Part shown: positions 1 through 64,000 of the stretch, piece by piece
Layout of the letters: the number at the start of each line of letters is the position of its first letter
How positions within the stretch are numbered: position 1 is the stretch's first letter
From: Hyphochytrium catenoides
Lineage: Eukaryota > Protista > Hyphochytriomycota
NCBI GenBank assembly: GCA_900088475.1
Contig: FLMG01004130.1
Coordinates: 38,908-102,907, forward strand
Direction: 5' to 3'
DNA length: 64,000 bases
The notes under the pieces: generated by a model
Told to the model about the DNA's origin: nothing
Database searches by the model: none
What the model saw: only the letters and a program-made list of their open reading frames with translations
Position numbers and translations under genes: made by a program

Positions 1-439
1 AATAAGCCGACTTTTCTGCAAAGTCATCGCTACGTCCCGCAGCCTGAAGGCTATGGTTGGGCGAGAGTCAGAATAAGAGAGAGGCCCACCAAAAGTCTTC
101 TCCTTTAAGCCTTTGAGCAGAGCAGCTGCTCGTCCTGGTTGACTAGAGTTCTATCGAGAGTGCAAGGAAAGAGAGAGACTAGGGAGAAACAGAGAGAGAT
201 ATTGAACAGAGACGGCGGGAGGCTAGTCCGGGGCCCAATGGCAAAAGGTGATGTCAAGCAAAGGCCTCACGGCTGAGCCTCCTGAGTGAGAGGAGCACAG
301 GGAGAAGTTACACCAGATCCGCCTCTCCCACGAACTGTCAGCGCTAGAGGAGGAAGCAGAGGGGCAAAGCAGCAGCAGGAGCCCGGCCCAAACAGAGCTA
401 GGGCGAACAGAGTGAGAGAGAGAGAGAGATTTAGAAAGG

Positions 440-3400
440 ATGAAGTCTCTCTTCAAGATTGACAGCGCTTATCACAGCTGGGGAGATGTCATCCTCGCCT
501 GGCAGCCTCAAGGTAACTACCTGGCCACAGCTGGCCGCAACTGCATCGTCCACATCTTTGGCCGAGTAGGCGATGCAGTGGATGAGATCGCCGTTGAGCA
601 GTCTGGGCCAGTGCTAGCGTTAGAATGGGACGCCGAGGGGTCGTCCTTGGCCATCCTGCAGCAAGGTAGCGGCGTGATTAAGATCTGGGAGAGCGCAGGA
701 CGGAGTGTAACAGATCTGGAGACGAATCTTAAGGATCCAACCTTCATCCGCTGGTCCATCCGCGGCCTGCTACTGGCCATTGGGACGGCCAAGGGCAACC
801 TTCTCATCTATAATCATAAGAACCGGAAGAAGATCCCCATCATGGGCAAGCATCCTAAGAAGATAACCGGAGGCGCCTGGACGCCCAACAACCAGCTTGT
901 CCTCGTCTCTGAGGACCGAACGCTGACGCTGAGCAATGCTGAGGGATCCACGCTCCATCAGACCCTCCTGGAGCAGATCCCGCTTGATGTTCGATGTGGA
1001 GCCTACACGATCGGTCAGGACGGAAAATCGACAACGGATTGCTTGGTGGCTATTAACCTAGGCCGGAAGTCCGTGTTTCTCTTCGAGCCAGCGAACATTG
1101 ATAACTCGGTGGAGCTGGCGTTCAATGACGGCTACGGGCACATCATAGATCACCGCTGGTTTGGCGATGGGCAGCTGCTGGTTGCGTTCTCTCTGGGATA
1201 CATCGTAGCAGCCTCTACGAAGCCTAATGAGATAGGACAAGAGAGGTTCTCCGGCCAGTTCTTTGCTTTGAAGCTCATCCGCATCGCTTTCTCAGCTGTC
1301 GCTAACAGGCTTGCAATCTATGGAGACTCCGGGATCAAGATTGTCGACATCACGGACTGGAAAGAGAGACAATCGGACGGGATCTCCATGAAAGAAAACG
1401 AGGAGAATGAGCTCTGTCTCTTGGAATACTCTCACGACGGACAGATATTCTCTGTCGCCAGCACGCATGGTATCGTTCAGAACTATCTGGCCTCGATGCC
1501 CAGCATCACTGCTTGCTATATGAAGACCATGGCCCTGCTGTCCTCCCTGAAGGAAGTCTCGGTACTGGATGCAGTCGAGCATGGCGTTCTCTACTCTGTC
1601 ACAGTCGACATAGAGCCAGCTTTCATCGCCCTTGGGCCCAAGCACGTCGCGGTAGGGATGAACAATCGCGTGTGGTTCTACCGCTTGACGGGGAAGAAAG
1701 GCGAGCTCATCAATGAACAAGAATATATGGGAAATGTGTCAGAGGTGCGCCTGAGCGCCGAGTGGGCCGCTGTGGCTTGTGAAGGGAAGATAACGCTGCA
1801 TCCAATAGAAAGACAGGCAAAGCTAGAACAGCAGAGGAAGGTTCTCCCCGACAGGGAAGAGGTGACAGCTACCTCGCTTGCCCTCGTCAATGACTTTCTC
1901 ATCTTTGGCACCAATCGCGGCATCATAGAGTACTTCTCTCTCGCTGACTGGGCCTCTCTACCGAGTTGTGAGCTCAGACACGGAGAACCCATCCGCTCTA
2001 TCTTTCCCAACCACATCGGCACTCGCGTTTGCTTCATTGACACGACGGGTCACGGATTTCTCTATAACCCGATAACAGCTCAAACGGTAGAGATTCCAGA
2101 CTTCTCTCGCACTTTCACGCTGCTTCTTTGGGACCATGCCGCACCGAACATCTTCGCTGCCGCCTCTAAAGATGAGTTCGCGCTGTACATGTGCGCTCCG
2201 ACAATAAGAGGCACACAGGTGATAAGGCTAGGAGAGATGACGGTGGAAGACAGTGGAGACGTGAAGGTGGATGCTCTGGCTACTAAGCTAGAGGGCGGCG
2301 GGACGCCAATGCTGCTTAACAATGGCACCCTGACCTGCCATAAGTCTGACTCTTCGCTCCTCATTGCTCCTTCGGTCACTCATGTGCACCTAGAAGTTCA
2401 AGGCAAGCTCAGCGAGGAGAAACAGCTTCAAGCCTTTGGACAGAACCTTCACCTTCTGCAATGGGAGAAATGCTGGGATCTGGCTCTCTCCCTCAAGAAC
2501 AGGGGTCTCTGGCTCGCTCTCGGAGACCAGGCAATGCATCATCTTGACCTGGATATTGCTATTAGAGTCTATAGACACCTGGCCGATGCGGGGATGGTCT
2601 TTGCTCTTGAGAAGATTGCACAGTTGGAAGAGAAGAACCTCGTGGCCGGTCACATGGCCGTTCTCTTTGACAATTACTCTCTGGCTCAAGATCTCTTCCT
2701 ACAGTCTACCAAGCCAATAACGGCGTTGAAGATGAGGAGAGACCTCATGCACTGGGACCAAGCGCTGAAGCTAGCACGCACCCTCGCGCCCCAAATGATC
2801 CCGGAGCTCTCAGTAGAGTATGCCCAACAACTAGAGTTCAAGGGAGATTACCAGCTAGGTCTTAGAATGTACGAGAACGGTGCTGCAGGGATAGACAACG
2901 ACACAGGGGAGGCTCTAGGCCTCACAGAGCAGCAGAAGAACCTCTGCACTGCAGGAATAGCCCGCTGCAGTATCCGTCTGGGAGATGTAAGAAGAGGGTT
3001 CTCTGTCGCCGCTGAGAGTAAGAACAAACCTCTTTGCAAAGAGTGCGGGGTGATCCTTGAGAGTATGAAGCAGTACCAAGAAGCGGCAGCAATGTTTGAG
3101 CTTGCAGGGGAGACAGAGAAGGCTGCCGCGCTGTACATCCAGCTCAAGAACATTGCAAAAGCCGCTCCTCTGATGGAAAGCATCACGACGCCCCGCCTGC
3201 AGGTGCAGTTTGCCCGCTTAAGAGAAAATGCAGGGGATTATAAGGCTGCGGCGCGGTCGTATGAGCTCGCGAAGGATGTGGAGAACGTCGTCAGATTGCT
3301 GCTGGAGCACCTCAATGATCCCATCAGAGCCTGCCAGATAGTGCAGGAAACACGGAGTAGTGAGGGTGCGAAGCTTGTGGTCTCTCATTGTAAGGCGCAG

Positions 3401-6282
3401 AAAGACTTCAAGGGCGCTATCAAGTTCTTGTTGCTGTCCAAGCAGACAGAAGAGGCCTTCACGCTGGCACAGACCCATAATGAGATGGAGAGCTTTGCGC
3501 AGGTACTCATGGACTTTCTTCCTCTCATCTCTCGCTCTTTTCTCCAAGATTTTTGGACTCTATCTCAAAGGCGTTCTGCCTGCTCTCAGCTCGTTAACCT
3601 TGGCCTTTTCCTTGCTCCTGAAGCGTTCTTCTCTCTGTCCAAGTTGAGATGGAGGCTGGTAGCCTCAGTCTTAATCTTTCTCGTCCTAGTGGTAACTCAG
3701 AGACACTCCTTCTCGCGCTTCGAGCCTGGCCCGACCTTCTACTCCTTCAGACCCAATATCTCCACCATGGCTTTTGTCTCTTGTTTGGCTTCTGCTGACC
3801 CTCTTGTCCGCTGGAACCCATCATTTTATTCCTGTCTCTCTCTCTTCCGGAACGACAATCGATCTGTCCAGTTCTTGGGCGATGCGATCACGCCTGAGCA
3901 AGCGTTGAAAGTGGCTTATCACTTTGAGCAACATCAGATCTTTGCAAAGGCGGCAGACTTCTATGCGATATGCGGCCAGTACTCGAAGGCTCTGAAGCTC
4001 TACCTGCAGTGCGGCGACAAGGAGATGAACAAAGCGATCGACGTCGTCGGGAAGGCGCGACAAGACATCTTGACCCACACTTTGGTGGACTATCTCATGG
4101 GAGAAGTTGACGGGATCCCGAAGGATCCACATTATATCTTCAGACTCTACATGGTGAGTGCGCCAACGGGTTAGCTCTCTCTCTCTCTTGTGTCTGCACG
4201 GCACACATGTCTTCTCATTTTCCTGACCCTTTTTCTTCAAGTCTTTCCCTGTTTGACGCGGCTGTGGTCTCCTCTTCCAGGCCCTCGGAAACCATTCTCA
4301 GGCCGCCAAGACTGCGATAATCATCTCAAAGCAAGAGCAAGAGCTTGGGAACTACAAGGCAAGGAGTAGCTCCCCATCGATGAGTTAGCTTCATCGTCCT
4401 ACCTTCTCTGTGTCGGGCACTAATCTCTCACTATACGTCAAAAGCTATTGGGCTCTAATCTGCCAGGACCTTGCACTCTTATTGTCCCTCTGTTATTGTG
4501 GTACGGGGCACTGTCAACGACTGATCTGCGCTGCTTCCCCCTCTCACGTCCACACATTTTGACCTGTGACCGCTTCTTTAGCTAACTAGTGGCATCCTTC
4601 TCTCAGGCCGCGCACTACATTCTTTATGAGACACACAAAGAGCTCCTTGCGCACAATCTTAAAGTGCCTCAAGTCCTAAGAAAGTCTCTGACTCTTCTGC
4701 ACTCGTACGTGCTGGTGAAGAAGCTGGTGAAGGCTGAAGACCACGTACAGGCTGCGCGGCTCCTGTGCCGAGTGGCGCATAATATTAGCAAGTTCCCTCA
4801 GCACGTGGTTCCTATCCTTACCTCAGCCGTCATTGAGTGCCAGAGAGCAGGTTTAAAGAGTAAGGCCTATGAGTTCGCGCTGTTGCTGATGAGGCCAGAG
4901 CATAGACCGAAGGTGAGGGTCAGACATGCTGCATCTTTTCTCTCCTTTTGCCTCTCTCTTTTTCTCTTTTCTCTCACTCTAGCTCTTGTCTCTCTTGCCA
5001 GTCGTGCTCTGACTTTCTTCTCTGTGCCGTTTGGGGCACAGAGCTAGTCCACTTCTCTAAGGAGCTGCTCTCTGTGTATAGCAGATCCTTATTTTCCTTC
5101 TTCATTTCCACGACCTCGTTTCTCAGTATCTCTCTTACTGGCCTGCTTACCTTCCCTTTCACTTGTGACCCTCAGATTGATGCCAAGTACAAGCGGAAGA
5201 TAGAGGCAATGGTCCGGCGGCCAGCGCGAGGAGAGGACACGGAAGAGTCGATGAGCCCCTGTCCGTATTGCGGCGCCAGCATTCCTCAGAACGACTTGGA
5301 CTGTTCAAACTGCAAGAACAGCCTTCCCTTCTGCATAGTCACGGTAAGTCGTGAGGCAGGACAGAAAGCTTGCGAGGGAGTGGTACACAGAGAGAGAGAG
5401 AGGGGGCCGAAGCAGACAGAGAGAGAGACAGAAAGAAACTCAGAGGCAGAGAGGACTGAGAGATAGAGAAAGAGAGAGCAAACAGAAAGGAAGAAATAGA
5501 GAGGGAGGGAGGGGGACGGAGGAGGTGAGAGAAGAGAGAGGGAGAGACAGGGGTGGGGGTGAAATGGGAAACAGAGAGGGAACCGAACAAGCGGACAGAA
5601 AGGAGAGAGAGGAACGTGTGAGATGTAGCCAAGCAAAGGAGGGATAGAGTCGCTGCTCAGATACAATGTGTGGCTCTCTGGGTATACAGTCACCGCCGCG
5701 AAGCGGTTTCCGCTAGTGGCCTGAACTATTCACTGCAAGGCAGAACTCAAACGGATTCATCTCTAAGGATGTCTGTCTTCTCTCTCCTTTCTGCTCTCAG
5801 GGCCAGCACATGGTGCGGGACGATTGGTCTTGCTGTCCGAACTGCACCTTTCCCGCCATCTATTCAGCTCTAGTGAACTATGTGAAGGTCGATCCTGGTA
5901 TGCCGCTGCCTTCCTCAAACTCCAAGCTTCCTCCTAGGTCCTTGTCCTGCTCTCAGTCAAGAGTCAGTACATTGGGCGTTTACTTCTTCCACTCTTCCCT
6001 CTCTCTCGTTTCTCCTTTCCAACTCTATGTTCTCCTTTCTCCTTAGTAGACTTCTATCTTCTACTGCCCCGTCGGTTGATTTGGCCTCACATGTCCTGCC
6101 TGATCCCTCTATCCTCTGCGTGCTGGGGCTAAACTCTCCTTTCAGTGTGTCCTTTGTGCGAGAAGGCTGTCAACCCTGAGTTCATCAAGAAGATTGATGA
6201 TCCGACCCAGTATCTCAGCGGCAGCAAGGAGAAAGACGAACCCGACCCCAAGGATGAGGAGGTGCCAGAGGCTAGCTCCTAA
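440..6282 (+). CDS. WDR19: WD repeat-containing protein 19 / intraflagellar transport protein 144 (IFT-A complex); exons 440-3502, 3872-4153, 4281-4358, 4607-4912, 5176-5343, 5801-5897, 6146-6282
   Basis: N-terminal WD40 region (GTAKGNLLIYNHKNRKKIPIMGKHPKKITGGAW), TPR/solenoid (ALKMRRDLMHWDQALKLA; IPKDPHYIFRLYM|ALG; NISKFPQHVVPILTSAVIECQRAGLK), C-terminal Zn-binding CPYC..CSNC..PFCIVTGQHM..CPNC..CPLC. All exon joins keep frame; stop TAA 6280-6282. Confidence 0.96.
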
Positions 6283-6881
6283 CAAATCGCTTCCGTCTCT
6301 CCCTCCCTCCCTAACCTTAATATTATAATGCACAAATGCTGCTCCTCTGTTTCATGGGTAAAACGATAGAGGTGTGTCTCTCACTTGGTCAAAGCTATGC
6401 CGCTCATCCCTCCAGACCAGCTTCCCTTGCTAAGCTTTCTAGACAAACCCGTTGTCCTAGACCGCTCTCAGATGGCTTGAGGAGCTTTCTGCTCGCCTGC
6501 TCGGTCGGGGCATAGAGTAGCGTCTCTCTCTCTCTTTCTCTCCCCACGTTTTTCTCTCTCCGCTGACTTATAAGCATGGGGCGATGGAGGAGAAAAGGGA
6601 TTGACATGCCTCGTGACGGGCTCCAAGATGACTGGGTTAACCTTCCTTACCGTGCCCTCAGCGGCCCCACATCTTCTATGGGATCTACCTCTCATGTCTT
6701 CTATTTATCTAGTCTCTCTCTACCACTCCATTTCCAAACTAACCGCGGATGTCTTTCTCTCCTACACGTGTCCCAACGGCGCTATCTGTCGCCTCCGAGT
6801 CTCGATTGCCCAGAGGTGCATCTTAGTGGGCAAAATAAATAAGGAATAAGTTAAGAGAAGGGCCAGAGCTGAATCTGACCC

Positions 6882-9800
6882 TTAGGCCATCACGGGCAAT
6901 GCTTCGTCTTGCCCCGTCCCTCCTTGCTGGACGATAAGCCGTTGTAGGGAAGAAGCAACCCGTCGCATCGCCCGGATCTGCGAAAGAGGATCCTGCACCT
7001 CTGATGTACGCTTCAGCTCCTGAAATTGAAAAGCCACCAGAAGGAGGATGAGTGTTAGGCGTCTTCCAAGGTATGTGGAGAGAGTCTGAGGATTGGATTG
7101 GAAACGGACAAACAAAAAAAGTAGTTGGGTAAGCGAGAAATGCTATCAATGGGCCGGAGAGTACGCAGGAGATGGGCGAGAGAGAGAGGAAAAGGCCTCG
7201 AAAGCGTGAGACGCTAACCTCTGAGAGCTGCTTTATCTGGCCCGGGACATCCCAAAGGAAGAAAGAGGTCAAATCCATAGAAGCCATATCAAGCTCCTGA
7301 AGCACTTGACCAGCACTGGGCCTGGCATTGTAGCGGAGAAGAGAGGAGAGGAGAAGGCATAGACGCTACTAAGTCACGTTTTAAAGCTGTAGAAAGGACA
7401 TATAACGAGCAGAAGTATTCTGTAGATGCTCTGGGGCTTCAAGGTGGGCATCGGGAAACAGAGCAACTGCAAGATTAGCAGATAAAATGTGGATTCCTTA
7501 CCGATCTAGCGGGTCCGGCGCGCTCATACTCAGCATCAGAGCCGTCTCCGCAGGATATCGACGACTGAGCTTCTGTGGGATAATTCCATGCCTGCAGTGC
7601 CAAGAGCTGAGCGCTTAGCGAAAAAATTCGGGAGGCAATGGAGATGCAAGGAGGCAGAAACTGACGAACTTGGTAGTGTTGAGGGAAAAGAGTAGGCGAT
7701 AGAGAGACAGCTTTGGCACTGCATAGCAAGAGGGAAGAGACACTGACCTTACTCCCATTAAGACCTGGACTCTCTCCATCATAGTGGTGAAAGGACAACA
7801 GAGCTCCAGGAGAATCACGCCTAACGCAAAGATGTCCGACTACCGAGCCCATGATGCCATAGAAGAGCAGTGTGAGAGACTGGTAGGGAGTGCTAACTGC
7901 GAAAACTAGCCTAATAATGAGATGAATGGAGAAGATTTATAGGATAAAGAAGGAGGAAGCAAGGAGCGAAAGCAAAACGCAATGAAAGATTATTGTCCCA
8001 CCTTCTGCGCAAACTCGACTGGGTCCAGCACTACTCTTGGCCTTTTTCTGCTTCCCAGTTGCTCAGGAGAAGCGTATAAGTACGTTCCTAGCTCTGTTGT
8101 CTGTGTCGTGGCTGGGGGCGAAGGGTCCTCTCCTTCCTTCCCTGAAGCCTTCGGGCCTAGAGCCACAGAGGACGATACCTCATTAAGATCTTTGGCCAAG
8201 CCAAAATCACCAATGATTGCCCTGTTGCCCTGCGATGATCGTACCAGAGGATATGTTAAAAAACAGAGAAGACAAGGTAGTAGGGAGGAGGATTGGACGA
8301 AGCACGAACGAAGACATTAGCAGATAAGAAGAGAGCAAGGGCTGAACAAGGAGTGAGCAAGGACGGCCAGCGCCTGCCAGTCACAAGAGAAAAGAGGGAA
8401 TCCTAGCAGCGCTTCCATATCTTTAAACGGTACCTGAAGGAAGACATTATCTGGCTTCAAATCCCGGTGTACTATCCCCGCGCCATGGATGTGATGCACA
8501 CCTAAATTGGACAGTCACGAGTATCAGCTACGCCGAACAGAAGCACGTGGAGATCCAAGGCGTACATGTAGGCGAGAAGCCGGCACGCAGAGAACAAGGT
8601 CCAGGGCGACCGGGAAAGAATTTCTTTACACCTCAGACAAGGGAAAAAAGCGAAGACAAAGGACTAGAAAGAGGGGGTTGACGAGCAAGGGTGAAGGAGA
8701 GAATGGATGGCTCGTTTCAAAAACCGTAAAGAGTCACACCTTGACAGATTTGTCTGAATAGCGCCATGGCTTCTGAATGCGTCTCTTGCTGGAAATGCTC
8801 CTCTCTCCCTCTCGCGGTATTCCAGCGTCCAAGGTGCGAGGTCAGAGTGATGTCAACGTCGTGCTTGGGATCCTGCACTAGCTCCATTTGCACGAACAGT
8901 CTCAGATTCTCTCCTGCCAAATGACTCTGCTTTTCCATCCCTTCCCTAGTGCTCTCTCTTGCGGCAATTGAGGCAGACGATGTGGCCCTGGAGCTCTCGT
9001 TGACCGAATACTGGGCAGGAGTGTATGAAGATTGGGACGAAGAGACAGAGAGCAACGTTCTCCCACTCCTGACCTCATCTTCAGTGAGAAGGAGAGATGA
9101 GGAAGAGGTCGAAGAAGGGAGAGACGAGAGAGCCGGGTATGCTGGGTCCTTCTCAATCCAAGCTGCGTGATATCTCAGTATATTGCGGTGCGGAGGGATG
9201 CGAGCCATGGCCTGAACCTCTCTTAGCACCTTCGGAAGCCATTCGGCGGTTGCGTTCGAGGCGAGGACGATGTACAATGACACCGACAAATGAGATGGAG
9301 GAATGACGTGCGAGGAGAAAAAGAAATGGAGGGAGAAAGAGAGGCAAAGACCCGAGAGAGAAAAGAGAGAGAGAAGATCGTCAGATTCTACAAGGAAGGA
9401 AAGGGAGAAAGACCATGAAAATCGAAGAAGCAGATGTAGCTCGAAGGGTCACCTTTTTGAGTCCTGCAGCAAGCGACTTGTTCGACGATCTGTGACTGTT
9501 GTTGCAGGGGATAATCACTTTCTTCATCGCGTAGGACTGGCCATCCCAGCGGTTGACAGCTTCAAATACCTTGCCTTGTCCTCCGGATCCTGTCAAACAA
9601 CGAATAAGGTATAGCAGACGAGAGGACGAATGAGCGGCAAGGGCAGGACAGAGGTTACAAAAGTATTGCGTCATGACAAAAGGCTCATTTTAGACGTGAG
9701 AGGGCACCGACTCATAGCATTGGAAGGCGAGAGAGACGGAGAAAGAAGAGAGATAGACCCAACGCAAAAGATCTAGAGACAGAGCGCAGAGATAAGCAAC

Positions 9801-10420
9801 CCCAGAGATAGAGGGAGGGTAGTATGGAGACACCAGGCATCCCAGGAGGTGTATAAGGTCAGCTCGTGAGAGAATTGGAAGAGAAAGAGAGAGAAAATGA
9901 GACTAACCAATTTGCCTGATCTCTTCGAAGTCTCGCTCATAGCGCGACGTGCTTGCCAGCGCAGATAAACTGGAGACTGCGTCTACCCTATCTTCTCTGT
10001 CCGTAGCCAACGCTGTCCCATCGGTCTTCTGCTCTCTTCTCCCCCTAACACCTGATAGTGTTTCTCTCTTTCCTTCTGTATCGTTCTTCCTTTGTCCGTC
10101 ATCCTTAGTCTCCTTGTCCTGCCTATGCTCCTCTCTATCTCTCTCTTCACCCGGTTGAACCCGAGCCTGTTCTAATCTTAGCCGTGATTGCAGGGAGAGA
10201 GAGAGAGATGAACCTGCAGCGTTCTTCCGGCCTCTGCCTTCTGCTAACCTGTCTCGCTCTTCTTTCTGAGGAGAAGGACGAGCAGAAACTGCTCCCTTCT
10301 TCCCAGACGATGACTCTTCGCTTGCTGCTGAGGAGACAAAGTAACCGATAAAAGGATTTCTCTTGTCCACCAGTGACGATGCCTCGCCCTCGACCACGAC
10401 ATGCTTGCCCGTCACCGCGT
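6882..10420 (-). CDS. eIF2-alpha kinase family Ser/Thr kinase (HRI/PK4/PERK-like); 5' end unresolved; exons 10420-9908, 9589-9453, 9229-8740, 8501-8434, 8229-8002, 7839-7748, 7591-7502, 7321-7219, 7019-6882
   Basis: SRYERDFEEIRQIGSGGQGKVFEAVNRWDGQSYAMKKV; VLREVQAMARI..HRNILRYHAAWIE, then Ser-rich kinase insert and LFVQMEL; IVHRDLKPDNVFL; IGDFGLAK; GTYLYASPEQL; KSDIFALGVILLELCCPFTTMMERVQVL. These are eIF2AK family signatures. GT-AG joins keep frame. Confidence 0.9.
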
Positions 10421-10839
10421 CTGGGTTAGAGGTATGTGAGCATGTGCGTGTGTGATTGAGAGAGGGAGAGAGAAAGAGAGAGAAAGAAAGAAGTGGAGCA
10501 GCCGGCACAGGCGGCCAAGTAGAAAGACAAAGCGATTTTAACAGCAAAGAACAAAGCCTCATCGCGGCGCCCGCGCCGAAGAGAGAAAAAAAGAGAGGGA
10601 GAGAATAAGAAAGAGAGGGCAAGACACTGAATCTCAAAAGTCCGGAAGAGGCAGAAAGGAAAGAAGGAGAAATCTCAAGGGAAGGAAGAAGAGGACCCAT
10701 GGGACGTACCTAGGAGCAGCGACACGACCAGAGGAGAGGGAGACACCTGATACCCTGAGGCGCCTATCCAAAGGAAGCCAACAAAGAGTGCGGCATTCCA
10801 TCCAGAACGAGAGACACAAGAGTGTGTGTGTGAGTGAAA

Positions 10840-10849
<10 letters not shown>

Positions 10850-10893
<44 letters not shown>

Positions 10894-11799
10894 GGGTGGG
10901 AATAAGAAAAAAGAGGAGACACGGAGTTGGTTAGAAAGAAAGAGAGCAAAGGAACAGCGCCACAAGAACGAAGACTTGTCTCCGGCTGGTCAAACCTCTA
11001 TCTCGTTAACTTCCGCTGACTTTCTAGATCTACTACCACCTTTGCCGCCGTGTGTCTACCTGGCCGTCTCTTCCTTGCGCTCTCACTCACTCTATCGCTT
11101 TCTTTCTCTTTCTCTCTCTCTCTGTGTCTGGCTGCGTTTACCTTCTTTCCCATGCCGGAGCCCTCTCTTTCCTCCAGGGACCTGAGAATCTTCAAAAAGA
11201 TCGCCGATGAATGGACTGGCCAAGTTCTTGAATCTCTCCGCCCCGACCACCACCATCGGCTGGTTAGCCAAAGACTTCACAATGCCCGCGGACTGCATGG
11301 CTCCAGAAACAGCAGAGAGAGAGGAAGAGAGAGAGAGAGAGAGATGGGGGGAGAGAGGGAGGAACGCGGCAGCAATTGTGCTGAAAGGTGCTGGTTCCTC
11401 TGAGTCTAGGTCCTATGCGGCGAAGAGCGAAGCAAGGGAAGAGCCTTCTCGAATCATCGCCACTCCCTGCAGTAACAGGANNNNNNNNNNNNNNNNNNNN
11501 NNNNNNNNNNNNNNNNNNNNNNNNNNNNNNNNNNNNNNNNNNNNNNNNNNNNNNNNAAAAGAGAAGAGAGAGGGAGAGGGCAAGAAAGAGGTGATGAAAG
11601 AGAAAGGAAGGATCCGGCTTCGGAGAGCGGAAGATCGAATCCTGCAATAGAGGCCTTTAGATCTTTCTTCCTCCTTTCTCTCCTGTCTTTCTCTCTCTCC
11701 TTTTTGATGAGAGTCCGTGAAGCTTGGCGTGTTCTGAAAGTTCAAGCTCTGGTTCATCCTTTTCACATCTTCACAGCCACGTGCCTCTCTCTCTCTCCT

Positions 11800-11843
<44 letters not shown>

Positions 11844-11845
11844 CG

Positions 11846-11892
<47 letters not shown>

Positions 11893-12359
11893 ATTCTTTG
11901 AGTGATTGTCGTTTTGCATTTCTTTATCAGCTTCCCGTCTCTCTGTCTCCCAATGTTCTACCGCTTCTACCTCGCTCTCCCCTCATCTGTCTCTTGCTGT
12001 TGCACTCTCTGTCTTGCTGTTTTCAGTCTCTTAACCGTCCAACTCCTTCTCTCTCTCGTTCTTATCTCTCTCTCTCCCCTCGCTCTGTCTTGTGTTATGA
12101 GAATGATCAGAATCAGCGACAGTGAGACATACGATCCTGAATAATGCCATTTCAAGTTCAACTTGTACCATAATACATAACGCTGGATTCCAGATCCATT
12201 AGCTCAGAGGGATTCTTATGGTTGGAAGAGGCAGACGAAGAGACAGAAAGAGACAGAAAGGCTTTGAAGACTTTATCGGCTGTCGTGAACAGTGAGATGG
12301 GGGTCTGGAGAGAGAGAGAGAGAGAGAGAGACACAGGGAGAGAGCGAGAGAGAGACAGG

Positions 12360-12392
<33 letters not shown>

Positions 12393-12545
12393 CGAGAGCG
12401 GGTGAGAGAGAGAGAGAGGAGCGAGCGAGAGGAGAGAGGGAGAGAGAAAGAGAGCGAGAGAGAGAGAGAGAGAGAAACAGAGGAGGAGAAGGAAGAACAG
12501 AGGTAGAGAAAGGGCAAAAGAGAGAGCGGGAGAGAGAGAAAAGAA
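10850..12545. repeat. long (GA)n/(CT)n microsatellite blocks in the eIF2AK-ADAT1 divergent interval (representative of window-wide GA/CT repeats)
   Basis: (GA)n at ~10850-10890 and ~12308-12540, (CT)n at ~11785-11893. Similar blocks at 26780-27065, 32200-32720, 57140-57190 and in most introns. Confidence 0.95.
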
Positions 12546-12609
12546 AACGCACAGATGGAGGAAGCAGGAGGGTGATAACTACAGTGTCGCACTGTCTTAT
12601 TCCTCCAGC

Positions 12610-15600
12610 ATGCCTGCCCAAGTCCACGCTCCATCCTCCTTCAACGAAGAGAGCGAGGGAGATAGAGACTCAGAAAGAGAAAGAGAGAGAGAACCGAAGG
12701 GAGAGAGAATTGAAGAGACACAAAGAGAGAGAGGAGCTTGGAGAGAAAGAGACTGTGAGTTAGGTCACAAAGAGAAAGCACTGACTGACGCTGTGGCTAA
12801 GGCTGCTATCGCCTGCTATGAAGAGGTGGTTCCTGCCAGGTGTCAGCCGAAAGGAGGAGAGTGGACGGTGCTAGCCGCCATCGTTGCCGTGAGAGAGAGA
12901 GACGAAGAGAGAGAGAGACAACAGAATGGTTCAGGAGAGAAAGAGATGGTCGTTCTCTCTCTTGGGACAGGCACAAAGTGCCTTGGGATATCCTCAAAGA
13001 GGCGAGACGGCTCGGTGCTCAATGACTCTCACGCGGAGGTCATCGCTTGTAGGGCCTTCAGAAGGTACGCCACGTTTAGAGAATAGGAGAGAAATAACGA
13101 GAGAGCGAGAGAGAGCGAGGGAGAGAAAGAGGCAGAGAGCGTCCACTGTGCGTCCGAAAGGAATGAACAATGGAGAGACAAGGGGAGAGTGCGAAGGGAG
13201 ACAGAGATGGTGAGATTAGAAAGAGAGAGAAGAGAGACAGAGAGTGGAGAAGTGGTTGGACCTCAACAAAGCGAGAAAGAGAGAGGAAGGATGAAACTGA
13301 GAGAACACAGTGGTACGGACCCATAGGTGGATAGGACATTTAGAAAGAGAGGAAAGAAGGAGAGAGACAGAGAAACAAAGACAGACTGCGAAGGGAGAAG
13401 GATAAAATCACCAGGTTGCTAAGTGTCCGCGCTGCTCTAGGCTCCTCTTTCAAGAGGTTCACAATCACATAGAAGACGCGGTAAAGAACGAAGCTCACGG
13501 AGCAGAGAGAGAAGAGAGAGAGCATTGGGGACAAACTCCAACGGCTTTTTCTCTTCTTGAAACTGCAGACAAGGTTGGAGACCGTCTCTTCTTTCGTCTT
13601 AGAAAAGAAGTGAAGCTCTATCTTTACATTAGCGATGCGCCCTGTGGCGATGCTTCCATTTATGGCCTGAGTGGCCCGATGCAGAGCAGGTGAGATAGAC
13701 ACAAACCTCATGAAAGAGAAAGAGAGAGACAGGAGTTCAAAGAGACGAAGTCACAAGAAAGTTAGAGGAGAGAAAGACAGTCGAAGAAAGATATATGACG
13801 CCTTTTGAGAAAAAGAGAGTAGATAGATAGATAGATAGAGAGAGAGGTAATGAGAGAGAGAGAGAGAGAGAAAGAAAGAGAAGAAGCCTCGGTAAGAAGA
13901 GAAAATTGCTTCATTCCTGACTTTAGTTGTTTACGTTTTCCGCTTAGTACCGCCGTCCAGTCCCTGCCGCCAGAGATGAAGTTCACGGGGGCCAAAGTCG
14001 TGGTACCAGGAGAGAAAAAGCTCTCTCTCTCCTCCCCTTCTCTCTCAACGGCTGCTCAGGGGCTGCAGATAACCCGCGAGGGGGTTCAGACCACAGGCAT
14101 AGCAAGAATCAAGGCCAGCAGGAGTGATCTCAGGCCAGAGCAGAGGACCACATCCATGTCCTGCAGTGACAAGATAGCGCTGTAAGTCTCCCGAGTCCTC
14201 TCGGGGGCTTAAGCTTCTCTCTGTCTCTCTCTTTTCCTGGTTCTTCTCTCTCTCTCTTTCTTCCGCCTTCTTCTCTTTCTTCCCACGGGTTGTCCTTCTA
14301 TACATCTTCCGCAACCCTAATTATGCTGACCTGCATATATCTCCTCGAAGCCCGAAAACCCTTAGTCTCCTTTGGGACACCATCTCGTTTTCTCTCCCTC
14401 TGACTTCCTTTCTCTTTCCTACCGAGTCTGAAGTGCGAGCCAGATGCCCTGCTCTCTTCTCTCTCTCGTCCTGTCACTCTTTTTCTCTCTCTCTCTACTA
14501 TCTCGGTAACTCTTCGTCCACTATTCACTCGTATGTCCACACAGCACCATTTCCCTCACTCTCTCTCTCCGCCTCCGCTATCTGTGGTTGTCTCTCTCTC
14601 TTTCTCTGTGTCAGATGGTCCGTCGTGGGTCTTCAGGGTGCCCTCCTCTCTCAGTTCGTAGCTCCTGTTTACTTGCACGGCGTCATCGTCAGCCAAGATC
14701 CTTTAGCAGCTTCTGAAGCCATGGAGACTGCACTAGAGAGAGCGCTGATCAAGCGCCTCACTCCCTCTTCCTTCTCAGAAGAGAACCAAAAAGACCTCTG
14801 GGCTTCACTCTCTCCCACTCTCTCTCATGTAGCTGTGTCCTCGCACATGTTCCTGAGCTCTAAGGCGCTCATCACTCGAGATGACGATATGGAAATGAAC
14901 AAGGAAGAGACAGGAAAGAAAAGAAAGAAGTTCTTTCCTTCAGGTGCCTCTATCAATTGGATCTCTTCTCTCTCTAACTGCCGCTCCTCGCCCCTCGCTG
15001 ACGGTAACAAAAGAAGAAAAGTTGACACTCTCCCCCGTCTTGAGGTGACAAGTGGCTCTATTGGGCTGAAGCAGGTCAGTTTGAATGATCGAGGCACTCT
15101 ACTCGCTCAAGAAAAGCATACACTTTCTATGCTTTACATCCTTCTTCTCACTAATCCTGGACCTCTCTCTCTCTCTCTCTGTCTCAACCTCTACCTTCCT
15201 TTCCTTTTTCTCTGAGGCAGTCTTCTGTTCCTATTCGAACGCCAGTACACTTCTAACCTCTCTTTCTTGCTTTAGTTAATTGCTCTGATCTCAGTCACCT
15301 GCATCCTTGATACCTTTGTCTCTCTCATATCTTGCCGTATCCATCGATTGTTTGTTGTCAGGGAGCAAGCAAACAGTCCACGGGACTGTCAGTCCAGTCT
15401 CGGCTGTGCAAAGCTTCCTTTCTTCGCCTCTACAATGAGCTTCTGTCTCTCCTAAACCCAGAGGGGGAAGAAGCGAAGAGCAAGAGCCCCAGAGAGGAGA
15501 AGACAAAGGGTGGAAAGACATACAGAGAAAGGAAAGAAGCGGCTCAGCGGCACTATCGGGAGAGAAAGGCGATGGCGCTTGAGCTATTTCCTGCTTTTCA

Positions 15601-15658
15601 GGGCTGGTGCCGCTCCTCTGCTGAATATGAGCAGTTCACCAAAAGATCACCAGAATGA
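12610..15658 (+). CDS. ADAT1: tRNA-specific adenosine deaminase 1 (ADAT1/Tad1; A_deamin domain, no dsRBD seen); exons ~12610-13064, 13441-13689, 13948-14181, 14615-15074, 15362-15658
   Basis: EWTVLAAIV; VLSLGTGTKCLG; VLNDSHAEVIACRAFRR (Zn-binding His, catalytic Glu); [54 protein letters not shown]; FQGW. The start codon is uncertain. Confidence 0.9.
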
Positions 15659-16703
15659 GGTTCTTGTTGGTCTCTCTTTCTGCCTTCCTCTCTCACTGTT
15701 GGGCGCTATCTCTTCCGTGGGCGTGTCTCTTCCGTCAGCTTCTCTCGGGACTTTGGAACCTACGAGGTCAAAGGAAGCTTTTGCCCTACTTCACAGCAAA
15801 AGGCAAGCTATCCTGAGATTGTAGGCACTCTCTCCCTTAGTCTCTCCTCAAGAGCAGGTGGTAGGAGGAAAGAAGAAGAAACAGAAGCTCCTCTCTGTCC
15901 ACATGTCCCCTCGCTATCCATTTATCTCTTTCTTCTACGTTCTTTGTTCTCTTTATCCGTCTTCATTCCCCCTTCTTCTCTGTCCATTCATCCTCTCCAT
16001 GCTGCCTTTCTCTCTCTTCCTCCCTCTCCTTTCTCTCTTTCGGTAGGTGTTATTTATGAGAGAGATGTCGGTCTTTGATTCTTTGTTACTCTCCTGGGCT
16101 CCTCTGCCCGACTGGGTGTGGGCAGCTGTGGTCCCGTGCGGATGATGGTCGTTATCCCTCCAAGACCCATGGATAGCTTACTTCCTCTATCCGCTCTTGG
16201 AAGTCATACTTCAACAATTTCTCCACACCAAGCGCCCCTCTCACTCTCTCCTCTCTCTCCCACACTCTCTCTGTGTGTGTGTCTACGTTCCTGCTCTTTC
16301 TTTCCCTCACTCAATGCTCTTTTCCGTCCTCTTTCTCCTCCAACGACGGCCTTGCCTGTCTACTCTCCAGCTTTCTCTCGTAACTGTCTCTCCGTTGCGT
16401 CTTTCTCCAGGAATGTGGGTCACTCTCTTCCATCGTAGGGATTACCTTTCTGTAGGTCAAACCAGTGCGGTGACCACAGTTCTACGGGCTCTCATCTACT
16501 GCTCCAGCGTCCACAGGGCTGCCACATTCTCCTTGACTCTCTCCAAGAAGTACTGACGGAGAAAGGAAGGCTAGAAAGGAGGTGAAGACGGGAGAGACTG
16601 AGAACGCCAGAAGAAGAAGAGAGAGAGAGAGAGGAGACGCCAATTGGCTTTCGTCGGGCCCTTGCAGCTATCTTTCGCACCCTCTTCCCCCGTCTCTCGG
16701 GTC

Positions 16704-18050
16704 ATGAGCGACCAACAAGAAGTGCTGGTAGTCCATGATCACTGCGACCTACAGCAGAGAAAGGACATAAAAGATCAGCAATCTGCAGTTACGAAGCAGC
16801 ACCAGTTCTGCTTGAAGAAGAATACACAGAGAGAGCAACGAGAAGACTGTGGATCTCAAGAGAGAGAGAGAGTGTGCGCGTGTGAGAGAGCAACTATGAC
16901 AGGAAATAAGGTTTCTGTAGTCTAACTGACTGGCAATGGGAACCTGCGCTGCACCTCCAGAGAGAGAAGATGTGAATGCATCCAAAAGGGCTCTGAGGCT
17001 CTTTTCCTAGATGGAGGAGATATGAATGATGATGATAGATGATAGGACAGAGAGAGAACAAAGGGAGATAGATTGACAATCAAAGGGGAGAAGAAGAGAT
17101 AGGGGAGAGAGAGAGCTGTAAGAGAGAGAAGAGAGAGAGAGAGGGAAAGAGAGAGGTAGGAAAGAGAGAAGAGTGAGAGAGAGAGAGAGAGAGACAGGAG
17201 AGAGAGATGATGCTTCTTGTTCATGGAAGATGACCAATAGGTTTCAATCTTCGATAGCTTCACATCGGCTCAATTGTTTCATAGCGATATAACCTTGCAT
17301 TCTATTTCTTTCTTTTCCTTCAGTGAAATGTATCCATCAGCCATCAGAGATAGGAATCCTTAAATGCCGAGCTCACTCTCTTTCTCTGCTGGTTCTCCTT
17401 TCTCTTTTCATCTCTCTCTCTCTCTCTCTCTCGCCTTTTCTCTTTCTCAGGCTTTCTCCCATCCTGTCACTTTCTCTCTCTTTCTCTGTTNNNNNNNNNN
17501 NNNNNNNNNNNNNNNNNNNNNNNNNNNNNNNNNNNNNNNNNNNNNNNNNNNNNNNNNNNNNNNNNNNNNNNNNCACTATCTTTCTCTCTCCAACGTCGTA
17601 GATGCAGAGAGATATTGCAGTTGAAGAACTGCTGAAAGATGTCCAAACCCGTGCAATGTCTTCCCACGTCTTTAAGGTATGTCCAAGGATATTCCTATCT
17701 AGTTTCTTCACTCTCCGTCGTTCCCTTGTGATCTCTCTCTCTCTCCCTACCTTTGTCTGTTGGCCTATAAAGTTAGAAGCTTTTAGCGAGATAGAAAGTG
17801 AGAGACCAGTGACTCTCTTCTCTTCTTATCCATTGTCCCACCCCATGGATCTTCATTACTGGGAAGGTCTCTCTCTCTCTGTGTGTCTCTCTCTTCCTCC
17901 TTCTCTCTGTCTATTCCTGTCTCTGTCTATCTGTCTCTCAATCTCTCTCTCTCATCTTGGGGTGATGCATAGTATCTCGCCGTGTCACAGTTGATGCAAA
18001 GTCCAAAGCGCTTCTGCCTCAACGAACAGGACAGTTGCAGGGAGAGATGA
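16704..18050 (+). CDS. possible small hypothetical spliced gene (exons 16704-16910, 17602-17676, 17991-18050)
   Basis: Three non-repetitive islands bounded by AG/GT join in phase 0 (…MTGNK|MQRDIAVEELLKDVQTRAMSSHVFK|LMQSPKRFCLNEQDSCRER*). No recognisable domain, and an N gap lies in the first intron. Confidence 0.2.
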
Positions 18051-18700
18051 CGAGGAACCATGTTGATGCTTTTAGCCACAATCTCTCTCTCTCTGTCTCT
18101 CTCTCTCTCTCTGTCTCCCTTTTCTCTAGCCCCTCTTCAGTCGCTCTCTCCCTCAATCTCTCTAAATCTTTTGTTCTTGGCCTTTCTCCTCCCTGGCTCT
18201 TCTTCTCCCTTCAGTTCCCTCCTGTTCAGTCCGTTGTGGTTCCCACCCCGATCATCTGACGCTTCCATGACAGCGCGAATGGAGATTCTGCTGTCTGATG
18301 ACGCGGGCGACGAGAGCCGCAGACCGATCCAGAGAGAAGNNNNNNNNNNNNNNNNNNNNNNNNNNNNNNNNNNNNNNNNNNNNNNNNNNNNNNNNNNNNN
18401 NNNNNNNTTCTCCTCCTTTTACTTCTCTCTCTCTCTCGCTCATCTCTCTCTTCTCTATTCCTCTTGATCCCTCATGTGCCTTTCCACTATAAATCTTGAG
18501 ATCTTGGAACACTCTGTCTCTTTTCTCTCCCAACAACTGCGATTGGGAAGAGAAGAAGGCTAGCTTCAATCAGTCATTTCCTTATTTTCCAGGTCCAGAC
18601 AACTCTTTCCTCCTCCCCCACAAACGGAGACTCTCTTCTGCTGTCAAGAGACGGAGAAGCAGAAGCGGAAAATCTACACGCGCTATCACCTCGCGGCAAG

Positions 18701-19774
18701 ATGACGGCCTACCGCCAGACAGAAGACGAGGCTCGGCCCCTCCATCGCCAAGAAGTTAGCCTGGAGGAAGGAGAGAGAGTCCAGGGAAACAAGAGCACTG
18801 TGTCTCTTTCTCGCCGCCGCTCTTCCGTCCTTCAAGCTGGCGCCTTGTTGGTTGCGTGCTTTGTGGCAGTAGCGCTCTACGTTGGCACATCCTTCTCTGC
18901 TTCCTCTTCCGTTATCTCTTCCTCCTCCACTGCTCTGACCAGCAGCAGCCACCGCCATCTCGGTCTCTTCCCCAGCTTTGAGTTCCCTAAGATCCTTCCT
19001 GATCCTGTTATTAACGATGTGAAGGTCATCTCAGGGACGAAAGACACGCTGACTGTTCTCTCTCCTACCACCATGAAGAGTCCTCTCCCTTTCCCCATCC
19101 CATTGTTCGGCAAGGACCTCATCTTTGACATTCTCTATGACGGTGTCAAGGTAGGAAATGGCAGAATCCCTGACTTCGTACTCAAGGCCGGCTCCTTCGA
19201 CGTGGACGCAACAGTGGAGATGTCTCCCTCTTTGGCAGAAGAGAGGGAGAAAGTGGACGAAGTGCTCGAGAGACACGCCAACCGGCTGCCTTCTAACATT
19301 ACTATGGCAAATCTCCGCACTGATCCGCCTTCTCTTCTTCTCAATGGCGCTCTGAAGCTTCTCAAGCTCAACTCTGTCTTGCCTCCGCTTAGCGAGCTTC
19401 TCATCAGGAAGATTAATATGCAGATTTCCTTCAGTAGCCTGCCCAAGGTGCCTACCTCTGTCGACATGTTCAACCCCTTCGATGTCCCGATCACCATCAC
19501 TTACCTGGCAAGCAATGTCTCAGCCAAGGGATCGCCTATTGGAGCGCTAGCGCAGGAGACAAACATTCTTCTACCTCCAAAGCAGGTCTCTACTTCTCCT
19601 GCCATGGATGCGACGGCTGTCTTGAGCGGAAATGCAATCAATATCATCGCTCAGCTGGCCGCGGGCAAGCTGAATGTCACTGTGGCCTCAGAGATGAAGC
19701 TGAAGGTGCAGGAGTTCCCAACTTCCATGACATACCCTCAGGACAACGTACCTGTGGCTGTAAAGATGGGCTAG
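18701..19774 (+). CDS. single-exon type II membrane protein with two LEA_2/DUF3712-like beta-sandwich repeats
   Basis: 357-aa ORF. TM segment GALLVACFVAVALYVGTSF after a basic RRR, Ser-rich linker, repeat 1 (SPLPFPIPLFGKDLIFDILYDGVKVG), repeat 2 (VDMFNPFDVPITITYLASNVSAKGSPIG; NPxxxxI..G motif typical of LEA_2/WHy). Confidence 0.7.
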   Translation: MTAYRQTEDEARPLHRQEVSLEEGERVQGNKSTVSLSRRRSSVLQAGALLVACFVAVALYVGTSFSASSSVISSSSTALTSSSHRHLGLFPSFEFPKILPDPVINDVKVISGTKDTLTVLSPTTMKSPLPFPIPLFGKDLIFDILYDGVKVGNGRIPDFVLKAGSFDVDATVEMSPSLAEEREKVDEVLERHANRLPSNITMANLRTDPPSLLLNGALKLLKLNSVLPPLSELLIRKINMQISFSSLPKVPTSVDMFNPFDVPITITYLASNVSAKGSPIGALAQETNILLPPKQVSTSPAMDATAVLSGNAINIIAQLAAGKLNVTVASEMKLKVQEFPTSMTYPQDNVPVAVKMG

Positions 19775-20734
19775 ACTGCTCTTTCTCTCCCTCTCTCTCT
19801 CTCAACATTTTCTCTCTGCTCTCAACGTCGCCTGTTGTCGTCTTCCGTTTTTCTAAAGAATTAATAAGTGAATGAGAATTATTCGTCTGTATGCACCCTT
19901 GCTCGCTGGTCAGTCCCTAGAGGTTGACCTGTGTGGTTATCCAGTTCATGTGTGGGTCTGGTGCTGTTGGTGTCAGGACTCCTCTTTCTCTGCTTCAGAC
20001 ATGAGTGAGTTGCGGCACCGCCAAAGTCTTCTCACTTTATAAAGAATATGCGGGAGAGGAGGTGATGGTAGGATGGTGGTTAGCGTCAAAAGAGTGCGCT
20101 GCTTAGGGTTAGTTGCGTCTAATGGTCTGACGGATGGATGAAGAAGAAGGAGGACTTTGCAAGAGGATTGGGGTTTATGGACAAGTGGATGCTAATGTAT
20201 ACATATCTGTATGCTTCTGTCCTCGGGGCTGTGACACCTTCTTCTCTTTCTTCTTCTTATGACTCCCACCAGCTCTCCCAACCTCCAGATTCATCTTGTC
20301 CCAAGACTATGCGACTGTTTGTATCGAGTTCTTGTCCTTTCGCTCTTCTCCTGGTCGGTGCGCAGTGAACGCAGATGCGGGAACGCTAGGGCATGAGTAC
20401 CTGCAGCCGAAGTCTTCATTTCCTCCTTTAGTTGCGACAAAACTGCAGGACAGAGCACTTCTCTGTCTCTATATATCCGCACACAGACAGATGCTGTCAG
20501 TAGTAGGCCGATGACTACCTAGCCTATCTAGCTACGAATCCCGGATGAGTAACCGTGGGTCAAGGATAAGCTAAGGAGTCGGATGACAAGTCACCGCTAC
20601 CTTACATTTTCTAGGTTGATACGAGGCGTTGATAGTGGAGGACGACTAACAAGGTAACAGCTAAGAAGCTGGATCTCCTCCAGGCGTGCTGAGACCACTG
20701 CTGCAGTGGTAGGAAGAGGAGCAATGCCATCTTC

Positions 20735-21160
20735 ATTTACCTTTAGGTAAGGCTTGAGGTGCTTCACGTGCACCGGTACTTGGCGTTACTCTTGTTGATT
20801 GAACTCTGTTGCCAGTACGCCATAAGCTCCCTCATCGGCTAGAAGACGGAAGCATAGCCGCTTGGTCCATTCCTCACTACCTCATAAGGACCATGCCATA
20901 GAGTGCCAAGCTTTAGAGGATGCTTCCAACGTAGTGATAATGTCCTTTAGCCTCTCGCCAAATGGATATAACTGACACCACCTTGCGACGGTTGAACTGA
21001 TCCTTCAGGTCTGGATACATAGCTGGCAGCCAAAACCTTGTCCTCAACTTGTCTTAGCTCTTCTTCAGCCCTAAGTGTCCGCCTACATAGGGAGCATCAC
21101 GAAGCTTCTTGATTTGCATAGGACGAAGAATAGCCGGATATAGAGCCTCAGTCTCCCCCT
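20735..21160 (-). mobile_element. Ty3/Gypsy integrase remnant (Zn-binding N-terminal and GPY/F C-terminal pieces; catalytic core deleted)
   Basis: Minus-strand translation gives PAILRPMQIKKLRDAPYVGGHLGLKKS*DKLRTRFWLPAMYPDLK, then KLGTLWHGPYEVV and VPVHVKHLKPY. Stops and frameshifts present. Confidence 0.75.
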
Positions 21161-21569
21161 CACTGGGTAAGTGACAGAGATTGATTGCTGTCGCCACATC
21201 GTTAGTCGTTAATGGTGCCTCAGCGGCGTTGAAGGAGAGTGAGAGTGAGATGGGGAGAAGAGAGGTGCCGCCGCTCCTGCTACGGCCGCCACCGTAGCGC
21301 TGCTTTTGCCGCCTCTAGGTTAAAGATCCCCACCATCATTCGTTTCCCCCCCCGTAACAGAACTGCCTGATGAGGTAAGGAGCGCAGTTGACCTTTCAGC
21401 TCCAGCGTCAAAGTTCGGCTAGCGGGTGCAGTGAACGGGAAGGAGGAGGTTCATTAGCGTCAGTGCTATCTTTAGTCTCTCCCATAAGGTCATCATGCTG
21501 TATGGCTTTGGCACGCTTGAGTCGAAGTCTAGGTCTAGGGCACACGGTCTGACAGAGATGCCGGCTTAT

Positions 21570-22320
21570 TCACCACTATGGACCTAGACATACCTAGTCG
21601 AGGATTTCTCTCAGGTTCCGATCAGCCAGAAGGAAGGAGAGACGTTTTCATTTGTGACCAGAGACGGAGTGTATAGATCCGTCAGATTGCCACAAGGAGC
21701 TAACATTAGTCCCAACGATCATGGACATCACCTTCAACGGGATCCGATTCCAGCTCGTGATCTGTTACATCGAGGATGTCCTTACCTACTCTACGCTCCT
21801 CGAGGAGCACGTAGCACACGTGAGGACCGTAGTGGAGAGGCTGCGGGCCGCTGGCCTTAAGGTGAGGCTTGCCCAGCGCCTTCGCCCCAAAGCACGGTGA
21901 AGTATGTAGGCCATGTCGTCTTCAAGGAAGGTTGCAACCTTAAAACGATAAGGTCGATCCTGACAGATCAGACCTTCCTGGGAAATGGTTGGCTAGTATC
22001 GCCGATTTGTTCTGCTTGAAGAGAGATTCGTAAGCCTCTTATGGAGCTGCTGAAGAAGGAGGTGAACTTCGTGTGGACAGACAAGTGTCAGCAAGCCTTT
22101 GACGCGCTCAAGCGGGCTCTAGCCACGTCACCATATCTACGAGCACCAGAAAGTGATCGACAGTTCATAGTACACATGGATGGCAGCAAGTACGCAATCG
22201 CTGCAGTGCGATCACAGCTGGACGAAGACGGCGAAGAGCATCCTATCGGATTCTATTCGAAGGCACTCTCAACGCTATACGGCACCACCGAAAGGCAGCA
22301 AAGTTGTTGTGGCAAGGGCT
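21570..22320 (+). mobile_element. Ty3/Gypsy reverse transcriptase-RNase H remnant (pseudogenised)
   Basis: VTRDGVYRSVRLPQG; CYIEDVLTYSTLLEEHVAHVRTVVERLRAAGLKV (YIDD changed to YIED at 21766-21777); VKYVGHVV; TFLG..YRRFV; LLKKEVNFVWTDKCQQAFDALKRALATSPYLRAP..FIVHMDGSKYAIAAV..EHPIGFYSKAL. Multiple frameshifts. Confidence 0.9.
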
Positions 22321-23125
22321 CCTGACCCCACAAGAGTATCGCACTTGTGATGCACAGAAAAGAGTCAAGGACTGGGACTCTTGGAAGGCCTTGGTGCAGC
22401 AGGGCAGGCGGACGAGATGGCGCGTGCTCCTGAGAGACAGGAGAAAAGAAGGAACGCTGGCAGATAGAACCCAGAGTGAAGGAGAAGCGTCTCACAGCGA
22501 GGTGACGACACAAATGCAAGGAGTAGCAAGAAGAGCAAGACAGACGGGGGCCGCTACTTCCCTAAGATGTGCCGTTACTACTATGCTCATCCGCTGAGCT
22601 AGAGAGAACGCGCACAAATGGGACTCGACCTTGTAGAGCGATGCAGCTCCCATCCTCATCTTGCCACCCCTTGGGTCGTGTCGGCATCCTCCCTGTGGCA
22701 CTTCTCCTTGATTCTGGATTAAATCTGCCCACGTTCCTCCTTTTCTCCCTGTCTCTCAGGAGTACGCGTTCCTCCTTTTCTCCCTGTCTCTCAGGAGCAC
22801 GCGTGTCATCAGAGGTCCTCGTCCGCCTGCCCTGCTGCACCAAGGCCTTCCAAGAGTTCCAGTGCTTGACTCTTTTCTGAGCATCACAAGTGCGATAGTC
22901 TTGTGGGATCAGGAATCCTTGGCACAGTAACTTGGCTGCTTTCCGTAGTGCCGTATAGCATTGAGAGTACCTTCAAATAGAATCCGACAGGATGCTCTTC
23001 GCCGTCTTCGTCAAGCTGTGATGGCACTGCAGCAACCACATACTTGGTGCCGGTGCCATCGGTTTGAAGTATGAACTGCCGTTCAAAGTCTGGTTGCTCG
23101 TCGCTTTGGTGCCGTGGCTAGAGCG
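22115..23125. repeat. long imperfect inverted repeat (arms ~22115-22530 and ~22660-23125) made from the retroelement RNase H region
   Basis: gacgaagacggcgaagagcatcctatcggattctattcgaaggcactctcaacgctatacggcac (~22221-22285) is the near reverse complement of gtgccgtatagcattgagagtaccttcaaatagaatccgacaggatgctcttcgccgtcttcgtc (~22948-23012). ttggaaggccttggtgcagcagggcaggcggacgag (22381-22416) pairs exactly with ctcgtccgcctgccctgctgcaccaaggccttccaa (~22818-22853). Confidence 0.95.
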
Positions 23126-24040
23126 AGTGATGCTATCTTATTTTGATCACCGAACAGAACCTTATGCAAAGCTTCCATGTACAACTTCACCTGTCTGCTG
23201 GGTAAAGAATTGTCCCTCGAATAGTCGCAGTGGGAGGAGCTTCTATGTAAGAACTTTGTCATTGACGATCTCCAGATCTCTCCAGATCAGTCTCTGAAGT
23301 GTTTAGAAAATGCAAATCTCTGAATACTGGACGGATACCTCGACCCGCTAACGGCATGAAACCTATTGCATCTGGGCAACCTGGTTATTTAGTAATGAAT
23401 CTTTCAGAGTACTGTTACGTGCTTTATCTATAAATTGTAGCATATGAAAGATTGAGTGATACCTTTGAAGCATTTGAAAGAATGGGTCCCATTGCTAACA
23501 TGGGCTTTGTGGGTGGCTGAGGAAGAAGCTTCAGATCTTTACTTTTTAGCGTGAGAGTAATCTTCGAGAGGAAAAGAGCTCATCGGATGGCAAGCACTGG
23601 GAAGACGGAGAAAGACAAAGAGAGGTCAAGAAGTAGAAGAGTTACAGAGAGAGATAAAGTGAGAGGGAGAGCACGCCTCTTGAACTATCTATGAGAAGAT
23701 AAAGCTAAGTCAAGAATGTGCAGAAGCTGAGAGAGATTTGCAGAGGCACGTCGAAGGTATGAGCTATTCTTAGGAGAGACACTTCTTTCTGAAGGAGAGG
23801 TCAACGGTGCTCTTCTAGCGCAAAGAGAGAGACCCTGTCAGCAGACCCTGACAATGTCCTCGTTGAGCTCAGTGCTCTGGGATTGCCCACTTCTGCGTGG
23901 GTTCTTTTTCTCTCTCTGAGCAAGAAGTGGCCCGCGGGTGAATGCTCACTCTTGTCTCCCTTCGTACCAACGCCAACCCTCTCTCCCATATTCTCTCTCT
24001 CCCTCTTTGGCCCTAGTCACACCCGTCGTATTTTCCGACG

Positions 24041-25132
24041 ATGGTGGAGCAACTCGAATATCATCAGTCTCAAGGTGACAACCTTTCTTCCTACGAAGCC
24101 ATCCGCAGAGAGCGAATCGCTAGAAATGCCCAGGTGTTGCGCTCGTTAGGGCTGCAGAAGCCTCTTCTTTCCTCTCCTCTCTCTCTTCAAACAAACAAAG
24201 ATTCCCGAAAGAGGAAAAGAGAGCAACAACAGACAGAGGAAGAAAGAGACGGTAGACTTCTTCGTCGGTCCTTAAGGAAGCTGGGTCAGCCGCAGGTAAA
24301 CTATCGAGAGGAGCCTAAGGCCGACAAGAGAGAGAGAAGCAGAGCCAACCAAAGGGCTGTCCCTGTCACAAAGGAGAAGAAGGAAGGCGAAGAGAAAACA
24401 AAGAAAGACATTCGCCCTCGTCCTGAGCCTTCCAAAGACAGCATTCTTCTACAGGATGCAGATCTTTCCCTCATTGTTTCTCCGACCATACTAGGCCAGC
24501 TCTTCTCTCTCCCTGGCAAGGAGACAGTGGTTCGGTCTCTCTCTCTCAGGCAAAATGTTGTTCCACGTTTCTCTAAAATGAGTGGCTTGACGGAATGGAA
24601 GAACTGTATATTCTTATGGGTTAATATCGGAGGAGACGACTATGAGAACGTCTTTGAGAAGAGTGAGACGGTACCCAAGAGAAAAGGAGAAGAAGACATG
24701 AGAGGAGAAGATGGGAAAGAAGTAAGAGAGAGGGGAGAAGAGCCGAGAGAAACCAGGACTGAAGGAGAGAAAGAGAGGGCAAAAAGGATCGAAGACGTGA
24801 TGACTATGACTTGGTTCTGCTCCCCTCGCTATTCTGAAGACTCTCCCATCGTCCAGCGTCTTCTGCCTTTCCAAGCACGGATACACGACGACGAGAACGA
24901 CAAAAAGAGTGAGCGGGAGGACACACAAGGGATGAAAGATGAGAGAAAGGATGTCTTTCTCTTCTGCCGCCTGATAGGAGAGCCGTATGTCGCCTGTGGG
25001 CGGCTGGAGTATATCAGTCATGACCCTCAGAGCCGTCCCCTTCGCTTTGTATGGAAGCTTCAGGACTACGAAGGACTGAGCGCTTCGCAGACAGCAAGAA
25101 AAATATTTGAATGGAAAAGTCCGAAGAGATGA
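24041..25132 (+). CDS. intronless predicted nuclear protein: CDCA7-like N-terminal motifs plus C-terminal DUF3427-like (PUA-superfamily) domain
   Basis: 363-aa ORF. LSSYEAIRRERIARNAQVLRSLGL, RKRKR (NLS-like), LRRSLRKLGQPQVNYREE, then CIFLWVNIGGDDYENVF…MTWFCSPRYSEDSPIVQRL…VFLFCRLIGEPYVACGRLEYISHDPQSRPLRFVWKL. The CDS is well supported; the domain names are my motif recognition. Confidence 0.75.
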   Translation: MVEQLEYHQSQGDNLSSYEAIRRERIARNAQVLRSLGLQKPLLSSPLSLQTNKDSRKRKREQQQTEEERDGRLLRRSLRKLGQPQVNYREEPKADKRERSRANQRAVPVTKEKKEGEEKTKKDIRPRPEPSKDSILLQDADLSLIVSPTILGQLFSLPGKETVVRSLSLRQNVVPRFSKMSGLTEWKNCIFLWVNIGGDDYENVFEKSETVPKRKGEEDMRGEDGKEVRERGEEPRETRTEGEKERAKRIEDVMTMTWFCSPRYSEDSPIVQRLLPFQARIHDDENDKKSEREDTQGMKDERKDVFLFCRLIGEPYVACGRLEYISHDPQSRPLRFVWKLQDYEGLSASQTARKIFEWKSPKR

Positions 25133-25907
25133 ATGGAAGGCACGATTCTCTTCTCTCTCTCTCTCCTTACTGGACTCTCTCTCCTCCTTGAAAGCCCCGT
25201 ATTGTTCATGTAGAGGTCACATCTAACCTATTAATGGCTCTCTCTCACGGAGACGGACAGACAGAAGGGGGAGAGAGACAGGGAGAAAGAGCGCAGAGAA
25301 GAGGAAAATGGCGTTCGGGTCCATGCTAATAGGAGGCATACACCTGTGAGGATGCAGAGACGCATAAGAGGAGTCAGAGAAGACAGACAAGACACGTGGA
25401 TAGAGAGCCTGTTGTGTCGCCTGGCTGACTGACACACATCACAACCCTTCTCTGTCTCATCTTTTAGCTCGCAATGTGTGAACCCCAGCGCCGCCAAAGA
25501 TGTGGAAGGAAGCTTGTCAGCCAAGCAATGAGAAATGGAAAGGACAAATTTTTTGCCCATCAGGGAGAAACAGCACAGTTCCCTGCCACAGAAAGAGCGC
25601 AACCTGTAGAACGGCGCAACCCAATGTTCTCTCTCTCTGTCTGTCTCTGTCTCACGCTCTGTCAGGTAGCACCGTCACTTTCTTCGCCAGACAATTGATG
25701 ATCCAACACAGGCCTGGCCCAGATCTGTCGGTCTTTGGCGGCGGTGAGCCATGATGTCGTGACACTGGCTTCTCATGATTCCACCTCTCTGCCTCTCTTC
25801 CTCATCATCGCCACTCAATCTTTTTCATCCTTTCATGGCATTGAAGGTTGACCGGTGAGGGAGAGAGAGAGGGAGAGAAAGAGAAGAGAGAGAGGTGAAG
25901 AGAAAGA

Positions 25908-25940
<33 letters not shown>

Positions 25941-26821
25941 GAAAGCACGCCAAAAAAGCACCAAAGACTGCAGAAAGTCTCGTCTCTTTGACCGTTTTTC
26001 CCACCCAGGTCTCTCTCGTCACCTAGCTCTATCTCTTCCACCTAACAGAATATCTATTGTATCCATGTAGGATATACAATAACTGTTAATAGCCCAGTCT
26101 TTCGTTGTAGTTGATTGCTCTGTCTCTCTCCTGTAGACTCTGTTTGTTGCGCTTCTTGCTCCAAAAAACCCAACACCACCAACTTTTTACAATCGCCTCC
26201 AAAACCGAGGATAATCGTGGAAGCCCGAGACTACCAATTTTACATACAATGACCCCTAAATCAAATGTTATATCTAGGCCCTATCAGTCTTATAAGCACG
26301 GCGTACCTAGCCTGTAAGCATGGCCCAATGCTTGCCACCAAACTATTTCCTTTGAGAGCCGAATCTAGCTGAGGTTGACCTCGTCCTTCACGGTATTACC
26401 ACTACCGCGAAGCCCTAGCTCTTTCCTACCGTCCGCTCCCGCATATATGGCGTATTATTATGGGTGTTGAGCATGGAGGAAGATTGTGGAAAGCCTTGGA
26501 AGAGGCCAAAGATCTGATTCCTTTCCCTTGTGAGACAGAAACCGCTCAGGACCAGAAGAATGGAAGAGACAGAGCAGCCAGAGAGATGGAACCTTGCCGA
26601 GACAGTGGCTACGTTAAAAGTGGACGTAGGAGCTTAGAACTATAGTGAATTGAAGACACAGAGGACGTCTGAGATATATAGGCTGGAAGAAAGAGGCTGA
26701 GGTAGAGGTATATGAAGAGACAGAGACTGGCGCTTGAAGGACGACTGACAAGCGACAGACAGAATGGAGGGAAGAGCAGGAAAGGAGAGAAGGGAGAGAG
26801 AGAGGGGTGAGGAGGAAGCAC

Positions 26822-26855
<34 letters not shown>

Positions 26856-27469
26856 AGACAGGGAGAAAGGGGAAAAGAGAGAGAAAGAAAAGATAAAGAG
26901 GAGACAGAGAAGAGAGAGGGAGAGAGAGAGGGGAAGAGAGAGAGAGGAGAGGGAGAAAAGAGAGCACAGAGAGAGAGAGAGAGAGAGAGAGAAAGAGTGG
27001 GGGAACAGGGAGAGAGAGAGAGAAAGAGAGAAAGAGAGAGANNNNNNNNGAGAGAGAGAGAGAGGGGGGTATAGAGAGACAAAGAGAGGAGCCAACAAAC
27101 AACTTGATGGACCAAGGTTTCCCGCAAAAAGAAGAGCCAGACCCCGCTCTCAAGCTAAAAGAAGCTCATGCAGAAAGAGACGCAGCTTCATGAAGAACGA
27201 GACCATCGCAGACCAAAGCTGCGCCCGTGACCTCATAAAAGGAGTGAAGCTTCCCCAACAGGCGGGTGACCTCAGGTCCAGAGTGTCCTCCTATTTTCAA
27301 ATGGCAGGATAGTCTCTGAGACAGAAAGGAGGAGAGAGAGAGAAAACGAGAGGAAGAAAAGAAGGAGCAGGAGGGATACAGAGAAAGGTGGGCCAGCGAT
27401 AGAGCTTTCGCCAGAGTCTCTGCTTCTCCCTTGTTAGACTCTACAGAGTTCTAGCAGAGAGAAGGCAAG

Positions 27470-28871
27470 ATGACCTTCAGAGCTCTTTGTATCGTGTGGA
27501 CTCTTCCTTTGCTTGTCCAGTACGCGGCAGCCCAATGTAAGCGGCTCTTACTGTCTCCCTCTCTCTCTCTCTCTCGCTCGCTCGGCTGTTCGATACCCCT
27601 CTGCCTTTATCTTCTCTATCCATACGTGAAGTTCTCTACCTTAGCGCTAGTTGTTGTCCGAGCCCGAAGCTGACTCCTTCCTCTCTTTTCTCTCGCACTT
27701 TTCTCTTTCTCTCCTTTTGCTCTCTCTCTCTCTCTCCTTTACTCTCTCTCTCCTTTACTCTCTCTCTCCCGTTGCTTTCCTTCCTCTCTCCTCTTTGATG
27801 CCACCACTCCCGCAGCCAATCCGTGCAACCGGCCGCTCTGTCTCCGTGGGGATGAAGTAGGACTCCAGCTTGACTGCACCCAGCAGCAGTGCCCCAACTG
27901 TCGCTCTGCATCCACCAAACCCAACAGCGGCAATGTGGCAGCGTGCTTTGAGGAAACGGCGGGGGCTTGCCCCGACTGGACTCAGAAATGTAAGGAAGAA
28001 GAATGCTAAAGGGGCGATAAAGGTAGAGAGAGAGTGAGAAGAACAAAGTGCATAGGCGACGTGGACCAGGGAAGAGAGAGAGACAGAGAACTTACAATGC
28101 GGCAGCAGCTAGTTCTCTTTTCTTCCTCGGTTTAAAGCTACCTTTGACTCTTCTATCATTCGGCTTTCTTCCTGTCTTTTGTTCTTATCGGTCACTGCTA
28201 TTGGGAGGTGACTCTGGCCGCTGTGCTTCTCTCTATCTTTATCTCTCTCTTTCTTTTCTATCTGTCCCTGTCTCTCTGTCTCTCTCAGTGACACACAGAC
28301 ACCCATGTAAAAAGGTATCCTCTCATAGTATTTCTCTGTTTTCTTTTCTCTCAATTGAACCTTCGATCTCAGGTCCTCTGGGGCTTGTCACTGGCACAGA
28401 CCCGACCACAACACCGCCGCCGACGACGCCAACTCAAGTAACTCCTGGTAATCTTCTTGTCCTGCCTAGTCCCCCAACAGTCTTAAGTGCTCTCTCTTCT
28501 CTCTCTCTCCCTCCCCCTCCCTCGCTCCCTATCTCAACCCGCGTCTCTCTCTCCTCTCTTGTTGCTTTCTCTTCCTCCATCCTCAAAGTCTTTCTTCCTA
28601 GCCAAAGGTCTCAATCTCTTGCGAGGCAAATTTTGATTCAAGCCTGCCGTCTCGTACCACCGTCTTCTTCTCCTACCCTTCATCACTCTCCTCTCTCGCA
28701 ATGAGGCATCTCCTCTCTTTATCAAATGCTCGATACCTTCCTTAAATTCTGAACTGAGCTATTTCAGGACCCACCCCAACCAAACAGCAAGACCAGAATG
28801 GGCCTAGCCCAAGTAAGAGTGAGTCAGAACTCTCTCAGCCTCTATCGTCCGCTGTCCCATCTCTCTCCTTA

Positions 28872-28917
<46 letters not shown>

Positions 28918-29961
28918 CTCTTTCTACGTCTTCTGTAGTGCCTTGCCTATCTTTCTCACAAGACTAAGTATACTCTTTCTCCACCTCTCTCTCGTTTTTT
29001 AGCTCCAACACCTAAGCCAGGCAATAGCGATAATACCCCGACGCCGAGCTTGCGCTCAGAGGACCCTGCACAAGGTAAATCTCTAAAGAGTTCTAGGCCA
29101 GCCGGGCCAGCTCCGCCACCGAAAGCACTATGAAGAACCCTTACAATCTTGTTTCTCTCCCGTATCAAGTCTTGCTCGCTTTATCTGCAGTTATCTATAT
29201 CTCTGCGATGAGCCTTGCCAAGACTGCTACACCTCTGCCTCTTCTCAATGTCCGTCTCATTCTTTGAGTCTTCCAGCACACTCAGAACCACAGACTCCTT
29301 GAGCCTTTATTATAGTTTCTCAGCTATTGCGCTTCACCATCACCTTTTATACACTCATCTCTGTCTCCCGTGTCCCTTTGCTCACATGCCTCCGGCCCCC
29401 ACCTTTCTGCACTCTCGCAAAGCCGATGCAGGGAAGAAGGACGACGGAGGAGGCGGAATGTCAACGGTTACCATTGCCATCATTGCCGCTGCCGGAGTTC
29501 TAGCGGTAGCCGTCGTGGTGCTTGGCGTTCTTCTGGCAAGAAAGAGACGAAGTTCGGCCGCCAAACAGAGAGAAACAGATGAAGCAAGCGATGGACCGGA
29601 CTTCCGACAGATGCATGCGCCAGGAGGAGACACTGTGAAGGCAGCAGCAACAGGAGGAGGAACAGCGCATCCTGTCAACTTTCCTCCTTCCTCTACAGCT
29701 TACGAAGAAGGAGCTGCTCCGCCACCCACGGGCATGGCAGTTGTCTCTACTGCTGTTCTCCCCGTTGAGGCTGCAAAAGGGAACTTCTTGACTCTTGAAG
29801 ATCGGATCGCACAGCTGCGACAGGCGAGACAAAATGACCCTCCTCCCGCCGTCCATGACGAAGCTGCTCCTATTGAGGGACAGAGGGAGAGAAATGAGTC
29901 TGTGGAAGTAGACTTGGACGGCGAGGATGACTCTCTGGGCCGGTCCACCGTTGAGATCTAA
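27470..29961 (+). CDS. type I membrane protein: signal peptide, 8-Cys extracellular module, Pro/Thr mucin-like stalk, TM helix, cytoplasmic tail; exons 27470-27536, 27816-27989, 28373-28447, 28768-28812, 29003-29074, ~29423-29961
   Basis: Spliced product MTFRALCIVWTLPLLVQYAAAQSNPCNRPLCLRGDEVGLQLDCTQQQCPNCRSASTKPNSGNVAACFEETAGACPDWTQKCPLGLVTGTDPTTTPPPTTPTQ…GMSTVTIAIIAAAGVLAVAVVVLGVLLARKRR. All five GT-AG joins keep frame. Confidence 0.8.
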
Positions 29962-30694
29962 GCCATAGAACAACTGCATCGCTCTTTCTCTCTCTCACTC
30001 TCTCGCCTTTGCCCATCGCCACTTTCCTCAATACATCTTTGGCGTGAATCTTTGTAACATAGATTGGCTCTTTAAACAGTGCGGGTCAGCTATCCATTTT
30101 CTCTAACCTAGGCTAGTTTTGCCAATTTTCTCTCTCTGACTCTCTTTCCCTTCCATCTTTCTCTGCCTCTCTCTCTGTCTCCGGATGATCAACTCTGTCT
30201 ATTTTCGTCACTTCATCTGCTTTCGCAAGTGACTTCATAAAACCTAGAATAGCAAGTTCATAAGAAGCGGTGGCTGTCTGTTAGCTCATTAGCAGCTTTC
30301 TTTCTCTGCTCCCTGAGAAAGAGAAACTCTTGTGTCCCTCTCTTTCCCTTGTTACTGCCTCCGTAAGTAGTCCGTGTGGCAAGAAAAGAGTTTGCCATCA
30401 ACCTTTCATTCTGTCGCTTTGACCCATACTGATTAGAAAGATTGCTCCTTGTATGCGCCTCCATCTGACTGGGTGCACTATAAAGCTATAACCGTCCAGG
30501 TTTGTTCTCCCTTTCTCTGCTCTCGCTCTCTCTCTCTCTCTCTTGCTCGCTCTGGAACTCTCTCTCTCCTGTCTCTAGGATAGGGAGATAAATATCGCTT
30601 CCTACATGCGACCATCCCTCCCACATGTCCATACAACGCCTGGTCTCTTCTCTTTCTCTCTCTCATCCATTGCTTGCGAAATCTATCTCTTATG

Positions 30695-31722
30695 CTAACT
30701 CTGTTTCGCTTCTTCTTCTGTCTCGGTCGCCGCTGTCTCTCTCTCTTCTTGCTTCTTGGCAAATTTCTCCTTCAGCTGCTTCTCATAGCGTTCCTGCACC
30801 TCGTTCTTTGGAAGGTCATCCATCGGCTGAGGGACGTGCAGTCCCACACGCTTGGCCGAGCGCCTCACTCTCTCTTCCGCGCTAAGAATCCTTTCTACTC
30901 CCATATCTAGAGAACGGAGATACTGTGGAAGACAGAGAAGAAAGAGAAGGAGAGCAAGGGGAGAGAGAGAGAGAGAGTGCGTCGTGTGTGTGAGAAGAAG
31001 AGGAGCGGTGCAGAGGAGCAGAAGGAAGGTTAGAGTGGGAGCCGTAATGAGGGATGACATCTGGCAGGAAGGTGCACGAAGAAAGGAAGAGAAACAGTCT
31101 TTAAAGGGCGGGAGAGACACACAGAAAGAGACACAGACCACTGACAGACAGACAGTACAAAGAAAGAAAAGGAGAACTAGACAGGCAAAGAAAAGAGAAG
31201 ACAAAGGAAAGAGAGAAGGAAAGAGAGAAGGAAAGAGAAATTGGGGAGAAGGAAGATAGAACAAGGGCTTGCCGCACCTGCTGCTCGCTGACGCTGTTCA
31301 GAAGCTCCAGGTAGTCTGACGCGCGGGCTCTTAGAATCCTGACATGCGCTTTGTCCTTTGCATCACGGTTCATACGGTACTGGGAGGGAGAGGAAGGGGT
31401 CGGAGAGAAGGAGAGAGAAAGAGAGAAAGGGAAAGACCAAGAGAGACAGAGAGGCAGCTCAGTGGGAGACCAGGCGACCAAGCGAGACAGAGCTCAAAGT
31501 AATATGCACCACAGAGAATAAAGAGAGAAGCCAAGGAAGAAGTATAAGAGATGCGGGGTTAGCAAATAAGTAGACGGACGACGGTGTAAAGTAAGCGGAG
31601 GGTGCAGAGAGAGAGAGAGGAAGAGAGAGACAGAGAGGGAGAGTTAGAGACAGAGCGAGAGAAAGAGAAGAGAACAGTAAAGCTGGAAGATCAGGGCAGT
31701 TAGTTGGTATGAACGACAACGG

Positions 31723-31753
<31 letters not shown>

Positions 31754-31911
31754 AATGAGGGAAGTGAATCTTCTTCTTTGTTGACCTCTGAGAGAACGTA
31801 TTGCGGCCATTCACTTCTGACTGACTCCACGCTGGGCCTGGCCCTCACAACCTTCAGGATCCCTCTCAGCGTGCGGAGCACCTCCTTCTTTGATCCTGCG
31901 CGCCGCGACAT
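30695..31911 (-). CDS. FMC1: FMC1-like LYR-superfamily mitochondrial protein (ATP synthase assembly factor); exons 31911-31786, 31379-31278, 30922-30695
   Basis: 151 aa: MSRRAGSKKEVLRTLRGILKVV…WPQYVLSE|YRMNR…ASDYLELLNSVSEQQ|YLRSLDMGVERILSAEERVRRSAKRVGLHVP. Degenerate LYR start and C-terminal AxRVGLxxP motif typical of FMC1/C7orf55. Confidence 0.65.
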
Positions 31912-32609
31912 CTGTCTCTTTCTTTCCCTTCCCTTCTCCCTCTCTTTTCTTCTCTCTCTCTTTTCTTCAACCCTCTCACAGACTTGCCTTCAACTTCCAG
32001 GTAGGCGGGAAGTACAATGGGAACAGAGAGAGAAGACTGAACCCCAGGAAAGAAGGGCAGTGTGGGGGCGTAGCTTAGCTTAGCTGAGAGGCAGCCTCTG
32101 TCTCTTGTCTCGGGAGCTCTAGGAAATCTGGCTGAGACGATGGAAGTGGATGACAGAGCAGAGCTGCGCTTGGTGGAGACAACCTTGGAGTTGATGTTCC
32201 CTCTCGCTCTCGCTCTCGCTCTCTGCTCTCTCTCTCTCTTCTCTGTCTCGCTCTTCCCTCCCGCTCTATTTCTCTCTTCTCTTTCTCTCCCTCTCTTCTC
32301 CACTCATCTCCTTTCTTCTCTCTCTCTCTCTCNNNNNNNNNNNNNNNNNNNNNNNNNNNNNNNNNNNNNNNNNNNNNNNNNNNNNNNNNNCTCTCTCTCT
32401 CTCTCTGTCTCTCTCTCTCTCTCTCTGTGTCTGTCATTCTCTCCCCTTTCAGAACTGATCCCACAGCCAAGTTCTCTACTCGAGATATTTAGAATTATGC
32501 GATATTGGTTCTGCATGCAGTTGACGTGATTCCTGATGCGCATGACCACTGTTCAGAAACGGTGTGACTTTTTGCGTTTTGATCCTTTTTCATGGATCGC
32601 GAATGCTCC

Positions 32610-32654
<45 letters not shown>

Positions 32655-33011
32655 AGAGAGAGAGAGAAGAGAGAGAGCGGAAAGGGAGTGAGTGGGAAAG
32701 AGAGAGAGAGAGAGATCAGCTCGTGGGGCAGGTGTCCCATTGTATGCGCTGCTCTTTGGAGAGAGGAGCCTGATTGATGAGGAGGTTCTTGTTGCAGATT
32801 GCAGAAGCTTCCCCTTATATTATGCTCCCTATCAGCTAATCAGTTCCGCCTGTGCTCTAAGTCTCACTCTTCCTCTCTCTCCCTCTTTCTCTTCTCACCC
32901 TCTGTCTCTCCTCTCTTTCTCTCTCTGTCTCTCGCCCCTGCGGAGTGCCCTCCTAGCGTTGATGGAGAGGTTAGACCGAGCGCTAACACCAAAATCCTAA
33001 GGTCGGAGGTC

Positions 33012-36000
33012 ATGAAGACGATCCTTCGCTCCTCCAAGGAGGAGACTGAGGCATCAAGAGGCACAAAGGGAGGAAAAGTCAAAGACGCAGGGACAGACAC
33101 CGCGCGGAAGAATGAGGAGAAGAAGACTCCTCTTTCCCGAAGAGCACAAGCTGAGGTGATCTGCCGCATCCAAGAAGCAGCAGCAGGAGAAGAGGTGACC
33201 ATGTCTCTCTCTTCCTCTCTCTCTTTTTCTTTCTGTCTTCTCTCCTCGCCATCCTCCACTTGGGTAAAGGCTGTCGTCTCATTCTCTCAAATGTCCTCCT
33301 CTGGGGACAGCGTCTCCCTCTTCTGACTTTCCTCCTCAGCTCCGTGACCTCGTGTGCAGATTATCTCATCTCCCATCATTTTAAGCTTTCCTTAGAGTTA
33401 CTGCTCCCTCAATCTCTTTTTTCCCTCCCTCTCACGCTCTCGCTCCCCTCTTCTCCCCAGTCTCTCTCTCGGTCTCTCTCTCTCTGTCTCCCTCTCGCTC
33501 TCTATTTTTATTTCGTGCCTATCTCTCTTCAAGCCTTTCTTTGTCTATAACTCACTCTCTTGAAGGATATTCCTTACCTTTATGCCTCTCCAGTCTAAGT
33601 CTGCACACCTCCCGTTTTCGTTCCCCTTTGAACCCTTTCGCTTCCTCTCTCGTTCTCTTCTCTTTCTCACTCAGAGACTCCCTTTCTCTCTCTCATAAAC
33701 ACACGCACTCTCTCTCTCCTCCTGTCTCATACTCTCTCTCCCATTCGTGTGTCTCTCTCTGACTCCATTGCTCGGTTTTCAGAGCATCGTCTGGACAGAC
33801 GAGCAGTCAGGAGACGTCTATGTCCGAGACCCGCGATGTCCTCCCTCTGCTCCTCACTCTCAGAGCGTCAGAGCCTACCGACTCTCTCTCGCGACTCTCT
33901 CCCCTGAAGGAGACGAGAACCTCCAGCAAGGAGTTGCGGAAGGACTCCTGTCGGAGGTCTAAAGCCTATCATTTTTTCTTGCGCCTTCCTCCGTCTCTTT
34001 GGCGCCTCTCCTTTTTCTCTCTCTCCCCCTCCCCCTCTCTCTCTCTCTCTCTCTTTCTCTCTCGCTCTCTCTATCCCTCTCTCTCTCGTTCTCTCTGCTT
34101 TCTCTTTCTTTGTCTCTGTCTCTCTCACACACAACTCACGCAATCTAATTTTTGCTTTCTCTGTCAGTTCTTCCTCTCAATCCACCGGGCTCGCTTTCTC
34201 TCCCGTACTCTCTGTTTCCCTGCCCTTCTCTGTCTCTGACGTCTTTCCTGCTTCTTCTCTTACGTCTTCTTCTCTTCGTTCTCTACTCGCAGCTCTTCAC
34301 GGGCTTCAATGTTTGCCTGCTTTCCTATGGCCAGTCCGGAGTAGGGAAGACCTCTGCCCTTTACGGAGCCACAAATGACGGGGGCCTGGTGCAGTTTCTC
34401 CTCTCTCGTGCATTTGACAGAGCGGATGACCAGGAAGAGGGAATCCAATTTCTTCTCTCTCTCTGGGAGCTAGAGGGCCAAGACGTGAGCAGACATTAAG
34501 ATGATCGTCTCCCTTTTGCTCTTCATTTTGCTCTCTTTGTTTCTCTCATTGTTTCTCTCACTAGTTCTCTGTCCCTCTCTCTCTCTCTTTCCGTTGTTGA
34601 CTATTCGGGGCCTCTTTCTCCCTTCTCTTCTTCAATGTTCCTTTATCGCTGAAAGCAACGAGGTCCCTTTTTTTGGGCTTGTGCCAGTCTCACACACATT
34701 TCTCCGCCATTTCTCTCCTTCTCTCCATGTATTCTTTCCTCTACTTCTTCTTGAAAGGTTCGTGACCTTCTCTCTGATGAGCTAGTGGAGGGCCTTGAGC
34801 TATATGAGGAACTGGGAATAGAAGAGGAGGAGCAGAAGAGCGAGAAAGAAGGAGGTGGCCATGAAGTCAGCAGGTTCGTGCAGGAAGAGGCAAAGACAGC
34901 GGAGGATGCGCTCTTGATAATTGAAGGAGGACTGAGGAGGAGCAGAAGCTGGCAGACGGATGACCAAGGTCCAGCTACTTCCTTTTGCTCAACTCTGTCT
35001 ATGGCTCAGGCTTTGCTCGGCCGGATCCACTATCTCTGTCAATTTCTCTCTCTCTCTCTCTCTGTCACTTTCCCTCTCTCTCTGTCACTTTCTCGCTCTA
35101 CTCTCTCCCACTTTCTCTCTCTCTGTCACTTCGTCTCTCTCTGTCACTCTCTCTCTCTGTCACTTTCTCTCTCTCTGTCACTTTCTCTCTCTCTGTCACT
35201 TTCTCTCTCTCTCTGTCACTTTTTCTCTCTCTATCGCTTTCTCTCTCTCTGTCACTTTCTCTCTCTCTGTCACTTTCTCTCTCTCACTGCCGCTTTCTCT
35301 CTTCTTGACTCTTCTTGTGTGGATTCCTCCCTCTCGCCCTCTGTCAGACACTTCGCTCCTTAGACCTTGAGCAGCCATCCCTCCCACGCATAGTTGATTG
35401 GAGTTGATCAGGCTCCTTGCTCAGTGCTGTATGGCTCTTTCCTGTGATTCGACCTCATACTATGTCCAACACTCTCCTCTTGTCTCTCCTCTCGCGCTCG
35501 TTCTTTCTCTCTCTGTCTCTTTCTCTTAATTGACACTTTCTTGCCGGTTTGCCATCTGCAGGGAACGGTGCAAGGGCTCTTCCGAACCGCTCCCACGTCT
35601 TTCTGCGAATATCTCTGTATAACCAGACCCGTGCCTCCATCTCAAGTCTTCACATCGTCGATCTCGTCGGGGCTGCATCTCTCTCTGGAAGGAGTTTGCA
35701 GGGAGAGAATGGGAGAGGAGAGGAGCTCCAAGAGAGAGAGATGGCAGATGTAAGATAAAGATAGGATCTTCGTTTTGTCGGAACAGCTATTCTCTTCTTG
35801 ACAGCTCCAGTTTATATTTGTCTTGCAGTGCTTGTTGTCGGTCGTTATCTTTCTCTTCCAATCTTTCCGGAGATGGCCACGTTTCCCCTCTCTCACCTTC
35901 TCTCTCCTTCTACTCCCTCTCTCTCGACTCTCTCTCTCTCTCCCTCTCTCTCGACTCTCTCTCTCTCTCTTTCTGACTATATGGACTATGTCCCTGCTAA

Positions 36001-39000
36001 TACAGCAGAGGAGGAGAACCCAGACGCGGCAGTTGTTGGCATTGAACAGGCTCATCAGCGAGGTTGTAGAGAAAGCATCCAATGAAGAGAATGGAGACCG
36101 AACAGAGACGCTCAGAGAGGCCCTCACTCGTCTATCTTCTAAAATGCCCAAGAGTGAGCTGCGACTAGTAGATGTAAGTGGAGACATCCTTCGTTTTCCT
36201 CTCCTTGCTGCTTAGCGGTGTTCTCAACTTTCAGCGGTTGGTCATTCCAGTTTCTTGTTATGTCCGTGGCTTCAGATGTGGTCGGGGATTCTTCTATGTT
36301 CTCTCTTTCTGTCTCTTGGCGCTTTGCATCGGGCAGTCTCTCCTCACATGTTTGACTTGTGCCTTGCTTTATCCTTCGTCGCAGCTGTTGGTCCACATGG
36401 TGGCCGGGAACAGCCGTCTCTTTCTCCTCTGTTGCATCAGAGCGGGTGCATCATCCTTTCTTGACTCCGTCAACAGTCTTAGAGTTGCGTCTAGGGCTAA
36501 GGAGATAACCACTAAGTGTCACACAGTGTCTTGGCATATAACTGACTCTACGCGTCATAAAGAGAATAAAGGAAGGGTACGTTCAAAGGTGAGCCTCCTG
36601 TCCACTACTGTCTGGCCCCTACTTCTCAACCTCGAAGGCATCCTCCTTCCCGTCATTGGACACCAAGCCCCATCTTTACTAAGCCACGTCTCACCCTTTT
36701 TGGCGTTCTTCACTGTCATCCTCTGTCTCTCCCTTGGGGCTTTTCTCTCTGCTGACCCCCGGCATCGAGAAGGCCCCTTCTGTCCAGAAAGGTCCTCCAA
36801 AGGAGTCTGGTGCCGCGAATCAAGCCGCCGTTTTCCCGTTAAACGAAGAAGTTCCAGGCGCCGGCCCGCCAGCCTCAATCTTTTCAACCTCAGCCTCCCC
36901 GGAGGAGCAGGTGAGTTGAGCTCTTCTCGTTGTGATTAAAGATAGGCTGCGCTTTATTCTGTTAGCTTTCCCAGGCTTACAATGTCTACTGAGTTAGCTC
37001 TTTTTCCTTTCCCAGTGGTCTGCTGTCTTCAAATCGCAATATAACGGACAGTTGGCACTTTCCTTCGCCTGTCTCCCTTTCTTCGATGCTGTTGTCTGTT
37101 GCTCTCCGCCCGAAGCGTCCTACTCCTTGACCATTACTCCTCAGGCCGCTCTGTATGACGCCACCGCAACCCAGCTTTGGAAAGAGATTATGGAGGCTAC
37201 GGAGCGTACGTTTCTTCATTCTTCCCCTTTTCCTTGGATTCTTAAGTTTATCACACTGTCAAGCTTGTCTCCCTCCTTATCAATCGTTTTCGAGCTACAC
37301 TCTCTCACTCTTCGTTTACAACTAACGACTCAGAAGGCGGCTAAATATTCTGTTTTCCAGCGGAGCTCCAAGAGTTAGGGCAGGACGTGCAGTTGGAGAA
37401 TGACGAAAAGAAGGACCTCAAACCATCTGTGGCGCCCTCAGCCCCACCGTCCACTGGTGATGAAGGCAGCCAGAGAGCCAGCGGATTCGATGCTCCCGGC
37501 CAGGCTCCGGTACGAAAGCCAATGAGTTGACTATCTCCACTACATATTTTTCTCTTATCCCTGTTCAAACTATGCCGTCTGCATCTTCGCAGGCTTCCTG
37601 TCTGGTTGCCCTGAGTAAGTTCCTCTACCCTCAACTCTGACTCGCTTCTGGTACGCTCTGTGGCCAGATAGTCTCTCTCTGTCTCAGGCTCTCAATGGGT
37701 TTTCCTCGCCTTCTCAGTTTTCACTTCACTTGGTCCTTGGCTAACAACAAGCATTTCTTACTCTCTTTCCCACTTGCGCCAGAACGGACTTCTGGAGCAA
37801 AACTATGTTACAATCCTGGAGATTTTGAAGGTGGGTGGTTGGACTGGCTTTGGCCCTCACAGAGCAATTGCTGTGTGGCCTTGTTGCACCTTCGTCGCCT
37901 CCTCGACCTTCTAGTACCAAAGTCGCTTCATCAAGAGTAGCTCACCGGTCTTCGTCTCTGGCTTACTGCATATCTCTATACCTACTCTTTGATTACCAGG
38001 AGGAGCATGCAATAAAGGAGCAGCTAGAAATCCGAATGAGGCAACTAGAGCTCACCTTGGAGGAAAGAAGCACTGAATATGAAGTCAAGGTAGGGCAGCA
38101 ATTCAGACTATAGAGAGAACAGACGAAAGAGAGCTCTCAAGAGCAAGAAGAGGGACAAAGAGAACGGCAGCCCGGTGACAGAAAACGATTGGATAGGCTG
38201 TAAGGAATTGACAGTAGCCGGGACTATGGGATAGATGTCATGGCACGTAGAGACAAGTTACTGAAGAGGTTGACATGGGACTATAGATCCATCTGTTGAT
38301 GCCTGACTAATCCTGACAACCGGTTTTCTTTCCTTTCTCATCCTTGCCATGGAGATTGATACTCTTCTCCTGGAGCTCACAAAAACTAAAGCGATGCTTG
38401 CCAACAGCCAGAACGGCTCGAGTATGAGAAGAGTCTTTGACCTGGTATTCATGTCCATTCTGCTTGTTGCTGCTAAGCCCTTCTCCCCTCCAGTCCCTAA
38501 GGACACTAATTCTAACCCTCCCTTCCTGCACGGGAAAAGGACACATAATCTCTTCTCTTTATCCTCATTTCTCAGCTAACTCAGGGCCCAGTATTGCCAG
38601 AATCTGACTCTTCTTGCATTCTCTCTTTCTCCTCATCTGGTTGTTCCTCCTCAGTATGAAGAGGAGATCAGAAAGCATCAGCAAGAGCTTCGATGGCTTA
38701 GAGAGAGCAATGTCCTCTTGCATCTTGGGGTGGGCAACTCCTGGCCGTGTTGATCGACCATACACCTCGTGTCACTTCCTCTGAAAATTTGTCCTTTCTG
38801 TTCCTCTTTGTAGCTCTCGCCTTTCCTTGCACTTCTCTAGCATCTCTCACCTTGCTCAGAGCTCCTTCGGCGTAACTTTTCCCCGTTGACTGTTTTGAGT
38901 TATGATCTCAAGCGACAAGGGGATTGGACTCCCTCCTCGCAGCCTTCCTATGATCTTCCCCATCATCCCAAATGAATTGCCAGTATCCCTTCTTATGCCT

Positions 39001-40622
39001 CGACGTGCAACCGCAAAGTGCTGACATTCGTTGCTCTGTGAAGAGTGTCAAAGCTGGTGACCGTAAGGCAATCAAGGCTCTGGCCAGAGAGAATGAAGAA
39101 CTGAGAGAAAGACTCCTGCAGACTGACCGGAAGGAGAGGAGCTATTGTGCGGCACAGAAGGTCATGGAGGACTTGACAAGAAAGTTTGACAAGCTCAATA
39201 AGTTCGTCGCGCTCTGCCTTACTCCCCTTACCGCTCTCTCTTGCGTCTGCACCTTCAAGTCCATTCGGCAGAAAGCTTCCCTCTTTCTCGGGGACAGCTG
39301 TTTGCCCTTTCTCTGCAAGTCCCTTAATACTGCAAGCAATGTTCCTGGGTACCACAAGTAGCACGCTCTTGACCGTTGAGACCATTGGACGGCAGTTGCC
39401 AAGCAGAGAGTTCCCTCAAGCTCATGCTCCTCTGCTGGGTTTCCGCTTGCGTCTCTGTTATTACCTCCCTCCTTCGCTGCTGTTCTCACTTTGTTGCTAC
39501 CAGGGAGTACAATGCTGCGAAAGAAGAGCTGCAACGGTTGCAGCTTGGGTGGGCAGAGCAAGAAGCTCGAGTGTTCAGGGCCGAACGCCAGAGAGAGCTA
39601 CTCAGGGTACATGCAGCAGAGAGTGAGGCTGCCTGGTAACCCAGCCTTTCTCCTGTGTCTCCATACACTCCGTGGCTTCTTTCCTTTCGTGCCTGTTGTC
39701 AAATGCCCTGAAACCTGATCCGGTTCTTTAGTCCTCCCACTGACTTTATTTTTCTCTTTGAAGTGCCTCTTTGAAGGCGGAGCGAGATATGCTAAGAAGA
39801 GAACTCACAGAGGCCAGAAAGGTAATGGGGAACCAGCAAAGAGGAGTACAGCAATCGGGCCTTGGTGTGGCAGAGCAGTAGACGGAATAGAACTTAGACG
39901 TTGACATGGCGAAGGCAGTGAGCAACTGGTGCAGGACAGGTGCCCTAAGTTGAAAGAAGATAGGCGGAAGAAGAGTCACGATGGAAGCATCAGGCAACGA
40001 GAGTTTAGAGGGCAGCAACTTGCGTCCAAGCGACTCAAGGATTCTCTTCGTAGGAGCACAGAAAGCAAGAGGAACTTGAAAAGCTGGTGCTCAAGCATTC
40101 CTTGGCTGGTCCACCACAGAGAGACATCGCTACCGCCTCTTTGCGAGCGGCAGGTACACGCGCAACTCTCTTTGCTCTTCCACACTAGGCACTTCTATGA
40201 CGTTCTCATTGTTCACTTTCTCTTTGTTCTCTGATTAGCCGCCAAGCCCCGTCGACAAGTGCAGGAGCTGATGAGCCGGCTGCAGTCTGAACTCCGTCGC
40301 GGCCCCACGCACCTACTTCCTCTATGGAACAGGCTCCACGAGCAGCTCTTGGTAGGACTAAAGACTACTGCAACAAACAAGATTCAGGAGAAAGGGCAAA
40401 GAGGTTATACAGGAAGAGGTGCACATTAACATAGATATGGCTACGCTGATGGAGAGACCAGCGCTCTGACGTTTTGGAAGGTCTTCTCTCCTTAGCTTCT
40501 CTTCTCCTTCATGTTACTCATCTTAGGTTCAAGAAGGTGAGCTGCAGGAGCACCAACGCCGCCACCAAGAACTCATTCGTGCAATGGCTCAGAGCAACAA
40601 CGACACGTCCTTCCAAGACTAA
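33012..40622 (+). CDS. divergent kinesin motor domain protein with long C-terminal coiled coil (multi-exon; start approximate)
   Basis: AEVICRIQ; LFTGFNVCLLSYGQSGVGKTSALYG (P-loop 34329-34352); LSLWELEGQD|VRDLL; PNRSHVFLRI; SLHIVDLVGAA; LLALNRLI; GNSRLFLLCCI…DSVNSLRVASRAKEI. Later exons are coiled-coil (KEQLEIRMRQLELTLEE; LARENEELRERL; EYNAAKEELQRLQ). Last exon VQEGELQEHQRRHQELIRAMAQSNNDTSFQD*. Confidence 0.8.
35040..35290 (+). repeat. intronic ~18-bp minisatellite (ctctctctctgtcacttt)n, roughly a dozen degenerate copies
   Basis: The unit tctctctctgtcacttt recurs at 18-20 nt spacing inside a kinesin intron. Confidence 0.9.
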
Positions 40623-41000
40623 ACTTCATTGTTCCTTACTTATCCCAGAAGCCGCGTCCCAATGCCAGACGAGGTCCCTTCAAAACACTGCTGCTGTCAC
40701 TATATTGGTTGACACTTTGAGAGGAATTGTCTCATCTTTTCCCCTTTCCCTCTATTTTTATGTTGAGGTGACGTGGATTCCATGTATATATCTGGCTTTG
40801 CCATCCCATCGATGGTTCCAAGCCATGTTGACCAAGAGAGAGAGGCCATGCCTTTGCTCCTTGGAGTGTAAAATAAAGATAGAGTTATCGACTTGGTTTT
40901 CTGTCTATCTGAGTCTCCGTTTGTATATCTCTCCCCCTCAGAAAGGTGCAAGGTCTGCCCAATGTTCTCTTTCATCCTCTCTTCAAATCCTTCCTCTTCC

Positions 41001-43600
41001 CTAGATTTTGATTAGCTTCGCCTTAAACCTTTCAGCCTTCGTCCTTAAGTCCTCCCTAATTTGGGCCTGAATAAGAAGAAGACATCGGCAAACGAGAAAG
41101 ACAGGAAAGGGAAAGTCAAAGATCAAGGGTGAATATCTGGGCATGGCTGAGCCTCATATAGGTTGTCGCCTTTCTATCGTTCTGTATCTGAACAATCAGC
41201 AAACACTTCCCTTTTTCTCTCTTACTTTTCTTCCCGCCATCTCCTTTCTGGGGTTCCATGGGTCTCTCACCTCAAGCTCTTCAGCCCTTGCGACCAACTC
41301 TTCATTCAGGGTATCTGCTGCTGCTACTTTCTCCGCCATGTAGAGCGCTTTGTAAGGCTTCTTCCTTTGTCGGTAGAGATGTCCCAGATCAACCTCCACG
41401 GCAGCTTTGGCTTCTTTGTCGGGGCAGATTTGCGAGTGGATGCACACCTTGAGCCTAGCGGTAAAAGAAGTGAGAAAAGAAGTAAGAGAGACCTTCACCT
41501 GCAAGAAGAGTACGACAAGAAAGAAAACGCAGTCGCGCTGAGTCGACCGTGAGAAACGGTAAGGCGGTGTCGACAATCATTGTCTTTTCTCTCCCTCCAA
41601 TACCATGTGGTGGCCTCTTTGAATCTCCGTTGTTCTCGCAGATCGGTCGCCCTGTTTTTGAGAAGAACAAACAGTGGCTGGGAGTCCTCAGCGACGGTCG
41701 AGCCAGGAAGGAGAGTAAACAAGTGCAAGACATCCTGGAAAGGAAAAGAGAGCATAAAGAGAGGGAACGGATTAGCGGGAAGGGAAAGGGAGAGACGATT
41801 CCCTCACAGGCTCCGCGAGAGGCATGTAAAACAAACCACAAAGTGCAGTCCCTTATTCATGCCTCTTCAACCTTAAGAGTATAGGCCTTTCTTGCCTTGC
41901 CAATCACGCCAAGGTCAGGTTCTTCCCGTTCCTTATTCATTCCTGCTGGGGGTCGAATCTCGGTCACGTACCTCGGGCTTTGCTCCTGAGTTAAGATATG
42001 ATTGGAAGGCGGCTACTCGTGAACTCTGTTCGTTAGCCTCCTCTATCTCGCGCAGGCAATCCTTCAAGCTGACAAGATTCTTCATATTCTTGTTATCCTC
42101 AGCTTTCACATCCCTCACTGATGTGGCAGCGGGAGAAGGTGATGCTTGGAAGCCAGTGCTAGACGGTCCAGTGAATGTACCGTGGACTGCAGATGGAGGC
42201 TGGAAGGGAAAAACCCGCCTTTTGGCAGGAAGCACTTGGATATCCTCTTCTCTGATAGGGATCTGTACTCAACCACTTTCTTAACGTCTAGCAATGAGAC
42301 AGTAGAAAGGTAAGGCAAGGATAGGTTCTTGAGGCATGAAGGTACGGCTGGACAGAGTAAGAGCGCGTATAAGGAAAAATATGAAGAGAGCTGCTCGAGT
42401 TAGAGTAGCCTCACACGTTACAAATACCGGCAGGACTCTCCAGTGGCCACGACCCATTGCCAACGGGACAATGACAGAGAAAGGACTTAACAGTCACGAC
42501 CCATTGCCAAGGGGATAATGACAGAGAAGACATCGAAGAGATGGAAAGAGAGAAGTAAAGAATAGATACGAAGACGGAGAGGAGTCATCACATCTCGCTG
42601 AGCAACACCTTATGCCAGAGGAGCTTCTTGGTTCCGGTAATCTTAATGGTGCCATCGTACAGCTGGAAGAACTCTGTGGGCATCGGAACATCGTGCATCA
42701 CGTTGATGTCGTTGTCTTCAATGTTGAAGAGTGGAAAGAGCTCTCGCTGAACGAAGATGCCGTTGAAAGTGGTGGACGAGACGAGCTCATATCCTTTTGC
42801 CTTACCTAGCTCAATCAGAGCACGGAGGGAACTGCCCTACAAGGCAATTGTGATTGCCGTGAGAGGTAGGCAAAGCAGAGAGGCGTAGAAAGCATGGGAG
42901 AGTTAGGCTCCTTAGGGATCTTGCTGAGGATTTGTCAGACGAAGAAGTGCCGCCAGAGCTTAGGCTCGTCTCCTACCTGATGTACATCCATTTGTCTTTC
43001 TTGAATGTAGACAATATTGTTAGGGATGGTAGGGTTGAACTCAATGACCACTACCTTAGGCTTGTACTCCTTAAGGCTCTCCCACACGTGATAATCAGCG
43101 CCATCAATGTCCACGACGAGGAGGTCAAAGTCTTTAGGCAAAGGGGTGCTGGCAAACAGAGCGTCCAAGGACTTATCGCCTTCGAAGCTCACGAGCTCCT
43201 TCATGCAGTGAACTTCTTGCCGGCTGTGGGAAGTCAAGTGGCGTGCATCATCTGATGGCGGTTGTAGCTCCTTGTACAGCTTCTCCAGCTCCAAAAAACG
43301 AACCTCGTCAGCTTCTATCAGCACCGCACTCCATTCCTTGTTGTTTATAAGGTTCCAGGTGTTACTGAGGTGCTTGCCATCCCAGGCACCGAACTCCACA
43401 CACCACCGCCGGCGCTTCTCCATGCTCTCCAGATGTAAGAACTGTGATCCCTGGCTTTCTTCGCAATCTAGAATCCTAAAGATTTCTTCAAGCACGCCAT
43501 CCTCACCACCTTGAGAGGTGACGTTGGACCCAAACTGGCGTACTAACCAATCGTGACGCTTCAGCTTCAAAGGAGGTAACCGCTTTAGAAAGGGAGCCAT
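41001..43600 (-). CDS. FkbM-like (Methyltransf_21-related) SAM-dependent methyltransferase with C-terminal helical/TPR-like extension; 6 exons, start approximate
   Basis: NVTSQGGEDGVLEEIF; WCVEFGAWDGKHLSNTWNLI..WSAVLIEAD; FDLLVVDIDGADYHVWESL..YKPKVVVIEFNPTIP; |GSSLRALIELGKAKGYELVSSTTFNGIFV; FFQLYDGTI; |IPIREEDIQVLP. Final exon AQIREDLRTKAERFKAKLIKI* with stop at 41001-41003. Confidence 0.8.
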
Positions 43601-44304
43601 AGCGGTCAATATTGACTGTTTTGTATGGTACGCACACTGGTGGCGTCAGTCGAAGGCCGAAGAGCTACGCGCCGTAGCCAGGACCCTTCTTCTTCTACAA
43701 AGCCATGCGATGCTGCTCGGCGGCCGAGCATGATGATAGAGGTATTGGGTCAGATGCACCCATACTTTCATCCTCTAGCCATTTCTCACTCTTCTCAAGC
43801 CTCAACTCCTGCCGCCCCCCTCTCCTTACTCGTCACTCCAAGCACCGGCTCCCCCAGATCCCTCGGCGTCTGCTTGGATCTGCATAGATTCATTGTCCTG
43901 CCAGCGCCGCCGCTTGTCATATGAAGGTCCGACGGCACTTCCGCTTGGCAAAGCTCCATCTCTTCCGCTGTCAATTGTCAGAGATTGGACTCAGAGATTC
44001 GCATCTTCTCAAATCACATCAGAGGATCAAATCTTGACTTTCCCTTCTGATTACCACAAACTGATTCTTCCCAGAATCAAGGTCTTCTCCATTCCAGTCC
44101 GCCTACCCACCCCCCTGTAAGAGTTATTGGCCAGGAACCGTCCCATCCATCTTAGATTGGTGGCTACTGAAGACAAGGAAGAGGAGGGAGGAGGAGAAGG
44201 GAAAGCTACCACTCAAAGCCATTGCCGCTCTTCATGCAGCGGATCTGGTGCTTTTTTGGTTGGTTGGTGCTCTGCTTGCCGCTGACCCTTTCTGAAGCTT
44301 ATTG

Positions 44305-44475
44305 CCACCTTTTCCCTGCCATCAAGCCATCCAACAGCCTCAAAGGTAAGCGTAAGCCATGGTCTCTTACTAAGGATAGTGATAGGATAGCTATGTTTCA
44401 GTCCCATCTGTAGATTCTGAGAGCTAATCTGAGTTTATATCTTGTCCTTGGGTACCCAGGCACTTAGCACACAAA
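44305..44475 (+). promoter_or_regulatory. putative RPS7 5' UTR with pyrimidine-rich start and 5'-UTR intron 44346-44459
   Basis: ccttttccct at ~44308, donor aaag|gtaagc at 44346, branch-like gctaat at ~44423, acceptor cccag at 44459, then ATG at 44476. Confidence 0.55.
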
Positions 44476-45185
44476 ATGGCTGCTACCAAGAAGATTGTCA
44501 AGCCAGCAGGCCAGGAGCCTGATGAGTTCGAAGAGCAGGTCGCTCAGGAGCTCTACAACCTCGAGAACAGCGCTGCTGAGGTGAAGAACGACCTCAGGGA
44601 TCTGTACATCACTGCTGCCAAGCAGGTTGATGTCCCCGGGGGAAAGAAGGCCATTGTCCTATTCGTCCCTTACAGACTGCTGAAGAGCTTCCACAAGGTC
44701 CAGCAGCGCGTTGTACGTGAGCTGGAGAAGAAGTTCAGCGGCCGCCACGTAGTGATCATTGCTCAGAGAACTATTCTTAGCAAGAACTGGTCCCGCAGCA
44801 GCCACTCCAAGGGCCCTCGCCCTCGCAGCCGCACCCTCACGGCCGTGCACGAAGCTATCCTTGAGGTAGGTGGCGGCGCCTAGAAAGCGCTCTTCTGTGC
44901 TTTGTACCCTTCGGAATGTAGTTGGCCTCTGGGGTTCGCCTCCCATGCCGCGTGCTGAACCGCTGGCTCTTGCTCCCACTCATCACCCATCAGGACCTTG
45001 TCTACCCTACGGAGATTGTCGGAAAGAGAATCCGCTGCACCGTAGACGGACACAAGCTCCTCAAGGTCTTCCTTGACCCTAAGGACCAAGTGAATGTTGA
45101 GACTAAGCTGGACACCTTCGCTGTCGTGTACAAGAGACTCACCAACAAGGATGTTGTGTTCGAGTTCCCTGTGCAGACCGAATAG
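44476..45185 (+). CDS. RPS7: 40S ribosomal protein S7 (eS7); exons 44476-44865, 44994-45185 (193 aa)
   Basis: [45 protein letters not shown]; [16 protein letters not shown]|[14 protein letters not shown]; [15 protein letters not shown]. Confidence 0.98.
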
Positions 45186-45599
45186 ACTGTGATGGCACTA
45201 TCAGTCCTCTTCTTCTCACCCTTTTGATGGCTGGCAGGTACATGGCTGACGGTCAGTTCTTGACCTGCGGAGGATGAACAATTGCTTCTCGCGTCTGCTA
45301 ACTCCTAAGTAATCAATAACTGCTGTCAGCTTAGTACCTTCTCCCAATCCTTTTCACCCACTATCGAGAACGCTTCGGTGAATCGCCAACTGCACCCCTT
45401 TGGCCCGTGAGATATTAGCCAATCATGGGAAAAGAGGAAGGCCTCGAGAAAACGGTTCTTAAAAACAACAGTCACTGACATTAGTGATGATTTTTGAATA
45501 GTAGTAGAGTGGCAGATCTATAAAGCCACATGGGCATTCCATGGTCTTGGTTCTATAACACTCAGGCTTCCCAGTTTAGACAGCTTAGCTTATACGAGT

Positions 45600-48400
45600 A
45601 GCTACTTTGCGACAGGGCATAAGAGTTACACGGCGCCTTCAGAGGGAAGAAGGCTACCTGTATGATTGGCAGGTCCCAACAGTATCCCGCAGCTCGGGTC
45701 TCCATGGTTGTGATCTGTTTGCGGCTGTGTGGTAGCAGGCGTTGTGGCCATAAATCTAACTAAGGCAAAGCTGCAACTCTGAAGGTGTAGCCTAAGCCTG
45801 TCCTCCGATTTTACGCCTTTTCTTCGCGTTGGGATTGCTGTTCTCTGCCTTTTCAAACTCTTCTAGCGCCTTTAGCTGAAGAGCATCATCAAAACTCCTA
45901 ATCGAGAATTTAGGGGTGATGCCAGAAAGCACTGACCAGTTGAGGATTCCGTCGCGCACAGAGCTTGACATCTTCAGCTGTAACGGTCTTTCTGTTTGCG
46001 TGTTTGGCAAACATTCTTGCATCTTGTGCAAGGACTAACATATAACATGTTTCAAGCCCCAAAGACCGAAGGTCAGTAAGTCAGGCGATAGGGTGGGAAG
46101 CAGTCAGGCGATAGGGTGGAATGCAGTTAGGAGAGGACATGCGGTGCCAGTAGGTATTCTATGTGCTAGAAGGTAAGGCAAAATTCTTACTTTCAAGCTG
46201 CTTAAAGGCGAGCTCAGCTAAGACTGCCTTCGTCTGTAGGGTTGTTCAGAGTCAGAGCAAAAGAATAGGCATCTTAGCCACGTATTAGGGCCCTAGAGAG
46301 TCTTTCAGGATCAGGCATCAGTGTGAAAAAGGTATCAGGTTGAGCATTGGGCATACATGAAGAGCGATCTAGGAAAGTATGATGGCAGACTCCAGCCAGC
46401 TTTGATAACTGTACCTGCTTCGTGCACGGCTTCCCTATCATACAAATGCCACGCCAGTTGTCAGATAAGACGACGTCGGCAACTTAGAGGGAGGACACCA
46501 GATGGGCGTTACCTGTTTGATCGTCGACAACATTCGAGACAGTGAACAGCAAGCTTGATCTAGCGTTCTGCTGTTCCTCTTCCTCATCGTCAGGAGAGTA
46601 GGCCGGCGCCGGTGCAAACGCATCCTCCTCCTCCATTACCACGGATCGCTGGTACCACTGCGAAGTAGGCCGACCGTAGGGAAGTGAATATTGTAGAGTT
46701 CGAGGTGCACCACCCCGATCCTGACTCTTAGGTCCTAGCTTCGTTGGGCTAAGGGGAAGACTTCACAACGAAGTAGACTTGAAGTCCAGGCTGAGACCCG
46801 GATACTGATGATGTGGTCTTGAAGAAGCGGACTGAAAGTCTGAAGCTACCAGCCTTAGCGACCAAACCGAAGTAGTCCTTGCCCGCGCTCCTCCTAGTTG
46901 CAGCAGCTGTTGCAGCAGTAAGAACATGGGCTGCTGCTGCCGCTTCGGAAGGTCATGCCACCGTCTTCTCTTGTCTTGCATCCAACATCGTTTCCCGCGT
47001 CCTTCAGACCACCCCCGGGGGTAAGAAAAATATTGATTCCGAATAATTCTCCCTTATCCCTTATCCGTCATCCATTATCGGCCCTTGATCAGATTCTTGC
47101 ATCCGAAGCACTCAGACATCCCCCTGGTTGTTGCCTGGTAGAACCATTGCCGTAGATAGAAAAACCGCGGCCAACCAATCATCCAATGCTCTCTCCTGTG
47201 TATGTGCTACTTGTACCAGCCACAGCCACAGACCAGAAGATCTTTGATGGCCTCCCGATTATGTGTCGTCACAAAGGCAATAGCGCTCTCCTGCAGCAGC
47301 CTTCAGTGAGGCTGACTGACTCTAATCTGGGTGTCAAACCCTTACGGGTGTCTTGGCGAAACAATGGTATGCAACCAGTATCATGGCATGCAAGTCGCCG
47401 GATAAAGGGTAGCGGTTGTCAGTGGTGATGTCCTCAAAGGTTCTCGGGGAACTACAGCTCTCTTTCAGGGAAGACAAAATCTTTCTCTCTCTAAATGTAG
47501 CGCGAGCAGTTCCTCCAGAAGCTTGACCTTCTCTTTCGATGCTCGCTGGAGAAATCCAAACGTCCTTGAGCTTCGAATCCAAAGCGGCTTGCGCCATCAT
47601 GATGATGAACAAAGATTCCCGCGCAGGGGTTTCGAGCAGCGGTTTGCTGCAGTGAAACAAACTCATCATGCAAATAACTCATACTGAATGTATGGCGCGG
47701 CTATCATTACTTTATCTAGTGTCACGGCTGGTCAGTTCATTCTAACCTATATACTTGGGAAGGTGTGCCGCTGGGCAAACTTGTAGGGACTCCTTAGACG
47801 TTGGTTTGATGCCGGGCTTCTACCTCCATTATCCGCGTGAAAGTATGCACGAAGCGATATAAATCAAGCATGCTGGCCCATAAAAAATGGTGGCCAGGGT
47901 GTTCAAGTTATCGCTAAAGGAAACAGCCATGGAAAAGCACCCACGTGAGCGTTCTTCATCGTCTGCGTGGGCCGTCAAGCATGGAAACAACTTTTTAGCA
48001 AGCCCGGGTCTGTTGACAGAGTACCATTGAAGTGACTGCTCTTCATGGGAGCGGGTACCAAGCCTGTGGTATCCTCATCAGTTCAATAAAGTGTTTATAG
48101 ACTTTGCCGATTCGTCTTTCTGCCTCCTTTTCCAAACCCACCTCCTAGCGCTGTCGTCGGGCTCTATCCTGTCCACTCTGCTAACGGTAGCATTGCTCCA
48201 TGGGCTTAGGTGAGCTGATACGACCCCCTTCCTTCTTCCCTGGCCGCAGCTGAAGTTTCTTGGTATCTTCTGGCCTCTCGGGTTATTTTGTGGCACCTGG
48301 TAATCCTCACCAAGTGGTAGTCTTTCCTGCTGCTGCCTCCTCATGCCCTTCAAGCTCTTTGCATTCATCATTGTCTAATCGTGAGTGATTTTGGGGGTTC
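45600..48400 (-). pseudogene. probable decayed coding/transposon-derived sequence of unknown family
   Basis: No (CT)n tracts. Short coding-like minus-strand fragments broken by stops (MEEEDAFAPAPAYSPDDEEEEQQN; LQLKALEEFEKAENSNPNAKKRRK; RTFEDITTDN). No intact ORF or splice model found. Confidence 0.3.
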
Positions 48401-51299
48401 ATGGACCTTGGTGGACTCTAACTCTATTACCTGCGTCCACACAACACCCCGCGTCATTGTTATCGCATCCTCTTATCGTTGTTAGTCACATGAGAATATT
48501 GCTGCGCATCGATCATCATTATCGAGGAGATATGAAGCGACAGGAAGATAATGAACCGTAGCCCCTCCTCCTCCTCCAGTTTTTGAACCCTTTACCTCTT
48601 CTTCTGGGGCGGCATCAGAAGTATGACGGCCTTGCCTTTTGTCGCCCTCCTTTCATCATGATCGCTGAGGAGATCATCGGGTGAATGATGTTCCCTCTTC
48701 TTATTATTCTCTGCTGATAGATGGTGGTAGTAAGGGTTGTTGAGAGGCTAAGATATCAAAGACTTCCCGACCCTTATTAGCTCTTGCCTCCTTACTTCTT
48801 CTTCTACCTGTATAATAGACCTCTATGCAACCAGAGTTTGTTTGCTCTTCTGCTGCTGTTTTGTTTCACTCCCCAGTAGCAGGAGCAGCAGCGAGCCGAA
48901 GATAAAGAGATCATATAAGGCAAGACAGGTCAAAACGGCACTGCGCAGTAGTGGGCGCCATCGTTATTGTGGTCGGCGATTCTCCGCTTCTTTCTTCCTT
49001 CTGTTGTTGTTGCCAGCCCGGTACCACCCATGATGACATTATCATCATGACGCAAGAGTGCCGCTTGTGTCTTCTCTAAGCTAGCTTTCCAAGAGGACGA
49101 CTTTAATGAGAACGGACTGGGTGGTGTATGATGATTGATCTATGTTGTTCTCGCGCCGTGGTGGTGGTCCGTTGTTGGTGCTTATCGAACCGGAGCCTGT
49201 CTTCAAGATGGCTGCGCACACACCGAGCGAGTCATCTCGTACGTATGCTCGTCGTGGCGGTAGGCACTGCGCACCAGAGGAAGCCCTTAAAAGGGAAAAC
49301 AGTCTACTAAGGAGGACGATACACTTGTCAGCCCCAAGCGCCAGAATTAGTATCTTCGTTCCAACAACCTGGACAGAATCCCACAGGCAGTCAAGCGCCG
49401 CTGACGATGACGACGACGTCGGACGGTCTTTTGGTAAATCATAGAGCTTTCTTAGCCATGAGGAAGAGTAGTAGGAGCTATTATTAGTTCCCCTGCTGCT
49501 GGTGGTTCTTCCCGGTGCCTTACGACGAGGCGGAACCATATGAATTGCCATGGCTCCATCGTCCTTATTTTGCGATGTCTTTGGAACTTTATTTTATGAA
49601 GCCCGACGAGGCTTTGAGGTGACTTAGGAGACTTAGTCTCATCAAGCAGCCACAATATGCACGATGATGGTGCTTCACCTTCTCAATTCTTCTCTGAAGT
49701 GAGATTATTGATGCACCCAGGTCCACTACATCATCATCATCACGTTATTGCGTAGTAGATACGTTGTTGTCTACTCTGGTTCTCCTTTGACCTGCTCGCT
49801 TCTTCTAGAAGATGAAGAAGCTTTACTACTTAACACAACAAGCAGATAAAGAAGAGGGAGGCAGCAGCAAGATACTGATTTGAAGAAGAGGAAAAGAAGA
49901 AGAGTAACTAATAATCTGGTACCACCGCCGCCCACCATCAGCAGCTACTCAAGAGATCACCACCGTGCGGATGTTGCCGTTGTCTAACTATTCTTCGCTC
50001 CAATTTTGTCCTCTTCTCCTCATTATCCCTTCCATCATCATCATTATCAGCAGCAGTCCGTCGGTCACCACCACGTGCATCGCTTTGTTTGTTGCTCGGT
50101 TTGGGGGGATTAGGGGCTAGTTAGTGAACGGTTGTTGATAAGACAGAATGGATATGTTTCTATGGGAATGAAGGAAGTCTTTTGGAATGAAAACGACAAC
50201 GTGCCCTTGCTGCTGCGCTGCTGAGGTGACGGCAGAAGAAGAGGCAGCACAGGAGGGAGGAGGAGGATTGAAGTCTCATCATATCCTTCGACGCCCCTCG
50301 TCCCCTCGTCCTCCCGCCACTACTACTCCTGCTTGCTATAGACAACGACGAAGACAAGAACACGTGTGCGTCGTCGCCCGCCTGCTCTCGTCTTCTGCTG
50401 CTCTGACACTGTCTGGTGGTGATAATAAGAGTGAGGCTGGCTGCTGGGCTGCTGTGGTGGTGGTCGCAGCACAGAGAAGAAAGGGAAAATAGTTGTCAGT
50501 CATTGAGTCCTCCTCCTTATCATCCTCCTCCTGGTCATCACCGGACAGCAGCGGCAGGACCAAGGAGGACAGAGCTTGCTGCTGCTGAGAGAAAAGAAAG
50601 AGGGACGAGGACGAAGAAGAGGTAAAGGCCCTGAGTTAGAACACTTTGGTTGCTTGTAATTTCAGGGGGGGTTCTGGTGGGCATGCTCTCTCTTATTCTG
50701 TCTCTCTTTCTCTCTTTCTCTCTCTCTCTCTGTCTCTCTCTCATTCTGTCTTTCTCTCTCTCCCTCTGTCTCTCTCCCTGAATCTCTCTCTGAATCTCTC
50801 TCTGAATCTCTCTCCCTTTCTCTCTCACACAGTCTCTCAACGCACAATGAGGAGAGGAGTACTAACAATATAAGAGGGCCAGAAGAGAGGGCACAAGGGA
50901 AATGATGGAAGTCATACGCTCTCTTCTTCTTCCTGTTACTGCTCGGCTGCCCCGCCTCCCACCGCACTCCACCCCAATTATACTCTAGCGCTGGCCTGTG
51001 GATGACCTTCCGTCCACGAGGAGGAGGAGAAGAAAGATATTAGCAGTAGGTGACCGTGAGTGTTGCTGGTAGTTGTTTTTGCTCCTCCTATCAAACTAGC
51101 ATAACTACTTCCTTCTTGTCCAGAACTTGGGAGGCAGCAGCTAGCTAGCAGCAGGCTATCATCAGCCTTCTTTCGCAGAGGAGGAGAAGAGTAGCTAGCT
51201 CGTCGCCCGCAGGAGAAGAAGAAGAAGAAGAAGAAGAAAGAAGGACAGCTTGGAAGACTGCAGTCATAAAAAAAAGGAGGAGAAGAACCATCCATACCA

Positions 51300-52100
51300 A
51301 TGCAGCCACCTCCTCTCCTTCCCATAGATATCGGCCACGGGATCTACCTGACTGAATATGAAGAGGACGATGTGCATGACATCTTTCACATCCTTCAGGA
51401 CAGGACACTGCATGAAAACATGTTAGCTCGGATGCCATGGCCCTATCAGGTCTCTGATGCAGTAGAATGGGTTCAAAAGTGCAAAGCGGACTTGAAAGCG
51501 GAGAGATTCCCCTTCAACTTTGCTGTGCGAATAGGAAAAGCTCGACCCACGCAGAAGAAGCTGGTCGCGACCGAAGAGGAGGGTAGTCCGATGCACGAGA
51601 AAGTGGTGCAGAAGCAGCAGAGCTTTACAGAGAACGACGAAGGGAGAGTGATTGGCTCCATAAGCATACGAGGAGCCCACCAAGTAGTCAGAAGCAGAAA
51701 GAGCCAGCTGCAGGAGATGATGGAAGGACAAACGAAAGAGCAACAAGCAAGAGAAGAGAAAGAACGGCGATCTCATAAAGCATCCATCGGTTACTATCTT
51801 GACAAAGAATTCAGGGGCCAAGGCATCGTGCCCAGGGCGCTATCGGCAATTTTAGAGCTCTGCTTCTCGGACGCGGGTCTCGCTCTGAACCGCGTCGAAG
51901 CATGCATCTTGGCCACCAATGGGTCCAGCGCAAGGGTCCTGGAGAAATGTGGCTTTACCCTGGAAGGCCGTCTCCGGCAGTACTACCAAACACCCTTTGC
52001 AGGCGTTGTAGATGGTCTGATGTATGCTGCTCTCAAGGAAGATAAGGCTCCGACCCCACCAACAGCCACAAGATCATCAACCATAGCCGCAACATCATGA
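51300..52100 (+). CDS. GNAT N-acetyltransferase, RimJ/RimL (Acetyltransf_3) family, intronless
   Basis: LTEYEEDDVHDI; MPWPYQVSDAVEWV; RVIGSISI; ASIGYYLDKEFRGQGIVPRAL (motif A, RGxG); LNRVEACILATNGSSARVLEKCGFTLEGRLRQ. Confidence 0.9.
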   Translation: MQPPPLLPIDIGHGIYLTEYEEDDVHDIFHILQDRTLHENMLARMPWPYQVSDAVEWVQKCKADLKAERFPFNFAVRIGKARPTQKKLVATEEEGSPMHEKVVQKQQSFTENDEGRVIGSISIRGAHQVVRSRKSQLQEMMEGQTKEQQAREEKERRSHKASIGYYLDKEFRGQGIVPRALSAILELCFSDAGLALNRVEACILATNGSSARVLEKCGFTLEGRLRQYYQTPFAGVVDGLMYAALKEDKAPTPPTATRSSTIAATS

Positions 52101-54128
52101 TGAGATATAGTACTTTTCTTTCAGGTCGTTTGTTTGACGTGCTGTTGTTGGCTATGTAGTCCTTCTGTCGCCTTCCTTCTTCGATGATGCCGCCGCCCGC
52201 GTCGACTAACTGAGATAGTTAACGGTAGTCCAGCAAACAACAGAGCAGGAAACGCTTTCAAATAGTTCCCCGATACCCACGGTCATCATCACCCTCTGCG
52301 GCCCAAACAGCGAGAAGAAACTTAAGACCCTGTAGAGAAGGAAGAATGATGATGACAGGCAGATGGACCTCAAGAAACTAATAGCCGAGGGCGAGGGCCA
52401 ATGAGAGTGACGTGTTGCCATCAGTTAGAGTGGCTATAATAATGAACTATCATCGTTGTTACCTACAAAGAGAAAGCAACCCTGGATGGAGGCAGCAAGA
52501 GAAGACTATCAAACGCTGCAGAGATCCTGAAAGCAAAGGGAACGCGATTGTTGGATGGTAAGGAAAGAGTAGCCAGCGAGCGTCGAATCGATCGACTCTG
52601 ATTCTTCAAGACAGCCATCATTAAGCTATGGACTAACAAAAGGAGATGATGCCGGTAGAGGAGAGAATATAAAGGGCTCGAAGAAGGCGGCAGGCTTCAT
52701 GTTTGTGCCGGGCAAAGAGATATACCATCAGTGATCTCTTATGCCAAATGAGGAGGCGGACAGAGTCCAGCCACAGGCGATGGCGACAATAGCAGCATTA
52801 TCATCCACCAGTGTCTTTCGTGAAAAGAGGTCCATGGCGTCCGGAGGGAAGGCTTTCGCCAATAATAACCACATCGATACATCTTGGTTGATTCATCTTG
52901 AGCACCAAAGGGTAGCCTTAGTACCCGTGCTGCTGCCTTTAGGCGTTCTGGATGGCCTCGGCCTCGGCTTTACCTTCTTCTGTATCGAACAACTGCGGCC
53001 AACTACTAGTAAAGGGAGGGCAGCAGGAGCGGGGAATTCATTCACTACCGCAGCAGCAGATGCTGCTGAGCAAAGCTGGCGGACACGGAGGATCACGAGC
53101 AGGACGACCTCCCCGCAACCTTGTTCCAGACATCATCCACTTCTTCCATTTACCTTCCACGTATGAACACACTGAGGAGTCGCACTGATCATGAGGTGAA
53201 GGGAGAGATAAGAGAGTCTTTCATCAAGCATTAACCATCATTTAGAGTAAACTTAACAAAGCTCATTTATCTGTGTGAGATTGCCCAGCTCCATTTTCTC
53301 TCCGCATATAGGCGAAGATTCACCGACCGGAAATAAGTTCAGTCTTCATTTCCTCAGCGAGGATAATGGTGATTGAGGAGTAGGTAAGCCAAACCGGCAG
53401 GCAGTACTCCCTCTCTTCTGATTCCCGTTCCTCTTCCCCTCCTCGAAGTCTCTTTCCAGCAGCCCTCATCACTTCCACGAGCTCGTCATAAGCCACCACT
53501 GCCATGACTGCTGCTAATAGATCCAGCTGCTAATAGAACTAGCCGCTGACAGAGCCAACTGCTGCTAGGAACTAGCTGCTCAATGCTGATCAGTGAAATC
53601 GCTGATCCCTGGACTTCTGATAGAACTTCTTCTACTCTTCTCTGATATTATGAGTCCTGCATACCGTCCGTCACCAGCGTCCCTGGATGACAGACAGAGC
53701 GATGACAGAGGGCAGTTGACAGAAGATCAGGACATCAGGACAGACAGCAGCACTCTTCCAGATCTTTGGGCTGTTGGGAGATTCGAATAGCCGTTACCAG
53801 GTATCTCTGCAAAAAGTCAACTATTCTAAGTATTTTATAAGTATACGTCGTTTGTTAAAATATACACTTGCCACGTGGTTCTTGTCCAAGGTACATAGCA
53901 TAGGTAGACTTTTGACAATACTTAACTATGGAATTATAAGTAGCTTGGTATCTTCACCCTGATAACGAGTGGCGCCGAGAGAGACAGCAGAAGAAAGCAA
54001 TAGAATAGAGATTATGGAAGCTTCAACAGAGACAAGCTATTGCCAGATCTCACACTTGTCATCAAGCGATCTAAGCATTGACGGAGCTCCTCGTGAAACA
54101 AGTGGCTGTCTTATCTTAACTGAGAAAC

Positions 54129-55775
<1,647 letters not shown>

Positions 55776-57135
55776 GGCCGTAGAGACGAGAGCAAGGGAG
55801 GTCCGTCTCCCTCCGTTGCTCCCGCAAAGAGTACACTGCAATAGGCGGGTTCTTCCATGGGGAACAACCACCCAGGTCGACGTGTCGTAGCTTTCTTAGA
55901 AGCGGTTGAGCAAGAGGAGATCAGCAAGAGAGAGACAACCATCATTCTCTCTTTTTCTCATCTCTTCCTTGCTCAGCACTTTTGAGGTTCTACCACCCTC
56001 GACACTATTGCAGTGAGCAGGTCTAGTTCAAACCTTCTCCTCCGCTGCGCAGCCTTCTGAGCGCACAGGGAAGAAGCGAGACGCACCTACTAAATGTTTG
56101 GACGTCTAAACAATAAAAGTAGATATCCTAACATTGTTTTAAGTGTTGCTCCCTCTAGTAGATGGGGCAAAAGCGGACGACCAGAGGAAAGAGAGGGAAT
56201 GTGGACTGTGGTCGGACAGCGGTAAAAGGAGACGTCTTCTATCAAGATGGTGTGACGAGAGCAATGTTGACGAAGCAGAGTCCACGACGGCATGGTGGCA
56301 CCTGCAGACTCGAGATGGATGTGTGGCACATGGTCAGTGTCTTAAGAGAAAAAAGGCTATGGATATCAAATGAAAGGTAATAGCAGGTGCATGCACGGCC
56401 AGCTTCTAGAGGTCTGTGAGACCTGCTAAGAGTACAGATGATAAAGCTTTAAAAAAGAAGACCAATGGGAAGGGACAACATATGTATGAACGACGCTATA
56501 GCCAAACGAATGAGGATAGGACAGGAAAGAATGAGGGAATAGACCCATCACCCTCAGAGGCAAGAAGCCCGTGCAAGGGAGAAGCGCGGGGGAGAGAAGC
56601 ATACGAGATCAGACAACTATCCCAGAGACAGGCAGTCTAGTGTGCCATTGACTTATGTCCTGATTCTAAGTTAAAAGTCGAAGCAATGACAAGTGCGAGG
56701 TAAAGATGGCTCCACTGAAGCTGTAAGAGGAAGGAAAAGAGAGAGACAGAGAGAGAGAGAAACAGAGAGCAATGATGAGTAAAAGAGTAATCAGAAGAGA
56801 GAGAGGAAAGAGGAACGCCATGGAGAGAGAAAGAGAGGCCATCGAGAGAGGAGAGTGGGCAGGGGAGAGAGAGTGGCAGCAGAGCAGAAAGGCCCAGAGA
56901 CGGCGAGTGATAACCTTTCAAAAGGTGGCGGCAGCTCCTCCTCCTTCCCCCCACTCACTTCCCAGGCGGATTCGGAACATACCACCCTGAGCCATAATCA
57001 TCTCTGATCATTGCAGTAATTATCTCAGATACCGCCGTGGGCGTTACAGACCTAGGAGCGGCCTTGTCGCGCTGTCACTCGGAAGAGTAAAGCACGCCTT
57101 AGGACAGTTGCAGGGGACGATGGTGGAGGAGACTC

Positions 57136-57186
<51 letters not shown>

Positions 57187-57647
57187 TGTTAGTTGATAGT
57201 CAAGGGAGAGAGAGAGAGTTAGGAACAGGCAGGTGAGCGAAGGAGAAGAAGGAGATGTACATCTCACGAGCGGAACGCCGATATGGTCAGTGCAGATGTG
57301 ATGGACGAAGAGTGTGAGATAAGCTGCATCGCCCTTTCTTCTCCATCCTTATTCTGGCCGGTCATCCCTCTGCTTGGAACGGATGGGTGCTCATCCTATG
57401 GCGAGCTGCACCACACTCTTATATAAATCTAGGCCCTCTGTGAGACCTGAGCTTTAGGAAAGCTCGTAGCTAGGCGTGACAAAGGACAGACCACAGAAGA
57501 AGAAGGAGAAAGAAGAGAGAGAGAGAGAGAGAGAGAAAGATACTGGAGACAGTGGGTGACGGCACGGCTCTGTCCTTGCCTTCCCATCTGGAGGGCGAGT
57601 GGCATTGACTACGATTCCTGAGACTGTCAAAGTCCATCGGTGGCGCG

Positions 57648-58570
57648 ATGGGAGCTGCAGCGTCATTTCAAGGGCTCTCCGAGCAACAGAAGCGGCAACT
57701 TTTCTCTAAGATGAAGGAAGAATATGAAACCTATCAGAGAAAGGGAGATCACACAGAGGAGGAGGCAAGGAAGCATATAGAGGACGTAAGTGTTTGAAGG
57801 AGAAAGGGAAGCGAAGGGAGTTTTCCCTTTAGGACTCTTCTCAGTCTCTCTCTATTTCCACGTCTCTCTCTCTCTCCCTCTCTCTCTCTCTTCTCCCTCA
57901 CTTGCTTCTTTTTCTCTCTTTTGGTCTCTCTGTCTCTCTGTCTCTCTCTATCTCTCTCTCCCTTGGATCTCTCTCTGGTTCTCTCTCTCTCACTTTCTCC
58001 ATTGGCCTTTCTTTTCCTCTTTCTCTCTCTTCCTCCCTATCTCCCTCCCTATCCCCCATACCTCACTATGTGTTCACTCCCGTGTTACCTTTAATCATAT
58101 TTGGTTCTCTCACTCGCGCTCTCTGCTCCCTCGCACATCGCTGTCTGTTTCGTCCTCTTCTCCTGCTTTTGGACTCCCACCCTATGATCTCAATCGAGCT
58201 CTCTTTTGATGTTTCCTACTTCTATCTTTTCCGTGGCCTCTCCTCTCTCTTTCTCACCTTGTTGTCTCCGCTCGCTGTCTACCAGTTCCTCAAGACAGAG
58301 ATGCAGAAGGTTGAGCTCCGTGCTCCCGCTCTACCTGAGAGCCCGATAAAGCCTGTGCCACATGGATCGCCTAAGAAATCGAGACGAATGACCTCGCACG
58401 CCCCTATGAAGGCGTCAAAGGCTCATATGGTCCGAGGATGTCTTCTACCGCTGTCCTTGCCTATATGCTATGCTCCACAGCACTTTCTCACACGCACAAA
58501 CCCTTTCTCTCTCTCTCTCTCTCTCTCTCTNNNNNNNNNNNNNNNNNNNNNNNNNNNNNNNNNNNNNCTG

Positions 58571-58612
<42 letters not shown>

Positions 58613-60596
58613 GCTTTGGTCTGCCTTCTCTTCTCGTCATCTCCACGTCTTTGAGTACAACCTTGTTCCCCTTACGTCCATCACCAGTCTACGGTCCTAT
58701 CTCCTACTCCTTTCGCAGTCTTCCTCTCCCTCTTGTCAAGGCTGCCTGGCTTCTTCCCCGCTCCTCAGCCGTCCACTCTCCCACTGCCGACACTCTCCCA
58801 CTGCCGGCAACTGCCCTAGTCCTCTCTTTTGCAGACTGCTCTTCCTTTTTTTCTAACGCTCGCCTTATGTCTCTTATCTCACCATAAACGCTGCAGCTGT
58901 CCCGACGAAGCTCAACGAAAGGCTTGGCCCTAAGAGCAGCGCCAATGCAGATGCCAATGCCAATGCCTGAAATAGCTAAAAAGAAGCCAATCAAGCGACA
59001 AGTCATCTACGCCGCAGGGCTGGTGAGCATATGGAGCGTGTGAAGAGGCATCATCAAAGAGACAGAGAGAAAAGAGAGACGACATGGAATCAGGCGCATC
59101 TAGATACCATCAGAGGAAGCAGTCAGAGGAGTAGAGGGAAGAAAGAGAGAGAGAGACAGAGAGACACAGACGCAGAAGTAGACGGTGGGAAGACAGAGGG
59201 GTTCCTCTATATTCCGGCGGTGATGCTCCTCTTTATTCAATGACCTTATGTCCTGACATCAAACGCCAAATTAGGACTTTGAAAGCCCAGACGGCACGGC
59301 CAAGGAGGATGGAGCAGGACAAGGTACAGAGAGAGTACTTTCCCTACTTCTTCTACGTTTGGTAGCTTTCCTCCACTGACCTGTTCTTTTCTCTCTCTCT
59401 TTCGCTGTTCCTCTCTCTCCCGCCTTTTCTCTCTAACATATCTACAAGCTATGCTATGAAAAGGCTGTTACCTGTGTCGCAGTTCTTCTTAACTTGTCCT
59501 CTCTCTCTTCCCTTAGCGCTTAATCTCGCCTGCTTACCCATCATTGTCTCTCTCTCTCTCTCTCTCCCAGGAGCCGTGGAAGAGGTGGCCAAGGATGAAA
59601 AAGTGGTGAAAAGTCTCCGGGATGCAATCTCAAACATGTTTTTCGTGGACAGAGAAAAGAAAGACTCCATCGAAGCGGTATGATGCTGCTGCCACTCTGC
59701 TCTCTCTCCCCTCTCCTTCTCTTTTCTTTCTCTCTCTCCTCTCTTCTCTCTCCCTCTCTCTCTCTTTTTCTGTCTCTCTGTTTTTGGATCTCTCTTTTTC
59801 TCCCGCGCTCTGTCTCTTCTCCACCTTGCCTCCTCTCCTCTTCCGCGCTTTCTCCTACTCCCTCTCTTTAGTGTTTCCTGGCCAAGGTTTCCCATCTAAT
59901 TCTTGTTGACTCAGATCATTCGGGCCATGAAAGAAGTGCGAGTGAAGGAAGGAGAGAATGTGATTATTCAGGGAGAGTCAGGGAAGGAGTTCTACGGTAC
60001 GGAGCAGAAGCAACTTTCTTTTGTCTGCTTTGTCTGCCTGGTCTTGTGACCCATCCTTTGTCTGCTTTCCTCCCTATTTTAGGTGAGAATTCAGGGATTG
60101 ATAATTTGTCTCCATGCTTTTAGCTCTCTTTCTCCGTCCTTCTTGTCACTTTCGATCCCTCACGCACTCACTCTTGCTCGTCTCTCTTCCTTTCACCTCT
60201 CTGTCTTTCTCTCTCTCTCTGTCTTCTCTCTCACTCTCGTTGTCTTTCTCAATTTTCCTCTATATCGCTCGCTCTTTGCCGCTCTCTCTCTCGCCCTCGC
60301 TTTCTTTTCCTCTCTTCCTCTCTATCTGCTTCTTATCCTCTTTCTCGCCATTCCCCCTCTCACTCTCCGCCCATTCCCACGGCCGCCCACGGTGGCATTC
60401 TGCTGTCTAGTGGTGGAGGACGGTCAGTTGGAATTTGTCGTCAATGATGTGGTGGTCGGCAGCTGTGGCCCTGGAAGCTACTTTGGAGAGCTGGCGCTCA
60501 TCTACAACGGTGAGGACAATCCAACTGTTTATGTGTCATCCTCTCCTCCCTCTCTCTCTCTGTCTGTCTCTCTGTCTGTCTCTCTCTCTCTCTCTG

Positions 60597-60646
<50 letters not shown>

Positions 60647-63600
60647 CCCTTAACCTCGTCCTGCGTATTCCTTCTTCTTACTCCCTCCTGCTGTCTCGCA
60701 TACATAGCTCAACGCTATCTTGTGCTTACCTCTGTTTGTCCACCCTTCTCTCTCTTCTGGCGTGCCCCTTGACGGTCCGTCTCACCGTCTATCTCCTGGC
60801 GGATACTAAATCACTTTCCTCAGCTCCCCGAGCGGCGACAGTGAGAGCTCAGACAGACTCAAGACTTTGGTCTTTAGACAGAGACAACTTCAGAAAGGTA
60901 GTCCACTTCCAGCTCTGGCCGTATTTTCTCCGCTAATGGGCTTTTGCTGGCCATCGGTTCTATTCGTTCCCAGTGCTCCTCTACCATTTCTGGACTTGTC
61001 AATCTTCTCTCTCTCTCGCTCTCTCTCTCTCTCGCTCGTTCTGTCTGTCTCTTTCTCTGTCTCACTCTTCCTCAGTCTCAATGTCTGTTGTTTAGTTCTC
61101 TCCCTCTCTCCGTTCTTGATCCTCTCGCTTTCTGGGTTCAACGTGAGATTCCCTTCCTTCCCCTATCATTGCCTTTCTCCCTTCTTCGCCTTCTAATCCT
61201 TCTCTCTCTTTCTCTTTCCTCCTGAACCACAGATTCAAGCTTCCTCCTCCTCGGACGATCTGTGTCAGAAGGCGACGTGGCTGGAGCAGCAGGTCAACAT
61301 CTTGGAGAAGCTGAGCAAGCGACAGCTGTTAGAGATTGCAGATGCGCTGGAGTGGAAGGAGTATCAGCAAGGAGAGGCTATCGTCAAGCAAGGAGAACAA
61401 GGGAATGAGTTCTTTATTATTCAGGAGGTAAGACTTGGCAAGAGGCAGGAGAGGAAGAAANNNNNNNNNNNNNNNNNNNNNNNNNNNNNNGGAAGGTACG
61501 CGGAACGCGTGCTGCCTCTTCCTCTCTCTTATCCCCGTCTCCCCTCACGTCTCATTACTCTAATAGCACCTTTCCTCCACCTCTGTGCACGTATATCTCT
61601 CGTCTTTCTTCACTGTTCTCTTCTCTTATTGTCTGTTTACCTCTCTCTCCGTCACAGAGCTTTCTCCCTCTCTCTAGCTCTCTCTCTTGCCCGTTGCTAA
61701 AGCAGGTGGATCATTGACCTCCGTACTCCTTCTTTTCCTCCCAGGCGTGGCCGAGTTCCCTCCTAAAGACGAGGATAAGATAACCTCTCTCAGGCCAGGA
61801 GAATACTTCGGCGAACGCGCTCTTCTCTCCAATAACTTTATAAGGACGGCAACCATCATCGCCACCAAAAAGTCAAAGTGTCTCATTCTCTCTGCTGAAG
61901 ACTTCTTCCGTCTTATGCTCCCCGTCATTGACACGCTGAACACTAATGTAAGAGCTACTTAGGGTTCATGAGAATAGAGAGAGAGAGAAAGAGAGAGAGA
62001 GACAGACACAGATTCGTAGAAAGGGAGAGGGAAGAAAAGAGGCAAAGTAACGAAAGAACGGAATGACAGAGATAGACATTCGCGAGTACATTGACAAGGA
62101 TCAGCAGGAGAAAGAGAGGCGAGAGAGAGAGAGAGAGAGAGAGAGAAGGAAATCCAGCGAGGAAGGGTACAGAGAGAGACGGTGAAAGACCGGCGGTTGT
62201 CAGAGAGAGAGAGAGGAAGGAGGAAAGCGATCGAAAATAATCTGTTCACCATCATGATGCGCTTCTGACAGGCGGACCGTCGAGTGTTACGGATGGTGGG
62301 AGAACTCTCACGCCTAACCGAGAATCAGGTGCGTGATGATCTCTCTTTGTCTCATTCCCTTTTCTGTCTCTCTCTCTCTCTCTCATTGTCTCACCTTGTC
62401 TCCACCGTTGCTGCTTCGGCTTCCATGCAAAACACTTCTACTGCCCGTTACTGCTTAAAATTCAACCTTCTGCCCTTCGATTCGCTCCGCTGCCTCGGAT
62501 GGCTCTCACAAGGTCTCATCTACCTCTCTGATTGTTTTCCCTTCTCTCTCTTTTCTGTCTCTCTCTGTCTCTGTCTGTCTTTCTGTCTGTTTCTCTCTCT
62601 CTCTGTGTCTCTCTCTCTCCTTTGGATACCCCTCTCTCTCTCCTCACAGATGGACGAGCTCGTATCAAAGCTTGAGAGTGTGACATTCAAGCAGGGAGAG
62701 GTTCTCACCGCACAGGGCGAGCCTGCCAAATATTTTTACATCCTGAAGGCGGGAACCATTCACTGCTGCGAGGAGGGCAAAACCTTTGAACTTGGAGTAA
62801 GCGATCCAGCTCTCTCTCTCTCTCTCTCTTCTCTTCAGCCTTCCTCTGTCTCTTCTCTCTCCACTCTCCCATCACTTCTGCATGACTCTCTCCATGCAGG
62901 ATGTCGCTAATATTCTACCTAAGCTTGCAGTCCTATTCACGCTCTCCTGTCGCTTCGTAGCGCATCACTCTATTTTAGTTCCCCGTTACCTCTCTCCTCT
63001 TTGCCCGTGTTCTGCTCTCTTCACGCTCCCTTCCCATGCCTCCACTGTCTCCGACTTGGGCCTCTTCACTCTTGTTCACTTGCTCTGCCTCTCTGCCAAT
63101 TTACCTTTCAAGGTCAATAACTTTGTAGGCAGCGAGCTCTTCAACTTCTCGAAGTACGCCGTCCATTCAGTCGCGTCATCGGCGGAGGTCCAATGCCAGA
63201 GGCTACACCAGGACATCTGGAGAGAAGTCTTCACGAAGAAGGAGGATATGTTGGTGAGAGCGTCGGGCTTTCCCGTCTTGGAATCTCTTCCTCTTTGGCT
63301 TGACCTCTCTCTGCCTCTCTTTTTTGTCACTTTGTCTAGCCCCCTTCTCTTCTACTTTTCTCTCTTCCTTCTCTCTCTCCTTGTCTGCTTTGAGCGTCTT
63401 TGCTCTCTCTTGCGATATTTTGGCTGATGCTTATCTCTTCTCGTAGGCAAAGAAGAAGCAAGAGAAGAGAGAGAGAAAGAAGGTTTCTTCCAACTCCATT
63501 CAAGAGGTGGCGGTGTTAGGTGCTGGCTCTTATGGAAGAGTGTCCATGGTGCGCGTGGTAGGAGGAGGAGACAATGGACAGGACTTGGTAAGCCACAATC

Positions 63601-63753
63601 TTTCCTGATCCTTCTTATATTTCTGGTGTACCTCTCTCTCTTTATACTCGTTGGAAGTTCATGGCTATAACCCTGCCAGCTCTATATATGGCCTCTAGCC
63701 TCAGAGTCTCTCTCTCTTCTGGTCCACATTCTCTCTCTCACTTTCTCTCACTT

Positions 63754-63788
<35 letters not shown>

Positions 63789-64000
63789 GACCCCGCCACT
63801 CTTCCGGCGGCACTCTTTCATTTCTGAAATGTCCCTCTCCCGCCATCTCATCTCCTTCGTATGGGCTCTTACTCCCTCTCTAGGTGCTTGCGATGAAGAG
63901 GATCAGTAAGAACCACATGGCAAAGAGTAAGGAGGTGAAGCACCTGCAGAATGAAAGAAAGATTCTGGACTCTCTCCCCGATCATCCTTTTGTCATCAAG
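57648..64000 (+). CDS. cGMP-dependent protein kinase-like (PKG architecture): N-myristoylation motif, three CNB domains, AGC kinase domain truncated by the window end
   Basis: MGAAASF start (exon 57648-57785). CNB-A: VIIQGESGKEFY|VVEDG…FGELALIYN|APRAATVRA. CNB-B: IVKQGEQGNEFFIIQE|G…FGERALLSNNFIRTATI. Degenerate CNB-C: LTAQGEPAKYFYILKAG…FVGSELFNFSKYAVHSVA. Kinase: VLGAGSYGRVSMV…|VLAMKRISK…HLQNERKILDSLPDHPFVIK. Confidence 0.88.

What the first reader, a model, noticed from the sequence alone, without database searches (positions are those of the whole stretch)
24041..25132. CDCA7-like HELLS/DDM1-recruiting motifs fused to a DUF3427-like domain: candidate alternative eukaryotic modified-DNA reader
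Seen in sequence: the N-terminus has SSYEAIRRERIARNAQVLRSLGL (~24080-24155), an NLS-like RKRKR and RRSLRKLGQPQVNYRE. The C-terminus has LWVN…DDYENVF…MTWF…SEDSP…VFLFCR…PYVACGRLEYISH…RPLRFVWKL. Established knowledge: a YExxRxxxIxxNxxxxxxLG helix followed by RRSxRl…vxYxE is typical of plant-type CDCA7 N-termini. CDCA7 uses such a helix to bind the remodeller HELLS/DDM1, while its zf-4CXXC_R1 reads hemimethylated CpG. DUF3427 is a PUA-superfamily fold (related to SRA/EVE/YTH) found in bacterial modification-dependent restriction enzymes and helicase fusions, with a Y.D…W…LFvR…pY.flG…yvsh…rP….w.L pattern. Inference: here the zinc finger is replaced by a bacterial-type modified-base reader, giving a chimeric adaptor that could target HELLS/DDM1 to 5mC or another modified base. 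The gene is intronless in an intron-rich genome, consistent with recent acquisition or retrocopying, and lies ~1 kb from decayed retroelements.
Basis: partly seen in the sequence, partly recalled or inferred. Interest (0 to 1): 0.85.

Follow-up and report, generated by a model that had tools for sequence, protein, structure and literature searches.

The report
Chromatin adaptor with SRA-like base reader
This single-exon gene encodes a member of a widespread but unnamed protist protein family. It joins the N-terminal docking cassette seen in CDCA7-type chromatin adaptors to a restriction-enzyme-type (SauUSI/DUF3427, SRA-like) base-reading domain, so it may be an unrecognised way of coupling DNA marks to chromatin remodelling.

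Summary
Window 24041-25132 (+) is an intact 363-codon ORF, and every quoted motif is present.

It is not a recent chimera or retrocopy. It belongs to a conserved eukaryotic family with at least 620 cluster representatives. The named members are Ectocarpus, Heterosigma, Bigelowiella and a MAST, all annotated only as 'hypothetical' or 'conserved unknown'.

**C-terminal domain (residues ~125-357).** It folds confidently.
- Its best structural match is the SauUSI restriction enzyme. The next matches are other modification-dependent SRA-like readers.
- Pfam DUF3427 is hit by 8 of 78 relatives (best E 4.2e-10), but not by the window protein itself.

**N-terminal cassette (a helix plus an RRSxR...Y motif).** It is a mobile module.
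- A metagenome scan found it upstream of a zf-4CXXC_R1 (CDCA7-type) domain.
- The same scan found it upstream of WD40, chromo, PWWP, HhH-GPD, Myb and HRDC domains.

Three of its claims are not shown:
- that the cassette is specific to CDCA7;
- that it recruits HELLS/DDM1;
- that the ligand is 5mC.

The neighbouring WDR19 gene places the window in a stramenopile-like protist. SAR lineages are reported to lack CDCA7 almost entirely, which makes a substitute adaptor plausible.

Verdict: a new variant of a known kind. Interest 0.7.

The parts
24041..25132 (+). Complete single-exon coding sequence, 363 codons plus TGA.
   Evidence: ORF list. Its ends align with the family N- and C-termini. Only copy in the window.
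24086..24154 (+). N-terminal amphipathic helix, residues 16-38, with the pattern Y-E-x2-R-x3-I-x2-N-x6-L-G-L. It resembles the CDCA7 HELLS/DDM1-binding helix.
   Evidence: AF2 helix 17-35, with 10-residue block-mean pLDDT of 95 (21-30) and 90 (31-40). In A1, Y18, E19, R22, N29 and G37 are 92-98% conserved. The same helix occurs in a zf-4CXXC_R1 ORF and seven other architectures.
24206..24220 (+). Basic RKRKR run, residues 56-60, in the disordered linker. NLS-like.
   Evidence: Sequence. Basic runs sit at the same place in relatives. AF2 pLDDT is below 50 for 47-72. Nuclear import is inferred, not tested.
24263..24310 (+). RRSxR...Y-x-E motif, residues 75-90. Candidate arginine anchor for the nucleosome acidic patch.
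   Evidence: R75, S77 and R79 are 96-98% conserved. The motif follows the helix by 22-42 residues in non-family ORFs too. Weak matches to the KMT5A/SET8 RRSSR segment in nucleosome complexes and to Pfam Shugoshin_C and HMG14_17 in single relatives. Function is inferred.
24413..25111 (+). C-terminal folded domain, residues ~125-357. DUF3427-related, SRA-like beta-barrel; predicted flipped-base or modified-base reader.
   Evidence: AF2 domain model: pLDDT 83.7, pTM 0.79. Foldseek top hit SauUSI 7clg_A, then LpnPI, MspJI, AspBHI, TagI, SUVH5, UHRF1 and ScoMcrA SRA. Top viral-library hit is a ScoMcrA-like SRA protein. Pfam DUF3427 in 8 of 78 relatives. PADLOC mREase_IV in 2 of 78.
24659..24796 (+). 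Lineage-specific charged low-complexity insert, residues 207-252, in a loop of the domain.
   Evidence: Absent from more than 75% of aligned relatives; 59-70% D/E/K/R. Low pLDDT. A few relatives have inserts at the same loop. The two GT..AG options I checked by hand are not multiples of three.

Best explanation
The ORF encodes a nuclear chromatin adaptor of an old, unnamed eukaryotic family. It has two working ends.

**C-terminal domain (residues ~125-357).**
- Shown by prediction: it is an SRA-like beta-barrel of the DUF3427 type, the target-recognition module of SauUSI-type modification-dependent restriction enzymes.
- Inferred: it most likely binds DNA by flipping a modified, hemi-modified or damaged base into a pocket.

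**N-terminal cassette.**
- Shown: it consists of a conserved helix (16-38), a basic disordered linker and an RRSxR...Y motif (75-90). The same bipartite module sits on CDCA7-type zinc-finger proteins and on WD40, chromo, PWWP, DNA-glycosylase, Myb and HRDC proteins.
- Inferred: the helix docks a shared partner, most probably the HELLS/DDM1-type SNF2 remodeller. The RRSxR motif anchors on the nucleosome acidic patch.

**Net effect (inferred).** A base mark read by the C-domain is converted into local remodeller recruitment or nucleosome tethering. This parallels what CDCA7 does with hemimethylated CpG.
For: **The gene is real and conserved**
-.

**The architecture is conserved**
- 93 of 105 members with at least 90 residues ahead of the domain carry the helix. 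80 carry helix, RRS motif and domain in that order.

**Fold of the C-domain**
- AF2 pLDDT 83.7, pTM 0.79.
- SauUSI is the top PDB hit for both models: probability 1.00 and 0.99, 178-205 aligned columns. The following hits are almost all modification-dependent SRA-like readers.
- The top viral-library hit is a ScoMcrA-like SRA protein.
- Pfam DUF3427 is hit by P0001 and by 8 of 78 relatives, best E 4.2e-10. PADLOC mREase_IV is hit by 2 of 78.
- The SauUSI TRD is an SRA fold modelled to flip 5mC (PMC7913695). DUF3427 fusion proteins bind 5mC/5hmC DNA (PMC6765204).

**The N-terminal cassette**
- A metagenome scan returned 44 loci. Only 2 carry the C-domain.
- The others include zf-4CXXC_R1 (E 8e-39), Chromo, zf-PARP+PWWP, HhH-GPD, Myb, HRDC and WD40.
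- The profile of family N-termini against the profile of those modules gives hhalign probability 99%, E 3.7e-18. The 71 aligned columns include the RRS motif.

**Literature**
- The CDCA7 N-terminal helix binds HELLS/DDM1 (PMC11343034, PMC12711577, PMC12718391).
- WDR76 binds LSH/HELLS/MUS-30 from fungi to mammals (PMC4714748).
- CDCA7 is absent from SAR except Tribonema (PMC10538959). The window is stramenopile-like.
Against: - The window protein itself gives no Pfam, NCBIfam or PDB-sequence hit.
- Foldseek E-values are only about 1e-2, with TM-scores of 0.2-0.4.
- Pocket residues were not mapped, and no invariant Asp comparable to the SRA cytosine-binding Asp appears among the conserved columns. 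The ligand is therefore unknown.
- The loci used to show module sharing were retrieved with patterns taken from the helix itself. Helix similarity is therefore partly by construction. Only the RRS motif, the spacing and the downstream domains are independent evidence.
- The WD40 proteins could not be shown to be WDR76 orthologues.
- R35A and N42L in Arabidopsis CDCA7alpha did not abolish DDM1 binding (PMC12711577). The conserved residues may therefore serve another partner.
- A cassette on so many different readers could be a generic nucleosome tether rather than a HELLS handle.
- The family occurs in Ectocarpus. From my own knowledge, not checked here, Ectocarpus was reported to lack detectable 5mC.
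- Whether this organism has HELLS or DNA methyltransferases could not be tested.
Confidence: 0.5

Rival explanations
1. Chromatin-tethered reader without a remodeller. The N-terminal cassette is a generic nucleosome-binding module, with an acidic-patch arginine anchor plus a histone-contacting helix. It simply holds many different reader domains on chromatin. HELLS/DDM1 is not its partner.
For: - The cassette precedes at least eight unrelated domain types.
- The RRSxR core resembles the KMT5A/SET8 segment present in nucleosome complexes (E 0.6). Single relatives touch Pfam Shugoshin_C and HMG14_17.
- WDR76 and HELLS are both listed as acidic-patch interactors (bioRxiv 10.1101/2024.06.26.600687).
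- R35A and N42L did not break DDM1 binding in Arabidopsis (PMC12711577).
Against: - The helix position and its conserved E/R/N spacing match the experimentally mapped HELLS/DDM1-binding helix of CDCA7 (PMC11343034, PMC12711577).
- Two of the architectures that carry it, CDCA7-type and possibly WDR76-type, are the known HELLS partners (PMC4714748).
- All matches to acidic-patch binders are statistically insignificant.
Confidence: 0.25
2. The C-terminal domain does not read a DNA modification. It binds RNA, unmodified DNA, damaged DNA or a protein. The SRA-like fold has been reused, as in other PUA-like domains (YTH, ASCH, EVE).
For: - YTH domains also appear in the Foldseek lists.
- No conserved Asp/Tyr pocket signature was identified.
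- Family members occur in lineages with little or no 5mC (Ectocarpus; the 5mC statement is from my own knowledge).
- WDR76-type and HhH-GPD partners of the same cassette point to DNA-damage contexts (PMC4714748).
Against: - The closest structural matches are consistently DNA 5mC/5hmC or phosphorothioate-dependent readers. YTH hits rank far lower.
- Pfam DUF3427 and PADLOC mREase_IV are the only recurrent family-level hits.
Confidence: 0.2
3. Recent horizontal acquisition, retrocopy or decaying pseudogene next to retroelements, with no conserved function.
For: - Single exon.
- A decayed retroelement remnant lies about 1.7 kb upstream.
- The exact product is not on record in the protein collection.
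Against: - The frame is intact and all 26 conserved family positions are kept.
- The bipartite architecture is shared by most of the family across stramenopiles and Rhizaria.
- Relatives in compact protist genomes are also single-exon, with ordinary eukaryotic neighbours.
- Similarity to bacterial DUF3427 is remote.
- There is no poly-A tract downstream.
Confidence: 0.04

Closest known systems
CDCA7 / CDCA7alpha,beta (zf-4CXXC_R1 hemimethylated-CpG sensor and HELLS/DDM1 adaptor)
   Same: Overall logic: an N-terminal partner-binding helix, a basic linker and a C-terminal DNA-mark reader. The helix plus RRSxR cassette of the window protein aligns with that of a metagenomic zf-4CXXC_R1 protein (L036). 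Its E/R/N spacing equals the published DDM1-contact residues of AtCDCA7alpha (PMC12711577).
   Different: There is no zinc finger: only 4 cysteines and no PF10497 hit. The reader domain is an unrelated SRA-like beta-barrel. Binding to HELLS/DDM1 is untested.
SauUSI target-recognition domain / Pfam DUF3427 (PF11907), and McaZI-type DUF3427-nuclease fusions
   Same: Best structural match. Family relatives hit PF11907 and PADLOC mREase_IV. The domain has an SRA fold associated with 5mC/5hmC recognition (PMC7913695, PMC6765204).
   Different: The family is eukaryotic, with no nuclease or helicase attached. The window protein itself falls below Pfam detection. It carries two lineage-specific inserts. 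Specificity is unknown.
SRA domains of UHRF1 and SUVH5/6, and MspJI/LpnPI/AspBHI readers
   Same: Same fold class in the Foldseek lists. Reader domains that flip a modified cytosine.
   Different: Matches are weaker than to SauUSI (E above 0.1). There is no detectable sequence similarity and no SET/RING or nuclease partner domains.
WDR76 / Cmr1 (WD40 partner of LSH/HELLS/MUS-30/Irc5)
   Same: WD40 proteins in the metagenome loci carry the same N-terminal cassette (L016, L044, L026). WDR76 is a conserved HELLS-family interactor (PMC4714748).
   Different: I could not show that those WD40 proteins are WDR76 orthologues. The window protein has no WD40 domain.
Arginine-anchor nucleosome binders (HMGN RRSARLSA-type motif, KMT5A/SET8 basic segment, Shugoshin C-terminal motif, CENP-C motif)
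   Same: A short RRSxR core in a disordered basic region, followed by an aromatic residue. There are weak profile matches.
   Different: All matches are statistically insignificant. The resemblance to HMGN and CENP-C rests on my own knowledge and was not returned as a named hit for the window protein.

Membership tests
Unnamed eukaryotic family (Ectocarpus CBJ25836.1 / D7FLM0-type 'conserved unknown protein') | Full-length similarity: N-terminal cassette plus C-terminal domain, in that order | tested here: met
   phmmer E values reach 2.8e-35, with matches in both halves. All conserved columns are kept. The order helix < RRS < domain holds in 80 of 105 members.
Pfam DUF3427 (PF11907) | Score above the Pfam gathering threshold (27.7 bits) | tested here: not met
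   No hit for the window protein or for its C-terminal part. P0001 scores 20.7 bits. 8 of 78 relatives hit, best E 4.2e-10. Membership is therefore only transitive.
Pfam DUF3427 (PF11907) | SRA-like fold as in the SauUSI TRD | tested here: inconclusive
   SauUSI is the top hit for both models (probability 0.99-1.00) but with E about 1e-2 and TMq 0.22-0.38. The hit lists are dominated by SRA-like readers.
Pfam DUF3427 (PF11907) | Modification-dependent DNA binding with a flipped-base pocket | not testable with these tools
   No coordinates or superposition were available, so the pocket residues of SauUSI (PMC7913695) were not mapped.
CDCA7 | zf-4CXXC_R1 domain with its eleven conserved cysteines | tested here: not met
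   No PF10497 hit. Only 4 cysteines in 363 residues.
CDCA7 | N-terminal HELLS/DDM1-binding helix | tested here: inconclusive
   The cassette aligns with that of a zf-4CXXC_R1 ORF, and the residue spacing matches AtCDCA7alpha contacts (PMC12711577). No named CDCA7 sequence could be compared directly. The loci were retrieved with helix-derived patterns.
CDCA7 | Physical binding to HELLS/DDM1 | not testable with these tools
   No multimer prediction is available, and the organism's HELLS is not at hand.
WDR76/Cmr1 | C-terminal WD40 propeller | tested here: not met
   No WD40 hit in the window protein.
HMGN-type nucleosome-binding motif | Match to Pfam HMG14_17 | tested here: not met
   No hit for the window protein. 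One relative hits at E 0.067.

The most novel reading that the evidence does not exclude
The helix plus RRSxR cassette is a universal plug-in handle. It couples many different chromatin and DNA readers (CDCA7 zinc finger, WDR76-type WD40, chromo, PWWP, glycosylase, Myb, HRDC and this SRA-like domain) to the HELLS/DDM1 remodeller on the nucleosome.

The DUF3427-type family would then be the functional substitute for CDCA7 in SAR lineages that lack it. It would read a hemi-modified base, possibly something other than 5mC (6mA or a hydroxymethylated pyrimidine), to direct remodelling after replication.
Probability: 0.22. Interest if true: 0.88.

Novelty: new variant of a known kind. Interest (0 to 1): 0.7.

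Why it matters
CDCA7-HELLS is the remodelling complex most closely tied to maintenance of DNA methylation. CDCA7 is reported to be missing from almost all SAR genomes (PMC10538959).

A conserved SAR-wide protein that carries the CDCA7-type N-terminal cassette on a different base-reading fold would have three consequences:
- It would give a concrete candidate for how such lineages couple DNA marks to remodelling.
- It would show that the cassette is a mobile adaptor module shared by many readers.
- It would document a eukaryotic career for a domain so far discussed only in bacterial modification-dependent restriction.

All of this is directly testable with binding assays, structures and phyletic profiles. 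If the cassette turns out to be only a nucleosome tether, the family is still an uncharacterised SRA-like reader.

Tried and rejected
**Searches that gave little or nothing**
- Pfam, NCBIfam and PDB-sequence searches with the window protein alone gave nothing.
- Word-indexed protein searches were insensitive for this family. They returned 1 hit and 2 hits with the profile. The exhaustive phmmer search was needed.
- Profiles of the family and of the N-terminus against PDB sequences gave no significant hit and no CDCA7 chain.
No bacterial DUF3427 alignment could be built, so there is no profile-profile test against bacterial members.

**Ideas I dropped**
- I first took the window for a coccidian because of its CT/GA repeats. 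WDR19 relatives point to stramenopiles instead.
- I asked whether the charged inserts are retained introns. The two GT..AG options I checked by hand in the sequence were not multiples of three, the tract is GA-rich, and some relatives have inserts in the same loop. I treat them as coding.
- The WD40 ORFs could not be assigned to WDR76.

**Other dead ends**
- Bacterial promoter and terminator scans are uninformative here.
- I could not confirm from the papers read that Ectocarpus lacks 5mC.

- The script printed stop-to-stop open-frame pieces for 19.8-23.9 kb, a stretch that includes the retroelement remnant. I made no use of them beyond choosing pieces for a Pfam scan.
Full report
**1. What is in the sequence**

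Window 24041..25132 (+) is a single ORF of 363 codons, with an ATG start and a TGA stop. The helix motif is residues 16-38, RKRKR is 56-60, the RRSxR...Y motif is 75-90, and the C-terminal motifs run from LWVN (192-195) to RPLRFVWKL (332-340).

The frame opens only 24 nt upstream of the ATG. No other frame in the window resembles any part of the protein. Taken alone, the protein has no hit in Pfam, NCBIfam or PDB sequences.

**2. It belongs to a large, unnamed eukaryotic family**

- An exhaustive phmmer search of 1.84 billion cluster representatives found 620 relatives at E<=1e-3, 274 at E<=1e-10 and 8 at E<=1e-30. Most are 250-400 residues long and match both halves of the query.
- In a 51-sequence alignment the window protein keeps all 7 invariant and all 19 nearly invariant positions.
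- Names are sparse and uninformative:
  - 'conserved unknown protein' in Ectocarpus siliculosus (CBJ25836.1 / D7FLM0);
  - transcripts of Heterosigma akashiwo and another MMETSP protist;
  - Bigelowiella natans;
  - a MAST assembly;
  - many marine-metagenome 'hypothetical proteins'.
- Relatives sit as single-exon genes among ordinary eukaryotic neighbours (SNAPC3, PfkB, pyruvate kinase, EF-hand proteins) in compact genomes.

The gene is therefore old and vertically distributed. It is not a recent chimera.

**3. The C-terminal domain**

AlphaFold2 on the family alignment gives a confident domain from about residue 125 to 357. It has two low-confidence loops. The domain-only model has mean pLDDT 83.7 and pTM 0.79.

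Foldseek against the PDB:
- SauUSI (7clg_A) ranks first for both models, with probability 1.00 and 0.99, 178-205 aligned columns and E about 1e-2.
- The next hits are LpnPI, MspJI, AspBHI, TagI, the ScoMcrA SRA, the SUVH5/6 SRA and the UHRF1 SRA. YTH domains rank lower.
- The best viral-library hit is a 'ScoMcrA-like SRA domain-containing protein'.
- No single E-value is significant. The composition of the lists is what carries weight.

Sequence profiles agree:
- PF11907 (DUF3427) is hit by P0001 at 20.7 bits.
- It is hit by 5 of 51 and by 8 of 78 relatives, with a best E of 4.2e-10.
- PADLOC's type IV methyl-directed restriction model is hit by 2 of 78.

The literature identifies DUF3427 as the SauUSI target-recognition domain (PMC6765204). 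Its crystal structure is an SRA fold modelled to flip 5mC into a Tyr/Phe/Ile/Trp pocket, with an Asp reading the base (PMC7913695).

I could not superpose coordinates, so the pocket is unmapped. No invariant Asp stands out in the alignment.

The window protein also carries a 46-residue charged insert (207-252) that most relatives lack. This probably explains why Pfam misses it.

**4. The N-terminal cassette**

*Within the family.*
- Of the 105 members with at least 90 residues ahead of the domain, 93 have the helix, 85 have the RRS motif, and 80 have both in the order helix < RRS < domain.
- Y18, E19, R22, N29, G37, R75, S77 and R79 are 92-98% conserved.

*Outside the family.* I scanned metagenome contigs with two peptide patterns taken from three relatives' helices.
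- Of the 44 confirmed loci, only 2 encode the C-terminal family domain.
- The others place the same helix in front of:
  - zf-4CXXC_R1, the CDCA7 domain (L036, E 8e-39);
  - Chromo (L052);
  - zf-PARP plus PWWP (L037);
  - HhH-GPD (L032);
  - Myb (L027);
  - HRDC (L017);
  - WD40 propellers (L016, L044, L026/28/30);
  - several ORFs with no Pfam domain.
- In many of these ORFs, including the zf-4CXXC_R1 one, an RRSxR-type motif follows the helix by 22-42 residues.
- A profile of family N-termini aligns with a profile of eight such non-family modules at 99% probability (E 3.7e-18) over 71 columns, which span both motifs.
- A Pelagophyceae protein (KAJ1456926.1) also has the cassette without the domain.

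*Caveat.* These loci were retrieved through the helix. Its similarity is therefore partly by construction. The RRS motif, the spacing and the downstream domains are the independent evidence.

**5. What the cassette may do**

Published work shows that an N-terminal helix of CDCA7 binds the CC2 helix of HELLS. Deleting the helix abolishes binding (PMC11343034).

In Arabidopsis, the N-terminal 136 residues of CDCA7alpha bind DDM1. The predicted contacts are E32, R35, E41 and N42, which are conserved through the green lineage. R35 and N42 are also conserved in vertebrates (PMC12711577; see also PMC12718391). The offsets E(+0), R(+3) and N(+10) are exactly those of E19, R22 and N29 here.

WDR76/Cmr1, a WD40 protein, is the other conserved partner of LSH/HELLS/MUS-30/Irc5 (PMC4714748). 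I could not show that the WD40 ORFs I found are WDR76 orthologues.

Arguing for caution:
- R35A and N42L did not disrupt DDM1 binding (PMC12711577).
- The RRSxR core gives only insignificant matches to the KMT5A/SET8 segment found in nucleosome complexes and to Shugoshin_C and HMG14_17.
- Its resemblance to HMGN and CENP-C arginine anchors is from my own knowledge.
- WDR76 and HELLS are themselves listed as acidic-patch interactors (bioRxiv 10.1101/2024.06.26.600687).

**6. Source organism and context**

The neighbouring 1244-codon ORF (440-4174) is WDR19/IFT144. Its best named relatives are oomycetes and ochrophytes at 43-47% identity. Unnamed metagenomic proteins reach 51-54%. The window therefore comes from a flagellated, stramenopile-like protist that has no close sequenced relative in the collection.

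CDCA7 is reported absent from all SAR genomes examined except Tribonema minus, and 20 of 180 species keep HELLS alone (PMC10538959). This makes a substitute adaptor plausible. I could not test whether this organism has HELLS or any DNA methyltransferase.

About 1.7 kb upstream lies a decayed retroelement remnant. An RVT_1 fragment and an RT_RNaseH_2 fragment sit in different reading frames within 21658-22322. That means at least one frame change plus stops. No poly-A tract follows the ORF.

**7. Verdict**

'DUF3427-like' and 'CDCA7-like N-terminus' both stand.
- The cassette is a mobile module shared by many readers, not a CDCA7 signature.
- The architecture is ancient, not a recent acquisition.
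- HELLS/DDM1 recruitment and the nature of the recognised base remain inference.
- I rate it a new variant of a known kind, a CDCA7-style adaptor with a different reader, in an uncharacterised family.

The script printed stop-to-stop frame pieces over 19.8-23.9 kb, a stretch that includes the retroelement remnant. They are not repeated here. They were used only to choose pieces for the Pfam scan.

The joined-exon product of the Pelagophyceae gene was used only through its protein id.

Noticed in passing
window 21658-22322 (+): Decayed retroelement pol remnant. An RVT_1 fragment and an RT_RNaseH_2 fragment lie in different reading frames, so there is at least one frame change plus stops. No gag, protease or integrase turned up in the pieces searched.
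   Followed up: partly
window 440-4174 (+): WDR19/IFT144 as one 1244-codon open frame. Best named relatives are oomycetes and ochrophytes at 43-47% identity, and unnamed metagenomic proteins reach 51-54%. The window is from a flagellated stramenopile-like protist, not an apicomplexan.
   Followed up: partly
L036:114-1511, L052:3001-3900, L037:890-2218, L032:571-1866, L027:158-1156, L017:2986-3642, L016:254-2119, L044:299-1816: The same helix (in L036, L017 and L044 followed by an RRSxR-type motif at E<=0.02; not detected in L052, L037, L032, L027 or L016) precedes zf-4CXXC_R1, Chromo, zf-PARP+PWWP, HhH-GPD, Myb, HRDC and WD40 domains in marine metagenome contigs. This is a shuffled chromatin module, and I found no description of it in the papers searched.
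   Followed up: partly
L008:6001-7670 (Pelagophyceae sp. CCMP2097, KAJ1456926.1): A 487-residue hypothetical protein with the N-terminal cassette but a different, Pfam-less C-terminal part. Its helix is split by an intron. A DNA ligase gene lies 3 kb downstream.
   Followed up: partly
window 11481-11556, 17491-17573, 18340-18407, 27042-27049, 32333-32390, 58531-58567, 61461-61490: Seven runs of N (8-83 bases). The window is from a draft assembly with gaps.
   Followed up: no
window ~25800-27320, both strands: Long CT/GA microsatellite-like tracts give overlapping spurious ORFs rich in L/S or E/R repeats on both strands. They explain the strong local GC and AT skew swings in the composition profile.
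   Followed up: no
window 14433-15215 (+), 18701-19774 (+), 36178-36939 (+), 51300-52100 (+): Other gene fragments: an adenosine-deaminase (editase) domain piece, a LEA_2 protein, the last part of a kinesin motor, and a GNAT acetyltransferase. The partial domain coverage of the deaminase and kinesin pieces suggests that those genes are split by introns.
   Followed up: no
window 24659-24796 and ~24884-24949 (+): Two charged low-complexity loops inside the folded domain. The first (46 residues, 59-70% D/E/K/R) is absent from most relatives and probably hides the domain from Pfam.
   Followed up: partly
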